A DNA stretch of 64,000 nt from Anaerolineales bacterium (GTDB lineage: Bacteria; Chloroflexota; Anaerolineae; Anaerolineales; UBA11579). Below, one piece after another: positions 1 through 64,000 of this stretch (positions are counted from its first letter, which is position 1; each line of letters begins with the position of its first letter). The notes beneath the pieces were generated by a model. The model was not told the DNA's origin. It saw only the letters and a program-made list of their open reading frames with translations, and searched no databases. The stretch covers positions 386,234 to 450,233 of the forward strand of contig JAHCIJ010000002.1 of NCBI GenBank assembly GCA_026129255.1, given 5' to 3'. The position numbers were made by a program, and so were the translations under genes.

Positions 1-3000
1 CTACCGCCTGGGCTGGAACGAGGATTCCGAGCAGCTGACGCTGATGTATGGCTACCAGTGCACCACGGGCAACCCGTGCAGCACGCCGGATACGCCGTAC
101 ACGGCCAGCGGCTACGCGGGGACGGCTACCAACCGCGTGGCGAGCCGCTGGCGCGTAGACCGCATCTTGGACCGGCATGGCAATTTCATCGATTATGCGT
201 ATACGGAAGAGCAGCCTGACCCGGCTTCGCAGATCCCTGCGTTTGACCGGGCCAGCTACCTGGCCACGATCGCGTTCACTGGTTTCATCGAGGGCGGTTT
301 TGAGGGCACGGTAACCGAGACGCCGGGATACACGGTTGAATTTGTGCTGGGCACCCGCGAGGGGGTGGGCGATGTGGCCCCGTTGAACTTTGGCATTTGG
401 GACCAGTGGGACAGCCAGCTGCTGGAGCGCATCGAGATCCACTATGACAGCCTGCTGGTGCGCAGCTATGACTTTGGCTATGCGGCGGCGGCAGCCCCCA
501 ATGCCAACGGCACGCTGACGCTGACAGAGATCGCAGTGAGCGGCGGCGGCTATACCGAAGGCTCCATCAGTATCCCCAGCACGGATGCCACAACGATCAC
601 GTTTGCGTACGACGATCTGCCCAACCGGGCGCCGAGCGGCCAACAGAATGTGTGGAGCTACCCGCGCCTGGTCTCGATCGCCAATGGGTATGGCGGCCAA
701 CTCAACTACACCTATGAGCATGATGGCCGCGGGGCCAGCTCCTGGTACAACTACCGCGTGCAGCTGGCCGAGGTGGAGAGCGGGCTGGGATTGGCGGCGG
801 TGCAGCGCTATGCCTACGCCACGCCAGCATACACGAACCAGCCCAGCAACGGCCTGGGGGCCTTGTATGGCTACGCCACTGTCACCGAGGCCGCCCGCAA
901 CTTTGCCGACACGGCCGACCTTGTGCAGACTGTGTATAGCTTCGGCACGGCCGGGTTGGATATTGGCCGCCTGCTGACGGCGGATACGAAGGACCCTGGC
1001 GGCCAGGTGCTGCGGCGGGTGCGCAACACTTACACCACAGATAACAGCCAGGCGCCGTTTGAGGGATGGAACTTCCGCTATGTTTTGCAGAGCGAAAACT
1101 TTGAGTGGAACGGCAGCAATTTAGCGCTGATCAACAAAACCGTGTTCCAGCGTGACCCCCTGTATGGCAACCTGCTCACGCGCAGTGAGTATCTGGGGGG
1201 CAACCTGTACCGCAAGCAGATCCTGGAGTACGCCGTCAACCCTGATCCGGCGGTGTACATCCTTGACCGGGTTGCCAGCCAAACGCTGCGGGATGCGAAT
1301 AATACGCTGCTGGGCGAGACGCGCTATGTGTATGACGGCGGCGGCACGCTCAGCCTGGGGGAGCTCAGCCTGAGCCAAACGCTGACGGGAGTGAGCTACC
1401 CACAGAGCGTGGATGCGGCATATGTGTACGATGTGTTTGGCAACCTGGTGGAGACGCGGGCGTATGCGGGCTATGGCAGCGCGGGCTCAGCGCCCGGCGG
1501 CGGATACAGCGCCAGCCAGGTGGCGTATGACAGCGGCTTGCACACCTACCCGGTGAGCGCCACGAACGCGCTCGGCCAGAGCTCTGGCAGCAGCTACCTG
1601 TATTCGCTGGGCGTGCCAGTGAGCGTGACGGACCCCAATGGCTGGACGAGCAGCAGCAGCTACGACGGCCTGGGCCGCGTGGTGAGCACCACTGCGCCGG
1701 GTTTTGGGCAGGCGAATGTGATCTTCACCTATCCCAGCCCGAGCAATGGCCAGGTGGCGGCGCCGTATAGCATGAGCATGCAAATTCTGGATACGCTCGG
1801 CCCGGGCGCGCCGGCCTACCGCACGGTGACGGGTGTGTACGACGGCTTGAGCCGCATCCTGACGCAGAGCGTGGGCGGGCTGACCACGCTGACCGAATAT
1901 GACGAGCGCGGCCAAGTGAGTCGCCAGAGCCTGCCGCACGCCAGCGGCGAGACGCCGCGCTATGTGGAGACCAGCTACGATACGCTGGGGCGGCCCACCA
2001 GCAGCACGCGGCCGGGCGGCATCACCACGCTCTATAGTTATGCCGGGCTGGCTGTGACGACGATCGACCCCAACGGCCACCGTGTGACGCGCGGCCATGA
2101 TGGGCTGGGGCGCATGATCCGGGTGGATGAATATTCCGGCGAGCATCCCTCCACCGAGCTGTATGCCTCCACTGTGTATTCGTACACTGTGCGTGACCAG
2201 CTGGTGCAGGTGAAGGATGCGCAGAACAACCTGACCTCGATCAGCTATGACTGGCTGGGGCGCAAGACGAGTATGAACGACCCGGACATGGGCGTGTGGA
2301 GCTATGCCTATGATGCGCTGGGGAATTTAGTTCAACAAACTGACGCCAGGGGGCAGTCGCTGGGTTTTGAGTACGATGCGCTGGGTCGATTAATCGAAAA
2401 GATCAATGTCAACACCAGTCAGACCATCGCCACGTACACGTATGGCAGCACAGCGGGCACGATCGGCTTCCGCATGGCGATGAGCGACGCCAGCGGCAGC
2501 ACGGCCTGGAGCTACAGCAACTACGGGCGCACGGCCAGCGAAAGCCGCACGATAGACGGGGAGACGTATACCTTCACCACGGTGAGCGATTGGCTGGGGC
2601 GCGTGGCAAGCATTACTTACCCGGATAGCGAGGTGGTGAGCTACAGCTATGATGCGCTGGGGCGCGCCAACGGGGTTGTGGGCAGCCAGGCGGGCACCAT
2701 CGCGCAGCTGGCCTATAACAGTATTAGTCAGATAACGTCAACGAGTCTGGGTAATGGCGTGCAAGTCACAAATACCTACGACAGTGTGACGAGTCGACTA
2801 AGCAACCGCAATGCCACCAACGGTAGCGAAGACCTGATCGACTTCAGTTATGGCTATGACGCGGCTGGCAACATCACCAGTATTACGGATGCCGTGCTGG
2901 GCGAGAGCTTTGCGTATAGCTACGATCACTTGAACCGCCTGCTGGATGCGGACGCATACATTGATGCGGAGCCTGAGACGTATGTGTACCGCCAGCGCTG

Positions 3001-6000
3001 GGAGTATGACGGCATCGGCAACATGCTGCTGGCGGGCTTCTATGTGCCCGAAGAGCCGACCCCGACCGAGACGGGTACCGAGACCAGTACACCTACTGCC
3101 AGCAGTACGCCAACTGTGACGCAAACGCCGACGCCCACCGACACCGAAGAGGAAGGCCATGTACCCGGCGGGCTGCCCGGTGGGCTGCTGGCGGCTGCCG
3201 CCACCGAGGCCGCCAAGGCCACCCGCGGCGCGGTGCTGCGCTCGAAGGTTGCGCGCCTGCTGCTGCTGGACGACGAGCCGACCGAGACGCCCACGGCGAG
3301 CGATACACCGACGGCGAGTAGCACGCCTTCGCCCACGGCCAGCCATACAGCCACTGCCACGGCGGCGCCGGTGCTGCTGGGGGAATGGCATATGAACGAA
3401 ACTGCGGGAAGCAATGTGCCAGACAGCTCTGGCAAGGGGCACAACGGCACGCGCAGCGGCGCTACGTGGACTGTTTACGGCGTCTCCGGCGGGGCGCTGG
3501 AGTTTGACGGGGTGGATGATTACGTCAATGTGAGCAGCACAAACGACCTGAAGCCCACCAATAGCTTCAGTGTGGCGGCGTGGGTAAACCCCAGCGAAGT
3601 GGGCGTGGCCAATCGCATCATCCTCATCAAGGGCGCGTGGGATTATTCGCTGCGCCTGAACAGCGATGGCTACCTTGAGTTCCGCCTGGGTGAGGTGAGC
3701 CCGCACACCGTGAGCGGGCCGATACTGCCTGCCTATACCTGGACCTATGTAGTGGGTGTGTACAACAAAGACGCCAACACCATGCAGCTGTATGTGAACG
3801 GCCAGCTGGTTGCGGCCCAGGCGGTGACAGGCTCCATCACGCATGACGACAACCCGCTGCGCATCGGCGCATACATCACCGGCGGGCAATACTGGAAGGG
3901 CCGCCTGGATGAAGTAAGCCTCTACGACCGCGCCCTGACGCAAGACGAGATTGCGGCGCGCTACACCAGCTTCCCCACGCCCACGCCTACCGTGGGTGCG
4001 CAAACAGCCACGAACACGCCCACCACTACGCTGACGCCAAGTCTGACACCATCCCCCACGCCTTCGCCCAGCCTCACGCCCACGCTGGCGCCGGGCGGTG
4101 TGTGGGGCACGGGGCAGGATGGCAATGTGACGATCCCCACCGCAACCGCCGCGCACAATCTCCACACAACCAACTTTGCGGCGGGGCGTACCTGCAGTGA
4201 TGGCGGGGATGCGGTTGTCTATTCGGTAACCGCGCTGAGCTCAAACAGCGCAACCCTCAGCACATCCCCCAGTGCGGGCTGTTTGAACGTAGGTGACGAA
4301 ATTTTGCTGGCCAACATGCAAGGCGCAAATGGCTCCAGCATAAACACCGGCAATCACGAGTTTCTGCGCGTGTTAGCGGTCAGTGGAAGCACAGTTACTT
4401 TTTATACAAACAAAGAAAACTTCTATGGCTCTGCGGGCGGTAGTGATGCAGGGATTGGCACGGGGGCCACAGACCAGAAAGTGATCTTGCAACGCGTGCC
4501 TAACTATGCGGATCTGACGATCGCTGGCACGCTCACGGGGTCTGAATGGAACGGCACGCGCTTTGGCGTGCTGGCCTTGCGCGTGGCCGGTGAGCTGAGC
4601 GGCGCTGGCAGCCTGCACATGAATGCGCTCGGCTACCGTGGGGGCCGCGGCGGGTGGCTGGACACTCCACGCAATGAGCATTCCGATGCACACCAGGGGG
4701 AGAGTTACCCGCGGGTGGGGGTGTCCTCTGGGTCGCCTAATGGCGGCGGTGGCGGCGGGACAAATTCCAACCGCGGCGCTGGCGGCGGCTATGCGGCTAC
4801 CGGGGTAAGCGGGATAAACACAACCGGCGGGCAGCCCTACGGAGACGCGCAGTTGAGCCATCTGTGGATGGGCAGTGGCGGTGGCGGCGGTGATCACCCT
4901 TGCTCGCCGTGCTCTGGCCCCACCGGTGGAGCCGGCGGCGGGGCGCTATATATTTATGCACACACTGTAGATTATGCTGGCACGCTGAGCGCCAATGGCG
5001 GCGACGGGGCGTGCTACCCGGTCACAAACAACCAGAGTAGTGGTGGAGGCAGTGGCGGCACGATACGCATTGAGGGTGATGCGATCACATTGGATGGCAG
5101 CGTTACGGCCGCCAAGGGTATTGGCTGCGCAACCGGCGATGGCAGTGAGGGGCGTATCGCCGTTTTTTATGGCAGCAGCTTGAGCACCAGCACGGTGAGC
5201 CCGGCAGCGTACACCGAAGCGCAAGCGACACCACAACCCACGGCCACCCCCGGCCCGGCAGGGCCGTGGGGGACAGGTGAGGATGGGAACTTAAGCATAA
5301 CCAACCCGTTCAACATGCATACACAGAACAGTGGTGGCCGTGTTTGTGGTGATGGTGGGGATGCTGTGTCCTATTCGGTCACAGGGCTTACGGAGACCAC
5401 CGGCACCCTAAGCCAAAGCCCTGGGGCTGGCTGCCTGGCAGCGGGGGATGAAGTGCTGCTGATCCATATGCAGGGTACGTCGACTAACTATGCCAATCTG
5501 GGCAACTATGAATTATTGCGGGTATTGATGGTAGTAGGTTCCACCGTTTTCTTTGTGAACGGCAAAACGCTGGACTATGGAAACGATGGCGGCGATGAGA
5601 ACATTGGCGTCAGTGACGGGCAGCAGAAAGTTGTGCTGATGCGTGTACCCAACTACCAGAACGTAGACATCGGCAGCACCCTCACTGGCAGCGCCTGGGA
5701 CGGCACGCGCTTTGGCGTCATGGCCTTCCGCGTAGCGGGTGAGCTGAGCGGCGACGGCAGCATCAGCATGAGTGAGCGCGGCTATCGCGGTGGTAACCCC
5801 GGCTGGCGTGCGGATGGGCAGGGCGAGCTGCGTTACGCCAAACAGGGTGAAAGCTTTGCCGGGCCAGGCATACACTCACACGCCAATAACCAGGGCGGGG
5901 GAGGTGGCAACACCTCAAACGTTGGCGCGGGCGGAGGCTATGCCAGCGGAGGGGGTAATGGGATCAATACGAGTGGCGGAATCACCTATGGTGTGGACAC

Positions 6001-7831
6001 CCTGGATAGGCTGACGGTTGGCTCGGGAGGAGGCGGGTCTGTGTTCTTGTGCACCCCATGTGCAGGCGGGCAGGGAGGGGCCGGTGGTGGGGCGATACTG
6101 ATCTTTGCGCACAGCATTGATCTTGAAGGCAGTATTGCCGCCAATGGCAAGGCTGGGGAGTGTGTGCTGCCAACAAACAACACGCGCTCCGGCGGGGGCT
6201 CGGGTGGTTCCATCCGCTTGGAATCGGAAAGTATTGAGGTAGCTGGAGCGATAAACGCCACGGGTGGAGCTGGATGTGCTGGCTCTGGGCCAGGCGGTAC
6301 GGGACGAATAGCTGTGTATGCAGATTATTTTGCCTATAGCGCTGTTGACCCCGCCCCTTGGGTGCCAGGAGCTACAGCAACTCCGACGCCCACCCCCACG
6401 CCGACCACGCCAACGTTGCAACCGGGCTGGCACGATGGGCTGTATTTTTACGAAGGTGCCCAGCCCCACGCGGTCACGAGTGTTGAGCGCGGGGAAGACG
6501 AAGACACCTATGCGTATGACGCTAATGGAAACATGCTGGAGCGTATCGAAGGCGAAACCACCTGGACGCAAACCTACAACGCTGAAAATCGACTTTCGTC
6601 TATCAGTGATGGCACCGATACATGGACTTTCACTTATGACGGGGACGGCAGACGGGTCAGGCAAGTTGGCCCAACAGGGGAGGTAACACATTATGTAGGG
6701 GGCGGTATTTTTGAAGTACGAGATGCATTGGGGGATACAGAATTTATCAAGTATTACGGTATTGCTGGCCAACGTGTGGCCATGCAAGATGATGGGGGAA
6801 TCAAGTACTTACTAACAGACCACTTAGGCTCAGTGAGTGCCGTATTGGACGATACTGGAGCCATGCTGAGCCAGCAGCGTTACACGCCCTATGGCGAAAC
6901 ACGGTTTGAGATTGGCATAACTGAGACCGACTTTGGGTACACGGGCCAGCGTGTGTTAGCAGGCACTGGATTGATGGATTACAACGCGCGTTTCTATGCG
7001 CCTGGGCTGGGGCGATGGACGCAGCCGGATAGTATTGTGCCGGGGGTAAGCAACCCGCAGAATCTAAACCGTTTTAGTTATGTGCTAAACAACCCAATCA
7101 ACTTTGTTGATCCGAGTGGGCACTGCCCATCAGGCTTACGTTTGCTCGATGGGGAACAGTGCACTTCTAAGCCTAAAGCCACACCGATAAAACTCACACA
7201 GCAAGGAGAGCTTTTTGAAGAGTGGTATGAGAAACTAAATGCTAACAAAAACGGATGGTGGCAAGATGTTCTTGGCTCTGATGGTTCTTTTACTGTTATA
7301 GATGCTATCTCTATGGTGATGATCCAAGAGGCTCAAGGGCAATGGACCAACCCCCATCTTGGCGAAGCGATGATTCGTGCTGCCAATCAATACTGTAAGG
7401 CGCAATATAGTTCACCCTGCACACGGACTGGCTATATAAATTGGTTTGCGCGATATTCGCAAACTGCAATGTCACTAGTTAAGCAAGGGCAGCCAACCCC
7501 GCCGGATCCTCGTATCAATTATTCTGACTGGAATTCAATAGCTCAAGCCTCGGTAATCGACTTGGGGGCAAGTATCTCTAATCATCCGGTTAACTGGGAG
7601 GTGGGTTGCGTGTCTTCGAGTCCCTGTGGATGGGGGAACAATACAGCTGATATGTTTCCTGAGGCAGTGAGAGAACACTTGCATTTGAACCCAACGGCAT
7701 CATTTACATATTGGCCAGCTACTAATAATTACAACCCGAGTGTCAACTCATTTTTTATCCCTTCGGGTTGTATGGTTAGATTCTGGTTGGCAGGTAACAT
7801 CGGCTTTCATTGCCCAATAGGTATCCCATGA
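1..7831 (+). CDS. Giant RHS/YD-repeat polymorphic toxin, 5' end outside window (TcB/TcC-like shell, LamG, two Gly-rich domains, RHS core, unassigned Cys-rich C-terminal tip)
   Basis: Frame is open from base 2, with no stop before the first ATG at 44. Many YD-type repeats (YDGLGR, YDALGN, YDWLGR, YDHLNR). 'RWRVDRILDRHGNFIDYAYTEE' resembles the TcdB mid domain. RHS core 'YTGQRVLAGTGLMDYNARFYAPGLGRWTQPDS..NPINFVDPSGH' lies near 6900-7125. Confidence 0.9.
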   Translation, partial: YRLGWNEDSEQLTLMYGYQCTTGNPCSTPDTPYTASGYAGTATNRVASRWRVDRILDRHGNFIDYAYTEEQPDPASQIPAFDRASYLATIAFTGFIEGGFEGTVTETPGYTVEFVLGTREGVGDVAPLNFGIWDQWDSQLLERIEIHYDSLLVRSYDFGYAAAAAPNANGTLTLTEIAVSGGGYTEGSISIPSTDATTITFAYDDLPNRAPSGQQNVWSYPRLVSIANGYGGQLNYTYEHDGRGASSWYNYRVQLAEVESGLGLAAVQRYAYATPAYTNQPSNGLGALYGYATVTEAARNFADTADLVQTVYSFGTAGLDIGRLLTADTKDPGGQVLRRVRNTYTTDNSQAPFEGWNFRYVLQSENFEWNGSNLALINKTVFQRDPLYGNLLTRSEYLGGNLYRKQILEYAVNPDPAVYILDRVASQTLRDANNTLLGETRYVYDGGGTLSLGELSLSQTLTGVSYPQSVDAAYVYDVFGNLVETRAYAGYGSAGSAPGGGYSASQVAYDSGLHTYPVSATNALGQSSGSSYLYSLGVPVSVTDPNGWTSSSSYDGLGRVVSTTAPGFGQANVIFTYPSPSNGQVAAPYSMSMQILDTLGPGAPAYRTVTGVYDGLSRILTQSVGGLTTLTEYDERGQVSRQSLPHASGETPRYVETSYDTLGRPTSSTRPGGITTLYSYAGLAVTTIDPNGHRVTRGHDGLGRMIRVDEYSGEHPSTELYASTVYSYTVRDQLVQVKDAQNNLTSISYDWLGRKTSMNDPDMGVWSYAYDALGNLVQQTDARGQSLGFEYDALGRLIEKINVNTSQTIATYTYGSTAGTIGFRMAMSDASGSTAWSYSNYGRTASESRTIDGETYTFTTVSDWLGRVASITYPDSEVVSYSYDALGRANGVVGSQAGTIAQLAYNSISQITSTSLGNGVQVTNTYDSVTSRLSNRNATNGSEDLIDFSYGYDAAGNITSITDAVLGESFAYSYDHLNRLLDADAYIDAEPETYVYRQRWEYDGIGNMLLAGFYVPEEPTPTETGTETSTPTASSTPTVTQTPTPTDTEEEGHVPGGLPGGLLAAAATEAAKATRGAVLRSKVARLLLLDDEPTETPTASDTPTASSTPSPTASHTATATAAPVLLGEWHMNETAGSNVPDSSGKGHNGTRSGATWTVYGVSGGALEFDGVDDYVNVSSTNDLKPTNSFSVAAWVNPSEVGVANRIILIKGAWDYSLRLNSDGYLEFRLGEVSPHTVSGPILPAYTWTYVVGVYNKDANTMQLYVNGQLVAAQAVTGSITHDDNPLRIGAYITGGQYWKGRLDEVSLYDRALTQDEIAARYTSFPTPTPTVGAQTATNTPTTTLTPSLTPSPTPSPSLTPTLAPGGVWGTGQDGNVTIPTATAAHNLHTTNFAAGRTCSDGGDAVVYSVTALSSNSATLSTSPSAGCLNVGDEILLANMQGANGSSINTGNHEFLRVLAVSGSTVTFYTNKENFYGSAGGSDAGIGTGATDQKVILQRVPNYADLTIAGTLTGSEWNGTRFGVLALRVAGELSGAGSLHMNALGYRGGRGGWLDTPRNEHSDAHQGESYPRVGVSSGSPNGGGGGGTNSNRGAGGGYAATGVSGINTTGGQPYGDAQLSHLWMGSGGGGGDHPCSPCSGPTGGAGGGALYIYAHTVDYAGTLSANGGDGACYPVTNNQSSGGGSGGTIRIEGDAITLDGSVTAAKGIGCATGDGSEGRIAVFYGSSLSTSTVSPAAYTEAQATPQPTATPGPAGPWGTGEDGNLSITNPFNMHTQNSGGRVCGDGGDAVSYSVTGLTETTGTLSQSPGAGCLAAGDEVLLIHMQGTSTNYANLGNYELLRVLMVVGSTVFFVNGKTLDYGNDGGDENIGVSDGQQKVVLMRVPNYQNVDIGSTLTGSAWDGTRFGVMAFRVAGELSGDGSISMSERGYRGGNPGWRADGQGELRYAKQGESFAGPGIHSHANNQGGGGGNTSNVGAGGGYASGGGNGINTSGGITYGVDTLDRLTVGSGGGGSVFLCTPCAGGQGGAGGGAILIFAHSIDLEGSIAANGKAGECVLPTNNTRSGGGSGGSIRLESESIEVAGAINATGGAGCAGSGPGGTGRIAVYADYFAYSAVDPAPWVPGATATPTPTPTPTTPTLQPGWHDGLYFYEGAQPHAVTSVERGEDEDTYAYDANGNMLERIEGETTWTQTYNAENRLSSISDGTDTWTFTYDGDGRRVRQVGPTGEVTHYVGGGIFEVRDALGDTEFIKYYGIAGQRVAMQDDGGIKYLLTDHLGSVSAVLDDTGAMLSQQRYTPYGETRFEIGITETDFGYTGQRVLAGTGLMDYNARFYAPGLGRWTQPDSIVPGVSNPQNLNRFSYVLNNPINFVDPSGHCPSGLRLLDGEQCTSKPKATPIKLTQQGELFEEWYEKLNANKNGWWQDVLGSDGSFTVIDAISMVMIQEAQGQWTNPHLGEAMIRAANQYCKAQYSSPCTRTGYINWFARYSQTAMSLVKQGQPTPPDPRINYSDWNSIAQASVIDLGASISNHPVNWEVGCVSSSPCGWGNNTADMFPEAVREHLHLNPTASFTYWPATNNYNPSVNSFFIPSGCMVRFWLAGNIGFHCPIGIP
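3372..3965 (+). other. LamG / concanavalin-A-like lectin domain embedded in the RHS protein
   Basis: 'LLGEWHMNETAGSNVPDSSGKGHNGT...ALEFDGVDDYVNV...FSVAAWVNP...YVNGQLVA...PLRIGA...WKGRLDEVSLYDRALTQDEI' is the typical LamG/laminin-G_3 signature. It is flanked by Pro/Thr-rich linkers. Confidence 0.8.
4094..5218 (+). repeat. Intragenic tandem duplication, copy 1 of a ~370-aa Gly-rich domain
   Basis: Starts 'GVWGTGQDGNVTI', contains 'RFGVLALRVAGELSGAGSLHMNALGYRGG' and GGGxGG runs, and ends 'GRIAVFYGSS'. It is colinear with copy 2. Confidence 0.85.
5261..6357 (+). repeat. Intragenic tandem duplication, copy 2 of the Gly-rich domain
   Basis: Starts 'GPWGTGEDGNLSI', contains 'RFGVMAFRVAGELSGDGSISMSERGYRGG', and ends 'GRIAVYADYF'. 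The order of conserved blocks matches copy 1. Confidence 0.85.
6415..7125 (+). repeat. RHS-core recombination module, copy A (inside the main gene)
   Basis: 'LQPGWHDGLYFYEGAQPHAVTSVERGEDEDTYAYDANGNM ... NFVDPSGH'. It is colinear at DNA level with 9086-9790 and partly with 11811-11979. Confidence 0.9.
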
Positions 7832-8994
7832 GATACAGCTTATCCATGCTTTTGTCTTTGGTTTTGTTGACGGGATGTTCTCATAATATAGATTCTCCGC
7901 CTATGCTCGAAGTCGACGCGACAATAATAAGCCCCGCGGGGCAGCTTGAACCTTCAAGTACTCCGGCGCAGTTGCTAGCCGGGATTGAAGAAAGATGCTT
8001 GTGGCTCTCAGATCTTCCCATCCCTAGGCTATATGGTTCGCTTGTATATGATCGCTACGAATTATTTAGTGACGAATATGGTATTAGCATCCGAGACCTG
8101 AGAACCGACCGAGACTTCTTTGTTAAGGATTCGCGGTGGGCTTATGTATCTCCTAATCGAGAACTCATTGCATTTGAAATGATCGGTGACACCACTCTTG
8201 TCACTGACAAATTTGCTCACGTATTACAGAGTATTCCTCAAAGTAGGTATGCCGGCATACCAGTTAATGGCTGGATAAACAATGAAACTTTGGGTTTGGC
8301 GATTTATCCCAATAACTCTTTGAGAATATGGAACTGGCACGATCGTGAGTATCAAGAACTCTCGCGCGGAGAATTTCGTGACTTTGCTTCCATCGATCCG
8401 CAATGGACATTCGCCGTAAATTCAGACCTAAGCTTATTTGCCTATTCTAGTCAGGAGAACGGAACAACTTCTCTCGTAGTTTGGGATGATGTGCTAAAGA
8501 CTGAGATCGCGCGAATTCTGTATCCATCAAGAACTCTCCCCCCGATATGGTCTCCTGACGGTGGGCGCCTGCTCTTTTCTGCTGAGCTTAACGACTCGAC
8601 ACCTGACTTTCAATCAGGGGATCTGTTTTTTGTTACCAAGGATGGAGAAATAAACCGTTTAACTCAATTTGAGGACTCCTTGGCTTTTTTACAGTATGCT
8701 CCCGCGTGGTCTCCCAGCGGAGAAGCAGTTGCTTTTCTCTTCCGAAGTTCTCTTGATCAGCTTGAAGATGTAGGAGTCGTAGAAGTTGCGAAACAGAATG
8801 TTGTTCGCTATTGCACGGGGAGTTTTGGCCAATTCCTTGGCCCACCGCCTATCTGGTCGCCTGATGGTCAGTACATAATTATCCATCTGCAGAGCAACGG
8901 TTTTAGGCCATTTCTTGTTAACGTTGATTCTGGTGAAACGTGGCCTTTGCTAGAGGAGGGCGCTACCGTGCACGGATGGGTCGCAGGTGAGTAG
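7828..8994 (+). CDS. Exported PD40/TolB-like beta-propeller lipoprotein, candidate immunity protein for the main RHS tip
   Basis: The ATG at 7828 overlaps the RHS stop (ATGA). Lipobox 'LLSLVLLTGCSH'. Repeated 'WSPDGGRLLFSA', 'WSPSGEAVAFLF', 'WSPDGQYIIIHL'. The DNA is visibly AT-richer. Confidence 0.75.
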   Translation: MRYSLSMLLSLVLLTGCSHNIDSPPMLEVDATIISPAGQLEPSSTPAQLLAGIEERCLWLSDLPIPRLYGSLVYDRYELFSDEYGISIRDLRTDRDFFVKDSRWAYVSPNRELIAFEMIGDTTLVTDKFAHVLQSIPQSRYAGIPVNGWINNETLGLAIYPNNSLRIWNWHDREYQELSRGEFRDFASIDPQWTFAVNSDLSLFAYSSQENGTTSLVVWDDVLKTEIARILYPSRTLPPIWSPDGGRLLFSAELNDSTPDFQSGDLFFVTKDGEINRLTQFEDSLAFLQYAPAWSPSGEAVAFLFRSSLDQLEDVGVVEVAKQNVVRYCTGSFGQFLGPPPIWSPDGQYIIIHLQSNGFRPFLVNVDSGETWPLLEEGATVHGWVAGE

Positions 8995-10504
8995 GCTGGC
9001 TCCTGGGAGTGGACATGTCGATGGAAATGTACTCTGGTCATCAGGTGATATCGAGTTGTGCCTAGGTTCTGGGTGGTGGCTTTGCTTGCAGCCGGGCTGG
9101 CATGATGGGTTGTACTATTATGAAAATGTACAGCCGCACGCCGTGACACTGGTTGAACGCGGCGAGGATGAGGAGACATACGAGTACGATGCCAATGGCA
9201 ACATGATCGGCTGGACTGAAGGTGAAGAGGAGTGGGAGCTAGTTTACAACGCAGAAAATCGACTTTCGTCACTCAGTGACGGCACGGATACATGGAGCTT
9301 CACTTATGACGGTGACGGCAGACGGGTCAGACAAGTTGGCCCTATGGGGGAGGTAACACATTATGTAGGAGGTGCGTACGAAGTGCGCGACGCGGCCGGC
9401 GATGCCGAAGTACTCAAATACTACGGCATTGCCGGCCAGCGCGTGGCCATGGGGGATAGTGAGGGAATTAAGTACTTACTAACAGACCACTTAGGCTCGG
9501 TGAGTGCTGTATTGGACGATACTGGAGCCATGCTGAGCCAGCAGCGCTATACGCCTTATGGTGTGCCACGCTTTGAAGTAGGTATTACCGAGACAGACTT
9601 TGGTTATACCGGACAGCGAATGCTTACAGGCACTGGCTTGATGGATTACAACGCGCGCTTCTATGCGCCGGGTCTAGGGCGGTGGACACAGCCCGACAGC
9701 ATTGTGCCAAGTATTGGAGACCCACAGAATCTAAACCGATTTACTTACGTACTCAATAGTCCTCTTAACTTCATTGACCCGAGTGGGCGCTGTGCGTCAG
9801 GAATCATTCTGGACAGTCAGTGTTTGGCGTTTCATGCTCCAGGCTTGCGTTATAGGCCAGAAAATCAAGGTGCGTGCGCTGGTCAGATTTGTCCGCCGGC
9901 GCGAACAGATACTATGTCTCCGCCTCTGGATATTCCGTTAGTAGTAGGTGGAAATGATTGGCTAACAAAGCGTACGAATACAGATCCGGGTCATATTGGA
10001 GTGGATTATTCTGGAACACCCGGTATACCTGTTCGTTCATTAGGGAATGGCATTGTTGCAACATCTAGCGGATGCACATATTATATGGAGTACAACTGCG
10101 ACTACTATCACATTGAACTAGAAAAGAGAATAACAACACAGTCAAATCAAGGTTATGGTCATGTGGTTGTAATTGAGTATCCATATGGATCATTAAATCC
10201 CACTGTCATAACTGCCTTAGATATTCAGCCTGGCTATTCGTTATATGCGCTATCTGCTCATTTGTTGGACGCCCCGGTTGTGAACTCAGGTGACCCGGTC
10301 GAAGTGGGCGAAGTTATAGGACTTTTAGGCTCTAGTGGGTATTCTTCCGGACCACATTTGCACTTTGAACTTCGACAAGGCCCGACTGGTTATGTTAAGT
10401 CACTGGATTTTTACGGCTATTTATGGTTTGGCCTTCCACCAATTAATCCTCACTTGCTAGAACCGCTATACGGCATTAATCTAGGAAAGGGGATTGGGCA
10501 GTGA
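8987..10504 (+). CDS. Orphan RHS cassette: RHS core fused to an M23 (LytM-type) metallopeptidase tip
   Basis: RHS core 'LQPGWHDGLYYYENVQPHAVT...NFIDPSGRCASG', then M23 motifs 'GHIGVDYSG' (HxxxD) and 'GPHLHFELR' (HxH). The only in-frame start is GTG 8987, which overlaps the upstream stop. Confidence 0.8.
   Translation: MSRLAPGSGHVDGNVLWSSGDIELCLGSGWWLCLQPGWHDGLYYYENVQPHAVTLVERGEDEETYEYDANGNMIGWTEGEEEWELVYNAENRLSSLSDGTDTWSFTYDGDGRRVRQVGPMGEVTHYVGGAYEVRDAAGDAEVLKYYGIAGQRVAMGDSEGIKYLLTDHLGSVSAVLDDTGAMLSQQRYTPYGVPRFEVGITETDFGYTGQRMLTGTGLMDYNARFYAPGLGRWTQPDSIVPSIGDPQNLNRFTYVLNSPLNFIDPSGRCASGIILDSQCLAFHAPGLRYRPENQGACAGQICPPARTDTMSPPLDIPLVVGGNDWLTKRTNTDPGHIGVDYSGTPGIPVRSLGNGIVATSSGCTYYMEYNCDYYHIELEKRITTQSNQGYGHVVVIEYPYGSLNPTVITALDIQPGYSLYALSAHLLDAPVVNSGDPVEVGEVIGLLGSSGYSSGPHLHFELRQGPTGYVKSLDFYGYLWFGLPPINPHLLEPLYGINLGKGIGQ
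9086..9790 (+). repeat. RHS-core recombination module, copy B
   Basis: DNA-level colinearity with 6415-7125. The same conserved blocks appear in the same order, through the DPSG[HR]C[PA]SG junction. Confidence 0.9.
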
Positions 10505-11736
10505 TGAACCTGTTTCGGGTTTTTGTCGTCGCGGCAATTCTTGTAGGGTGTTCAAATTTTGGAGAAACGGAACTCCCGGTTTCCTCAATTGAGACTCCTA
10601 TGATTACAGTCCCGACCAAGACCGTATCAGCCTACCCCGGATTTGCTTATAGCACTAAAGTTCCCTTTGAGGCAAAAGGCAGTTTAATTGCTGTACTCCA
10701 TGATGGAGTGACGGTCTTGGATATTGCTGGGGGACTTATTAAAAGTTTTCCGTTACCTGAAAATTGTTCTCCATTTGTTGTTCCGCAATCTACTGAGTTT
10801 GTTTGTAAAGTGGGTGAAGACTTTATTATGTATGACGCTCTCTCTGGAGTAGAAAAACCCTTGGACGACCTTGAGGCTGACTGGATTAGCGCGACTAAAA
10901 ATGGAAAATTCCTTTTTTATGGCTATCAAACAGAGAAACTGGTAGTGGGGGTTATTGATACTAGCAGTGGCGAACACGTTAGTCAGGGACAGATTGATAT
11001 TTCTGAAGTCTATTCTGGCCCATGGAGTAGGCTTCCATACGGATCATTGACGTTGTCGCCCGACGGCAAATACTTTGCATTCTTAGCACACAGTAATAGT
11101 TTAAATATTGCAGATGTTGTCATCGTTAGCGCCATCGACTATAGTTTGATCGCTGTAGAGAATATGCCCGCTATTCAGGATTCGGGAGCGGGCCTGGCTT
11201 GGTCGTATGATGGGCGATACCTCCTTTATGGTTCTCAAGAATCAGCTTTTGCCCCGGAGATTTGGGCTGATGAACAATATCTTTTTGAAGTTGCAGACTC
11301 CCGAGCAGCATTTGTGCGTGAACTTCAGTTGGATCTTGCCGTGGACGAATTCTGGAGTAATCGCTGGTGGATACCCGGAGATTTGATCCCCCCAGGAAAC
11401 AACTTTTTAGCTGACGTTTGGTCGCCTGATAATGAACACCTTGTGCTTTCCTTTTCACGCTCTGATGAGAGCAATGGAGTTCAATATATACTGCAGGGTT
11501 TCTGTATAACCAAGATTATTGGTGAAAGAAACCTTTGCAAAGATATTGTTTCACAGACGGCAATTGATACATACTATTCTATTGACTCTCTGGGCTGGTC
11601 ACCCCGGGGGGATTTTGTTTATTTCGTCGCGAGGGGTTCAAGGGACACCGATGTTTTTATTTATAGCATTGAAAGAGACGAGTTTTTTCTAATACTTTCC
11701 GAATCGGGCATTGTAAGTGTTGAATGGATACCATAA
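10501..11736 (+). CDS. Exported PD40-like beta-propeller lipoprotein, candidate immunity protein for the M23 tip
   Basis: The start (GTG 10501 / ATG 10504) overlaps the upstream stop TGA. Lipobox 'AAILVGCSN'. Repeats 'LSPDGKYFAFLA', 'WSYDGRYLLYGS', 'WSPDNEHLVLSF', 'WSPRGDFVYFVA'. Confidence 0.75.
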   Translation: MMNLFRVFVVAAILVGCSNFGETELPVSSIETPMITVPTKTVSAYPGFAYSTKVPFEAKGSLIAVLHDGVTVLDIAGGLIKSFPLPENCSPFVVPQSTEFVCKVGEDFIMYDALSGVEKPLDDLEADWISATKNGKFLFYGYQTEKLVVGVIDTSSGEHVSQGQIDISEVYSGPWSRLPYGSLTLSPDGKYFAFLAHSNSLNIADVVIVSAIDYSLIAVENMPAIQDSGAGLAWSYDGRYLLYGSQESAFAPEIWADEQYLFEVADSRAAFVRELQLDLAVDEFWSNRWWIPGDLIPPGNNFLADVWSPDNEHLVLSFSRSDESNGVQYILQGFCITKIIGERNLCKDIVSQTAIDTYYSIDSLGWSPRGDFVYFVARGSRDTDVFIYSIERDEFFLILSESGIVSVEWIP

Positions 11737-11810
11737 TGTGCAAACATGACTTGCATGGTCGGTAGGTTTACTTTCTGAGATATTAAATAAATCATGCATT
11801 ATGCTCGGAG

Positions 11811-11979
11811 GCAAACCTATAACGCAGAAAATCGACTTTCGTCACTCAGTGACGGCACGGATACATGGAGCTTCACTTATGACGGGGACGGCAGACGGGT
11901 CAGACAAGTTGGCCCAACAGGGGAAGTAACACATTATGTAGGGGGTGCGTACGAAGTGCGCGACGCGGCCGGCGATGCC
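11811..11979 (+). pseudogene. Truncated RHS-core remnant (third cassette, both ends missing)
   Basis: 'YNAENRLSSLSDGTDTWSFTYDGDGRRVRQVGPTGEVTHYVGGAYEVRDAAGDA' is nearly identical to 9245-9408. Homology stops abruptly at 11979. Confidence 0.85.
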
Positions 11980-12022
11980 TGGAGGCCACCCCCTTGACAC
12001 CTGACCCTGAATCTGCACAAAC

Positions 12023-12062
12023 CGCAGCCTGCGTGCTATGAATGCCGCAGGCTGCGTTGTTT
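12023..12062 (+). terminator. Hairpin plus T-rich tail at the RHS-locus / phage-like-block junction
   Basis: CGCAGCCTGCG - 12 nt loop - CGCAGGCTGCG followed by TTGTTT. Confidence 0.5.
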
Positions 12063-12089
12063 AACGGCGCAGCACATCAAGGGGGATGT

Positions 12090-12917
12090 ATGTCGTACAC
12101 GTTCAGTGAGTTGCTTCAAGACGCTTATATGGAATTGGGCCAGCTGCGCCGCGGCCTGGCCACGGGCGGTAGCGCCAGCACGCTGGTGGATGCTGCCGAG
12201 TTGGCCGGCCAGCACCGCGAGGATGACTGGAAGGACGGTGCGCTGTTGCTGGCGGCCGGCGGCTCGCCGCCAGCGGGCGAATTCGCCAGCGTGGCGGGTT
12301 TTGTGGCCAGCAGCGGTACGCTGACGCTGGCCAGCAACCTCAGCGAGCCGGTGGAGGCGGGCATGGCCTATGGGCTGGCCTCGGCGCAGTACCCGCTGGC
12401 TACGATGGTCGAGCTGGCCAACAGCGCCCTGCGCGGTCTGGGGGATGTGCCCCAGGTGGACGAAGACGTGCTGCCTTCGAGTCAGCATGCCCTGGCTTGG
12501 GCGCGCCGCCGCCCGGTGCGTATCGATTATCTCGCCGTGCCCGGCGTGAGCGCGGGCGACCCATGGCGCACCCTGCACGATTGGGACTATGTGCCGCGTG
12601 CCCCCGGCTCGCCCGGGCTGGTGCTGTTCGCCGAGCCGTTGCCCGCCGGGCGGCCGCTGCGCGTGTGGTACCTGGCCTCCCACCCGCGCCTGGCCGCGCA
12701 TGAGGATGTGCTGGCCGAGGCGATCGCTCCCGAGCTGGCCGTGGCGGCCGTGGCCGAGCGCGCCCTGCGCTGGCAATGTGTGCGCAAGGGCGGTGACGAG
12801 AAGCTGGGCTTGCTGTGGCAAGACGCCGCCGAGGAGCTGCAGGCCGCTCGCCGCCGCTTCCCGATCTGGCGGCCGCAGCGCCCGGCGCGCTTGCTGCGTC
12901 TGCGGGGCCAGGCGTGA
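12090..12917 (+). CDS. Hypothetical protein, possible phage tail adaptor-type protein
   Basis: ATG 12090 is preceded by 'AGGGGGAT'. There is no recognisable enzyme motif. Position and size fit a virion adaptor upstream of a large propeller-like protein. The family assignment is a guess. Confidence 0.55.
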   Translation: MSYTFSELLQDAYMELGQLRRGLATGGSASTLVDAAELAGQHREDDWKDGALLLAAGGSPPAGEFASVAGFVASSGTLTLASNLSEPVEAGMAYGLASAQYPLATMVELANSALRGLGDVPQVDEDVLPSSQHALAWARRRPVRIDYLAVPGVSAGDPWRTLHDWDYVPRAPGSPGLVLFAEPLPAGRPLRVWYLASHPRLAAHEDVLAEAIAPELAVAAVAERALRWQCVRKGGDEKLGLLWQDAAEELQAARRRFPIWRPQRPARLLRLRGQA

Positions 12918-12990
12918 GCGCACGCGTGTATGCGGGCGTTAGGCGCCACACGCGCGGCCAGCAGCCACGGCTGTCTATGTGGAGCGCCCG

Positions 12991-15537
12991 ATGAGCCGCG
13001 TACGCGTGTATGCCGGGGCCAGTGCGCCAAGCCACGAGCTCAGCCTGAGTGACGGCGTGCTGACCTGGGGGCTGCGCTTGGAGGGTGGCGCCGACGGCAT
13101 CAAGGAGAGTGTGCTCACGCCTTCGGGCTTGCGGCTCAACTGGGTGAGCGGCTTCGGCGCCTGGGAGCCAGGCCTGGCGCAGATCGAGCAGCGCGATTGG
13201 AGCGGCGGCCGCGGTGCGGCGCGCTTTAGCACGCAGGCCGCCCGCCGCTACTACGACAGCCAAGACGCCTGGACGCTGACGCCGGGCCGCGTGCATGCGG
13301 CGCCGCAGTGGCGCTATGCCAGCGGCCTGCGTGCCGCTGCCCAACGCCTGCCGGGCGATGTGCGCTGGCAAGCGCTCATCGGGGCGCAACGCAGCCTGGC
13401 CGCCGCGTTCACCGTTGCTGCAGGCGGCTTGGCCGCCAAGCAGGCGCGTGTGTGGTTGCGCCGCGTCGGTTCGCCTGGCGAGCTGACCGCGCAACTGCAT
13501 GCCGATGCGGCCGGGCAGCCGGGCGCGGCGCTGCCCAACTCGGCTAGCGCCATCACCCAGGCGGATGTGACCGATGTGGTCAGCCAGCTGCGCAGCTTCG
13601 ATGTCTCTGGCTACAGCACACCGCTCAGCGCGGGTGCGTATCATCTCTCGCTGCGCGGCGCGGCCGCCGACAATGCCAGCAATCACTGGGAGATCGGTGT
13701 GCAACGGCGTGCCAGCGGCGGGCACAGCTCACCGGATGGCGGCGCCTGGAGCGCCACCGAGTTCTGCGCCTACTACCGCGTGCAGGATGCCGAGCGTGCC
13801 CGCACCTTCGTGTTTTTTGAGCTGCACGGCGCGCTGTATGCTGCCGACCAGTGTGCGGATGGCACACCCTCGCATGTCTATCTCAACGGCGAACGCGGCG
13901 TGGCGACCGGCGGCGCGGCCAGCGCGCTGACCGACACCGACAAGAACTGGCCGGTAGACCACTGGGCCGGGGCGTGGGTGCGTATCCTGGCGGGCAAGGG
14001 CGCGGGGCAGGCGCGGCGTATCACCGCCAACACGGTCAGCACGCTGGCGGTAGCCAGTTGGGACCAGGCACCGGATGCCACTTCGGAGTACGCCATCTAC
14101 GCCACCCCGCACTGGCAAGACATCTCGCCCGGCACCGGCGATCTGATCGATGGCATCGTGAGCGATGTGACCGTGCTCAATGGCCAAGCATTGTTGGCGC
14201 AAGGCAGCAGCGTGCCGGTCCTGCGCATGCGCTTTAACCCGGCTGCTTCACCGCCCACGCATGAGTTCGACGATGACGGCAGCAACACGGCCGACCTGCT
14301 GCACGCTTTCCAGCACAGTGAGCTGGGGCCGCAAGTGTGGCGCGGCTTTGTAGCCAGCGCGGAAGTGTCGCGCGCCGCGCCCAGCGCCTGGCTCACGCCG
14401 CTCAGTTTTGGCTCGGCGATCCAGCTGGGTGCGGATGGGCAGCCGCTGCACAAGTTGCTGGACTACAACAGCCAGCTATGGGCGGTGAAGGCCGACAGTC
14501 TGTGGATCGTGGAGCGCAGCGAGCATGTGGCGCGCCACCTGGGCCTGGAGGCGCAGCCCCAGCAGCCAACCCCGCCGCTATGTGTGGCGCAAGACAAGCT
14601 ATGGCTGGGCTGGGGCAGTAGCCTGCTGGTGACCGGCGCCAGCGGCCTGGCGGATCTTGGCCCCGGCCGCGGCGAGGGCTTGCCCGCCGGCCGCGGCGGC
14701 CGCGTGGCTGCGCTGGCACAGCTCGGTGTTGGCCGCATGGCGGCCGCCATCGATGCAGGCGAGGGGCACTCCAGTGTGCTGGTGTGGGACGGCGAAGCCT
14801 GGCATGAACTGATGCGTGCGCCGCAGGCTGGCGAGCGCGTGCGCGGCCTGCACTGGCAGGCCTGCCCCGGTACGGCGCCGCGCCTGTGGGTGGCGCTGGG
14901 CGGCGAGCTGGCCTACCTGGCCCTGCCCGCCAGCGGGGACAACCCGCTGGGCGATGGCAGCCTGCGCTACCAGCACGAGGGCGTGCTGGTGGGCAGCACC
15001 ATCGATATGGAAGCTACGCTGCTGCCCAAGTTTCTGACGCAACTCAGCCTGGTCAGCCGCAACCTGGGCGAGGGCGCCCAGGTGGAGCTGGACTACCAGG
15101 TGGATGGCGAGATCGGCGGGCCGCGCTGGCGCCAGGCGGGCGGCTTCTACTCCTCGCCGGTGGACACGCTGACCTTGGACACCGGCGAGCTGTTTGCCTT
15201 CCGCCCGCGGCTGCGCCTGCTCAGCCAGCGCGCCGATGCGCCCGCCACGGTTGAGGCGACCCTGCTGGAAGGCTTCGCGCGCACGCCGCAGAAGTACCAG
15301 TGGGAGCTGAGTGTGCGCCTGGCCGACCTGCAACTGGATGGCGGCGGCGGGCTGGAGCCTGCGCCGGAGGCCTTCCTGGCCTGGCTGCGCAATGCGGCCC
15401 GCAGCGCCGCCCGCATCCACCTGCGTTCCATCTGGGGCGCGCTGGATGACACCTACGTCATCGTTGAGGCGCCTAGCTTGCAGCGTGAGCTGGCCAGCGA
15501 GGGCGGGGTGGCGGTGGTGAAAGTGCGGGAAGGATGA
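12991..15537 (+). CDS. Large hypothetical protein (848 aa), possible phage tail hub/nozzle-like protein with propeller-like repeats
   Basis: ATG 12991 follows GGAG. Repeated blade-like segments 'LWAVKADSLWIV', 'LWLGWGSSLLV', 'VLVWDGEAWHEL', 'RLWVALGGELAYL'. No T7 gp12 'GGxSQQ' motif was seen. Confidence 0.55.
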   Translation: MSRVRVYAGASAPSHELSLSDGVLTWGLRLEGGADGIKESVLTPSGLRLNWVSGFGAWEPGLAQIEQRDWSGGRGAARFSTQAARRYYDSQDAWTLTPGRVHAAPQWRYASGLRAAAQRLPGDVRWQALIGAQRSLAAAFTVAAGGLAAKQARVWLRRVGSPGELTAQLHADAAGQPGAALPNSASAITQADVTDVVSQLRSFDVSGYSTPLSAGAYHLSLRGAAADNASNHWEIGVQRRASGGHSSPDGGAWSATEFCAYYRVQDAERARTFVFFELHGALYAADQCADGTPSHVYLNGERGVATGGAASALTDTDKNWPVDHWAGAWVRILAGKGAGQARRITANTVSTLAVASWDQAPDATSEYAIYATPHWQDISPGTGDLIDGIVSDVTVLNGQALLAQGSSVPVLRMRFNPAASPPTHEFDDDGSNTADLLHAFQHSELGPQVWRGFVASAEVSRAAPSAWLTPLSFGSAIQLGADGQPLHKLLDYNSQLWAVKADSLWIVERSEHVARHLGLEAQPQQPTPPLCVAQDKLWLGWGSSLLVTGASGLADLGPGRGEGLPAGRGGRVAALAQLGVGRMAAAIDAGEGHSSVLVWDGEAWHELMRAPQAGERVRGLHWQACPGTAPRLWVALGGELAYLALPASGDNPLGDGSLRYQHEGVLVGSTIDMEATLLPKFLTQLSLVSRNLGEGAQVELDYQVDGEIGGPRWRQAGGFYSSPVDTLTLDTGELFAFRPRLRLLSQRADAPATVEATLLEGFARTPQKYQWELSVRLADLQLDGGGGLEPAPEAFLAWLRNAARSAARIHLRSIWGALDDTYVIVEAPSLQRELASEGGVAVVKVREG

Positions 15538-15641
15538 CTATTAATCGACTAATCAAATCAATCAATGTCAATGGCCGACCAGTCGACTGGGTCGACTAGT
15601 CGACTGGTCACTTAGTTGAACAAGAATGGAGGTCTTTTTTT

Positions 15642-16067
15642 ATGTACAGCTTCATCTACAACGCAGGCAAGCTGGCCTTGCTTAAGGGCGAAGTACAGCC
15701 ACTGGCGGATACCTTGCGTGCCGCCCTGGTGACGGAAGAGTACGTGGCGGATAAGGACGCGCACGAAGTTTTGGCCGACATCAGCCATGAGGTGACCGGC
15801 GGTGGCTACACCTCCGGCGGCAAAGCGCTGGCGAGCGTCTCGCTGGCCCAGGACAATGCCAATGACCGTGCCGCCATCCTGGCCGATAACGTAGTCTGGC
15901 CGGTGGGCGCCTTCACCGCCCGCGCCGCCGTGCTCTACAAGGACACGGGCAACCCCGCCACCAGCCCGCTGCTGGCCTACATGAACTTTGGCGGCGACCA
16001 CACCGTGAGCGGTGAAGACTTCAACCTGGAGTGGAGTCCGGAGGGGGTGTTGTATTTGGGGGAATAG
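15642..16067 (+). CDS. Hypothetical small virion-type protein (141 aa)
   Basis: Strong SD 'GGAGG' before ATG 15642. The 'NAGKLALLKG...GGGYTSGGKAL...TARAAVLYKDTG..TSPLLAYMNFG' pattern recalls small conserved phage structural proteins. This is from memory only. Confidence 0.6.
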   Translation: MYSFIYNAGKLALLKGEVQPLADTLRAALVTEEYVADKDAHEVLADISHEVTGGGYTSGGKALASVSLAQDNANDRAAILADNVVWPVGAFTARAAVLYKDTGNPATSPLLAYMNFGGDHTVSGEDFNLEWSPEGVLYLGE

Positions 16068-16181
16068 CAATAAGTGAGCAGTGACTAGTGAACGGTGACT
16101 GGGGCATGCGACAGTGGTCTAGGACGACTTCCTGCTCACTCCTCACTAGTCACTCATCACTACTTTATCAAGGAGGAATTA

Positions 16182-17558
16182 ATGTCAACTTGGATCGATA
16201 GCTACTTAGAGCACAATGCCGATCTCGTCGGGCGGGTAGCGGCGCGCAGCGCCTACGCCACGCACTTCGAGCTCGGCGCGGGTGTGCGGCGGGCGCTGAT
16301 CACTTCGGCGCCGCAATACTTCCGCAGCGCGCAGGGCTGGCAGGCTTATGACCTCAGCCTGCGGCAAGACGCCGCCGCCCGCTGGGGCGCACCGGGTGCG
16401 CCGGTGCGCTTGGCGCCCGACGGTACGCTGAGCTTCAGCGAGGGCAGCGCTTACCAACAGCGCACGCGTAGTGTGGGCGTGTTGGTAGACGGCGTGTACA
16501 CACCGCTGGCACAGCTGCCCGCTGGCCGCGCCGTAGGCTCGCGCTTGCGCCGCGAGACCGGCGTGTTTTGCCATGAGCTCGTGCTCACTGAGCACGGCGC
16601 CAAGGAGGAGCTGCGTTTGAGCAGCTTCCCTGAGGGGTTAGATACGGCAGAGGGCTACCTGGTGTATGAGACGCTGCGGCGCGGCAACGATCAGGGTCTG
16701 CTGTTTTCGCCGGGCAGCGCCGTGGATGCAGATGGGCGCGTCTTCCCGGTACAGCACTTCGCCTTTGGCGAAGTACTGTACACCGGCTTGGCCGTGGAGG
16801 ATGTGGCGCGTGCCACATTCCCGCTGGTCATCGATCCCTCGGTGTTCTTCGGCTCCGTGGGCGATGCGTACATCTCCAGCTTTGCGGGCAACTATGCCAC
16901 GTCACGCGCAACCTCCACCTCGTTTGAGTTTGGCACGGCGGATATGTATGTTGGCCAGGCTTACGAATCCGCCATCCCGCGCTATTACACCTTTCGCTCA
17001 GTGATGAAGTTTTCACTGGCTTCCCTGAATCCGCTGGCGGTCATCTTTGCGGCGGCTCTGCATATCGCCTGCATGGTGGATGCCTCTTCCGTGGCCGATT
17101 TTGATGTGCAGATCCTCAAACAGGATTGGTCGGCCCAGGACCCATTGAGCAATGGCAACCGTGAGGCGGTATACGACGCCTGCCTGGCGGGGAGCACAGA
17201 TGCGGTGTGGCGCAACACCGCCGGGCTGGCGACGGGCAGCTTGTTGAGCAGCGCCCCGCTGGACGTCAGCTGGTTGGCGCCTGGCGGCCTGGCGTACTAC
17301 AGTTTGCGCAGCAGCCGTGATGCGGCGGGCATTCCGCCGGCGAGCAACGGCGACGAGTACGTGCGCCTGGCCGCTGGAGCACACAGCACGCCGGCCCTGC
17401 GTCCCGTGCTGATGGTGGATTACTTCGCCGTGCCCAGCGCAACGGGCAAGCTGGTACAGCCCAGCCCGCGGGTGCGCATTCAGGATACGCGCATCAAGCT
17501 GCGCGCCCGCCGCCGCAAAACATTGCTGGCGGCCGAGCGCGCCACAGGCGGGCGATGA
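16182..17558 (+). CDS. Hypothetical protein, possible tail fibre/spike-like protein
   Basis: 'AAGGAGGAATTA' precedes ATG 16182. 'GAKEELRLSSFPEGL...DADGRVFPVQHF...TFPLVIDPS' resembles the N-terminal module of DNRLRE/wall-associated-type surface proteins. Confidence 0.55.
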   Translation: MSTWIDSYLEHNADLVGRVAARSAYATHFELGAGVRRALITSAPQYFRSAQGWQAYDLSLRQDAAARWGAPGAPVRLAPDGTLSFSEGSAYQQRTRSVGVLVDGVYTPLAQLPAGRAVGSRLRRETGVFCHELVLTEHGAKEELRLSSFPEGLDTAEGYLVYETLRRGNDQGLLFSPGSAVDADGRVFPVQHFAFGEVLYTGLAVEDVARATFPLVIDPSVFFGSVGDAYISSFAGNYATSRATSTSFEFGTADMYVGQAYESAIPRYYTFRSVMKFSLASLNPLAVIFAAALHIACMVDASSVADFDVQILKQDWSAQDPLSNGNREAVYDACLAGSTDAVWRNTAGLATGSLLSSAPLDVSWLAPGGLAYYSLRSSRDAAGIPPASNGDEYVRLAAGAHSTPALRPVLMVDYFAVPSATGKLVQPSPRVRIQDTRIKLRARRRKTLLAAERATGGR

Positions 17559-17887
17559 TGGCTGGCAAGACAGTGTGGCTGATCGACAGCCCGGTGAGCA
17601 TGGTGGCCGGGGAGCAAATTGCCTACAGCGTGGATTGGCAGGGCGCTACCAGTGTGGGCGCGCCTACTGCGCTGGTGTATCGCAACGGGGTGGACATCAC
17701 CGCGCAGGCCATGGATGCAGGCGATGCGCACATCATCACCGGCAGTGTGCTGACGCTTAAAAAGCTACGCGCCCTCGATGCAGATGGGGGCGCGAGCTAT
17801 GTGGTGATGATCGCAGCAGTGGTAGACGGCAACCAGGAGCGGCGTAAGCTGCTGGTGCAGGTAGTCTCGCCGAGCGCTGAAACCTAG
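17555..17887 (+). CDS. Hypothetical protein (110 aa), beta-rich
   Basis: ATGA overlap with the upstream stop. No motif recognised. Confidence 0.5.
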   Translation: MMAGKTVWLIDSPVSMVAGEQIAYSVDWQGATSVGAPTALVYRNGVDITAQAMDAGDAHIITGSVLTLKKLRALDADGGASYVVMIAAVVDGNQERRKLLVQVVSPSAET

Positions 17888-17901
17888 CCGTGGCGAAACG
17901 T

Positions 17902-18228
17902 TTACCTTCGCGGAGTCTTAGCCTTCGGCTTGGCCTTCGGCTTAGCCTTGGTCTTGGCCTTGGCGGTGGGTTTTTCCGCTTCGGGGCGAGCTTCTTGGTT
18001 GGTCAAACCCGCCGAGCCTGCGCCGAAGGCGGCGCCAATCGCCACGCCCAAAGCAATGCCCAGGCCGATGTTGTCCAGCGCCACGCCCAGGGCAACGCCG
18101 ACGCCCAGGCCGATGGCCAGGCCGGCCCCGAGGGAACGGCCCGCCGCGTCTTCCGTCTTCTTGGGGGTCGCCTTCGCCGCAGAGGTTTTCTTCGCCGCAG
18201 TTTTCTTTGTGGTTTTCTTGGTAGCCAT
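17902..18228 (-). CDS. Small membrane protein with a Gly-zipper core and Lys-rich tails
   Basis: SD 'AAGGAGA' lies upstream of the ATG at 18228. 'LGAGLAIGLGVGVALGVALDNIGLGIALGVAIGAAFGAG' is flanked by 'KKTTKKTAAKK' and 'KAKTKAKPKAKPKAK'. Confidence 0.6.
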   Translation of the reverse strand: MATKKTTKKTAAKKTSAAKATPKKTEDAAGRSLGAGLAIGLGVGVALGVALDNIGLGIALGVAIGAAFGAGSAGLTNQEARPEAEKPTAKAKTKAKPKAKPKAKTPRR

Positions 18229-18284
18229 TTCTCAATCTCCTTGTTTGGGGATTGTAGTGCAAATCTTTATGGGGGTGTTTGAAC

Positions 18285-18488
18285 ATGGACTTAGGAATGT
18301 TGTTTGAAGCCATCAATGCTTTAGGCGTAATTGGCTTGCTGGCCTTCATGGTGATGGCCTTTTACCGCGGCGATGTAGTGGCGCGCAGCTTGCTGGACCG
18401 CATCCTGGGCTTGTATGAGCAGCAGATCGGCGAACTCAGCGAGCGTATCCTGGCGCGCCTGGAGGAGGTGGTGATGAAGAAGGGATAA
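18285..18488 (+). CDS. Small single-TM protein with a coiled-coil tail (holin/lysis-like?)
   Basis: 'LFEAINALGVIGLLAFMVMAFY' TM segment followed by a charged helix. Start could be TTG 18279 or ATG 18285. Confidence 0.4.
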   Translation: MDLGMLFEAINALGVIGLLAFMVMAFYRGDVVARSLLDRILGLYEQQIGELSERILARLEEVVMKKG

Positions 18489-18553
18489 AGGAGAGGGGAT
18501 AAGGAGAAGGGCGAAGGAACAAACATTGTTTTATGAATAGGGGGGATGGAAAG

Positions 18554-18808
18554 ATGGAACAGACCTTGTATTGGTTGGTGGGTGTGCTGGGTGTGCCGTT
18601 GGTGAACTGGCTCAAACAGCGCTGGGGTTTGTACGGCCGGGCCGCTCTGTGGCTGACCACCGCCGTGGCCGCTGTACTCGGCTTGCTGGCCAGCCTGCTC
18701 AGCCAGCGGATAGGCACCGGCAGCCTGGAGCCGCAGGAACTGCTGGCGGCCTTCGGCCAGGTGTTGGCCGCGGCCACGCTGGCCTATAAGCTGCTCAGCG
18801 ACGAGTAG
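18554..18808 (+). CDS. Small multi-TM protein (holin-like?)
   Basis: 'LYWLVGVLGVPLV', 'AALWLTTAVAAVLGLLASLL', 'FGQVLAAATLAY'. An alternative start is at 18533. Confidence 0.4.
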   Translation: MEQTLYWLVGVLGVPLVNWLKQRWGLYGRAALWLTTAVAAVLGLLASLLSQRIGTGSLEPQELLAAFGQVLAAATLAYKLLSDE

Positions 18809-18981
18809 CCGCCTTCAATCCTGGCGCATAAGCCGAAGCAATCCCCAAGCGTGCGGTTTTTTGGCTTGGGGATTGCTTCGTGCGCAGGCAAGCCTGCGCC
18901 TCGCAAAGACGCGGTTTAGGCCTGGCCCTTGCTCCACTCTTCACTGCTCACTCTTTACTCTCTCCGCCTATAATCACTAGT

Positions 18982-19560
18982 ATGCACATCAGCATCGTAG
19001 ATGCCGCCGCGCTGCCCGCCGAAGGCCGCCAGCAGATGGCCGAAATCCTCACCGCCGCGTTTGTGCGCTGGCCCAATGCCTGGCCCACGCTGGCCGAGGC
19101 GCAGGAGGAGCTGGAGGAATTTGCTGGCGCTATTGCCGCGGGCGGGGACAGCGCACGTATCTGGCGGGCGGCCTTGGACGATGACGGCCGCGTGCTGGGG
19201 TGGATCGGTGGCCTGCCAGAGTATGACGGCCTGGTTTGGGAACTGCACCCGCTGGCCGTCGACCCTGGCCTTCAGCGCCGCGGCATTGGCCGCGCCCTGG
19301 TGCTTGATTTTGAGCAGCGCGTGGCCGAACGCGGCGGGCTGACGATTCAGCTGGGCAGTGATGACGAAAGTAACCTCACCTCTCTGGGTGGCCAGGACCT
19401 GTTTCCGCGCCCGCTTGAAAAGCTGCTGCAGATTGAAAACCTGCATGACCATCCCTATAGCTTCTACTTGAAGTTGGGTTACGAATTCATCGGCGTGGTG
19501 CCGGATGCCAACGGCTTCGGCAAGCCGGACATCATCATGGGCAAGCGGGTGGCGGCCTAA
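18982..19560 (+). CDS. GNAT acetyltransferase, AAC(6')-I-like
   Basis: 'ELHPLAVDPGLQRRGIGRALV' acetyl-CoA motif. The C-terminus 'LGSDDE..TSLGGQDLF...HPYSFYLKLGYEFIGVVPDANGFGKPDIIMGKRV' matches the AAC(6')-Iy-type tail as I remember it. Confidence 0.75.
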   Translation: MHISIVDAAALPAEGRQQMAEILTAAFVRWPNAWPTLAEAQEELEEFAGAIAAGGDSARIWRAALDDDGRVLGWIGGLPEYDGLVWELHPLAVDPGLQRRGIGRALVLDFEQRVAERGGLTIQLGSDDESNLTSLGGQDLFPRPLEKLLQIENLHDHPYSFYLKLGYEFIGVVPDANGFGKPDIIMGKRVAA

Positions 19561-19992
19561 GTGGACGCGGCCGCCTTGGCCGCTGCGGCGACGACGGCGC
19601 TGGCGGCCCACGGCTACCAGCCAGCCGAAGGCTGGCCCGAGCTTGACGCAAGTTACCAACGCGGGCTCGAATCCCTTGGCCTGGTGCTGCTGGCCGGGCG
19701 GGCGGATGCCTTCGCCCATTTGCAAGCTTTTGAAGACGGCATGCAGTGCCTGCTGGCCGCCCGCCAGCAGCGCCCGGTGGGCGGGCTGGCGCTGGCGGTG
19801 GACCTCTCCGCGGCGGCGCAGCGCCATGCAGCCTCGTATCGCCGCGCGCTCAATAAATATCAAAACTCAGTCGTGTTCGAAGATGCGGGGATCGGGCTGC
19901 TGTTGGCAGGCAGCGGGGATGCTGTGTGGTTGCAGCCTGCGGAGGTGAACGCGTTCTTGCGCGGCCTGGACCGCTGGCTGACGCTGGGCTAG
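19561..19992 (+). CDS. Hypothetical protein
   Basis: GTG start directly after the GNAT stop. Ala-rich, no motif. Confidence 0.35.
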   Translation: MDAAALAAAATTALAAHGYQPAEGWPELDASYQRGLESLGLVLLAGRADAFAHLQAFEDGMQCLLAARQQRPVGGLALAVDLSAAAQRHAASYRRALNKYQNSVVFEDAGIGLLLAGSGDAVWLQPAEVNAFLRGLDRWLTLG

Positions 19993-20032
19993 CGGGCGGG
20001 TCTAAGACCGGCCCTACAGAGGTAGCCCTCTA

Positions 20033-21634
20033 CTAATCGCTAGCAGTAAGCCACAGCGCGCCGCGGGCGGGCAGCTCAATGCTCCACGGCGCACCCGGTG
20101 CGGCGCCGGTGAAGGCTGCACCGCTGAGTAGGTCGTTCAGGTCTTCGCCGGGCAACGGAAAGGCTTCCAATTCCAGCGTTAATGCTTCGTCGCTGAAATT
20201 GAACACAGCCAGAATGGCGTACTCGCCTTCGCCACGTACGAAGGCCAGGCCGCCCTGGCCGCTCCAGCTGCCAGCCGGGAACGCGATGTGGCTGCTTTGC
20301 AGGCCCGGCGTGCTGGCGTACAGGCTGAGGATGTGGCGGTAATGATTGAGCAGCGAGTTGGGATCGCTATGCTGCTCTTCGTACGAAACACCATCGCTCG
20401 AAACGTTGAAGCTCACCGTGTCCATGAACCAAGTGGGTTGGCCGTCTCCGCGCTGCTCCGCGGTCCACTCCATAGGAGCGCGGCGGCAGCTATCGTAGTG
20501 GGGCGCAATGCACTTGCGCCCCGGCATGCCCAACTCCTCGCCATAGTAGACCAGCACCGGCCCGGGCAGCGCCCCCAGCAGGCTGGCGGCCAGGCGCTGG
20601 CGCTCAGCGTCGCCGCGCACCTCGCTGGCAATGCGGTCGGTATCGTGATTGCTGAGGAAGCGCAGGCTCAACCCCTCCTGCGGGTAGCGGCCGGCCTGTT
20701 CTTTGAACAGGCTATTGACCAGTATCGTGGAAGAGCGCCCATTGAGGATGCCATCGCCCGGCCCGTTGGGCAAAGCTTGCAGCAGGTTGTACAACGGAAA
20801 ATCAAACAGCGCGTCAAACTGCTCGGTGTAGTAAATGCTCAGGCTGCGCGGGTCGGTCACCCAGGCTTCGCCCAGCAGCAGCGCATCCGGATAATCTGAC
20901 TTGACGCTCTGGCGCAGGGAGACGAAGAACTCGGTAGGCGGAAAGGTGACATTGTCGACGCGGAAGCCATCCACGCCGCGCGCCAGCCAGAACAACGCCG
21001 CCTCAGTGAGGTATTCCACCACCTCGGGGTTGTAGTGGTTGAAGCGCGGCATATCCAAATTCTCGGCGAAGCTGGCGTAGCGCGTGTGCGCTTCATTGGT
21101 GAACACGAACCACTCCGTGTTCGCCGCGCCGGGGTTGTTGTAGGCTTCCTGGAACAGCGGATGCTCGTCTGAGAGATGCGATGGCACAAAGTCGAGGATG
21201 AGGCGCATGCCGCGGGCGTGCACGGCGGCCAGCAGTGTATCCAGATCCGCCAGGCTGCCATAGTCTGGGTGCACATCGAAGAAATCGGTGACATCGTACC
21301 CGTGCACCGAGGGCGAAGGGTAAATGGGCATGAGCCAGATCACATCCACGCCCAGGGCGTCCAAATACTCCAGTTTTTCGGCCACGCCTTGCAGATCACC
21401 GATGCCGTCTCCGTCTGAGTCGGCAAAGGAGCGCACGTAGATCTCGTACACCACGGCGTGCTGGAACCAGGCCGGCGTGGTGTACGGGATGGCAGTGGGT
21501 GCCGGAGTGGGGCTTGGGGTGGGGATGGTGGTGGCGGTAGCGGGCGCGACCGACGCAGCCGGGGCGCAGGCCGCCAGCACGCTCGCGGCCATCACGGCAA
21601 GCAGCAGCGCGGCAAGAATGCGCCGGTGCGCCAT
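20033..21634 (-). CDS. GH13 alpha-amylase-family lipoprotein
   Basis: Start 'MAHRRILAALLLAVMAASVLAAC' overlaps the upstream stop. GH13 motifs 'DGFRVDNV', 'GEAW', 'FLSNHDTDR'. Confidence 0.9.
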   Translation of the reverse strand: MAHRRILAALLLAVMAASVLAACAPAASVAPATATTIPTPSPTPAPTAIPYTTPAWFQHAVVYEIYVRSFADSDGDGIGDLQGVAEKLEYLDALGVDVIWLMPIYPSPSVHGYDVTDFFDVHPDYGSLADLDTLLAAVHARGMRLILDFVPSHLSDEHPLFQEAYNNPGAANTEWFVFTNEAHTRYASFAENLDMPRFNHYNPEVVEYLTEAALFWLARGVDGFRVDNVTFPPTEFFVSLRQSVKSDYPDALLLGEAWVTDPRSLSIYYTEQFDALFDFPLYNLLQALPNGPGDGILNGRSSTILVNSLFKEQAGRYPQEGLSLRFLSNHDTDRIASEVRGDAERQRLAASLLGALPGPVLVYYGEELGMPGRKCIAPHYDSCRRAPMEWTAEQRGDGQPTWFMDTVSFNVSSDGVSYEEQHSDPNSLLNHYRHILSLYASTPGLQSSHIAFPAGSWSGQGGLAFVRGEGEYAILAVFNFSDEALTLELEAFPLPGEDLNDLLSGAAFTGAAPGAPWSIELPARGALWLTASD

Positions 21635-22530
21635 CAACCCTTGACGCCGCCGACCGTGAGGCCGGAGACGATATAGCGCTGCAGCGCGAAGAACAGCAGC
21701 ACGGGCGGAATGCTCATGAGCAGCGCCAGCGCGAAGAAAGTCGACCACGGCGTGGTGTATTGGCCTTGCATCGAACGCAGCGCCATCGCCAGCGTAAAGC
21801 GCGAGGGGTCTTCCAGGAACAGCCAAGCCATCACAAACTCCGTCCAGCCAGCCATAAAGCCCAGCAGCACGGTGACCGCCAGGGCGGGCAGAGCCAATGG
21901 CACAATGATGCGGAAGAAGGCCTGCGTGACGGAGGCACCGTCGATCAGGGCGGCCTCTTCCAGCTCGGCCGGGATGGTGTCGAAGTAGCCTTTAAGGTTC
22001 CAGATGGCAAAGGGCAACGTGCCCGAGGTGTAGGCGATCGCCAGCCCCAACAGGGTCGAGCGCAGAGCCTCATCCCCCAGGCGGATCTGGCCCAGCAGCA
22101 CATACAGCGGGGTCACGGTGGCGGTGGCAGGCAGCATGAGCAGGGCAATGAAGCCCAGCAGGCCCACCTGGCGGCCGATGAAGCGAAAGCGCGAGAAGGC
22201 ATAGGCGGCCGAGGCGCCCAGCACTACGGCGAACAGCGCCGTGCCGAATGAGACGTACAGGCTGTTCACCAGCAGCTTGCCAAAGGTCATGCAGGTGGAG
22301 GCAACCGCTGGGTTGGTGCACAACAGCGGGTTGGGTTCGAACAGCACTTTGCGGAAGGATTCAAAGGATGCGCCGGACGGGATCAGGGTCAGCTCCAGCG
22401 GCTTATCAATGTTGCGTGGGTCGATGGCGATGGACACCATCCACACGATCGGGAACAGCACCGAGATAGTGACGCCGATCAGGAACGTATGCAACAGCAA
22501 CTTGCGCAGAAAGTCGGAGCGCTTATTCAT
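21634..22530 (-). CDS. Sugar ABC transporter permease (MalG-like)
   Basis: Six-TM permease with an 'EEAALIDGAS' EAA loop. Sits in an operon with MalF/MalE-like genes. Confidence 0.9.
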   Translation of the reverse strand: MNKRSDFLRKLLLHTFLIGVTISVLFPIVWMVSIAIDPRNIDKPLELTLIPSGASFESFRKVLFEPNPLLCTNPAVASTCMTFGKLLVNSLYVSFGTALFAVVLGASAAYAFSRFRFIGRQVGLLGFIALLMLPATATVTPLYVLLGQIRLGDEALRSTLLGLAIAYTSGTLPFAIWNLKGYFDTIPAELEEAALIDGASVTQAFFRIIVPLALPALAVTVLLGFMAGWTEFVMAWLFLEDPSRFTLAMALRSMQGQYTTPWSTFFALALLMSIPPVLLFFALQRYIVSGLTVGGVKG

Positions 22531-23755
22531 AGTAGGCCTTGGTGGCTTGAGTGACGCGGTTCTGGATCAACGTAATAACCAGTAGCACAAAGAACACCAC
22601 AATGCTGAAGGCGGCGGCGATGCCGTACAGACGCTGGGTGAAGACCAGTTTATAGGCTTGTGTCACCAGCAACTCGGTGCGGCCGAAGGGGCCGCCCTCC
22701 GAGATGAAGAAGATGATATTGAAATTGTTGAAGGTCCAGATGGTGCCCACCATGATGGCTGGCACCATGGCGGCGCGCAGCAGTGGCACGGTAATGCTCC
22801 AGAATTGTTGCCAGCCACTGGCGCCGTCCATGCGCGCCGCCTCGTACAGTTCTTCTGGGATGGCCTGCAGGGCGCCGGTGGCGATCACGGTCATGAACGG
22901 CCAGCCCAGCCAGATGTTGGGCAGCCACACCGCCCAGAAGGCGAAGGGCAGGCCCATATACATGATGGTGAGAGTGTAGGCAGCGTAGACCACGCCAGCG
23001 GCGGGCAGCCACACCAACCATTTGGGCACGCCGGACTTCCACAGGGCATTGATCGCAAAGATGGCTAGCGGCAATAGCACCACCAGACCCAGCGCCAGCC
23101 CGGCGCTGCCGCCAGCGGGCGGTGTGGTGGTCTCCAGCCAGCGGATGTCATTGTTGATACCGAGATCGAACCAGTCTGAGATCTTGCCAATAAGTTGGTT
23201 GATGGCGCCGAAGCGGCGGTCGTACATGTTGCGCCAGGTAAAGGCGATGATGAGGCCAGGGATGGCCCAGGGCAATACAAAGATGGCGCGGTACACGCGC
23301 TGCCCAGACAGGTTCTTACTGTTGAGGGCGACGGCAATCGCCACGCCGATGATGACATGGAAAACCACGTTGGCTACTGTCCAGCCAACGTTGAACTTGA
23401 GCAAGCGAATGAAATCGTAATTCTCGATGGGCAGGCGGCTGGTAAGCACGCGGATGAAATTCTCCAGCCCAACCAGGCTGGGGGCAAAGCGCTCCCAGGT
23501 TTCCGGATTGAACAGGTTGAAGCGCAGGTTTTGGATGTTGTAATCGGTGAAGGCCATCCAGCCCTGGTAAAGCTGCGGCAGCAGCGTGATGAACAGCATC
23601 AGGATGCCAGCCGGCAGGATGTACAGCCAGGCGCGCAACGTGTTGCTGAACAGCTTGCGCCGGGCGCCGCCCGCAGGGGGTGTCGTTTGAACGGGCTTGG
23701 GCAGGGTGTCCGTCAAAACTTGATCTCCGTTGACCTTGATTATATGCCTGTGCAA
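22523..23755 (-). CDS. Sugar ABC transporter permease (MalF-like)
   Basis: 'ELYEAARMDGASGWQQFWSITVPLL' EAA loop and a long periplasmic-type loop. Confidence 0.9.
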   Translation of the reverse strand: MHRHIIKVNGDQVLTDTLPKPVQTTPPAGGARRKLFSNTLRAWLYILPAGILMLFITLLPQLYQGWMAFTDYNIQNLRFNLFNPETWERFAPSLVGLENFIRVLTSRLPIENYDFIRLLKFNVGWTVANVVFHVIIGVAIAVALNSKNLSGQRVYRAIFVLPWAIPGLIIAFTWRNMYDRRFGAINQLIGKISDWFDLGINNDIRWLETTTPPAGGSAGLALGLVVLLPLAIFAINALWKSGVPKWLVWLPAAGVVYAAYTLTIMYMGLPFAFWAVWLPNIWLGWPFMTVIATGALQAIPEELYEAARMDGASGWQQFWSITVPLLRAAMVPAIMVGTIWTFNNFNIIFFISEGGPFGRTELLVTQAYKLVFTQRLYGIAAAFSIVVFFVLLVITLIQNRVTQATKAYYE

Positions 23756-23814
23756 TTGCAGGATGGGTGGTGTCCCCTAAGGGACACCACCCATCTTTCA
23801 CTGCGAAATGTTGC

Positions 23815-25047
23815 TTATTGGCCCAATGCGTCGTTGATGGCTTCTTCAGCCGCGGCCAACGCCGCTGCCGGGTCCGCCCCATCGCTCAGCACACTGCGCT
23901 GTGCGGTTTCCATCGGGCCCCAGTAGGCGCCCATGGCCGGGACTACGATCCAGCCTACGCCGCCGTTGAAGGCTTCGAGTGACTGCAGGCGCAGCGGGTC
24001 ATCCACAGAAACATTGACGTTCGAGGGGATGAACGCGCCGTCCGAGGCGTAGAACAGAGACTGCGCCTCTTCCGTTAGCAGGAACGCGATGAAGTCCTTA
24101 GCGGCCGCCGCGCGGGCGCCTTCGGCATTGTAGTTCAGGAAGATCGCACCAGTCTGCACAAAGCCAGACATACCGGCCGGCCACGCGTCGATGGCCAGGT
24201 CGTCACCCAGAGAGGCGGCCAGGTCACCCAGGTTCCAGGTGCCGTCCACGATCCAGCCTGCCTTGCCTTCCTTGAACAAAGCAACGTCATTGTCGTTGTA
24301 CCAGGCATCTGCGCCCAGTTCCACGGCGGTCAGTTGCTGCTCCAGCCATTCAATACCCTCAGGGGTGTTGAAGGCCGGGGAGCCGTCAGCATTCATCAGC
24401 GCGCCGCCCAGGCCGTACAGATGGCCATAGGAGAAGAACGAGCCGACTTCGATCAGCGCACCGTAGGTGTCGCCGCTGGTGGCGGCTTGCGCCTTGGCTA
24501 CCAGGTCATCCCAGCTGCTGGCCGGCTCCGGCTGGATGGCGGTGTTGCGGAACAGCACCACGCCCTTCAGCACGTAGGGCAGCATCACCTGGGCGCCGTT
24601 GTACTGGCCCACGCTCAGCGCGGCCTCGTTGACGCCGCCAGTCGGCACGTCTGAGAGGTCTGCCACCAGCATGGCGTCGTACATGGCCGGGCCCCAGTCA
24701 TCGCCACCGATCAGCAAGTCCGGACCTTCGCCAGTGGCGGCGGCAGTCTCAAACTTGTTGCGCAGGTCGTCGAACGGCGTGAAAAGCAGCTCGAACTCCA
24801 CGTTGGGATGGTCGGCCTGGTAGGCGGCGATGATCTCGGTGAGACCAGCCGTCTCTGTGTCCTTCAGCGAATGCCAAAGGGTGATCGTGACCGGCTCGGC
24901 GGCCGGTTCTTCGGCTGCGGGTTCCTCCGCGGCCGGTTCCTCGACTGATGGAGCCTGGGTGGCGGCCGGTGTGGCGGGGGCGCAGGCGGCCAGTACCAGG
25001 GAGAGTACCATCAGCAATGCGAGGAGCGAAAACAGTTTGTTCTTCAT
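23815..25047 (-). CDS. Sugar (maltodextrin-type) ABC substrate-binding lipoprotein
   Basis: Lipobox 'LSLVLAAC', an AEEPAAEEP linker, and a family-1 SBP body. Confidence 0.85.
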   Translation of the reverse strand: MKNKLFSLLALLMVLSLVLAACAPATPAATQAPSVEEPAAEEPAAEEPAAEPVTITLWHSLKDTETAGLTEIIAAYQADHPNVEFELLFTPFDDLRNKFETAAATGEGPDLLIGGDDWGPAMYDAMLVADLSDVPTGGVNEAALSVGQYNGAQVMLPYVLKGVVLFRNTAIQPEPASSWDDLVAKAQAATSGDTYGALIEVGSFFSYGHLYGLGGALMNADGSPAFNTPEGIEWLEQQLTAVELGADAWYNDNDVALFKEGKAGWIVDGTWNLGDLAASLGDDLAIDAWPAGMSGFVQTGAIFLNYNAEGARAAAAKDFIAFLLTEEAQSLFYASDGAFIPSNVNVSVDDPLRLQSLEAFNGGVGWIVVPAMGAYWGPMETAQRSVLSDGADPAAALAAAEEAINDALGQ

Positions 25048-25102
25048 ACCTTCCTCCTGAAGAAGGGTTTTAATGGTGGCGCAGCCTGCACAGGTTGCGC
25101 CA

Positions 25103-25134
25103 CTACAAAAACAAAAGCGCTTAATAGCGCTTTT
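25103..25134 (-). terminator. Rho-independent terminator downstream of the MarR gene
   Basis: On the minus strand: AAAAGCGC-TATTAA-GCGCTTTT followed by GTTTTTG. Confidence 0.6.
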
Positions 25135-25142
25135 GATCTGTA

Positions 25143-25586
25143 CTACTCAAGGTCAAGCAAATCCACCAATCCGGCGCGCAGCTTGTCCATCAGCTCGGCC
25201 AATTGAAGCTGCTCATCGTCGCCCAGCGTGCTAAAACGCCAGGCAAGCGATTCGTTGTGCTTCTTGTTGATCTCGGCGCGCACCTTGGCGCCAGTAGCGG
25301 TCAGCAGCACGCCCTGGGCTCGGCGATCGTGTGGGTCATCCACGCGCTGCACGTATTGCTTGGCTTCCAGTTGGTCGATCAGGCGCGTGACGGCGCTCTT
25401 GGAGCGCAGGATGCGCTTGCTCAGCTCCGTGAAGCGCACACCGATCTTGGTGTCCAGCTGGCGCAGCACGGACATCTGTGAGGTTGTAATGTCAAAATCG
25501 TTGAAAACAAGGGTGTCGCCGTAATCCATCAATACATATACATCGTGGATCAGGCGGTAGGGCTTCTGTGAATCCAGCGGACTCAT
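25143..25586 (-). CDS. MarR-family transcriptional regulator
   Basis: 'TSQMSVLRQL...FTELSKRILRSKSAVTRLIDQLEAKQYVQRVDDPHDRR' winged-HTH signature. Confidence 0.9.
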   Translation of the reverse strand: MSPLDSQKPYRLIHDVYVLMDYGDTLVFNDFDITTSQMSVLRQLDTKIGVRFTELSKRILRSKSAVTRLIDQLEAKQYVQRVDDPHDRRAQGVLLTATGAKVRAEINKKHNESLAWRFSTLGDDEQLQLAELMDKLRAGLVDLLDLE

Positions 25587-25716
25587 GGCAGTTAACCCAT
25601 CTTCGCCAAGCCGAGTTGTTCAGCGTCAAATAGTTTCATACGCAACTAATTTCGCTGATACGAATCATAAGCAAGTCGCCCAACCTGTCAAGGGGTGAAA
25701 GTTGGGCGCGGTTGGG

Positions 25717-27291
25717 CTAGGCGGGTAACTCGCCCAGATCCTTCATCAGTTCCAGAAATACGGGGGTAATTTCGGGGTCGAAGTGCTTGCCGGTCTGTTT
25801 TTGCAGGTACTCGGCAGCGCGTTGGGCGGGCCAGGCCTTGCGGTAGGGGCGGTCGCTCGTGAGCGCGTCCCACACATCCACCACGGCGAACAGGCGCGCC
25901 GCCGCAGGAATGCGCCGGCCTTTCAGGCGGCGCGGGTAGCCGCTGCCATTCCAGCGCTCATGATGGGCGTAGGGGATGGGTAGCGCTGAGTGCAAGAACA
26001 TGATGGGGCGCAGCATGTCCCGTGCGTACTGCGGGTGCTTGCGCATAATGCGCCATTCGCTCTCGTTTAGCTTGCCGGGTTTGTTCAGGATCGCATCCGG
26101 TACGCCCATCTTGCCAATGTCGTGCAGCAAGGCGCCGCGGCGGACGTCCGTGATCTCTGAGTCGTTGTAGCCCAGGCGCGCCGCCAGCTCCACCGCCAGG
26201 CGGGTCACGCGCTGCGTGTGCCCCTCGGTTTCCTGGTCACGCAGCTCCAGCGCCCTGGCCCAGCCCAGCAGGGTGCGCTCGTATTCCTCTTCGCGTTGGA
26301 TGTGTGCGCCCAGAATGTCTGCCACGGCGTGCAGCGCATCGGTTTCGGCTGCGCCCCATTTGCGCCGGCGCGTGATGGAGGCCAGGCTGATGCTGCCCCA
26401 CCACGTGGCGCCGGTGAAGATGGGCATAACCAACATGGAGCGGATCTCCTCCTGGCTCATCATGGCGCGTATGCTGGGGCTGAGCACATCCGTGCTGCTG
26501 CTCACAGGTTTCCCGGCTGCCAGCTGGCGCTGCCACTCACGCAGGCCGGCGTCCTCATGGGCGATGTTGCGCAGGCCAATGCGGTCTTTGAAGCGCGGCG
26601 CAGACACCCACTCGCGGCGCAGGGTCAGCGTGGTGCCTTTGTTATTACGGTTGGGGATGTTTTGGAACAGGCGCACGCGCTCTACGCGCGTGGCTTTGCC
26701 CAGGCTTTGCAGCATATCCGGGATTGGCTCTACATACTTATCCGCCTTGAGCGTATCTTCGGCAATATCGGCGATCGTCTCGAGGATCGAGCCGCGGTAC
26801 TGCAGGCCGGCTTGGGCGCGCTTGCGCGCTTGCAGCTCATTGGTGAGTTTGGCGTTCAGGCCGGAGAGCTGCCGCGTGCGCAGTTTTATACGTCCTTCAA
26901 GCTGTGCGTTGAGATAGTGCAGCGCTTTCTCCGCCGCTTCGCGCAGGCGTATTTCTTTTAGCAGCTCTTTGCGCGTCTCGCTGATGTAGCCAGTGCTGGC
27001 GCCGTAAAAAAGAATAATGAAGGTGTTGAATACCAGCTCCAGGGGCGCCTCCAACGAATTGGAACCGGCGAAGAGGAGCAGCACCATATTGGCGGAGATG
27101 GATACCAAGGCGGCAATGATGCCGCCGCCCAGCCCGGTGTGCCAGGCGATCGCCAATACGGGGATGGCCGCCGCCGTTCCGGCGACGTTGCCTAAGTAGG
27201 GGTATCCGTAGAAAACGAGGATAACGTAGCTTGTGAAGCAAACAAGTAAAACGGCAAATTGATAAGGGAAATCGCTTTGCCGGTCATTCAT
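25717..27291 (-). CDS. Membrane-anchored GAF / HD-GYP domain protein (c-di-GMP phosphodiesterase type)
   Basis: N-terminal TM segments, a coiled coil, and 'HTQRV...LLHDIGKMGVPDAILNKPGKL...HHERWNGSGYP'. Confidence 0.9.
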   Translation of the reverse strand: MNDRQSDFPYQFAVLLVCFTSYVILVFYGYPYLGNVAGTAAAIPVLAIAWHTGLGGGIIAALVSISANMVLLLFAGSNSLEAPLELVFNTFIILFYGASTGYISETRKELLKEIRLREAAEKALHYLNAQLEGRIKLRTRQLSGLNAKLTNELQARKRAQAGLQYRGSILETIADIAEDTLKADKYVEPIPDMLQSLGKATRVERVRLFQNIPNRNNKGTTLTLRREWVSAPRFKDRIGLRNIAHEDAGLREWQRQLAAGKPVSSSTDVLSPSIRAMMSQEEIRSMLVMPIFTGATWWGSISLASITRRRKWGAAETDALHAVADILGAHIQREEEYERTLLGWARALELRDQETEGHTQRVTRLAVELAARLGYNDSEITDVRRGALLHDIGKMGVPDAILNKPGKLNESEWRIMRKHPQYARDMLRPIMFLHSALPIPYAHHERWNGSGYPRRLKGRRIPAAARLFAVVDVWDALTSDRPYRKAWPAQRAAEYLQKQTGKHFDPEITPVFLELMKDLGELPA

Positions 27292-27306
27292 AATCGCCCC
27301 GTTATC

Positions 27307-29034
27307 TTATTCTAGCCAGTTTCGCAGTTGCTTGATCGTCCAGGTATTGATGACATCTTTGGGTGTCACCCAGCCGCGGCGCGCTGTGGCTACGCCGTAG
27401 AACAAGAAGTCCATATGGTCTGCGTGATGGGAGTCCGTGTTGATAGAGAGTTTGATGCCCATCTCCACGGCGCGGCGCGCTTGCACATCATCCAGATCCA
27501 GGCGGGCGGGGTTGGCATTGATCTCCAGCGCCGTATCCGTCTCGGCGGCGGCCTTCAGCACTGCGTCCATGTCCAGATCGGCGCCTTCGCGGTCGGGTAG
27601 CTTGCGGTTGGTGGGGTGGCCGATGATGTCCACATGCGGGTGGTGGATGGCGGCCAGCATGCGCTCGGTGATCTGGGCGCGCGGTTGGCGCATGCTCTGG
27701 TGGATCGAGGCCACCACAATATCCAGCGAGGCGAGCACATCATCGGGCAGGTCCAGCGTGCCATCGGCGCGCACTTCCACTTCCACGCCGTGCAGCAGAG
27801 TGAGCTGGTCGCCCATTTCCTTGCGCACCTGCTCGATCTCCTTGCGCTGCTCGAGCACCTTCTCCGGTGTGAGCCCGTTGAGGATGCCGATGGCGGCAGA
27901 GTGGTCGGTCACCGCCAGGATCTTGTAGCCGCGCGCTACGGCGGCCTCAGCCATCTCGCGGATGCTGAGCTGGCCGTCGCTCCAGGTGGTGTGGCTGTGC
28001 AGCTCGGCCTTGACGTGCTTCACTTCGATCAGTTTGGGGAGCTGCTTTTCCAGAGCCAGCTGGATCTCGCCGCGGTCTTCACGGATCTCGGGTGGCACCC
28101 AGTCCATGCCCAGTAGCTGGTAGACCTCTTCTTCGGTAGCGCACAGGATCTCGCTCTCGTCTTCTTTGAGGAAGGACTGGTCAGACAGCGAGAGGCCAAT
28201 GTCCAGCGCCATCTCGCGCAGGCGCACGTTGTGCTCCTTGGAGCCGGTGGCGTATTGCAGCGCGGTGCCGAAGCGGGCCGGCTCGTGCACCCAGATCTGG
28301 CCGCGCATGCCGTTGTGGAACTCCACGCCGGATTTGACCGTGCCGCTGCCGGTGACGCGCGCCACGTTAGGCGCCTCGGTGAAGGCTTGGATGACCTGCT
28401 CCGGGTCGGTGGAGGACACCAGAATATCAATATCGCCGATGCTGGCGCGCATGCGCCGCAGGCTGCCGGCCACCTCGGCGCGCTTCACGCCCTTGACCTT
28501 GCGCAGGCTCTCCAGCAGCTCCTGCGCGAAGGGCCACACCGTGCCCAGCGGCAGGCGGCCGCTGCGGCGGCCGAGCGCCTCGATGCCGGTGAGGATCTTG
28601 GCCTCAGACTTGGCGCCCATGCCGGGCAGGTCACGCAGCTTGCCATCCAGGGCGGCAGCTTTGAGCTCGTCGATGCTCTTGATGCCCAGCTCTTTGTAGA
28701 ACATGGCAATCTTCTTGGGGCCTAGATCGGGGATGCGCAGCAGGCTGGCCAGCTCTTCGGGCACTTCTTTTTTGAGCTTCTCGAGGAAGCTCATCTGACC
28801 GCTGCTGAGCAGCTCGTCGATCTTTTCGGCGATCGCCTTGCCGACGCCGGGGATCTCCAGCAGGGCCTTTTGGCCGCCCTCTTGCCAGATCACGTTGACA
28901 TCACGGCCGAGATTGGTCAGGTTTTCTGAGGCTTTGCGGTAGGCCAGGGTCTTGTAGACCACCTCCCCCTTGATCTCCAGCAGGTTGGCGATCAGCAGAA
29001 AGGTATCGGCCAGCTCTTTATTGGTCATTGGCAT
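27307..29034 (-). CDS. polX: DNA polymerase X family protein with a PHP domain
   Basis: 'ELADTFLLIANLLEIKGE..YKTLAYRKAS', 'GSLRRMRASIGDIDILV', and a C-terminal PHP 'LHSHTTWSDG...DHS'. Likely start at MPMTNKE. Confidence 0.9.
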   Translation of the reverse strand: MPMTNKELADTFLLIANLLEIKGEVVYKTLAYRKASENLTNLGRDVNVIWQEGGQKALLEIPGVGKAIAEKIDELLSSGQMSFLEKLKKEVPEELASLLRIPDLGPKKIAMFYKELGIKSIDELKAAALDGKLRDLPGMGAKSEAKILTGIEALGRRSGRLPLGTVWPFAQELLESLRKVKGVKRAEVAGSLRRMRASIGDIDILVSSTDPEQVIQAFTEAPNVARVTGSGTVKSGVEFHNGMRGQIWVHEPARFGTALQYATGSKEHNVRLREMALDIGLSLSDQSFLKEDESEILCATEEEVYQLLGMDWVPPEIREDRGEIQLALEKQLPKLIEVKHVKAELHSHTTWSDGQLSIREMAEAAVARGYKILAVTDHSAAIGILNGLTPEKVLEQRKEIEQVRKEMGDQLTLLHGVEVEVRADGTLDLPDDVLASLDIVVASIHQSMRQPRAQITERMLAAIHHPHVDIIGHPTNRKLPDREGADLDMDAVLKAAAETDTALEINANPARLDLDDVQARRAVEMGIKLSINTDSHHADHMDFLFYGVATARRGWVTPKDVINTWTIKQLRNWLE

Positions 29035-29162
29035 TATACGCCTAGGCAGTATACGCCGTGTTATAATCCGCTCGCTTCCGGCTGTATTGAGTATGGCGTT
29101 CAAGTGAACGCTTTATTTATGTAAGGCAGGCGGCAGTCCACGATGGAAAGGTGGTGTTAGGT

Positions 29163-29390
29163 TTGCCCAAGGTCGTTCTAAGGCCCGGCGAGTCGCAAGG
29201 CTCTCTGCTCAAGCGCTTTCGTAAGAAAGTGGCCCGCAGCAAGGTATTGAGCACGGTGCGCCGCAAGCGTTGGTTTATTTCTACCAATGAGCAGCGCCGC
29301 ATGGAAAAGCAAAAAGCCATTCGCAAGGCGCAGCGCCGGCTGTCTGGCTGGAAGCCCAAGCCAAGGCCTACTTCATCCGGTTCTGCCTAG
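29163..29390 (+). CDS. rpsU: 30S ribosomal protein S21
   Basis: 'PKVVLRPGESQGSLLKRFRKKVARSKVLSTVRRKRWFISTNEQRRMEKQKAIRKAQRR'. Probable TTG start at 29163; the ORF track starts at 29151. Confidence 0.85.
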   Translation: MPKVVLRPGESQGSLLKRFRKKVARSKVLSTVRRKRWFISTNEQRRMEKQKAIRKAQRRLSGWKPKPRPTSSGSA

Positions 29391-29404
29391 TCTTAACCAA
29401 AACG

Positions 29405-29432
29405 AAAGCGACCCCGCAAGGGGTCGCTTTTT
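29405..29432 (+). terminator. rpsU terminator
   Basis: AAAGCGACCCC-GCAA-GGGGTCGCTTTTT. Confidence 0.75.
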
Positions 29433-29444
29433 GTGTCCTTAAGC

Positions 29445-29475
29445 AAAAGAGCGGGGCATTGCGCCCCGCTCTTTT
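29445..29475. terminator. Bidirectional hairpin terminator
   Basis: AAAAGAGCGGGGC-ATT-GCGCCCCGCTCTTTT, with A-tract and T-tract flanks. Downstream of the minus-strand gene 29501..29848. Confidence 0.7.
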
Positions 29476-29500
29476 GTATAAATGCGAAGCTAATGAAACG

Positions 29501-29848
29501 TTAGGGCATGACCCATTCGTAGGCCGTCTTGAGAAGCATACCGGCTGCGCCAGCGGCGGCGGCGGTAGCCGCACCACTCAGCAGGCCAGCAACGATGCCG
29601 CCCAAGATGTCAACGAACAGGCTGCCAGCGCCGGCCCAGAAAGCGCCCAACGCCAAGGCAGCGACCAGGAAGCCGGTCTTGTCCTTCATGCTGCTCAGGT
29701 GCAGAATGCCACCCAGGAAGGCTGCAGCTTGGGCTACGGTCGCCAGGATCTCCGGCAACCCCATCCCCAGCGCCCCAGCTAGGCCCCAAATGAGGGCCAA
29801 CGCGAGACCAACGATCCAAAGCCACTTACCAATGTTTCCAAGATCCAT
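29501..29848 (-). CDS. Small integral membrane protein (hypothetical)
   Basis: Four hydrophobic Gly/Ala-rich segments. No motif. Confidence 0.5.
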   Translation of the reverse strand: MDLGNIGKWLWIVGLALALIWGLAGALGMGLPEILATVAQAAAFLGGILHLSSMKDKTGFLVAALALGAFWAGAGSLFVDILGGIVAGLLSGAATAAAAGAAGMLLKTAYEWVMP

Positions 29849-30021
29849 CTTTCTCTCCTTGAGACAGATGAGTGCGACAACCGCCGCTCACAGATTACAA
29901 CCCCTGCACATGTGTGCAGGTTGCTCGGTTTTGGCTATTGTGAAATAGAGAGCGGATTTTTGTGCTGTTTTTCACGTTTAGTGCGGAGTATCATGTGGGA
30001 AGGTTTAGACTGGAGAGAACC

Positions 30022-30705
30022 ATGCTGAAGAAAATTTCTTTCATAGTATTGTTGGGCTCGATCCTCGCCGCCTGCACACGCGTACCAGACGGCGGCTACC
30101 CCGGCCGCTATCAGGCCAACCTGGATCCCCAAGTTCTTATCCTCTGGCTGGACAGCAACGGCAACGCCACGCTGTCGCAAGACGCGGGCAACGGCCAGGC
30201 GCCGCAGGTGGACGAAGGCCGCTGGGTCGGCAGCGAGGACTCGCTGGATCTCACTTTTAACGCGGGCGTGCTCACCTTTGGCCGTGAGGATGACGACTCG
30301 CTTACGCTGGTGGATGACATCAACGGCATCGCCCCAGCAGGCGTGGCGCTGCAGCCCACCACGGCGCTGATGGACACGCGCTGGGTGTGGTTGCAGACTG
30401 TAGCCAACGGGCAGAGCACCCGACCCAGCACGCAGGACGCGTTTGTGCTGACTTTCAATGATCTGGGCTTTGCCAACATGGAGACAGACTGCAATGGCGG
30501 CAGCGGTTCGTTTGTGGTTGCCGCGCGGCGTGGGCTGAGCTTCCCCATGATCGCCACCACAATGATGTTCTGCGAATCCTCCAATGAGGGCGATTTCTAC
30601 GCCCAGTTGGGCCTGGTCGAAAGCTGGTCGCTCACTGCTGATGGTGTGCTGGAGCTGCACTTGGGCGGCGACGGCGGCACGATGGAATTCTCGCCTGAGG
30701 CGTAG
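30022..30705 (+). CDS. META-domain (HslJ-like) lipoprotein
   Basis: 'MLKKISFIVLLGSILAAC' lipobox. 'TDCNGGSGSF...MIATTMMFC' META-type pattern. Confidence 0.75.
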   Translation: MLKKISFIVLLGSILAACTRVPDGGYPGRYQANLDPQVLILWLDSNGNATLSQDAGNGQAPQVDEGRWVGSEDSLDLTFNAGVLTFGREDDDSLTLVDDINGIAPAGVALQPTTALMDTRWVWLQTVANGQSTRPSTQDAFVLTFNDLGFANMETDCNGGSGSFVVAARRGLSFPMIATTMMFCESSNEGDFYAQLGLVESWSLTADGVLELHLGGDGGTMEFSPEA

Positions 30706-30725
30706 CCTACGGCTGAGTAGATATC

Positions 30726-30974
30726 ATGCTGGAACTTCGTCCCAACTGTGAGTGCTGCAATACTGACCTGCCGCCGGAGGCGGAAGCGTATATCTGCTCC
30801 TTTGAGTGCACCTTCTGCGCCGCGTGCGCGCACGACAAGCTGAAGCTTGTGTGTCCCAACTGCGGCGGTGGTTTTGTGCGCCGCCCGGTACGGCCAGCGC
30901 ACAAGCTGCTGCAGTACCCGGCTTCGACTCAGCGCGTCTATAAGCCGAAAGGCTGTGCGGCCAAGGCCGCTTAG
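30726..30974 (+). CDS. DUF1272-family zinc-ribbon protein
   Basis: 'MLELRPNCECCNTDLPPE...CSFECTFCAACA...CPNCGG'. Confidence 0.8.
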   Translation: MLELRPNCECCNTDLPPEAEAYICSFECTFCAACAHDKLKLVCPNCGGGFVRRPVRPAHKLLQYPASTQRVYKPKGCAAKAA

Positions 30975-31009
30975 CTGCTCCTGCTTCCTTTTATTACTCT
31001 GGAGTCACC

Positions 31010-31897
31010 ATGGGTAACACCTTTTTGTATGTCATTCCGGTATTAATTTGGGGTTCCACTTGGCTGGCGATCAAGTTCCAGCTGGGCACAGTGCCGCCCG
31101 AGCTTTCTGTGGCATACCGTTTTCTGCTGGCTGCGCTGATACTGTTTGTCTACAGTAAGTGGCGCGGGCTTAATTTGCGTTTCTCGCGCAGCGAGCATCT
31201 CTTTATGGCCTTGCAAGGCCTGCTGCTGTTCTCGCTCAACTATGTGATGGTGTACTTCGCCGAGCTGTATGTCACCAGTGGCTTGGTGGCGGTGCTGTTC
31301 TCGGCCCTGATCATTCTCAATGTCCTGTTCGGCGCCCTCTTCCTGCGCAGCCCAGTTAGCAGCCGTGTGCTGCTGGGGGCATTCGTGGGCGTGCTTGGCG
31401 TTGCCCTGATCTTTTGGCCGGAGGTGGCCAGTCTGCAGATCGAGGGTATGCGACTGCTGGGTATCACCCTCGGCATATTGGCCGCTTTGTGCGCCTCGCT
31501 GGGCAACATCGTGTCGGCGCGCAACCAGCGCGCCGGCTTGCCGGTCATTCAGGCCAATGCGTATGGCATGCTCTACGGCTCGCTGGCCACGTTGGTGTTT
31601 GCCTTAGTGCGCGGAGTGGATTTTATTTTTGACCCCTCCCTTGGCTATGTTGGCGCACTGCTGTATCTGGCCGTGTTTGGCTCGGTTATCGCCTTCGGCA
31701 GCTACCTGACCCTGCTCGGCCGCATCGGTGCAGACCGAGCCGCGTATGTGAACGTAATGGTGCCCATGATCGCACTGGCGCTCTCGGTGGTGTTTGAGGG
31801 CCTCCAGCTTGGTGTGGTTGAGTTCGCCGGTGTGGCGTTGGTGCTACTGGGCAATGTCATCGTGGTCGGGCGCCGCCAGCGCGCTGCGGGCGCATAA
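31010..31897 (+). CDS. EamA/DMT-family transporter
   Basis: Ten-TM profile. 'IWGSTWLAIK' and duplicated EamA halves. Confidence 0.85.
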   Translation: MGNTFLYVIPVLIWGSTWLAIKFQLGTVPPELSVAYRFLLAALILFVYSKWRGLNLRFSRSEHLFMALQGLLLFSLNYVMVYFAELYVTSGLVAVLFSALIILNVLFGALFLRSPVSSRVLLGAFVGVLGVALIFWPEVASLQIEGMRLLGITLGILAALCASLGNIVSARNQRAGLPVIQANAYGMLYGSLATLVFALVRGVDFIFDPSLGYVGALLYLAVFGSVIAFGSYLTLLGRIGADRAAYVNVMVPMIALALSVVFEGLQLGVVEFAGVALVLLGNVIVVGRRQRAAGA

Positions 31898-31899
31898 CT

Positions 31900-32025
31900 T
31901 TAGGGCTAAAACCCTCACCCTGTTGGAATTAATTGTCGTGATGGCCTGCGTGCTCCCCTCTCCCTTAGGGAGAGGGGTACGCAGCGAAGCTGCGTGGGGT
32001 GAGGGTGTTGAGCCGTAGCCCTCTA
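31900..32025. repeat. Nested palindromic intergenic element
   Basis: CCCCTCTCCC-TTA-GGGAGAGGGG (31955-31977), ACGCAGC-GAA-GCTGCGT, and outer arms CCCTCACCC / GGGTGAGGG. Lies between convergent genes. Confidence 0.7.
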
Positions 32026-32041
32026 GCCAACCAGTTAGTAT

Positions 32042-32536
32042 TTACCGCTTCCCTTTCGGCAACCAGCGCGGCACGGCCGCCTTGTACTCGCGATACGCCT
32101 CGCCAAAGCGCTGTTCCAAGCCCGGTTCCTCGGAATATATAAAGTAGACATGGTTGAGCAACACAACCGCAAGAAACCACAGACCCACGGCTTGAGAATT
32201 GAAGTACAGCGCCTCGCCCAGCAACATGGCGGCTACGCCGCTGATCATGGGATTGCGCACATAGCGGTAGGGGCCAACCGCCACCAGCGCCTGGGTCGGG
32301 TCCCATGGCGCCAGCGTGCCGCGGCCCACGCGGGCGAACAGCACCACGCACCAGCCGAACAGGCAGAGGCCAGCGGCAAACACCAGCACGCCGGCTACCT
32401 GTTGCCACAGCGTCGGCAGACCCCTATCGAATTGACCCAACAGATATGCGGGAACAACTACCGTGACTACAAAAGGCAGCAGTAGGATGGCGAGTAGGTG
32501 ACGCCGGAACACGAACCCAAGCATAGTTACTGACAA
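32042..32536 (-). CDS. Isoprenylcysteine carboxyl methyltransferase (ICMT)-family membrane protein
   Basis: 'GPYRYVRNPMISGVAAMLLGEAL...EEPGLEQRFGEAYREY'. Confidence 0.8.
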   Translation of the reverse strand: MSVTMLGFVFRRHLLAILLLPFVVTVVVPAYLLGQFDRGLPTLWQQVAGVLVFAAGLCLFGWCVVLFARVGRGTLAPWDPTQALVAVGPYRYVRNPMISGVAAMLLGEALYFNSQAVGLWFLAVVLLNHVYFIYSEEPGLEQRFGEAYREYKAAVPRWLPKGKR

Positions 32537-32946
32537 CTCTTACAAATGCCATCAATAACAAGATGATCCATGTCTATCTTGTATGCGTAGCTGGAAGCCA
32601 ACTGCTCAAAGAAGCTGGATGTAGTTGCTGCATTCAAAGTAACCATGCTGCCGCACACCCGGCAGCGCAGATGATGGTGAGGTTGAGTGTTGGCAATTTC
32701 ATACACCTTGCGCCCCTGATCCATTGCCATCACAACCAGGCCAGTCTCAACAAACACTGCGAGTGAGCGGTAGACCGTGGATGCGTTTAAGCTGGGGTCG
32801 AGTTTGCTGACGTGCAGAAGGATCTTTTCGATTGGCGCGTGACTGCCCGCGGCGCACACGGCATCCAACACTGCCTGGCGTTGTGAAGTAACCCGGTATC
32901 CTGCAGCGTGCAACTCTTCCAGATAATTGAGTTGGTTATGGCTCAT
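32527..32946 (-). CDS. Fur-family metalloregulator (Zur/Fur-like)
   Basis: 'YRVTSQRQAVLDAV...STVYRSLAVFVETGLV...HHHLRCRVCG...CKSC'. The ORF could extend to 32970. Confidence 0.85.
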   Translation of the reverse strand: MSHNQLNYLEELHAAGYRVTSQRQAVLDAVCAAGSHAPIEKILLHVSKLDPSLNASTVYRSLAVFVETGLVVMAMDQGRKVYEIANTQPHHHLRCRVCGSMVTLNAATTSSFFEQLASSYAYKIDMDHLVIDGICKSCQ

Positions 32947-33026
32947 ATGCCTTCCTGCAAGTTTTCGCATTAAGGATGATTGTGAATATGCCTCAGTATA
33001 CTGCCAGCCATTAAGGACTGGCAGCT

Positions 33027-34022
33027 ATGATATTCAATCCCAAGCACAAGGCGTCTCACCACACTCACCATACTGAACCTCGCACATTGTGGGGGAAGAT
33101 TGCTGCAATACTACACCTTCCGGGCCATACTCACTCCCACGCAGCGATTGGCAGCCAGGATGCGATGTTCCGAAGCGAGCTGGGCGTGCGAACAGTAAAA
33201 CAGGCCTTGCTGCTGCTTGGGCTCACAATGCTTTTGCAAGTCATTGTTTATGTTTTTAGCAACAGTGTTGCCCTTTTAGCGGATACCGTGCACAACCTTG
33301 GTGATGCGCTCAACTCAATCCCCTTGTTATTTGCATTCATGCTAGCGCGCCGAGCTGCGACCCGCCAATACACGTATGGTTATGGGCGCGCGGAGGATAT
33401 TGCTGGCCTGTTAATTATTGTGTCTATTGCTTTTAGCGCAGGCTACATCTTTTATGAGGCCATTCATAAGATACTGAGCCCGCAACTCATAACTTATGGG
33501 GGCTGGGTCGTGCTCGCAGCGCTGATCGGTTTTGCCGGTAATGAAGCTGTTGCCAGTCTGCAAATCCGCGTAGGCAAGCAAATTGGCTCCGAGGCCATGA
33601 TCGCGGATGGGCGGCATGCGCGTGTAGACGGGTTAACCTCGCTCGCCATTATTCCGGCAGTTGTTGGCAGTTGGCTGGGGTGGCCAATTCTTGACCCGCT
33701 GTTTGGCCTGCTGATCGCGGTGGCGATTTTGTTCATCACCTGTGATGCAGTTAGGGCGATGTGGTATCGCCTGATGGATGCGGTTGACCCTCACCTGGTT
33801 GACCACGCCGAGCTCGCGCTGGAATCTGCTGACGAGGTGACCCAAATCAAGTCCTTGCGCATGCGCTGGGTCGGGCACTCGCTTCACCTTGTCGCAGAGT
33901 TGGAGCTTGCGTCAGGCACCCCTTTTGAGCGCGTGACGAGCATCCGCCAGCAGGCAGTCAAGGCGCTCAAACATGAAGTGCCGTTCCTTGACGAGATTGT
34001 GCTTTCGTTCGTGCCGGGCTAA
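33027..34022 (+). CDS. Cation diffusion facilitator (CzcD/ZitB-like) efflux protein
   Basis: His-rich N-terminus, 'LLADTVHNLGDAL', 'ADGRHARVDGLTS', and a C-terminal cytoplasmic domain. Confidence 0.85.
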   Translation: MIFNPKHKASHHTHHTEPRTLWGKIAAILHLPGHTHSHAAIGSQDAMFRSELGVRTVKQALLLLGLTMLLQVIVYVFSNSVALLADTVHNLGDALNSIPLLFAFMLARRAATRQYTYGYGRAEDIAGLLIIVSIAFSAGYIFYEAIHKILSPQLITYGGWVVLAALIGFAGNEAVASLQIRVGKQIGSEAMIADGRHARVDGLTSLAIIPAVVGSWLGWPILDPLFGLLIAVAILFITCDAVRAMWYRLMDAVDPHLVDHAELALESADEVTQIKSLRMRWVGHSLHLVAELELASGTPFERVTSIRQQAVKALKHEVPFLDEIVLSFVPG

Positions 34023-34997
34023 TCAACTCTCGTCGAGGGGCTGCCCCAGTGCCGCGGGGGGCGCGGCTTGCAGCAGGCTGCGCAACGGCCGCCGCAAGGC
34101 GGCCGGCGCCCGCGCCAGCAGCGGCGCGGCCAGTTTGCCGCTTACCAGCAGCAGGACGACAATCATCAGCAGCCACGGGATGGCGTTAAAGGCCACCAGC
34201 GCTACCTGCGGGAAGCTGCGCTGCAGTAGGGTGGCCAGCGCCTTGGTGGCGCCGAACAGCAGCGCGCCGATGGCGCCGCGCACCGGCGACCAGCCGCCAA
34301 AGATGACGATCGCCAGCGCGATCCAGCCCATGCCGCGCGTGTGCCCCTCGGCCCAGCCGATCTTGACACTCAGCGAATAGGCTGCGCCCGCCATGCCCAC
34401 CAGAGCGCCGCCCAGGATGGCATACAGGTAGCGCAGCTTGCGCACTGCCACCCCGCGGCTGAAGGCAGCCTCGGGTCGCTCGCCGGCGCTGCGCAGCTCC
34501 AACCCGGCCCGCGTGCGGAACAAGAACCACCAGGTGACCAATACCAATAACAACGCGAAGTACACCACCGCATCCTGCCGGAAGAAGATTGGCCCAAGCA
34601 CCGGGATGTCCTTGAGGAGTGGAATGTGCCAGCTGGGTACGCTCGGCCCTGGCAGGCGTGTGTAGCTCTGGCCGAGGAAGGCGCTCAGGCTGTCACCCAG
34701 CATGGCCAGCACAAAGCCGATCGCCACCTGGTTTTGGCGCAGGTGCAGGCTGCCAAACGCCACGATGGCGGCGAACAGCGCACCCACGGCCGCGGCAGCC
34801 AGGAAGCCGAGCAGCAGGCTGCCGGTCAGCAGGGCGGCCACAAAGCCCGCCAACGCCGAGAGCAGCAAGCTGCCATCCATGGAGAGGTTAATCACTCCGG
34901 CGCGCTCGCTGATCGTCTCGCCGCACACGGCGATGATGAGCGGCGCGGCCTGCAGCACGATCGAGCCCAGGATGGCGATGAGTTGCGTACTATCCAT
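34023..34997 (-). CDS. ABC transporter permease (BMP/nucleoside-type, second permease)
   Basis: Multi-TM protein in an operon with a BMP-family binding protein and a double ABC ATPase. Confidence 0.85.
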   Translation of the reverse strand: MDSTQLIAILGSIVLQAAPLIIAVCGETISERAGVINLSMDGSLLLSALAGFVAALLTGSLLLGFLAAAAVGALFAAIVAFGSLHLRQNQVAIGFVLAMLGDSLSAFLGQSYTRLPGPSVPSWHIPLLKDIPVLGPIFFRQDAVVYFALLLVLVTWWFLFRTRAGLELRSAGERPEAAFSRGVAVRKLRYLYAILGGALVGMAGAAYSLSVKIGWAEGHTRGMGWIALAIVIFGGWSPVRGAIGALLFGATKALATLLQRSFPQVALVAFNAIPWLLMIVVLLLVSGKLAAPLLARAPAALRRPLRSLLQAAPPAALGQPLDES

Positions 34998-36060
34998 CGC
35001 TCAGCCTCCGGCGTGCCGCTTGCGCAGCGCGCAGCACAACGCGCTGCACGCGGGTGTAGTTGCCAAACAGCAGCACCAGCAAGACCAGCACGCCGGTGAG
35101 AATATCGCCCAGCGCCGAGTGCAGCTGCGTGCGCAGTTGCAGAGTGATGCTGCCGTTGAGCACGGCTGAGAAGAAGAACGCCACTAGCGGCGTGAGCACC
35201 AGCCGGAAGCCCGCCAGCAGCACCACCATCAGCGCCAGATAACCGATACCGCCGGAGATGCTCTGGCGCAGGCTGTCAAACCAACTCAGCACGCGCACCC
35301 CGCCGCCCAACCCGGCCAGTGCACCACACAGCGCCATGGCCAGTAGCAGCTCGCGCTGGCTGGAGACGCCCAGCAGGAACGCCGAGCGTGCATTTTGCCC
35401 GAGCGCCTTGAGGCGCAGCCCCCAATGGCTATTGGTCAGCAGGAGCGCTACGCCCGCAAACGCCAAAACTGCCAGCGCCAGCGAGAGCAGGCTGAGGCGC
35501 GAGTTATCGAACAAGGGCAGCAGCGCGTGCGCGCCGAAGGGTTGCGTGCCGCGGAAGCTGCCGCCCTCGGGCGGCTGCCAGGGGCCAGCGATCAGGTAAT
35601 TGGTGAACAGGATCGCCAGATTGTTAAGCGCCAGCCCGCCAAAGATCTCGTGCACGCCGCCGCGCGTCTTCAGCACGCCCGCCAGCAGCGCCCACACCGC
35701 GCCGCCCGCCATGGCGGCCAGCAGCTCCAGCGGGATCTGCAGCCCGGCCGGCAGCTGCACGCGCAGGGCGACCCAGCTGGCGGCGATGGCGCCCATAATG
35801 ATCTGGCCCTCAATGCCAATGTTCCACAAACCGGCTTTGAAGGTCAGCAGCAGCCCGCTGGCCGCCAGCAGTAGCGGCACTAGGAAGGCCAGCACGCTGT
35901 AGATGCGTGCGCTGCTGCCAAAAGCGCCCTGCCACATGGCGAGGTAGGCATCGATCGGGTCGGTGCCCATGACCACCAGCAGCAGCGTGGTGATGAGCAG
36001 AGCGGCCAGCCCGGGTAGCAGCGGCCAAATGCGCTGCAGGAAGGATGGCTTGGCGCTCAC
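34990..36060 (-). CDS. ABC transporter permease (BMP/nucleoside-type, first permease)
   Basis: The probable GTG start (VSAKPSFLQRIW) overlaps the ATPase stop (GTGA). The longer ORF to 36249 is Arg-rich junk. Confidence 0.8.
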   Translation of the reverse strand: MSAKPSFLQRIWPLLPGLAALLITTLLLVVMGTDPIDAYLAMWQGAFGSSARIYSVLAFLVPLLLAASGLLLTFKAGLWNIGIEGQIIMGAIAASWVALRVQLPAGLQIPLELLAAMAGGAVWALLAGVLKTRGGVHEIFGGLALNNLAILFTNYLIAGPWQPPEGGSFRGTQPFGAHALLPLFDNSRLSLLSLALAVLAFAGVALLLTNSHWGLRLKALGQNARSAFLLGVSSQRELLLAMALCGALAGLGGGVRVLSWFDSLRQSISGGIGYLALMVVLLAGFRLVLTPLVAFFFSAVLNGSITLQLRTQLHSALGDILTGVLVLLVLLFGNYTRVQRVVLRAAQAARRRLSDG

Positions 36061-37519
36061 GCTGCACCGCCGATGAGGTGGCCGAGCTCGTCGGCATCCG
36101 TTTGGGCGGCGGCCACCGTGCGCACCAGCCGCCCGCCGGAGAACACGGCGATCTGGTCGCTGCGGGCGGCGACCTCGTCCAGATCGGCCGAGATGAAAAT
36201 AATGGCTGTTCCCGTGGAACGGCGTGCATCCAACTGCTCCCAGATCCAATCGGTAGAGCGAATGTCCAGCCCGCGTGTTGGATGTTCCATCAAGATCAAG
36301 GTCAAGTCCTTGGGCAGCATGGCAAACAGAAAGCGTTGCTGGTTACCGCCGGATAGATTTTCAATATACGACTCCGGCTGGCCCACCACCTGATAGGTGG
36401 TAATGTGCTCGGCTGCCTGTTGGCGACTGTGCGCCCAATCCACCAGCAGTCCGTGGGCTTTGTTGACCAGCGCCATGTGCTCGGTCAGGGTCAGCCCGGC
36501 CACCAGGCCTTCTTCCAGGCGGCCTGCTGCCAGATAGGCGACGCCGTGCCGGCGCGCCGTGGGGTAATCCCAGTGGAGCTGCGCGCTTGTGCCGTTGAGC
36601 TGCAGGCGGCCCGCCGCAAGCGGCAGCAGCCCGGCGCAAGCGCGCAGCAGCAGCTCCTGGCCGCTGCCCTCCAGCCCGGCCAGGCCAAGCACTTGCCCGG
36701 CCTGCACTTGCAGGCTCACGGGCTCAAGCTCCAGCCGCGTGCTGCGTACGGAGACAGCTTGCAGCTCCAGCACAGTCTCAGTTTGTGTGGTGTTGCGGCG
36801 CGCCGGGCGCGGCGGCAGCTGCTCGAACATCAGCGCTACCAGTTCCGGGTTGGGGCAGGGCAGGCTGCGCCCGCCCACGTGGCGGCCTTTGCGTAGCACA
36901 TAGGCATAGTCGCACAGCTCTTGCACTTCATCGAGCTTGTGCGAAACCAGAATGAGGGTCTTGCCTTCTTCGCGTGCCAGGGTGCGCATGGAGTCAAACA
37001 GCAGCTCTTTCTGCTCGGCGCTGATGCCGGTAGTAGGCTCATCGAGGATCAATACGTGCGCGCCGCCCGCCAACAGGCGCAGCAACTCCAGCTGCTGGCG
37101 CTCGCCCATGCTCAGGTCGTCGATACGTTCGTGGGGATCTACTTCAAAGCCGTAGCGCTGGGCCAGTTGCACCAGCGCCGCGGCTGCCTGCCGTGCGCTG
37201 CGCCATCCGACGCACGCCCAAGCAGAAAGTTCTCGAGCACGGTGAAGACGGGCACATCCAACGGCTCCTGGTACAGCATGCCCACACCGGCGGCCAGCGC
37301 CTGGCGCGGTGAGGCAAAGTGTTGGGGCGCACCATCAAGCACGATCTGGCCGCTGTCTGGCCGCTGATAGCCAGACAGGATCTTCATCAGTGTGCTTTTG
37401 CCCGCGCCGTTCTCACCCAGCAGGCCGTAGATGCGGCCAGGCTCAAAGTGCAGTGTGATGTCCTCATTGGCGGCCAGGCTGCCAAAGCGCTTATCGATGT
37501 TGTTGAGTGTTACCTGCAT
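36057..37519 (-). pseudogene. Double-domain ABC ATPase of the BMP operon, interrupted by a 1-nt frameshift near 37200
   Basis: The N-terminal ORF (37139..37519) has Walker A 'GENGAGKST'. The reading 'ENFLLGRASDG' continues in another frame as 'SARQAAAALVQLAQRYGFEVDP...LSMGERQQLE...LILDEPT' (36057..37172). Confidence 0.8.
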
Positions 37520-37597
37520 GGTATCTAGCTCAGTCTACAAGAATCACATGCTGGCTGCCGCGCAGGCGCGGCAGCCAGCATGGTGGTCCTCAGTAGC

Positions 37598-38773
37598 TTA
37601 CTGGCTGGGGCCCTGCATCCCCTCTACAAGCTGGGGCAGATACCAGATCTGCTCGTCACTACCCACAGCGCCAGCGGCGATGTAGGCACTGCCATCTTGC
37701 AGGTTGATGGGGCCAGCCCACACGGCGACTTCGCCGCTGGCCAGCTTGCTGATGTAGTCGGCCAGGTTGGCGGCGGCCTCAGCACTCAGGCCGGGGCCGT
37801 TCAGCCAACCTACCGAAGTGCTGCTCAGGTCGCTCAGGTCATCCCAGTTGGGGCCATTCCACAACCAACTCTGGCTCCAGCGGCCCTCGGCCACGGCGGT
37901 TGCCACGGCGAGATAATCCGGCCCCCAGTTGAAGAAGGGCACACCCAGGCAGATGCTAGGTGCATTTTCGCATGCGCCCAGGTAGTCGTAGGGCACAGCC
38001 CACACGGCGTGGTCGGCGGCGGCACGCTGACCGGCCACATTGATGGCCTCGGTGGTGTCGATGCCGCTCAGCACGACGTCAACGCCGGTGTCGAGGAAGC
38101 TGCTCGTCACCTCGGTGGGGTCGCTGGTGACGCCGGGGATGTTGAACCAGAAGCCGATCCAGCTCACCGTGAACTCCAGGTCATCAGGGTCCTCGCCGCG
38201 GTAGGTCTCGTAGCAGTGCCGTGCGCCCAGGTAGGCCGAGGCGGTGAGGCGCAGCGTCTCATGGTTGATGAGCGGGCCAACGTAGCCCAGCTGGCCGGTC
38301 TGCGTGGTGAGCGCCGCGGCGCAGCCGGCGATGGCCTTCATCTCTTCCATGCGGCCCATGACGTTGCTCAGGTTGGCCGGGCCTTCTCCGGTGAGGGCGT
38401 CATCACCGGAGATATTGACGAAGGTCACATCCGGGTACTTGGCGGCCACCGTGGTGGTGTCTTCTTCGAACTCATCAGAGGTGGTGAAGATCAGCGTGGC
38501 GCCTTGCGCCACCATCTCATCCACTACGCCTTCCAGCGTGGCTTCGGGCTTGTCAGCCGGGTTGAGCAGATCGAATACGATCATCTCGGCGCCGGGCAGG
38601 TGTTCCACCACATACTGGCCGCCTTCGTAGTGCGCCTGGCTCCAGCCGTGGTCATTTTGCGGGCCGACCAGGATCATGCCAAATGTGAAGCCTTCACCAC
38701 TGGCGCCACCGCTGCCACAAGCGGCCAGCAGCAGGGCAACTAGGGCCACAAACAATATTCCCTTCTTATGCAT
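37598..38773 (-). CDS. BMP-family (PnrA/Med-like) ABC substrate-binding lipoprotein
   Basis: Lipobox 'LVALLLAACGSG'. 'FGMILVGPQNDHGWSQAHYEG' is typical of the BMP family. Confidence 0.85.
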   Translation of the reverse strand: MHKKGILFVALVALLLAACGSGGASGEGFTFGMILVGPQNDHGWSQAHYEGGQYVVEHLPGAEMIVFDLLNPADKPEATLEGVVDEMVAQGATLIFTTSDEFEEDTTTVAAKYPDVTFVNISGDDALTGEGPANLSNVMGRMEEMKAIAGCAAALTTQTGQLGYVGPLINHETLRLTASAYLGARHCYETYRGEDPDDLEFTVSWIGFWFNIPGVTSDPTEVTSSFLDTGVDVVLSGIDTTEAINVAGQRAAADHAVWAVPYDYLGACENAPSICLGVPFFNWGPDYLAVATAVAEGRWSQSWLWNGPNWDDLSDLSSTSVGWLNGPGLSAEAAANLADYISKLASGEVAVWAGPINLQDGSAYIAAGAVGSDEQIWYLPQLVEGMQGPSQ

Positions 38774-38802
38774 CTGTCTCTTCCTCCAAAAATGGTTGGT
38801 CA

Positions 38803-38853
38803 GAAAAATAAAAGCTGAGAAAGGTGAGCTGGTTTGCGGTCACCTCCTCAGCT
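38803..38853 (-). terminator. Intrinsic terminator/attenuator inside the 5' leader of the BMP ABC operon
   Basis: Minus strand: AGCTGAGGAGGTGA-12 nt-TCACCTTTCTCAGCT followed by TTTATTTTT, about 30 nt upstream of the SD 'GGAGGAAG'. Confidence 0.65.
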
Positions 38854-39027
38854 TGAATGGCTCAGGATAGGGAAAGACAAACGTCCCATCAGGATGATGG
38901 GACGTGGTTTTGGCTGGGTCTTACACTCCTCCCCGAGTAGCGATTTCTGCTCGGAGGGAGGAGAGAAACCGCGCATGCGTCCTCAGGGATTGGGCGTATA
39001 CATGGCGGGTAGAGTGAGTAAGGCCAC

Positions 39028-39056
39028 AATATACAGGCACTTTTTCGCAGAGTCAA
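39028..39056 (-). promoter_or_regulatory. Sigma-70-type promoter for the BMP operon leader
   Basis: Minus strand: TTGACT - 17 nt - TATATT. Confidence 0.6.
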
Positions 39057-39100
39057 GCGTTTTGCCAAAATTGGTACCAAAGTGGGTCTAGAATGGGCGC

Positions 39101-40048
39101 ATGACGCAAAAATCTGTGCTTGTTCTCGGCTGTGGCGTGTCTGGGCTGAGCAGCGGCATCCTGCTGCTGCAGGCCGGGCACGCCGTCACCCTCTGGGCGC
39201 GTGAGCTGCCGCCGCACACCACCTCCAACCAGGCCGCCGCGCTGTGGTTCCCGTATTTGGCCCAACCTATCGAGCGCGTAGCGCCCTGGGCCAGCCGCAC
39301 GCTGGCCTATTTTAGGCAGCATCTGCTGCCTGACCCGGCCAGCGGTTGCCGCCCGACCCTGGTGCAAGACCTGTATGCCCACCCGGTGGAGGCGCCCTGG
39401 TGGGCTGGGGCGGTGCAGGGCTACCGGCGGCTGGCCGCCGCCGAGCTGCCGGCGGGGTATGTCGATGGTTTTGAGACCGAATCCATCGTGATTGATACCA
39501 GCGTGTACATGGATTACTTGGTGGCCTGGTTCCTGCGCCTGGGCGGGCAGATCGTGCAGCGCGAGGTGAGCAGCATCGAGGAAGCCACCGCCGAGAGCAC
39601 GCATATTGTGAATTGCACCGGCCTGGGCTCGCGACACCTGTTTGGCGACGAGAGCCTGCGCCCGGTGCGCGGCCAGGTGGTGAAGGTGCGCCCGAATGGG
39701 GTGGTGCACAGCATCCTGGACGATGAAGGGCCGAACGGGCTGGGCTACATCATCCCGCGCAGCGCCGATGTGGTGCTGGGCGGCACGGCGCAGGCCGACG
39801 ACTGGGATACCAACGTGCGCGCCGCAGACCAGGCCGAGATTCTGCGCAAGGCCGCCAACCTACACCCCGCCTTCGCCGAGGTCGAGATCGTCTCCGCCGG
39901 TGTCGGCCTGCGCCCGGTGCGCCACGAGGTGCGCCTGGAGGCAGAGCGCATCGGCGGGGCGCTAGTGGTGCACAACTATGGCCACGGCGGGGCGGGTTTT
40001 ACGCTGAGTTGGGGCTGCGCGGAAGAAGCAGCTTCGCTGATTGCTTAG
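39101..40048 (+). CDS. D-amino-acid oxidase family FAD oxidoreductase
   Basis: 'VLVLGCGVSGLSSG' dinucleotide fold. The C-terminal 'HNYGHGGAGFTLSWGCAEEA' matches the DAAO signature. Confidence 0.8.
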   Translation: MTQKSVLVLGCGVSGLSSGILLLQAGHAVTLWARELPPHTTSNQAAALWFPYLAQPIERVAPWASRTLAYFRQHLLPDPASGCRPTLVQDLYAHPVEAPWWAGAVQGYRRLAAAELPAGYVDGFETESIVIDTSVYMDYLVAWFLRLGGQIVQREVSSIEEATAESTHIVNCTGLGSRHLFGDESLRPVRGQVVKVRPNGVVHSILDDEGPNGLGYIIPRSADVVLGGTAQADDWDTNVRAADQAEILRKAANLHPAFAEVEIVSAGVGLRPVRHEVRLEAERIGGALVVHNYGHGGAGFTLSWGCAEEAASLIA

Positions 40049-40050
40049 CC

Positions 40051-40213
40051 TGTCATTGCGAGGAGTGCGCAACGAAGTTGCGCTGACGAAGCAATCTTCC
40101 CGCTCAATAAACTTCAAACTCGAGGTTGCGTTTCTGCTGGGTAGTAAGATTGCTTCGTCCGTTGCGCCGTGCTGCACTCCATGCAGCATGGCGCATACTC
40201 CTCGCAATGACAG
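40051..40213. repeat. MITE-like long inverted repeat (GTCATTGCGAGG family)
   Basis: Left arm TGTCATTGCGAGGAGT...GACGAAGCAATCTT. Right arm AAGATTGCTTCGTC...ACTCCTCGCAATGACA. Confidence 0.8.
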
Positions 40214-40225
40214 GCAGAAGAGCGA

Positions 40226-40338
40226 GTCATTCCGAGGAGTGTGCTGCGTAACAACGCCGACGAGGAATCCTTTAGGGCATTCGAAAACCAGGTTGATTTT
40301 TCTTGCCCTAAAGGATTCCTCGCTTCGCTCGGAATGAC
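40226..40338. repeat. MITE-like inverted pair of the GTCATTCCGA...GAGGAATCCTTTAGGGCA unit
   Basis: GTCATTCCGAGG...GAGGAATCCTTTAGGGCA - 23 nt - TGCCCTAAAGGATTCCTC...CGGAATGAC. Confidence 0.85.
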
Positions 40339-40355
40339 GTCATGAACGTGTGTAT

Positions 40356-40388
40356 AAAAAGAGCGCTGCATTGCAGTGCTCTTTTTTT
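40356..40388. terminator. Bidirectional terminator between dao and pckA
   Basis: AAAAAGAGCGCTGCA-T-TGCAGTGCTCTTTTTTT. Confidence 0.75.
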
Positions 40389-40446
40389 GTCAAATCTTTG
40401 TGGCCAAAGATTTACTTTGTGTTCTTTGTGCCTTTGTGGTTCGCGG

Positions 40447-42121
<1,675 letters not shown>

Positions 42122-42211
42122 TCAAGCTCCTCTAGCTTTTTAGTTGTGGAAACAGCCTAAAAATTGTATCAGCAATCTATAGGCGGTTAGAATCGCTGCC
42201 GCGAGGGCACA

Positions 42212-43600
42212 ATGAAACATCAGACGAATAATCTAAAGAAAAACCATCTCATCCACACCGAGGAACTTGAGCGCCAGCTGCGCGCCGCGCTGGAGCGCCG
42301 CCAGGCTACAGCGCTCAAAGCCGTCCTCCAGGGCCAGCACCCCGCCAACATTGGCGATGTGCTCGAGCGCCTCAACGTGGCCCAGCGCCGCCGTGTCTTC
42401 AACGCGCTGGAACTGGCGCGCCAGGCGGATGTACTGGCCGAGCTGGCGCCTAACCTGGTGCGCGATGTGGCTGGCCCGCTGAAGGTGGGCCAGATCGCCG
42501 CCATCGTGGATGCCATGCCCATGGATGAGGCCGCCTACATCATCCCCATGTTCCCGCGCCGCCGCAGCGCCATCCTCGAGGCGGTGGAGCCCAAGCATGC
42601 CCTCGATATCCAGCGTCTGCTGCAATACCCTGTGCACAGCGCCGGGCGCATGATGACCGAGAAGTTTGTGCGCGTGCACAAAGACTGGCGCGCCGCCGAT
42701 ACGCTGGTGCGCCTGCGCCGCATGAATGCCGATGTGGAAACACTGAACAATCTCTACGTAGTGGATGATGAGGAGCGCCTCGAAGGTGTGGTCTCGCTGC
42801 GTGAGGTGGTGGTGGCGCCGGCGCGCAAGAAGCTGGGCGAGCTGATGAATACGCAGCTGGTCAGCGTGACCCCCGAGACCGACCGTGAAGATGTGGCGCG
42901 CCTGCTCTCGCACTACGACTACCTGTCCATGCCGGTGCTCGACCCCGGCGGGCGTATGCTCGGCATCATCCCCGTAGACGATGTCATCGACGTGCTGGCC
43001 GCCGAGAGCACCGAAGATATTTTGCGCTTCGGTGGTGTGGAAAGCGGCCCGGTAGACCAGCCCTATTTCACCATCTCCATCAAGAACGCCATCTCGCGCC
43101 GTATCGGCTGGCTGCTGCTGCTGTTCGTGGCCGAGACGCTGACCGGCATGGTGCTGCGTCATTTTGAGAGCGAGCTGGCCGCCGTGGTGGCGCTCTCGTT
43201 CTTCATCCCGCTACTGATCGGCACCGGCGGCAACACCGGCGCCCAGACCGTCTCAACGCTCATCCGTGGTCTGGCGCTGGGCGAGGTGACCCTGCGTGAC
43301 AGCTGGAAGGTCATCGGCCGCGAACTGCTCAGCGGCCTGATCATCGGCCTGCTGCTGGGCACGGTCTCGTACATGCGCGCCAAGTTCTGGGGCTCCAGCG
43401 ATGCGCTGGCCCTCACCGTCTCGCTCTCGGTGCTGGTGATCTGTACTTGGGCCAACACCATCGGCTCGCTGATCCCGCTGCTAGCGCAGCGCTTCAAGAT
43501 CGACCCAGCCGCCGTCAGCGCTCCACTCATCACCACACTGGTGGATGCGACGGGCTTGGCGATTTATCTCTATATTGCCAAGGCCGTGATGGGACTTTAG
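42212..43600 (+). CDS. mgtE: Magnesium transporter MgtE
   Basis: MgtE N-domain, tandem CBS domains ('MTEKFVRV...', 'MNTQLVSV...'), and a TM domain 'PLLIGTGGNTGAQ'. Confidence 0.9.
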   Translation: MKHQTNNLKKNHLIHTEELERQLRAALERRQATALKAVLQGQHPANIGDVLERLNVAQRRRVFNALELARQADVLAELAPNLVRDVAGPLKVGQIAAIVDAMPMDEAAYIIPMFPRRRSAILEAVEPKHALDIQRLLQYPVHSAGRMMTEKFVRVHKDWRAADTLVRLRRMNADVETLNNLYVVDDEERLEGVVSLREVVVAPARKKLGELMNTQLVSVTPETDREDVARLLSHYDYLSMPVLDPGGRMLGIIPVDDVIDVLAAESTEDILRFGGVESGPVDQPYFTISIKNAISRRIGWLLLLFVAETLTGMVLRHFESELAAVVALSFFIPLLIGTGGNTGAQTVSTLIRGLALGEVTLRDSWKVIGRELLSGLIIGLLLGTVSYMRAKFWGSSDALALTVSLSVLVICTWANTIGSLIPLLAQRFKIDPAAVSAPLITTLVDATGLAIYLYIAKAVMGL

Positions 43601-43606
43601 ACAAGC

Positions 43607-43635
43607 AAAAGCGTTTCCTTCCGGAAACGCTTTTT
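43607..43635 (+). terminator. mgtE terminator
   Basis: AAAAGCGTTTCC-TTCC-GGAAACGCTTTTT. Confidence 0.8.
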
Positions 43636-43645
43636 AAGCTTGACA

Positions 43646-43718
43646 TGCGTCCAGAAGGATTCGAACCCTCAACCTACTGATCCGAAGTCAGTTGCTCTAT
43701 CCGTTGAGCTATGGACGC
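43646..43718 (-). tRNA. tRNA-Arg (anticodon TCG)
   Basis: The reverse complement GCGTCCATAGCTCAACGGATAGAGCAACTGACTTCGGATCAGTAGGTTGAGGGTTCGAATCCTTCTGGACGCA folds as a cloverleaf. Acceptor GCGTCCA/TGGACGC, anticodon loop CT-TCG-GA, T-loop TTCGAAT. Confidence 0.9.
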
Positions 43719-43779
43719 CTGTAGGGAATTATACATCGCGGGTGACAGGAGTTTCGTCGGCGTGCGGAATAGCAACGCT

Positions 43780-43809
43780 TTGTACAGGAAAGGATTTTCA
43801 AATTACAAT
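43780..43809 (+). promoter_or_regulatory. Possible promoter for the WXG-like gene pair
   Basis: TTGTAC - 18 nt - TACAAT, about 20 nt upstream of the ATG at 43830. Confidence 0.3.
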
Positions 43810-43829
43810 TTGAAGCAAGAGGGACACAT

Positions 43830-44795
43830 ATGGGCGTAATTTATGTTAATCCATCTGCTTTAGATGATTCAGCTCAAAAACTGCAGTATTCTGGCAGCTA
43901 TCTTGGGCAAGCGTCACTCATACTAAGTGCTCAGTCGGCGTCCGCGCCAAGCTACGAAGGTCAATTTGGGCCATGGGTAGGTTCAATTGCTGCTGAGGCA
44001 CGTGGACAAGCAAAAAATATAGAAAAAGCAGTGGCTGAACTCGCTGTAAGAGTTGCTCGAAAATCTGCACAGTTTCGTGAAGTCGATGGTCAAGCTGCCT
44101 CTCAGTTGATGTTGATGTGTAATGCCGCACAAGAATTGGAAAATGGCGATTCGAGTGTGATGGGTTGGCCCACATTGTTGTCAAGCACCAACCATCTACT
44201 GTGGGCACCCTTGCTTGCAGGGCTAGGACTTCCCTTCTTGGCTCCGTTTCTTCTTACAACTGTAACTATGGGGCCGGGCCAGGAAATTAATCTGGAACGA
44301 GATAGTAAGGGTGTAACAAAGGCAGAATTTAAACAGCAAATATATGAGACTAATCTCTTCGGAGGTGAAGACGGAGCCGTCGCTACTAAGTGGGGAGGCT
44401 ATAAAGGTAGCTATGCTTTCGGAAAATTCGCCGCAGGCGTTGCTGCTGAAACCCCTGGGAATCTTGGGCCATATGTAGAATTCTCTACAGTTAAATTTGA
44501 AGGTAGTGTTGCTCGCGGCACCCGAGAATTTGGAGGTGCCTTGGGGGGTGAGGTTAAACTTGCTTCTGCAGAAGCCATGCTCGGCGCTCGTGATGGCTCG
44601 TTTGGGGGCAAAATTGGTGTCAATGTTGCCTCAGTTGAAGGGACAGCTGGTATGAATCTCGCTGGCAATTATGTAGGTGCCACAGCAGAGATTGGTCTTA
44701 AGTGGGAGCTAGGATTCTCGATTGGGGAGACTACGAAGATTGATTTTGGGCCGTTTTCAGTTGGTATTAGGATTAGTGAGGCAATTGGACTCTGA
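43830..44795 (+). CDS. WXG100/LXG-like N-terminal domain protein with a central hydrophobic segment and a Gly-rich C-terminal domain
   Basis: 'VIYVNPSALDDSAQKL...YEGQFGPWV...AVAELAVRVARKSAQFREVDGQAASQL' parallels the ESAT-6/YukE layout (IxVxPxxL..A, WxG-like turn, C-terminal helix). Then 'LLWAPLLAGLGLPFLAPFLL' and Gly-rich repeats. Confidence 0.55.
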   Translation: MGVIYVNPSALDDSAQKLQYSGSYLGQASLILSAQSASAPSYEGQFGPWVGSIAAEARGQAKNIEKAVAELAVRVARKSAQFREVDGQAASQLMLMCNAAQELENGDSSVMGWPTLLSSTNHLLWAPLLAGLGLPFLAPFLLTTVTMGPGQEINLERDSKGVTKAEFKQQIYETNLFGGEDGAVATKWGGYKGSYAFGKFAAGVAAETPGNLGPYVEFSTVKFEGSVARGTREFGGALGGEVKLASAEAMLGARDGSFGGKIGVNVASVEGTAGMNLAGNYVGATAEIGLKWELGFSIGETTKIDFGPFSVGIRISEAIGL

Positions 44796-45595
44796 TGAGC
44801 GTAGTCAAGCAATCACTTGTTGTTCCTCATAGCGCTATGGTTGCCATGCTACACCACTATGGAAAGAGCGGTTTTGTTGGTGTGCGCTTTAGCGAGTTTC
44901 AAGAAGACCAAGGGCTGGCAGTTGAGGTGGGAAAAGGCATACAGGTGTTAAAACAAATGGGTTGGGCGACGTCTACTTCTCCTCTTGTTTTGGATGCAGT
45001 CTTTGAGACAACAATTCGTTCCTTGCTGTTCCGTCAGCTTGCCTTGCTCGTTGTTTTGATGGAGAGAGGTTCCACTTATTCCCTGAGCTTCAATAGAAAT
45101 GTAGAAGAATATGAAGAATATATTGAACACTATGTGAACAAAGAAGGCAGTCATGTGCTTACTCGACACACAGGCTATCAAGAGGTAATTTCACGTGTCG
45201 CTGATCTGATTCCTCTAGAGCCAGTTATCCGCGAGGAGCGGCCGACAATTGCGTTGGAGACGGGATTCGTGTCGGAACTTGTTGAGTTGCCGAGGAACGA
45301 TAGTTCCTTGCAGAAGGTGGCACAGATGTTGAGCAGCTATACAAAGGACGAAGAGCTTGTTTCCAGACTTTCTAGGGCTTTACTATCTCCTGTATTTACG
45401 GCTTCGGTCGCATTGATTGAGCTTGAAGGAGATGAGGCTTCACAAGCTTCATCATTCACAGTTTTTGCTGATGAAAACTCCGCCTGGGGGATTTGGCCCA
45501 AGAGTTTAGAGCCGCCAATGGTTTGGGTCATGCCCTCCGATGTGAATGATGTCAAGTCCTGTTTGACAGATTGGTTTCAGCAACGCGTTAGCTAA
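44795..45595 (+). CDS. Cytoplasmic partner protein (immunity or EspG-like chaperone candidate)
   Basis: The ATG overlaps the upstream TGA (TGATG). No TM segments. The tail 'FTVFADENSAWGIWPKSLEPPMVWVMPSDVNDV' loosely recalls the EspG-family C-terminus. This is from memory only. Confidence 0.4.
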   Translation: MSVVKQSLVVPHSAMVAMLHHYGKSGFVGVRFSEFQEDQGLAVEVGKGIQVLKQMGWATSTSPLVLDAVFETTIRSLLFRQLALLVVLMERGSTYSLSFNRNVEEYEEYIEHYVNKEGSHVLTRHTGYQEVISRVADLIPLEPVIREERPTIALETGFVSELVELPRNDSSLQKVAQMLSSYTKDEELVSRLSRALLSPVFTASVALIELEGDEASQASSFTVFADENSAWGIWPKSLEPPMVWVMPSDVNDVKSCLTDWFQQRVS

Positions 45596-45693
45596 CTTTT
45601 GAGTGATACTCTCCTTATTGGCTTGCCTGCTAATTGTTGCAATTGATATGCTTGAAGCCCAGTTGTTTCATTTGCCGTCTTAAGTCCAACTTG

Positions 45694-46695
45694 ATGCCCA
45701 CTTCTACCTCCCGCCAACACACCACCTGGGGCTTCGTAGCCGCCGGCAAGATGGCCGCCGCCATGGCGCGCGATCTGCGCCATGCGCCCGGCAACCGCAT
45801 CGGCGGCGTCGTGTCGCGCACGCCTGAGTCTGCCGCCGTCTTTGTGCGCCAGTTCGGCGGGCAGGCGTACGCTACGCTGGACACCATGCTGGCTGACCCG
45901 GGCATCGATGTCGTCTACGTCTCCTCACCCAACAACTTGCATTATGAGCAAACAAAAGCGGCCTTGCTGGCGGGCAAACCCGTGCTGTGCGAGAAGACCT
46001 TCACCCTCAACGCACCGCAATTGGCCGAGCTGATCGAGATTGCGCGCGGCCGCCAGCTCTTCCTGATGGATGCGATGTGGGTGCGTTGGCTTCCGTTGGT
46101 CTCCACTTTGCGCGAACTGCTGCAGCGCGGCGCCATCGGCCAGCCGCTGCAGCTGCATGCCGCCTTCCACTCCCTGCCGCCCATCGCCGCCGGTAATCGC
46201 TTCTACTCCCCGGCCCTCGGCGGCGGGGCGCTGCTCGACCTCGGTATCTACCCCGTCTCCTTCGCCAGCCTGGTGTTCGGCGCCCAGCCGCAGGAGATCC
46301 TCTCCAAGGCGGAACTGGCACCCACCGGGGTGGATACGCGCTTCTCGGCCATCTTCCACTACGCCAACGGCGGCGTGGCGCAGCTGGCGGCCAGCTTTGT
46401 GGGCCGCATGCGCCACGACATCATGATTTTGGGCAGCGAGGGCAACATTCGCATCGAGATGGATCGCGGCGGTTGGAAGATGCGCCGCCTACACCTGCAG
46501 CAAGGGGGTGGCACGCGTACCCTCACCGCGCCCTACAAGGGCGAGGGCTACGGCTACCAGGCCGCCGAGGTGCGCCGTTGCCTGCAAGCCGCTCTCCTGG
46601 AAAGCGAAACCATGCCGCTCGACGAGTCGCTGGCTATCTTGCGCACGCTGGATACGCTGCGTGCGCAGTGGGGTATGCGCTACCCGGGTGAGTAG
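45694..46695 (+). CDS. Gfo/Idh/MocA-family oxidoreductase
   Basis: 'WGFVAAGKMAAAMARDL' Rossmann N-terminus, 'VYVSSPNNLHYEQ', 'GKPVLCEKT'. Confidence 0.85.
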   Translation: MPTSTSRQHTTWGFVAAGKMAAAMARDLRHAPGNRIGGVVSRTPESAAVFVRQFGGQAYATLDTMLADPGIDVVYVSSPNNLHYEQTKAALLAGKPVLCEKTFTLNAPQLAELIEIARGRQLFLMDAMWVRWLPLVSTLRELLQRGAIGQPLQLHAAFHSLPPIAAGNRFYSPALGGGALLDLGIYPVSFASLVFGAQPQEILSKAELAPTGVDTRFSAIFHYANGGVAQLAASFVGRMRHDIMILGSEGNIRIEMDRGGWKMRRLHLQQGGGTRTLTAPYKGEGYGYQAAEVRRCLQAALLESETMPLDESLAILRTLDTLRAQWGMRYPGE

Positions 46696-46706
46696 TACAT
46701 AGAGAC

Positions 46707-46743
46707 AAAAAAGCCTCTGCCAACGGCAGAGGCTTCTTTTTAT
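46707..46743. terminator. Bidirectional terminator
   Basis: AAAAAAGCCTCTGCC-AAC-GGCAGAGGCTTCTTTTTA between convergent genes. Confidence 0.8.
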
Positions 46744-46756
46744 TGCAGAAACAAAG

Positions 46757-47614
46757 CTATTTGGTGATCAGCAGCGTCCAATTGACGTACGCCGCAGGAC
46801 CATTGTCCAGCAGGATGGTGATGTTGTGGTTGGTGTTCACGTTGGTGAAGAACGCCGTCCAGGTGCTGTTGCAGCCTACGTTACCGCCGTTGCTGGAGAC
46901 TGCCGTTACTTTGACGTTGCCTACGCCAGTGCCCGTGCAGGTCAGCGTGAAACGCAGCTCGCCCGAGGTGGTGTTGCTGTCGAAGCCAGACACGCGCACA
47001 GCCACGCGGTCCTGCGTGTCGCCATCGGGATACGAGATCACATCCGAGTGGGTGCTGCTCTGGTTCTTGATGTTGGCATCTACAGAAATGTTGCTATCCG
47101 CCGGGGCAACTTGGGCGGCCGCCGCCGTAGTAGCCGTGGGGTTGGCAGCCTGGTTGTTGCCGCCGGCTGCCGTAGTGGCTGTGGGGCTGGCTGGCTGTCC
47201 GCCGCCACCGCCACCACCACCGCCGCCAGCGGCCGGTGCCTGGGCTACCGGCAGATCTGCGGGCACAGTGCCTTCAAGGAAGCTGGCCGAGATCCAGCCC
47301 GTAGCGCCGCGGTACACCACCTGCAGCCAGCTGCCGTCACTGTTGCGGCCGATCACTTCCACCGAGGCGCCGCCAGGCACCACGGTGAGCACATCGTGCC
47401 CTGTGCTATCACCGGCGCGCAGGTTCACATCGCGCACGGCCTGCATTTCGGCAGCCGCGCTACCCTCTTCCACTACCGGAGCTACTTCGCTCTCGGGGGT
47501 GGAGGTGACTTCAATATAAATGACTTCAGGGGTTACTTCGGCAGTGACGCCGCCGCAGGCGGCCAGGGCTGCCACCAGCAAGGTGGCCAATAAGAACTTG
47601 ATACGTATATTCAT
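46757..47614 (-). CDS. SH3-domain lipoprotein with a poly-Gly linker and a C-terminal beta-rich domain
   Basis: Lipobox 'LLVAALAAC'. SH3b 'VNLRAGDSTGHDVLTVVPGGASVEVIGRNSDGSWLQVVYRGATGWISASFL'. 'GGGGGGGGG' linker. Confidence 0.7.
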   Translation of the reverse strand: MNIRIKFLLATLLVAALAACGGVTAEVTPEVIYIEVTSTPESEVAPVVEEGSAAAEMQAVRDVNLRAGDSTGHDVLTVVPGGASVEVIGRNSDGSWLQVVYRGATGWISASFLEGTVPADLPVAQAPAAGGGGGGGGGGQPASPTATTAAGGNNQAANPTATTAAAAQVAPADSNISVDANIKNQSSTHSDVISYPDGDTQDRVAVRVSGFDSNTTSGELRFTLTCTGTGVGNVKVTAVSSNGGNVGCNSTWTAFFTNVNTNHNITILLDNGPAAYVNWTLLITK

Positions 47615-47778
47615 TTTTTGTTTTCTTCTCTCCTAAGGGAATTAGCGTGGCATTGTAATGGCTATGACTCATATCCATCAAGCACGCCGCCCCTTGACAA
47701 GAAAAGAACTATAGGCTCTAGATGAACTGCATGTCTGCTGCAGATGGGTGTCACAAATCTTTCAGGGCTATTTGTAAT

Positions 47779-47882
47779 CCTCTAAAGGATCTCTCCTCAC
47801 CGCTGTGCGGCTCGTTCGGGATGACACTAAACCAACACTGTCATTCCGACCGAGCGAAGTGAGGGAGGAATCCTTTAGGGCA
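47779..47882. repeat. MITE-like inverted pair (same unit family as 40226-40338)
   Basis: CCTCTAAAGGATCTCTCCTC...GGGATGACA - 11 nt - CTGTCATTCCGACCGAGCGAAGTGAGGGAGGAATCCTTTAGGGCA. Confidence 0.8.
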
Positions 47883-47941
47883 AAAAAAGACTCTCTATTG
47901 TCAAAAGGCGTTCTGATTATTCAACGCGAGGAATAGCGCAC

Positions 47942-48994
47942 TCACATCCCTGCTAGCACTACTTCCTCGTGTTTCTCAAAACTCTCCACCCAGCCTGCCA
48001 GCGTGTCGATCCAGGTGGGGTGGTCGTTGATGCACGGGATCAGCTCAAATTCCTCGCCGCCCGCCGCCAGGAACACCGCCTTGCCGCGGATGCCGATCTC
48101 TTCCAGCGTCTCCACGCAGTCATCCACAAAAGCCGGGCAGATCACGCTGAGCTTGCGCACGCCATTCTGCGCCAACTCTGCCAGCTTGGCCTCAGTGGAG
48201 GGTTGCAGCCACTTGTCGCGTCCCAGGCGTGATTGGTAGGCCAGCGAATACTTCTCTGCCGGAATGTTGAACTCGCGCACGAACGCATCCGTGGTGCGGA
48301 ACAGCTGGTGGCGGTAGCAGGTGCCGTGGGCCGCACTGGGCACCTCGCAGCAATCGGCGCTGCGCATACAGTGCGCGCCGGTGGGGTCGGTCTTGCGCAG
48401 GTGGCGCTCCGGCAGCCCGTGGTAGCTGAACAGCAAGTGCTCAAAATCCTGCAGGTGGGGGCGGGCGCTATCGTACAGCGCTTGCAGGTAGCCCACTTCA
48501 TCATAGTAAGGCGGCTGCACGTGCAGGCGAGCTGTGGGGTCGAGCTCGGCCAGCTCTTCCTGCGTCTTGACCACCGCGCTCTCGATCGTAGACATGGCGT
48601 AGTGCGGGTACAGTGGGATGGCGAAGATCTCGCGCACACCCGCATCCAGCAACTCCTGCAGCGCCTGGCGCGCCGTGGGCTTGCCGTAGCGCATACCCAG
48701 CGCCACCGGCAGCTGTGTGCGCTCCTGCAGCGCCTGCTGCGTGCGTTGGCTGATCACCACCAGTGGCGAACCTTCCGGCCACCAGATCGAGCCATAGGCC
48801 TCGGCCGAGCTGGCCGGGCGTTTGGGCAGAATGAATTGCTTCACCACCACGCTGCGGATGGGGCGCGGGTAATCCAGTACGCGCTCATCCATCAAAAATT
48901 CTTCCAGGTATACGCGCAGCGCATCCTCCTCCGGCGCATCCGGAGACCCCAGGTTCAGCAACAACACACCTTTTGTTTCTGCCACGAAAATCAA
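47942..48994 (-). CDS. hemH: Ferrochelatase
   Basis: 'GVLLLNLGSPDAP...YLEEFLMDERVLD', 'LLFSYHGLPERHL', 'CPAFVDDCVETLEEI'. Confidence 0.9.
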   Translation of the reverse strand: MIFVAETKGVLLLNLGSPDAPEEDALRVYLEEFLMDERVLDYPRPIRSVVVKQFILPKRPASSAEAYGSIWWPEGSPLVVISQRTQQALQERTQLPVALGMRYGKPTARQALQELLDAGVREIFAIPLYPHYAMSTIESAVVKTQEELAELDPTARLHVQPPYYDEVGYLQALYDSARPHLQDFEHLLFSYHGLPERHLRKTDPTGAHCMRSADCCEVPSAAHGTCYRHQLFRTTDAFVREFNIPAEKYSLAYQSRLGRDKWLQPSTEAKLAELAQNGVRKLSVICPAFVDDCVETLEEIGIRGKAVFLAAGGEEFELIPCINDHPTWIDTLAGWVESFEKHEEVVLAGM

Positions 48995-49184
48995 CCTCGC
49001 TTACTTGGGTAACATTTCACAAATAGACCACTGCCGATCTCAAAAATCCACTACATCAGCGAAAACAGATTATCACCCAGAGTGTTAAATTCGCTCACCA
49101 AAGCGAAAATAAGGGTTAAGCCCCTCATCTAGATTATTGAGAGGGCTGTGCATACACTCGCTCCGTACTTAAAAGGAGTTGTGT

Positions 49185-50147
49185 GTGCGAAAACCAATGA
49201 TTGTCCTCATGCTGGCCGCGCTGCTGGCAGCATGTGCCCCCGTAATTGTGCCGCGTGAGCCGGTAGACCCCAACGCCGCGGGCGCCATCACCATCCCCCA
49301 TACGATGGGTGAGGCGGTGCTGCCCGGCCCCGCGCTGCGCGTCGTCGCCCTCGAGTGGACCTATGTCGAGAACCTGCTGGCGCTCGGCATCCAGCCCGTC
49401 GGCGTGGCCGACATTGACGGTTTCAACACCTGGGTCAATGTACCCGCCGAGCTCGGGCCGGAGGTTGTCGATGTTGGCATGCGCAGCGAGCCCGATTTTG
49501 AGACCCTGGCCGCGCTGCAGCCCGATCTCATCATCGATACGCAGATCACCGCCACCGAATACTACACCCAGCTGGACGCCATTGCGCCCACGCTGATCCT
49601 CAACCCGTATCCCTCTGACCCAGCCATCTCCACCTTCCAGGAGATGCAAGACAGCTTCCGCCTGCTCGGTGTGGCCACTGGCCGTAGCGAGCAAGCCGAG
49701 CAGGTGCTGGCGGAGTTGGACGCCAAGATCGCCGAGGGCCGCGCCGCCATCACGGCCAGCGGCCACGCTGGCGATGGCTTTGTGCTGGCACAGATGTCCT
49801 CCTGGCTCAATACGGCCTACCTGCGCTTCTTCATTGATAACGGTATGGCGACGAATATCGTCGAGCAGCTCGGCATCGAGAATGCCTGGCAGACCGACTT
49901 TGCCCAGTATGGCTTCATGGAAGTCGGCACCGAAGCGCTCACCGAGCTTGGCGATGTGTACTTTTTCTATGTCATGCAAGATGATGATGGCCTGAACAAC
50001 TCGGGCTCCTTCCAGAAGCTGTGGCAGAGCCTGCCCTTCGTGCAGGCGGGCAAGGCGCACGGTATCGGCGGCGACACTTGGCTGTTCGGCGGCCCACTCT
50101 CCGCTGGCGTGTTGGTGGAGCGCGTCGTCGACGCCGTTACTGAGTAG
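49185..50147 (+). CDS. Iron-siderophore-type ABC substrate-binding lipoprotein
   Basis: GTG 49185 follows AAGGAG. Lipobox 'LAALLAAC'. 'RVVALEWTYVENLLALGIQPVGVAD' is typical of class-8 binding proteins. Confidence 0.8.
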   Translation: MRKPMIVLMLAALLAACAPVIVPREPVDPNAAGAITIPHTMGEAVLPGPALRVVALEWTYVENLLALGIQPVGVADIDGFNTWVNVPAELGPEVVDVGMRSEPDFETLAALQPDLIIDTQITATEYYTQLDAIAPTLILNPYPSDPAISTFQEMQDSFRLLGVATGRSEQAEQVLAELDAKIAEGRAAITASGHAGDGFVLAQMSSWLNTAYLRFFIDNGMATNIVEQLGIENAWQTDFAQYGFMEVGTEALTELGDVYFFYVMQDDDGLNNSGSFQKLWQSLPFVQAGKAHGIGGDTWLFGGPLSAGVLVERVVDAVTE

Positions 50148-50151
50148 CGCC

Positions 50152-51003
50152 TTGGAACACCCCATCCAACAAACCCTTGCAGCCCTGGCAGCTGCGAACG
50201 AGCAACATAGTTCGCAGCTGCTGGTGGCGCGTGATGCGCAGCCCGGCTGGCTGAGTGCCAGCCAGCTGCAGGAATCTGCTCACCTGGCGCCACTGCTCAA
50301 GGCCAACGGCGAGCACCACAAGGCCAGCGATGCGCAGTCCCCGGCCGCCTTGTGGTTCGGGCACTATGTGTTCAACATCATGGCCGTGGCCGTCACCTGT
50401 TACCTGGCTGCCAAACGCGTGCCAGACCTGCGCCCCGGCTCGGTTGCGCTACGCTTCGATGAAGACGGCGAGCCTGTCGCCATTGCCTGGGAGGGGCGCC
50501 AGTTCGCCGCTCTCAGCAGCGACCCGGCCGCCGCGCACCCAGACTGCACACCGCTGCCGGATTTGGATGCCTTGCGCCTGCATCTTACCCGCCAACTGGA
50601 AGCGCATTGCAGCACCATCATCACCGCTCTGCGCCATAACTCGCGTATCGGCGTGGCGGGCTTGTGGCTGCTGGCGCGTGATTATTACGGCTCGGCCTTC
50701 ACCTGGGTGGGCGAGGAAATGGGTAATGTGCAGCTGGGTTTGGAAGAAGCGCGCGCCGCCGCGGCGTTGCCAACGCAGTTGGCGCGGCAGCGTGACTTTG
50801 TGTGCGTGGAGCACGCCGGGCTGAGCTACCAGCTCATCGATCGCGTTTCGTGCTGCCTGTATTACAAGACCGATGAGGGCCACTACTGCTCCAATTGCCC
50901 ACACCGCCCCATGCCCGAACGCATCGCCCTCATCGAGACCTGGCTGGGGAAGCGCGCTGCGGCAGCACAAGCCGCAGCGGCCCAGCCTGAAGCCAGCGAA
51001 TGA
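50152..51003 (+). CDS. FhuF-like siderophore-iron reductase (2Fe-2S)
   Basis: The C-terminal 'CCLYYKTDEGHYCSNCP' is the Cys-Cys-x10-Cys-x2-Cys FhuF motif. Confidence 0.75.
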   Translation: MEHPIQQTLAALAAANEQHSSQLLVARDAQPGWLSASQLQESAHLAPLLKANGEHHKASDAQSPAALWFGHYVFNIMAVAVTCYLAAKRVPDLRPGSVALRFDEDGEPVAIAWEGRQFAALSSDPAAAHPDCTPLPDLDALRLHLTRQLEAHCSTIITALRHNSRIGVAGLWLLARDYYGSAFTWVGEEMGNVQLGLEEARAAAALPTQLARQRDFVCVEHAGLSYQLIDRVSCCLYYKTDEGHYCSNCPHRPMPERIALIETWLGKRAAAAQAAAAQPEASE

Positions 51004-52052
51004 GCACCGCACAGCTTTCCAAGCCTACGGGCACGCCAGCCGCGCCGCCTTCAGGCCGCGGTACCGTTGCACGTGTGCTGGGCTTCCCGCTGCTGGCTGC
51101 GCTGCTGCTATTGGTGCTGGTTGCCAGCACCGCCTTCGGCGCCGCCGACATTGAGCCAGGCGTGGTGGCTGAATCTGTCACCCATTTTGACGACACCAAT
51201 ACCGATCATCTCGTCATTCGCAGCTTGCGCATGCCGCGTGCCATCACCGCCGCCCTGGTGGGGGCGGCGCTGGCCGCGGCGGGCGCCATCATGCAGGGGC
51301 TGACGCGCAACCCGCTGGCTGATTCCGGCTTGCTGGGCATCGAGGCCGGCGCGGCGCTGGCCGTCATGGTGGCAGTGCTGTTCCTCAACATCCACTCCCT
51401 ATCAGGCTTTGCGGTATTTGCTTTCGTCGGCGCTGGCGTGAGCGGGGCGCTGGTGTACGCCATCGGCTCGATGGGCCGCGGCGGCCCTACGCCCATCAAG
51501 CTCACCATTGCGGGCGCGGCCCTGGCCACCCTGTTCGCCTCGGTTACCAGCTTGCTGGCCATCCTGCACCCGCTCAGTTACAACCAGGTGCGCTTTTGGA
51601 TGGCGGGCAGCGTGGCGGGCCGTGAGCTGGAGCTTATCGCCCAGGGTGCGGTCTACATCCTGGTGGGCCTGAGCCTGGCCATCCTGCTCGGCCGCCAGAT
51701 CACCACTCTCTCGCTGGGCGAGGATCTGGCACGCGGCCTCGGCCTCAATGTGCTGTGGGTCAAACTATTGGCGGCGCTGGCCGTGGTGGTGCTGGCGGGC
51801 ACATCGGTGGCGCTGGCCGGGCCGGTGGGCTTTGTGGGTCTGGTGGCGCCGCACGCCGTGCGTTTCTTTGTGGGCCTGGATTACCGCTGGATCATTCCCT
51901 ATGGCGCGCTGCTCGGCGCCATCTTCATGGTGCTGGCCGATGTGGTCGGCCGGGTGGTCTTGCGCCCGATGGAGCTGCCGGTCGGCATCATGACTGCCGC
52001 AATCGGTGGGCCGATCTTCATCTATTTGGTGCGCGCCAAGGTGAAACGCTAA
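51000..52052 (+). CDS. FecCD-family iron-siderophore ABC permease
   Basis: 'LRMPRAITAALVGAALAAAGAIMQGLTRNPLADSGLLGI'. Confidence 0.9.
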   Translation: MSTAQLSKPTGTPAAPPSGRGTVARVLGFPLLAALLLLVLVASTAFGAADIEPGVVAESVTHFDDTNTDHLVIRSLRMPRAITAALVGAALAAAGAIMQGLTRNPLADSGLLGIEAGAALAVMVAVLFLNIHSLSGFAVFAFVGAGVSGALVYAIGSMGRGGPTPIKLTIAGAALATLFASVTSLLAILHPLSYNQVRFWMAGSVAGRELELIAQGAVYILVGLSLAILLGRQITTLSLGEDLARGLGLNVLWVKLLAALAVVVLAGTSVALAGPVGFVGLVAPHAVRFFVGLDYRWIIPYGALLGAIFMVLADVVGRVVLRPMELPVGIMTAAIGGPIFIYLVRAKVKR

Positions 52053-52053
52053 C

Positions 52054-53100
52054 ATGGCTCAGTGGATCGTGCTGCGTTCGCGGCGCTTGCCCTTCTCGTT
52101 CCGCCTGGATGGCCGCCTGCCGGGTGTGATCCTTGGCCTAGTACTGGTGAGCCTGGCGGCCATGGTGATCAATATGGGTGTGGGCGAGTTTAAGATCGCC
52201 CCGCTGGATGTGTTGCGTACGCTGTTCGGTGTGGATACTGGCGTGCCCCAGCACACTTTCGTGGTCATGAACCTGCGCCTGCCGCGCATGCTGCTCGCCT
52301 GGCTGGTTGGCGCCGCACTGGCCGTGTCTGGCAACATCGTACAGGGTGTGACGCGCAATCCGCTAGCCTCGCCTGACCTCACCGGCGTCACTGCTGGCGC
52401 CAGCCTGGCAGCCGTCTTCTTCATTGTGGCTGTGCCGGGTTTGCCGCGTAACCTGCTGCCCGTGATGGCTTTCCTCGGGGCGCTCGCCGTGGCGGTACTG
52501 CTCTATATCCTGGCCTGGCGCAAGGGCGATTCGCCCATGCGCTTCATTCTGGTGGGCATCGGTCTGCAGGCGACGCTTAGCGCGGTCATTGGCTTTGAGC
52601 TCACCTTCGGCCGCATTGACCTGGTGACCCAGGCGATGATGTGGCTGGCGGGCACAGTGTACGCCAGCACTTGGGCCGAAGTGAATTCTGTGCTGCCGTG
52701 GATCGGCGGCGGCTTGCTGGTGGCGGTGCTGCTGGCGCGCCACCTGAATGCGCTCAACCTGGGAGAAGAGGTGGCCCGCGGCCTGGGCACACAGGTCACC
52801 CGCCAGCGCGCCGTGCTGCTGCTTGTGGCGGTCGCCCTGGCGGGCGTCACCGTCACCGTGGCAGGCACGATCGGCTTTGTGGGCCTGGTGGCCCCGCACC
52901 TGGCGCGCCGCCTGGTGGGGCCGATGCACGAGGGCTCGCAGATGGTGGCGGCGCTGGTAGGCGGTGCGCTGGTGATCGTGTCTGACCTGATCGGGCGCAC
53001 GGTCATTGCCCCGGCCGAGATCCCCTGCGGCATCATCATTGCCTTGCTCGGGGCGCCCTTCTTCCTTTACTTGATCTGGCAAAACCGTGAGAGGTTCTAA
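52054..53100 (+). CDS. FecCD-family iron-siderophore ABC permease
   Basis: '[39 protein letters not shown]'. Confidence 0.9.
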
Positions 53101-53102
53101 CG

Positions 53103-53885
53103 ATGCAAACATTCCACGCTGAGCAACTTTCCCTGGGTTATACAGCCGAGCACATTATTGATGCCCTGGATCTACAACTCCCGGTGGGCAAGGTGACCGC
53201 CCTGGTTGGCCCTAACGGCTGCGGCAAGTCCACGCTGTTGCGCGGCCTGGCGCGGTTGCTCAAGCCGCAGGGGGGGGCGGTGCTGCTGGATGGCGCCGCC
53301 ATCCACAGCCTGCCCACCAAGCAGCTGGCGCGCGAGATCGGCATTCTGCCGCAATCGCCCGTGGCGCCCGAGGGGCTGACGGTGCGCGAGCTGGTGGCAC
53401 AGGGCCGCTACCCGCACCAGCACTGGTTCCAGCAATGGAGCGCCGAAGATGAGCAGGCTCTGCACAGCGCGCTGCAGCTCACCAAGCTGGAGTCGCTGGC
53501 CGAGCGCGGCGTGGACACACTGTCCGGCGGCCAGCGCCAGCGCGCCTGGATCGCCATGACCCTGGCGCAGGAGACCAACACCATCCTGCTGGATGAGCCC
53601 ACCACGTTCCTCGACCTGGCTCACCAGCTGGAAGTGCTGGAGTTGGTGCAGCACCTCAACCAGCAGGGCAAGACGATCATCCTGGTCTTGCATGACCTCA
53701 ATCATGCGGCCCGCTGCGCCCAGCACATTGTGGCCCTGCACCGCGGCCAGGTGATCGCTGAAGGCGCGCCGCAGGATGTGATCGTGGAGGATGTGGTGCG
53801 CCGCGTGTTTGGGGTGGAGAGCCAGATCCTGCGCAACCCGGTCACCGGGCAGCCCATGTGCTTGCCGATTCGGTTGGCGCAGTAG
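53103..53885 (+). CDS. Iron-siderophore ABC transporter ATP-binding protein
   Basis: Walker A 'GPNGCGKST', signature 'LSGGQRQR', Walker B 'ILLDEPT'. Confidence 0.9.
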
Positions 53886-53942
53886 GCGAACGGGGTCACC
53901 CGCCTATAAGGAACGCAATATCGGTAGGCCGAGTAAAAAATT

Positions 53943-54800
53943 AGTGGGTGTTTTTGCAATGCCCTAAAGGATTCCTCACCACTCGCTGCGCTCGGGTTCG
54001 GAATGACAGTTTGCTGCAGTAGAGTAGTTGGCAGGGGCGGGGTTACCCGTTATCAGCCAGTGGTGAGTTCTAACCAGCTAGTATGACGTCAATTCAGAAT
54101 CGTGTAGGGGCGGGTCTAAGACCCGCCCCTACCAAGTCAGTGGTGAATTCTAGCCAACTGGCATGACGTCAATTTCGAATCGCGCAGGGCGCAGCATGCT
54201 ACGCTGCTTCGCAGCGTACGCCCAGTGCCTTCAATATTGAATTTATGCCAGCTGGTATGACGCCAATTCAGAATCGCGTAGGGGCGGGTCTAAGACCCGC
54301 CCCTACCAAGTCAGTGGTGAGTTCCAGCCAACTGGCATGATGTCTAATAGGGAATCATGTAAGGCGCAGCATGTTACGCTACCTCGCAGCGTACGCCCCA
54401 GTGCCTTCAATGCTGAATTCATGCCAACTGGCATGACGTCAATTCAGAATCGCGTAGGGGCGGGTCTTAGACCCGCCCCTACTACGCCAGTGGTGAATTC
54501 TGGCCAGCTGGCATGGCGTCTACTAGGAAATCATGTGGGGCGTAGCATGCTACGCTGCTTCGCAGCGGACGCCCCAGCGCCTTCAATGTTGAATTCCAGC
54601 CAGCAGGCATGACGTCAATTCAGATCGCGTAGGGGCGGGTCTAAGACCCGCCCCTACCAAGCCAGTGGTGAGTTCTAGCCAACTGGCATGAGGTCAATTC
54701 AGAAATCGCGTAGGACAGCGTCATCCGCTCTTATACAGCAGCGTCATTCCGAAGCGGCGAAGCCGCGAGGAATCCTTTAGGGCATTACAAACACTCACTA
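53943..54800. repeat. Composite inverted-repeat-bounded element enclosing a ~175-bp x ~4 tandem array of two alternating hairpins
   Basis: Left arm TGCCCTAAAGGATTCCTC...GGAATGACA (53960-54008). Right arm GTCATTCCGA...GAGGAATCCTTTAGGGCA (54743-54784). Hairpin 1, GTAGGGGCGGGTCTAAGACCCGCCCCTAC, starts at 54104, 54278, 54454 and 54629. Hairpin 2, GGGCG..TACGCTGC-TTC-GCAGCGTACGCCC, starts at 54187, 54363 and 54537. Confidence 0.9.
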
Positions 54801-54863
54801 GGTTGCCCAAGCTTTCTGCCGCTGAAAAGCACAGCGGTTCCTGCGTTAATGGATTTGTTCTGA

Positions 54864-56393
54864 TTAGTTATCGCGCGAAGGCAGCGTGTAGTAGTTGTAC
54901 ACCGCTTCGCTCAGGTCAGAAAAGATGGCCGAGATGGGGTCAAAGATCAACTGCACCGGCTGGTAGAACGTGATCACCAGCACATAATCGCCACTGGGGC
55001 TGAACACGATGCCTGCGTCACTCATTACATTGATCACCTGCGTATTGGGGTTGGTCACCCAGCCGTGCTTGTGCGCCAGGCGCGTGCCTTCGGGCACGCC
55101 GGCTTCCAGCAGGATGCCGATGCGGTTCTGGCTCAGGATGTTCAGCATCTCCTGGCACTCGCCTTGCGTGATCTGGTCTGGGAACACCGCCCGCAGCGCG
55201 CCGCCGCCATCTTCGGCACATTGATAAATGTCCGAGAGCAGCATGCCCATGTCCGTGGGCGTGGTCTGGTTGTACGGGTCTGGGTCGGTGTTCACGTCGC
55301 CGCGCTGGCTGGCGGGTGTGGTGTAGCGTTCCAGCAGCGGAGCGCCCAGGTAGAAATATCCGGCCAGGAAGGTGTTGTTGAGCCCCAGCTGGTGCATATC
55401 TTCGGTCACGCTGATCGGGGCGCGCGGCCCGCCGATCACTTCGCTCATCAGCGCATCCGTGGCTTCGTTCAAAGATTGGGCGATCATCTCGCGGAACAGC
55501 TCTTGCACGCGGGCATCCGGCTGGCTGTCCAGGTTCTTGAACGAGGACACCAGCACGGGGATCTTCATCAGGCTGGCTGCTGTGAAAGAGATGTCCGGCT
55601 GGGTGGGCAAGTTGCTGCCCAGGCGGTAAATGAAGTGCAGCTCCTGGCCGGTGGAGAGGTCTTGGAAATAAATGTCGGCAATGCCGTCGTAGCCCGCTAC
55701 TTCCATGATCTGCTGCATCTGCACCTGCAGGTTTTGCAGATTGGGCCGTGCGGTGGCGGATTGCTGGATGGTGAGGCTGACGCCGCGCTCGGCAGGCGAG
55801 AACAGCGCGGCTTCGATCTGGCTGATCGCACTTTCCATGTTGATGGTGGTGCCCGGTTCGCCGAGCTGAAACTGGGTCGTGCCCGCAATGGGTTGGGCCG
55901 GGCTGGGAGCTTTGTCGTAGCGTGCTGAGATCTCGCCTTGTAGGTAGCGCAGCAGCAAGCCTTCAGAGTAGGTGGCATCCAACGGCACTTCGATCGGGTT
56001 GGAGACATTGCCCCACAAATAATCCCAGAAGCCGCCCCAGAACGGGGAGCTGGTGCGCTGCTGGTCTGCCGCGGCGATCATGCCTTCAAGATTCAGGCGG
56101 AACTCCACCGCTGCAGGGTCCATGTGGATGAGGGCATCCCCATAGCGCAGCTCCACCGGCAGGTTGTAGATGCGCAACAGGCGTTCGGCGGCCTCCTGGC
56201 GGCTGATGCCGCCCATCGGGATGCCAGCCACCACCAGCCCGGCAGGGAAGTTGGCGCGGTCACGGCTGTAAAGGATGAGCTGCACGATCAGAAGAACGAG
56301 GGTGCCGATCAGCAGGACGCTGGCAGCCAGGCGCATAAATGAAGAGCGCGGACGTACGTAGAAACTCATGGCAACGAAGCGCGAGTATATCAT
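54864..56393 (-). CDS. Membrane-anchored serine hydrolase (class A beta-lactamase-related fold) with an N-terminal extra domain
   Basis: TM 'LAASVLLIGTLVLLIVQLILY'. SxxK motif 'FTAASLMKIPV'. 'HKHGW' is KTG-like. The start is ambiguous (56447, 56393 or 56369). Confidence 0.7.
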   Translation of the reverse strand: MIYSRFVAMSFYVRPRSSFMRLAASVLLIGTLVLLIVQLILYSRDRANFPAGLVVAGIPMGGISRQEAAERLLRIYNLPVELRYGDALIHMDPAAVEFRLNLEGMIAAADQQRTSSPFWGGFWDYLWGNVSNPIEVPLDATYSEGLLLRYLQGEISARYDKAPSPAQPIAGTTQFQLGEPGTTINMESAISQIEAALFSPAERGVSLTIQQSATARPNLQNLQVQMQQIMEVAGYDGIADIYFQDLSTGQELHFIYRLGSNLPTQPDISFTAASLMKIPVLVSSFKNLDSQPDARVQELFREMIAQSLNEATDALMSEVIGGPRAPISVTEDMHQLGLNNTFLAGYFYLGAPLLERYTTPASQRGDVNTDPDPYNQTTPTDMGMLLSDIYQCAEDGGGALRAVFPDQITQGECQEMLNILSQNRIGILLEAGVPEGTRLAHKHGWVTNPNTQVINVMSDAGIVFSPSGDYVLVITFYQPVQLIFDPISAIFSDLSEAVYNYYTLPSRDN

Positions 56394-56488
56394 CCGCGTG
56401 TGCGTGTTAGAATCGCCCGCATTAGGGCTGTATGAATGCGCAAGCAACTACCGCCCGCGTCCATCCACTACCCAAACAACTCAACCCT

Positions 56489-57445
56489 ATGCTGCGTAGC
56501 TTCCTCATTTATCTTTCTCAAGCCGCCTGGGCAAAACGCCTGATCATGAGCCTGGGGGCAGCGCGGCGCATGGCGCGCCGCTTTGTGGCGGGCGACAGCC
56601 TCTCCGATGCGTTGCATGCCGTGCGCAAGCTCAATGCCGAGGGCATGTTCGCCACGCTCGACCTGCTGGGTGAGCACACTGCCGATGCCGCAGACGCCAA
56701 CGCCAGCACGGCCAAGATCATCCACGCCATCCAGCAGATCGCCGAGAGCGAAGTGCGCTCCGGCGTTTCCATCAAGCTCACCCAGCTGGGCCTCAAGCTG
56801 GACCTGGCCCTGGTGGAGGGCAACCTGCGCCAGATCGTGCAGGCTGCGAAAGAGCACCAGATCTTTGTGCGCATCGATATGGAAGATTCGCCCTGGGTGG
56901 ATACGACCCTGGGCCTGTACCGCACGCTGCGCGCCGAAGGGCTGGACAACGTGGGTGTGGTAATCCAATCGTACTTATATAGAAGCGAGGCCGACGTGCT
57001 CGCCCTGATCGCCGAGGATGCCCGCATCCGCGTCGTCAAAGGCGCCTACATGGAGCCTGCTGAGCGCGCCTTCCCCGAGAAGGCCGATGTGGACGCGGCC
57101 TACGACCGCCTGGCCGACCTGCTGCTGCATGCCGGGCACCATCTGCCCGCCGCCAGCGGCGCAGGCGGGCCGTGGCCGCCCATGCTGGCCGTAGCCAGCC
57201 AGGACCCCAAGCGCATCGAGTTTGCCAAAAAGCACGCCGCCGAGCTCGGCATCCCCAAAGAGCAGGTCGAATTCCAGATGTTGTACGGCATCCGCCGTGA
57301 TCTGCAAGTGGCGTTGGCGCGTGAGGGCTACCCTGTGCGCATTTATGTGCCCTACGGCCGCGAGTGGTATCCCTACTTCATGCGCCGCCTGGCCGAGCGC
57401 CCGGCCAACCTGTGGTTCTTCCTGAGCAATCTGGTGAGGCGCTAA
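56489..57445 (+). CDS. Proline dehydrogenase family protein
   Basis: 'FVAGDSLSDALHAVRKLNAEGMFATLDLLGE...RIDMEDS...VVIQSYLYRSE...RVVKGAY...YGI'. The ORF could start at 56432. Confidence 0.85.
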   Translation: MLRSFLIYLSQAAWAKRLIMSLGAARRMARRFVAGDSLSDALHAVRKLNAEGMFATLDLLGEHTADAADANASTAKIIHAIQQIAESEVRSGVSIKLTQLGLKLDLALVEGNLRQIVQAAKEHQIFVRIDMEDSPWVDTTLGLYRTLRAEGLDNVGVVIQSYLYRSEADVLALIAEDARIRVVKGAYMEPAERAFPEKADVDAAYDRLADLLLHAGHHLPAASGAGGPWPPMLAVASQDPKRIEFAKKHAAELGIPKEQVEFQMLYGIRRDLQVALAREGYPVRIYVPYGREWYPYFMRRLAERPANLWFFLSNLVRR

Positions 57446-57928
57446 ATGTCTGAACTTGCCCACGAACTGGCCGATGCCTTGCACAGCGAAGGCGAGAAGA
57501 CGCGCGCCTTCTTCCATGCGCTCACCCCCGAGCAGATGCAGACCCAGATCTATGATGACGGCCTCGCCTGGAACACGCATGACCTGCTGGCCCATTTTGT
57601 GGAAGTTGAGGGCTCGATCGGCGGCGTGATCCGCCGTGTCAACGACGGCGGCGAAGGTGTAGCCGCCGACTTCAACATAAACCGCTGGAACGAGAAGCAC
57701 ACTACCGAGATGAGCCAGCTGCATGAGGATGCTGCGCTGCTGGACGAGTTTGCCCGCCGCCGCGCCGCCAACGTGGAGTGGGTGCGCACGCTGGACGACA
57801 CAGCGTTGGAGCGCCGCGGCCGCCACCCGGCTCTGGGCGAGACCGAGCTCAAGCACATGATCAAGCTCATCTATATCCATCTGATCGGCCACCAACGCGA
57901 TATCAAGCGCAAATTGCAGTTGTCATGA
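57446..57928 (+). CDS. DinB-family protein
   Basis: Four-helix DinB_2-like layout: 'HDLLAHFVEVE' ... 'IYIHLIGHQRDI'. Confidence 0.7.
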   Translation: MSELAHELADALHSEGEKTRAFFHALTPEQMQTQIYDDGLAWNTHDLLAHFVEVEGSIGGVIRRVNDGGEGVAADFNINRWNEKHTTEMSQLHEDAALLDEFARRRAANVEWVRTLDDTALERRGRHPALGETELKHMIKLIYIHLIGHQRDIKRKLQLS

Positions 57929-58359
57929 CCAGTCCCTTGCCCATCTCAGATATGCACAGCTTCGCACTGCACGCCGCGCCCGAAGGCGTGGTGCTGCTGC
58001 GCGAGGTGGACCATGTGCTGCGCCGCTTCGGCGAGCTGGCGCTGCACACCCTGGCGCCCGGCGATGCGGGCGGCTACCACCTGCGCGCCGAGGCCGACCG
58101 GGTGATTTTTCCGCTGGATGGCGAATGCAGCCTGCGCCTGCTCGACCTGCGCCCGCAGTCGCCCAGCTACGGCGTGCACGCCGTCTTCGCCTTGCAGGCG
58201 GCTGCTCCGCAGGGCGTGCTGGTGCCCTTCGGCGTGGCCTGCAGCCTGGCGGCGGATTCTGCCGCGCGTGTGCTGTGGTTGAGCACACACAGCCAACCGC
58301 ACGCTGGCGACCGCCCGGCCAGCGCCGAGGAGCTGCAAAGGTTCCTGCCAGCCGCGTAG
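57925..58359 (+). CDS. Hypothetical protein (cupin-like?)
   Basis: ATGA overlap with the DinB stop. No firm motif. Confidence 0.45.
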   Translation: MTSPLPISDMHSFALHAAPEGVVLLREVDHVLRRFGELALHTLAPGDAGGYHLRAEADRVIFPLDGECSLRLLDLRPQSPSYGVHAVFALQAAAPQGVLVPFGVACSLAADSAARVLWLSTHSQPHAGDRPASAEELQRFLPAA

Positions 58360-58372
58360 CCTTGAGCACGCC

Positions 58373-59290
58373 GTGAACACCAACCCCCTCATCTTGTTCC
58401 TGCGCCTCTCGCGCCCCTTGTATCTTGCCGGGGTAGCGTTGTTCTACATGCTCGGCGTAGGCATTGCCCGCTATCTGGGGCTTGATTTGGATTGGAGCGT
58501 AGCGCTGGCGGGCCAACTGTGGGTCACGGCCATGCAGTTGTGTGTGCACTACCTCAACGAATACTTTGACCACCCGCAGGATGTCGGCCACACTTCGCGC
58601 ACGCCGTTCAATGGCGGCAGCGGGGCGCTGGGGCCGGGCGAAGGCCAACTGCGCCCGCAAGTGGCCCTGGTGGCGGCTGGCACTACGTTGGCCCTCATGG
58701 CTGCCGCTACCAATCAGCTGGCCCGCACCGGGGCCATCAACACGCCGGTGCTCATCATCATGGCCTGCATCTTCTTCGGCGCCTTCTTTTATTCTGTGCC
58801 GCCGCTGCGCCTGGCCACCAGCGGCTACGGCGAGCTCACCACCGCCATCGTGCTGGCTGCGCTGGTGCCAGCCCTCGGCTTCGTCTTGCAGAGCGGCAGC
58901 ATGCACCGCCTGCTCGGCCTCAGCACCTTCCCCCTGGTAGCGCTCACCTTGGCTTCTTTGCTGGCGCTGGAGTTTGCCGACTACGCCCAGGATCTGCGCA
59001 CCAACAAGCTCACCTTGTTCGTGCGTATTGGTTGGCAGCAGGCGCTGCGCTTGCACCACGCCCTCGTACTCGCCGGCTACGCCCTGTTGCTGGGTGCCCT
59101 GGCGGCCGGGCTGCCGGCGGCGATTGGCCTGCTGCCGTTGCTTAGCCTGCCGTTGGCTGGACTGCAGGTCTGGTACACGCAGCGCATCGGCCAGGGGCTC
59201 AAACCCAACTGGCTGGCCGTCACCTTCAACGGCGTGGCTTTCACCTTCCTAGCGGCTTACTTGCTGGCCCAGGGGTTCTGGACACGCTAG
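58373..59290 (+). CDS. UbiA-family prenyltransferase
   Basis: GTG start. 'HYLNEYFDHPQD' (NxxxDxxxD), multiple TM segments, and a second Asp-rich region 'EFADYAQD'. Confidence 0.8.
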   Translation: MNTNPLILFLRLSRPLYLAGVALFYMLGVGIARYLGLDLDWSVALAGQLWVTAMQLCVHYLNEYFDHPQDVGHTSRTPFNGGSGALGPGEGQLRPQVALVAAGTTLALMAAATNQLARTGAINTPVLIIMACIFFGAFFYSVPPLRLATSGYGELTTAIVLAALVPALGFVLQSGSMHRLLGLSTFPLVALTLASLLALEFADYAQDLRTNKLTLFVRIGWQQALRLHHALVLAGYALLLGALAAGLPAAIGLLPLLSLPLAGLQVWYTQRIGQGLKPNWLAVTFNGVAFTFLAAYLLAQGFWTR

Positions 59291-59353
59291 CGGAATCTCC
59301 AATTTCTATTCTCCACTCTCCGCCTATATAATCTGATCATCAAGGAGACAAAC

Positions 59354-59827
59354 ATGGAACTCAACGTTGGCCAAATGGCCCCTGATTTCAAGCTGCCGGA
59401 TGAAACTGGCAAGTTGCACCAGCTCTCAGACTACCGCGGCAAAACGGTGGTGCTGTACTTCTACCCCAAAGACGATACGCCAGGCTGCACCCAGCAGGCC
59501 TGCAACTTCCGAGACGACTATCTCAAGTACAAGGCCGCCGGGGCCGTGATCCTAGGCGTCAGCCCAGACGACGAACAGTCCCACGAGAAGTTCAAGGACA
59601 AGTTCAGCCTGCCCTTCCCGCTGCTGGCGGATGCCGACCACAAGGTGTGCGAGCAATACGGCGTGTGGGGCGAGAAATCCATGTTTGGCAACAAATACTT
59701 TGGGGTCATTCGCTCCACTTTCCTGATCGACCCGGAGGGCAAGCTGGCGGATATCTACCGCAAAGTAAGCGTGCCCAAGCACAGCGAAAAAGTGCTCAAA
59801 GCGGTTGAAGAGTTACAAGCCTCCTAG
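59354..59827 (+). CDS. bcp: Thiol peroxidase Bcp (peroxiredoxin Q)
   Basis: '[19 protein letters not shown]'. Confidence 0.9.
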
Positions 59828-59934
59828 TTCAAGACGATTGCCACTAAGGCTGGCATCTGAAATGGTGATATACTCGACTTCGTACCTTTCGGCACAATAA
59901 CAACACGAAAGGCCTTTTTTTCGGAGGACAACGG

Positions 59935-60972
59935 ATGATTCATCTCCTCATTGTTGGCGTGCTTGTGGTGATTTCGACCCTTGGCATAGGGCTGCTGCTC
60001 ACGGGCGGCTGGATCCTGCCTCAGCAAGCAAGTCAACAAGCCATCACGGTGGACTGGCTTTTTGATCTTCACTTCTGGTTCATTGCCTTCTTCGTCTCGC
60101 TGATCTGCGTGATCATTCTGTACAGCCTGATCGTCTTCCGCCGCAAAAAGGGCGAGAAGGGCGATGGCGTGTACATGGAGGGCAACCAGCGCCTCGAGAT
60201 CGCCTGGACGATCATCCCGATCGGTATTGTGCTGTGGATGGCGGTCATCGGTGGTCAGACTCTGGCAGATGTGGAGCGCCGTGACCCGGATGCCATCACG
60301 GTGGACGTGGTCGCTGCCCAGTGGAGTTGGCGCTTCGAGTACGAAGTGACTACGGCTGAGGGCGTTGCCACCAAGGTGGTCTCCGACACCCTGGTGCTGC
60401 CGCGCAACCAGCAGGTGCTGCTGCGCTTGCATTCGCAGGATGTCATCCATTCCTTCTTTGTTCCTGAATTCCGCGTCAAGCAAGACATCTTGCCTGGCGG
60501 TGAAAAATATGTGCGCGAATTGCGCGTTACGCCCAACACCAATGGCAACTTCAGCCTGATGTGCGCTGAGATCTGCGGCCAGGGGCACACCACCATGGTG
60601 GCCCAGGTGCAGGTGGTGGATGGCTCTGAATTCGAGAGCTGGCTTAACGAGCAAGCTGCGGAGTGCAACCTGAGCGACACCGAATGTGGCCAGCGCTGGG
60701 CGCAGACCTTCGGCTGCCTGGGCTGCCACACCACGGATGGCACTACCGTCATTGCTCCCACCTGGCTCGGCCTGTTTGGGCACAACGTGGAGCTGGCAGA
60801 CGGCAGCACTGTGGTTGCCGATACCAATTACTTGCGCACCTCCATCATTGACCCCAACGCACAGATCGTGGCTGGCTTCAACCCGGGTGTTATGCCGCAG
60901 AACTTTGATGAGATTCTTAGCGCCGAGCAGATCGACCAGATCGTGGCATTCATTGAGAGCTTGAGTAACTAA
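59935..60972 (+). CDS. ctaC: Cytochrome c oxidase subunit II with a fused C-terminal cytochrome c domain (caa3-type)
   Basis: CuA site 'HSFFVPEF...CAEICGQGHTTM'. Haem c motif 'CLGCH'. Confidence 0.9.
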   Translation: MIHLLIVGVLVVISTLGIGLLLTGGWILPQQASQQAITVDWLFDLHFWFIAFFVSLICVIILYSLIVFRRKKGEKGDGVYMEGNQRLEIAWTIIPIGIVLWMAVIGGQTLADVERRDPDAITVDVVAAQWSWRFEYEVTTAEGVATKVVSDTLVLPRNQQVLLRLHSQDVIHSFFVPEFRVKQDILPGGEKYVRELRVTPNTNGNFSLMCAEICGQGHTTMVAQVQVVDGSEFESWLNEQAAECNLSDTECGQRWAQTFGCLGCHTTDGTTVIAPTWLGLFGHNVELADGSTVVADTNYLRTSIIDPNAQIVAGFNPGVMPQNFDEILSAEQIDQIVAFIESLSN

Positions 60973-60983
60973 GGAGCAACAGG

Positions 60984-62903
60984 ATGCGTTTCTTTTCCAC
61001 CAACTTTTTCCGCGGCTTGATCGCCCAGATCGCCGGCACGGTGATGGGCATGGGTTTGGTGATGGCGCTGCGCGTCATCTTCGGCTTGCCGCTCTCAAGC
61101 CCCATTGAAGCTGATGATGCTCACATCCGTGAGGTCATCGTTGTGGGCGGTGTGATCGTAGGCGCCTTCAGCTTTTTGGTCGGCGCTGGCGTATTCGGCG
61201 ACTGGTTCAAGTGGGCGCGTGGCGAAGAAACGTCTGACGAGCACACCGTTGACTCCAGCAAGCCCAATTGGATGCGCTACTTCAGCGTGGACTTTGACCA
61301 CAAGGTCATTGGCGTGCAATATGGCGTCGCCTCGCTGCTCCTGCTGCTGTTCGGCGGCACCTTTGCCATGCTGTTCCGCATCGAGTTGGCGCAATCCGGC
61401 ATCACCTTCCTCAATAGTGAGATCTTCAAGGTGTTGCTCGGCTATGACGGCCCGCACCTTTACAACACGCTGATGTCCTTGCACGGCATCGTCATGATCG
61501 CCGGTATCCTGCTCGGCATCGGCGCTATGTCCAACTACCTGGTGCCTATGCTCATCGGCGCCAACGACATGGCTTTCCCCCGTCTGAACGCTTTTGCCTT
61601 CTGGGTCAACGTACCCGGTGGCCTGATCCTGCTCAGCAGCCTGTTCCTGGGTGGTTTTGACACCGGCTGGGTGGGCTACCCGCCGCTAAGCCTGCGTGCC
61701 CCGCTGGGCATGCAAATGTTCCTCTTCGGCGTGTTCCTCATCGGTGTATCCTCCATCGCCGGTTCGATCAACGTCATCGTTTCGATCATTACCATGCGCG
61801 CCAAGGGTATGTCCCTGCTGCGCATGCCGATCTTCTGCTGGGCCGCTCTGGCCACGGCCCTGATCCAGTTCACAGCCACGCAGCTGATCGGTCTGTCTTT
61901 CCAGTTGGTCATGCTGGAGCGCCTGCTTGACATGTCCTTCTTTGACTCTTTGCAGGGCGGTGACCCGGTGCTCTACCAGCACTTGTTCTGGTTCTACTCG
62001 CACCCTGCGGTGTACGTGTTCATTCTGCCAGGCCTCGGTATCATCAGTGAGCTGCTGCCCGTGTATGTGCGCAAACCGCTGTACGGCTACAAGTGGGTGG
62101 CTTTCTCCTCCCTGGGTATCGCCGCGGTCAGCTTCTTTGTGTGGGCGCACCACATGTTCGTCTCGGGCATGAGCCCCTTCCTGCGCATCCCCTTCATGTA
62201 CTCCACCTTGCTGGTGGCCGTGCCTACGGGCGTCAAGTTCTTCAGTTGGGCGGCTACGTTGTGGCAAGGCAAGATCGAATTTAAAACGCCTATGCTGTTC
62301 ACGCTGGGTGCCATCGTCATCTTCCTGCTGGGTGGTGTCACTGGTCCTCCGCTGGCCACCATCGCTACCGACCTGCACTTGCATGACACCTGGTTCGTGG
62401 TGGGCCACTTCCATGACACCATGTTCGGTGGCTTCATCTTCCCATTTGCGGCGGCCATTTACTTCTGGTTCCCCAAGATGACCGGCCGCATGTACAACGA
62501 GAAGCAGGGCGTGATCCACTTCTGGCTGATGTTCATCGGTTTCATGATGATGAGCAACCTGCAGCTGGTGCTCGGCTTGCTAGGCATGCGCCGCCGTGTG
62601 GCAGATTTCGATGCTGCCCTGGGCTTTGACGGCATGCAACTGGCGCTCACCATCGGCGGCTTCATGGTGTTCTTTGGCATGCTCTTGTTTGCCTACAACA
62701 TCATCCGCAGCTGGACCAAGGGCGAGAAGACCGAAGGCAATGTGTGGGACTCGCGCTCGCCCGAGTGGCAGCGCCCCAACCCCATGCCGCTGCACAACTA
62801 CGACCAGCCCTTTGAGGTGGTGGGGGAGCCGTATGACTACGGTCTGCCCAACTCTACGTACGTCAACATGAACCCGGCGGGCGAGACCCCCGCGGCGCAC
62901 TAA
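60984..62903 (+). CDS. ctaD: Cytochrome c oxidase subunit I
   Basis: 'LFWFYSHPAVYVFILPG', 'WAHHMF', 'GHFHDTMFGG'. Confidence 0.95.
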   Translation: MRFFSTNFFRGLIAQIAGTVMGMGLVMALRVIFGLPLSSPIEADDAHIREVIVVGGVIVGAFSFLVGAGVFGDWFKWARGEETSDEHTVDSSKPNWMRYFSVDFDHKVIGVQYGVASLLLLLFGGTFAMLFRIELAQSGITFLNSEIFKVLLGYDGPHLYNTLMSLHGIVMIAGILLGIGAMSNYLVPMLIGANDMAFPRLNAFAFWVNVPGGLILLSSLFLGGFDTGWVGYPPLSLRAPLGMQMFLFGVFLIGVSSIAGSINVIVSIITMRAKGMSLLRMPIFCWAALATALIQFTATQLIGLSFQLVMLERLLDMSFFDSLQGGDPVLYQHLFWFYSHPAVYVFILPGLGIISELLPVYVRKPLYGYKWVAFSSLGIAAVSFFVWAHHMFVSGMSPFLRIPFMYSTLLVAVPTGVKFFSWAATLWQGKIEFKTPMLFTLGAIVIFLLGGVTGPPLATIATDLHLHDTWFVVGHFHDTMFGGFIFPFAAAIYFWFPKMTGRMYNEKQGVIHFWLMFIGFMMMSNLQLVLGLLGMRRRVADFDAALGFDGMQLALTIGGFMVFFGMLLFAYNIIRSWTKGEKTEGNVWDSRSPEWQRPNPMPLHNYDQPFEVVGEPYDYGLPNSTYVNMNPAGETPAAH

Positions 62904-62924
62904 ATTGGGTGAGGAGTAACTGGA

Positions 62925-63137
62925 ATGGCTGAAAACGAAAGCCGCCGTGCGGCACTGAACCGGGGCGTGTGGGTGGCGTTGATGCTGGCCGTCCTCACCT
63001 TTGGCGAGTACCTGGTGGGCGTCATCGCGCCCCCCTGGGGCATGCTGCTGATGATAGTGGCTGCCTTCAAAGCCTTTTTTGTGATCACGGAGTACATGCA
63101 CATTGGTCGCCTGTTCTCCTCGGATGAGGAGCACTAA
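62925..63137 (+). CDS. Small two-TM oxidase subunit (subunit IV-like)
   Basis: Two hydrophobic helices. Its position inside the cta operon, before subunit III, supports the call. Confidence 0.6.
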   Translation: MAENESRRAALNRGVWVALMLAVLTFGEYLVGVIAPPWGMLLMIVAAFKAFFVITEYMHIGRLFSSDEEH

Positions 63138-63698
63138 ATGTCCGTCGTAGAAAGCTACGCTACCAAGCTGGCCCGCAATCGTTTGGGCCTGTGGCTGTTT
63201 GTCATCTCGGATGCCTTCGTGTTCATTGGCCTGTTCGTGGCCCGCATGGTGCTGCTGGGTGACACCCGCCCGCACCTGGAGCAGGGGCTCGGCCTGGCCG
63301 TCACTATCTTGCTGCTCGTGAGCAGCTTCCTGATGAACCGTGCCGAAGTGGAAATTGCCCATGGCAACCGCCCGGCCTTCCTGCGCAACATCTTCATCAC
63401 CATGGTGCTGGGCATCATCTTCCTGGTGGGTGTCGTGGGTGTTGAGTGGCAGCTGGCGCCCTTTGGCCCGGCAGACGGTCAAGCGGGCGCGGTGTTCTAC
63501 GCCATGACCGGCTTCCATGCGTTCCACGTCTTCACCGGTGTCATCTTCCTCTTCATCGTGTGGAACAACGGCCGCCGCGGCCACTACAGCGCAGAGAAAC
63601 ACTGGGCTGTTGAAGCCTGCGCCATCTACTGGCACTTTATTGACGTAGTGTGGATGTTCTTCTACGTTGGTCTGTATCTGCTGGGAACGCCAGTCTAA
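63138..63698 (+). CDS. ctaE: Cytochrome c oxidase subunit III
   Basis: 'LGLWLFVISDAFVF', 'FHAFHVFTGVIFL', 'YWHFIDVVWMFFY'. Confidence 0.9.
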   Translation: MSVVESYATKLARNRLGLWLFVISDAFVFIGLFVARMVLLGDTRPHLEQGLGLAVTILLLVSSFLMNRAEVEIAHGNRPAFLRNIFITMVLGIIFLVGVVGVEWQLAPFGPADGQAGAVFYAMTGFHAFHVFTGVIFLFIVWNNGRRGHYSAEKHWAVEACAIYWHFIDVVWMFFYVGLYLLGTPV

Positions 63699-63812
63699 AC
63701 GTAGTTCCAGCGTCTATCGGGTATAACAGAAGCGGGCCGTGCTGGCCCTGCAGCAGCCGGGCAACCGGCTGAGCAGATCAGCCGCCCGCTTTTGTATTTT
63801 CTGAGAAAGAGA

Positions 63813-64000
63813 ATGAACAAACGACTCGTAATGTTCGTGGTGGGGGCCGTGCTGCTCACTGCGGTGGTGGGCTGCGCGCTGGAAATTAGCAAAAAGCAGC
63901 TGGCCTTCCGCGGCTCGGAGATCGACCCGCCCATGCCCGCCGCGCCCATTCGCTTGCAGCGCTTGGACGGCAAGCTGTATGACCTCGCCGAGCAAAATGG
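63813..64000 (+). CDS. SCO1/SenC-like copper chaperone lipoprotein, 3' end outside window
   Basis: ATG 63813. 'MNKRLVMFVVGAVLLTAVVGC' lipobox, then 'LQRLDGKLYDLAEQNG' typical of SCO proteins. It follows the oxidase operon. Confidence 0.6.
   Translation, partial: MNKRLVMFVVGAVLLTAVVGCALEISKKQLAFRGSEIDPPMPAAPIRLQRLDGKLYDLAEQN

Follow-up and report, generated by a model that had tools for sequence, protein, structure and literature searches.

The element at positions 53943 to 54800 of the window (the whole 64-kb stretch of Anaerolineales DNA that was analysed) is probably a BIME-2-like cluster of GTAG-type REP elements that was amplified locally inside a REPIN-like doublet. With similar confidence, it is regarded as the Anaerolineales counterpart of the BIME-2 arrays of Escherichia coli, that is, as a mosaic cluster of REP-type palindromes. 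The element is real but is fairly ordinary repetitive non-coding DNA. It occupies a gap of 978 nt that contains a 176-nt tandem repeat (3.6 copies) and a bounding inverted repeat. The genes on either side were confirmed to be convergent, with an ABC ATPase upstream (plus strand, 3' end at 53885) and a serine hydrolase downstream (minus strand, 3' end at 54864).

Architecture of the array and its arms

Tandem Repeats Finder placed the array at 54074 to 54695 with a period of 176 nt, 3.6 copies, and 87% matches, in agreement with the tandem array of about 175 bp described in the original prediction. The 176-nt unit was found by module alignment to be a dimer of two diverged copies of one module of approximately 88 nt, each consisting of a GC-rich hairpin and a linker of approximately 52 nt. 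The array has eight modules in all, one of which, at 54025 to 54103, is decayed. The two modules originally proposed do alternate, but the unit is corrected to this dimer of a single module. The order is A1 B1 A2 B2 A3 B3 A4, with two alternating linker types, and the module motifs are regularly spaced at approximately 88 nt. The hairpins that serve as building blocks belong to the GTAGGGGC...GCCCCTAC family. The linker corresponds to the predicted common core of about 50 nt, for which the repeat-family search and the module alignment gave 7 to 8 occurrences in the array. All linkers and all hairpin 2 copies are in direct orientation throughout, while hairpin 1 is symmetric and has no defined orientation.

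The features of the element are given here in order and lie on the plus strand unless stated otherwise. The left arm (53943 to 54007) is a unit of a second hairpin family, GTTTTTGCAATGCCCTAAAGGATTCCTC...CGGAATGAC, and was recognized from its inverted repeat with 54743 to 54800. Its inner extension, AGTTTGCTGCAGTAGAG (54008 to 54024), was read directly and is partly complementary to 54728 to 54742. In the decayed first module, the hairpin is reduced to the remnant GGCAGGGGCGGGGTTACCCG; the linker after it is complete and was recovered both by module alignment and by the linker HMM (match at 54055 to 54102, E = 2.7e-8). The first copy of hairpin 1, the perfect 29-bp palindrome GTAGGGGCGGGTCTAAGACCCGCCCCTAC (54104 to 54132, strand undefined), was assigned by pattern match and folding, and the first copy of hairpin 2 (54187 to 54224) by its inverted-repeat pair and folding. 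These are followed by linker A1 (54133 to 54186) and by linker B1 (54225 to 54277), respectively, both assigned by module alignment and HMM; linker B1 has an imperfect hairpin of its own. The second 176-nt unit (54278 to 54453) is composed of hairpin 1 (54278 to 54306), linker A2, hairpin 2 (approximately 54361 to 54400), and linker B2, while the third unit (54454 to 54628) comprises hairpin 1 with a central T (54454 to 54482), linker A3, hairpin 2 (54537 to 54576), and linker B3. The last module (54629 to 54709) contains the fourth copy of hairpin 1 (54629 to 54657) and linker A4. At the array end (54710 to 54742), direct reading and alignment gave a truncated GTAGG, then GTCATCCG, a fragment resembling a partial shell half, and then the inner arm CTCTTATACAGCAGC. 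The right arm, GTCATTCCGAAGCGGCGAAGCCGCGAGGAATCCTTTAGGGCATTACAAACACTCACT (54743 to 54800, minus strand), is an inverted unit of the second family and pairs with the left arm.

Hairpin 1, GTAGGGGCGGGTCTNAGACCCGCCCCTAC, is a 29-bp palindrome with a stem of 13 to 14 bp. Its four copies were located at the predicted starts of 54104, 54278, 54454, and 54629 (spacing 174, 176, and 175 nt), and shuffled versions of the window gave no match. It folds at −16 kcal/mol as single-stranded DNA, and GTAG is present at the 5' end of both strands but is paired with CTAC. Across the four copies, 1 of 29 columns was variable in hairpin 1 versus 21 of 54 in the linkers (Fisher p = 4.6e-4); the linkers have diverged by 12 to 22% while hairpin 1 stays identical. 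Within the 64-kb window hairpin 1 was found solely in the array, and a high copy number in the source genome is therefore unproven. Hairpin 2, at about 54187, 54362, and 54537 and thus where it was expected, is about 38 nt long and reads GGGCG, an 8-nt bulge, TACGCTGC-TTC-GCAGCGTA, and CGCCC, overlapping the alternative palindrome GCGCAGCATGCTACGC. A stretch of linker B2 (54412 to 54448) that is equivalent to the hairpin of linker B1 folds at −9.6 kcal/mol (z = −4.2). Folding of the whole 861 nt as DNA was uninformative, as the repeats merely pair among themselves.

The ends of the element are an inverted repeat in which 53950 to 53977 pairs with 54767 to 54794 (28 nt, 93% complementary). This confirms the predicted bounds, and the half units were placed at 53960 to 54007 and 54743 to 54779. 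For the right arm, folding gave a GAA-capped stem at −8.3 kcal/mol. An intact doublet of the same shell family at 47780 to 47885 (strand undefined) is REPIN-like, with inverted halves 14 nt apart, and is compact and palindromic over approximately 106 nt (−27.5 kcal/mol, z = −7.2). Two inverted units around a short spacer were likewise found at the same site in the relative L122 (spacer of 32 nt) and in locus L131 (8794 to 8901), while at 53943 to 54800 the doublet is split by approximately 735 nt. A further pair, at 40226 to 40338 between converging genes (strand undefined), has the opposite, head-to-head order, and the halves are therefore deduced to be independent units rather than parts of a fixed shell. 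The claim that the same halves recur around a short spacer was thus borne out at 47780 to 47885 but not at 40226 to 40338.

The same site in relatives and hairpin 1 in other genomes

The site was shown to be highly plastic among close relatives. In the following, percentages denote the identity of the neighbouring hydrolase to that of the window. In L122 (92%), the 260-nt gap contains a nearly identical left half, the 32-nt spacer, and a right half, with no array. In L124 (88%), the 107-nt gap contains one hairpin-plus-linker module and no shell. One shell half running up to the contig end was present in L121 (89%), and neither shell nor array module was found at the site in L125 and L120 (both 91%). 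A pattern scan of L123 (81%), where the neighbouring gene is different and the gap is 124 nt, found neither element. Presence and absence thus vary among relatives whose hydrolases are 88 to 92% identical, a comparison between relatives rather than between strains of one species. The states of this site form a clean natural series: it may be empty, hold the shell alone, hold a single module, or hold the shell together with eight modules.

Homologues of the linker core, which the original prediction had suggested be sought in other genomes, were found in L124 and in the Anaerolineales MAG ACE_CHL7. In the latter, hairpin 1 and a homologous linker precede GTAGGAGCGCAGCATGCTGCGCCCCTAC and a further linker, and modules and shell halves also occur in combination, including a module flanked by halves in direct repeat. 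Matches of the linker HMM were confined to its source sequences (the window and the L124 and ACE_CHL7 loci), with no new copies in approximately 130 loci. Two degenerate linker patterns had no match in the metagenome collection; since the second is present in the JGI contig L124, the collection evidently lacks these genomes. Similar arrays with two alternating GTAG hairpins were found in other Chloroflexota. In a Dehalococcoidia MAG, hairpin 1 alternates with GTAGGGGCGAATAATCATTCGCCCC four to five times with two unrelated linkers, and further arrays elsewhere have periods of 48, 51, 76, 127, and 179 nt.

Hairpin 1 is a dispersed, discrete unit that is not special to this locus. At least 119 loci carry it, in MAGs that belong to Chloroflexota, Acidobacteriota, Pseudomonadota, and other phyla, versus a chance expectation of approximately 3e-4 by our own estimate (26 fixed bases, 596 Gb). 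By record title, roughly 70 of the matches listed are from Chloroflexota, 22 from Acidobacteriota, and 15 from Pseudomonadota, with a few from Gemmatimonadota, Deinococcota, Planctomycetota, and others; at least 14 of the listed loci come from one Chloroflexia MAG (our own count). The identical 29-mer spans at least six phyla. All of these loci (at least 119) are MAG derived, and because their contigs reach 3.7 Mb, binning error is an unlikely cause of the cross-phylum spread. The membership of hairpin 1 in a very widespread family of GTAG-headed, REP-like palindromes had been missed in the original prediction. The outer stem GTAGGGGC/GCCCCTAC is common to hairpins with different palindromic interiors.

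In 126 copies, the flanks of hairpin 1 were unrelated between loci, complementarity ended exactly at GTAG/CTAC, and no target-site duplication was seen. A test for insertion into pre-existing palindromes gave no flank complementarity in these copies. A total of 82 of the 126 copies lie outside greedily picked ORFs, which make up 87% of the loci; most are intergenic and beside unrelated housekeeping genes. Gene contexts, by crude ORF calling, were tandem for 41, convergent for 18, and divergent for 9. The 148 neighbouring ORFs fall into 172 Pfam families, of which none was enriched, and no transposase family recurred among them. Among viral contigs, hairpin 1 had only two matches and the linker had none, and phages therefore do not stand out as a vector. 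Searching the literature for the sequence strings of hairpin 1 and of the shell yielded nothing but unrelated papers on eukaryotes.

Mechanism and alternative readings

Y1 HUH transposase (RAYT) is the known agent for GTAG REPs. A phmmer search with E. coli RayT covered 5675 ORFs, drawn from the window and from 125 loci (the window plus about 1 Mb of hairpin-bearing loci), and gave no RAYT or Y1 transposase match at E ≤ 10; RAYT as the mobilizing enzyme is therefore unsupported here. For a BIME-2-like cluster, the modules and doublets may have reached gene-distal intergenic sites by a hairpin-directed process acting on single-strand DNA. Their copy number would then rise and fall by replication slippage or by unequal recombination between the direct repeats. 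Repeat expansion or a recombination hotspot was the best fitting of the roles suggested originally. The identity of hairpin 1 may be held by selection or by sequence-specific re-homogenization while the linkers drift. Any cellular effects would be by-products of strong hairpins. Read-through from either converging gene could yield stable RNA 3'-end structures that shield the upstream mRNA, and such structures would hinder antisense read-through. As DNA, the hairpins are putative cruciform or protein-binding sites, as in reports on BIMEs.

A broader proposal, which we consider unlikely, is that hairpin 1 could be a substrate of a widespread, sequence-specific DNA-hairpin machinery. This is suggested by its sharp bounds, its occurrence in at least six phyla, and its invariance among drifted linkers. 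The putative machinery would be something other than a classical RAYT flanked by REPs, as no such gene appeared close to the hairpin 1 loci (at least 119). It might, again at low probability, insert and re-homogenize hairpin 1 and build hairpin-plus-linker arrays. It is equally doubtful that the Anaerolineales module and the GNA-capped shell hairpins are lineage-specific passengers of this machinery.

The original prediction described a MITE-like shell with the array as cargo. As a single composite MITE, the halves would be terminal inverted repeats bound by a transposase and the array would move along with them in a single transposable unit; this reading is slightly less probable still. The 28-nt inverted repeat at the bounds fits it, as do the compact palindromic elements of approximately 106 nt that the halves form at 47780 to 47885, in L122, and in L131. 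The shell without an array in L122 also upholds that part of the claim in which the array is an insertion or expansion between inverted halves. However, the halves behave as separate units, being head-to-head at 40226 to 40338 and direct repeats around the ACE_CHL7 module, and the L124 module has no shell at all. No second copy of the shell-plus-array composite was found in the window, the fetched loci, or the metagenome scans. Furthermore, no target-site duplication was evident at 53943/54800, where direct reading gave no direct repeat at the ends, and an ORF/Pfam scan found no IS or transposase gene in the window region examined near the element. The ORFs scanned over approximately 36 to 64 kb of the window were housekeeping genes or had no Pfam match, and no plasmid matched the region in a BLASTN search.

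A selected DNA platform, on which a nucleoid protein, gyrase, or a regulator would be bound by the hairpins and linkers and supercoiling between the converging transcription units would be organized, is about as improbable as the composite MITE. It is compatible with a BIME-2-like cluster rather than exclusive of it. The converging-gene position is where positive supercoils accumulate, and the motif spacing of approximately 88 nt is regular. By analogy, a binding role may be supported by reports that BIME-2 arrays are gyrase targets and that BIME-1 binds IHF (summarized in PMC3333891 and PMC2817692). Of the 8 linkers in the array, however, 4 have mutations in the TGACGTCA palindrome, the candidate binding site, and the distant homologues lack this palindrome. 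Relatives that have the same two genes here (L122 and L124) also do without the array.

Still less probable is a set of tandem structured ncRNA genes, or one long structured RNA, transcribed from the spacer. Folding of each 176-nt unit gave four hairpins whichever strand was used (z-scores of −4.6 and −5.8), and the far better conservation of hairpin 1 than of the linkers could also be taken in its favour. The original prediction had held that substitutions between copies keep the pairing. In fact, CTAAG/CTTAG changes the unpaired centre base, and in hairpin 2 all three stem substitutions break a pair, although, by our own reading, the minus strand would retain two of the three as G-U wobbles. 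No compensatory change was found among the array copies. Across the whole window, Rfam 15 at gathering score gave only a tRNA at 43646 to 43718, and at relaxed E-values the best match in 53850 to 54900 was ≤20 bits, versus gathering scores of 42 to 100. A consensus scan of the element found no sigma-70-like promoter and no intrinsic terminator. Moreover, hairpin 1 occurs by itself, as a 29-bp unit, in phyla and contexts that are unrelated, the element is missing at the same site in L122 and L124, and TGACGTCA is not kept in the ACE_CHL7 homologues. The predicted ncRNA array is thus unsupported.

The element was shown to be non-coding DNA and not a gene: a coding reading was rejected because a period of 176 nt is not divisible by 3 and the lone ORF (91 aa) has no Pfam match, and a CRISPR array was ruled out because the "spacers" between the hairpins are homologous to one another.

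The BIME-2-like reading extends REP/BIME-type mosaic clusters to the Anaerolineales, which have been little studied and are for the most part uncultured. Clusters of this kind disrupt short-read assemblies and give rise to spurious ORFs, and they can be used as strain-typing markers. The cross-phylum spread of the 29-bp palindrome and its invariance within the array raise the question of which enzyme or selection maintains hairpin 1.

Comparison with known repeat systems

Like the MITEs Correia/CREE and Nezha, the element is short and non-coding, is bounded by inverted repeats, and is present or absent at orthologous sites. Unlike them, it has no target-site duplication or parent IS within the region examined, its termini are independent hairpin units, and its interior is a tandem array rather than unique sequence. 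The REPINs of Pseudomonas and enterobacteria are matched by the shell, in which two inverted hairpin units with a short spacer fold into one long hairpin. The shell differs in its sequence family (GTCATTCCGA...GAGGAATCC, with a GNA-capped inner stem) and in having units also in the opposite orientation.

The GTAG-tagged REP superfamily counts Chloroflexi among its hosts (Di Nocera et al. 2013), and the clustered GTAG-23 elements of Thermomicrobium roseum (Chloroflexi) are the comparator within it. By description, the features shared with this superfamily, for which 24 consensus sequences are published, are a palindrome of 20 to 40 bp starting with GTAG, a mostly extragenic location favouring convergent or tandem contexts, and subfamilies with alternative complementary stem interiors. 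In addition, clusters consist of units reiterated in tandem with flanking DNA, and some families lie within longer palindromes. Here, however, GTAG is paired rather than an unpaired tag and an identical 29-mer crosses several phyla; at 13 to 14 bp, the stem lies near the upper limit of reported lengths. As for REPs generally, hairpin 1 (29 bp) and the bulged hairpin 2 (approximately 38 nt) are short stem-loop palindromes, and the position is extragenic and downstream of genes (82 of 126 copies outside ORFs; array between converging genes). No associated RAYT gene (REPtron) turned up in the window or in the 125 loci.

In BIME-2, REPs of two types are arranged with conserved linkers in tandem copies, and strains differ in the number of these copies; in canonical REPs GTAG is unpaired and a stem mismatch is needed by RayT (PMC3333891). 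The array differs from E. coli BIME-2 in the perfect palindrome of hairpin 1, whose GTAG is base-paired, in the lack of any RAYT match across the window and 125 loci, and in showing, by eye, no sequence similarity to Y/Z2 REPs or to the S/s/l/r linkers. Its linkers are approximately 52 nt, whereas those of BIME-2 are short, and it is all head-to-tail, with linkers and hairpin 2 direct, whereas BIME-2 alternates REP with inverted REP. As in the tandem Y/Z2 REP arrays of BIME-2, two types of GTAG-headed palindrome alternate with two conserved linker types, and the dimer is tandemly amplified in an intergenic region. Also as in BIME-2, copies at the same locus resemble each other and the locus differs between relatives.

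Anatomy of the array and its hairpins

The gap between the ABC-transporter ATPase gene (53103-53885, + strand), whose stop codon borders it, and the converging gene for a 527-aa serine hydrolase of the beta-lactamase fold (54864-56447, − strand) measures 978 nt from stop to stop, and no other gap between picked ORFs of the window is longer. A single tandem array was detected within it by Tandem Repeats Finder (54074-54695; period 176, 3.6 copies, 87% matches), and a 28-nt inverted repeat (93%; 53950-53977 versus 54767-54794) encloses the array region. Repeat finding, motif positions and the inverted repeat showed the coordinates, motifs and anatomy of the original prediction to be accurate. 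The tandem array of units of about 175 bp with two alternating hairpins stood with a period of 176, but the unit was redefined, as module alignment showed the 176-nt unit to be a dimer of a single ancestral module, consisting of a GC-rich hairpin beginning (GTA)GGGGCG... and then a linker of ~52 nt. Eight modules are present in all, a decayed one at 54025-54103 followed by A1, B1, A2, B2, A3, B3 and A4, with a truncated GTAGG at 54710 as the last piece; the pairwise identity of whole A and B modules is only 78-88%. The repeat structure is real and well defined, and the element is a head-to-tail tandem amplification of a two-module unit, derived from dispersed hairpin families and centred in an inverted doublet.

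Hairpin 1, carried by the A modules, is the 29-nt palindrome GTAGGGGCGGGTCTAAGACCCGCCCCTAC at 54104, 54278, 54454 (centre base T) and 54629. Only 1 of its 29 columns, the centre base, varies among these four copies, whereas 21 of 54 columns vary in the A-type linkers beside it (Fisher p = 4.6e-4). This steadiness against varying linkers therefore indicates purifying selection or re-homogenisation of hairpin 1.

Hairpin 2, in the B modules, reads GGGCGTACGCTGC-GAA-GCAGCGTA on the − strand, followed by an 8-nt bulge, and is overlapped by an alternative palindrome, GCG(C/T)AGCATGCTACGC. It resembles a chimera of two members of the hairpin superfamily; simple forms occur in relatives as GTAGGAGCGCAGCATGCTGCGCCCCTAC (locus L082) and GGGGTGTACGCTGCGAAGCAGCGTACACCCC (locus L016). 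Substitutions had been said to preserve pairing between copies, which was not upheld: CTAAG/CTTAG is the unpaired centre of a palindrome, and hairpin 2 pairs showed no compensatory change, all three stem substitutions breaking a pair. The B-type linker folds alone into an imperfect hairpin, GAATTCATGCCA-AC-TGGCATG-(ACGTC)-AATTC (−9.6 kcal/mol, z = −4.2), and the A-type linker has no hairpin of its own (z = −0.4). The linker palindrome TGACGTCA is intact in only four of the eight window linkers and is not conserved in the Anaerolineales MAG ACE_CHL7.

Hairpin 1 and related arrays in other genomes

No further copy of hairpin 1 was found elsewhere in the window, and window shuffles gave no match. 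When 185,579 species-representative genomes were scanned with the three central bases free, at least 119 loci (126 copies) matched; by our own estimate, about 3e-4 matches to 26 fixed bases would be expected by chance in 596 Gb. The centre triplet was TCA, TGA, TTA or TAA in 116 of the 126 listed copies, the middle base taking all four values. By record title, the matches listed comprised roughly 70 from Chloroflexota (Anaerolineae, Chloroflexia, Dehalococcoidia and Caldilineae), about 22 from Acidobacteriota and about 15 from Pseudomonadota, with a few from Gemmatimonadota, Deinococcota, Planctomycetota, Zixibacteria and others; many of these loci lie on contigs of 0.2-3.7 Mb.

The flanks of the listed loci differ from one to the next and are unrelated. 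Since flank-to-flank complementarity directly beyond GTAG/CTAC was at chance level (21-33%) and no target-site duplication was found at the listed copies, hairpin 1 was deduced to be a discrete 29-bp unit. A mild bias surrounds these copies, with pyrimidines before the palindrome and purines after it. By crude ORF calling, 82 of the 126 listed copies lie outside ORFs, though ORFs make up 87% of the sampled DNA, and the intergenic copies among the matches listed fall in 41 tandem, 18 convergent and 9 divergent contexts. The 148 ORFs nearest hairpin 1 at these loci matched 172 Pfam families, the commonest being ABC_tran (four times), and no transposase family was recurrent or enriched among them. 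The outer stem GTAGGGGC/GCCCCTAC also holds other palindromic interiors in the listed loci (GCAGCGCGCTGC, GAGGCATGCCTC and GAATAATTATTC); the hairpin 1 group is a superfamily whose members share a conserved foot and differ in their self-complementary interiors. Separately, strong perfect intergenic hairpins of 13-17 bp with sequences outside the GTAG family lie at 23762-23795, 29444-29476 and 37547-37582 in the window, some of them terminator-like (e.g., CAAAAGAGCGGGGC...GCCCCGCTCTTTTG).

Comparable arrangements were found in other genomes. In ACE_CHL7, locus L082 has the order linker, hairpin 1, linker, GCGCAGCATGCTGCGC-type hairpin, linker, its linker being recognisably homologous to that of the window (HMM E = 1.6e-6), and locus L002 has the order hairpin-2-like, linker, hairpin 1, shell half. 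In a Dehalococcoidia MAG (L010, 5395-5870), hairpin 1 and GTAGGGGCGAATAATCATTCGCCCC alternate four to five times over about 450 nt, with two linkers unrelated to those of the window. Arrays of hairpin 1 in other MAGs have periods of 48 (five copies), 51, 76, 127 and 179 nt; that of Ca. Promineofilum glycogenicum (L027, 2225-2463) consists of five copies spaced 48 nt apart, joined by 19-nt linkers that are nearly identical. Because of these arrays, the alternation of two GTAG hairpins, together with two linkers, was concluded to be a recurrent Chloroflexota pattern. Matches to the linker HMM were confined to the sequences from which it was built (the window, its close relative L124 and four ACE_CHL7 loci), and about 130 fetched loci yielded no further copies. 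The remaining interest lies in the same 29-bp palindrome across phyla and its invariance within a diverging array, which together point to some maintaining agent.

The shell family and the orthologous site

The shell, the pair of outer arms at 53943-54007 and 54743-54800, is built from half units of ~65 nt comprising GTTTTTGCAATGCCCTAAAGGATTCCTC, a variable stretch and then CGGAATGAC. Folding and direct reading showed each half to be itself a hairpin, with an ATTCC/GGAAT foot around an inner stem that varies and often carries a GNA triloop as its cap. The unit (GTCATTCCGA...GAGGAATCC) forms a second dispersed hairpin family, occurring in the window also as a compact inverted doublet with a 14-nt spacer at 47780-47885 (−27.5 kcal/mol, z = −7.2) and, at 40226-40338, as two units in the reverse order, head-to-head. 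Related units were found in the comparison loci L121, L122, L130 (7862-7912) and L131 (a doublet, 8794-8901) and in ACE_CHL7, where, in L016, direct repeats of the unit lie on either side of a single hairpin 1 module. Looser matches occur in Acidobacteriota loci, e.g., five in L117. A literature search with the shell sequence string returned nothing relevant. From this recurrence in varied arrangements, the shell was deduced to be a REPIN-like doublet formed by a second family of hairpin repeats rather than a fixed MITE terminus. The proposal of a MITE carrying the array as cargo, for which the enclosing inverted repeat had spoken, therefore lost its support: shell halves recur head-to-head and as direct repeats, no transposase was found near the array, and the Pfam-matched neighbour genes are housekeeping (FhuF, FecCD, ABC ATPase, ferrochelatase, PEPCK, MgtE and cytochrome oxidase).

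Judged by the homologues of its hydrolase, of which the closest are 88-92% identical, the window belongs to Anaerolineales; relatives are given here with the identity of their hydrolase to that of the window. The window carries the shell and eight modules. The gene pair is conserved in L122 (92%; gap 260 nt), where a near-identical left shell half, a 32-nt spacer and a diverged right half are present without the array, and in L124 (88%; gap 107 nt), which has a single module (GTAGGGACGAAGCATGCCTAGCCCCTAC and a recognisable linker) and no shell. Two contigs end within the site: L121 (89%; gap at least 142 nt) has a long shell half beside the hydrolase gene, and L125 (91%; at least 105 nt) has neither shell nor module. 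Neither was present in L120 (91%; 57 nt) or, by pattern scan only, in L123 (81%; 124 nt), both with a different gene pair. The site is a hotspot, occupied independently by a doublet, by a module or by the two together in amplified form. In L122, at 3560-3600 (window + strand orientation), a canonical-looking intrinsic terminator, GAGCGCAG-CATGT-CTGCGCTC followed by TTTCTTATT, was noted; the consensus scan found none in the window spacer.

The ferrochelatase and hydrolase genes, adjacent in L123, are separated in the window by a siderophore-type iron-uptake cluster (49134-53885), which places the array at a synteny junction. The cluster encodes a 343-aa ORF without a Pfam match, an FhuF-like reductase, two FecCD permeases and the ABC ATPase; the array is found at one junction of this indel, with the shell doublet at 47780-47885 immediately past the ferrochelatase gene. 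Elsewhere in the window, 44-11736 encodes an RHS/YD-repeat protein of 2595 aa that contains a Laminin_G_3 domain, followed by ORFs matching PD40, YD-shell/RHS with Peptidase_M23, and beta-propeller; the region resembles an Rhs (polymorphic-toxin) locus that includes an orphan C-terminal module, and GC falls from about 62% to 45-52% across 6-12 kb. A tRNA gene (43646-43718, − strand) adjoins two ORFs without Pfam match (43830-45595) at ~50% GC against a background of ~61%, and 43646-45595 may be a small genomic islet.

Mechanism and comparison with known repeats

The suggestion of a structured ncRNA array was not supported: Rfam gave no match at gathering or relaxed thresholds, the consensus scan found no sigma-70-like promoter or intrinsic terminator in the array spacer, and the hairpin 2 stems showed no compensatory change. 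A CRISPR array was rejected since the inter-hairpin stretches are homologous to one another, and coding since the 176-nt period is not divisible by 3 and the sole array ORF (91 aa) has no Pfam match.

The hairpin units would arrive via a process aimed at single-stranded DNA hairpins. The documented agent for GTAG REPs is the RAYT/TnpA-REP Y1 transposase, which needs GTAG and whose strand transfer in vitro can yield BIME-like tandem copies (PMC3333891). Copy number may then shift via slippage or unequal recombination among the 176-nt direct repeats. This mechanism is weakest at the enzyme step; phmmer with E. coli RayT gave no homologue at E <= 10 among 5675 ORFs drawn from the window together with 125 loci, and E. 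coli RayT requires an unpaired GTAG and a stem mismatch, whereas hairpin 1 has neither. Function, if any, would be that generally proposed for REP/BIME elements, with hairpins at RNA 3' ends stabilising the upstream message and damping antisense read-through where the two genes converge; at the DNA level the array would supply structure or putative binding sites.

The reported phyla of the GTAG-tagged REP superfamily include Chloroflexi, and GTAG-15 dimers sit inserted in long palindromes (PMC3733652). E. coli BIME-2 combines two REP types with conserved linkers in tandem copies whose number differs between strains (PMC3333891). The array appears, by analogy, to work like both, but it is not BIME-2 proper, because it lacks the alternating orientation and, by eye, is unrelated in sequence. 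It fits the REP group incompletely, with a paired GTAG, host copies counted within the 64-kb window and no RAYT among the ORFs searched. The array probably belongs with the REP/BIME kind, extended here to Anaerolineales.
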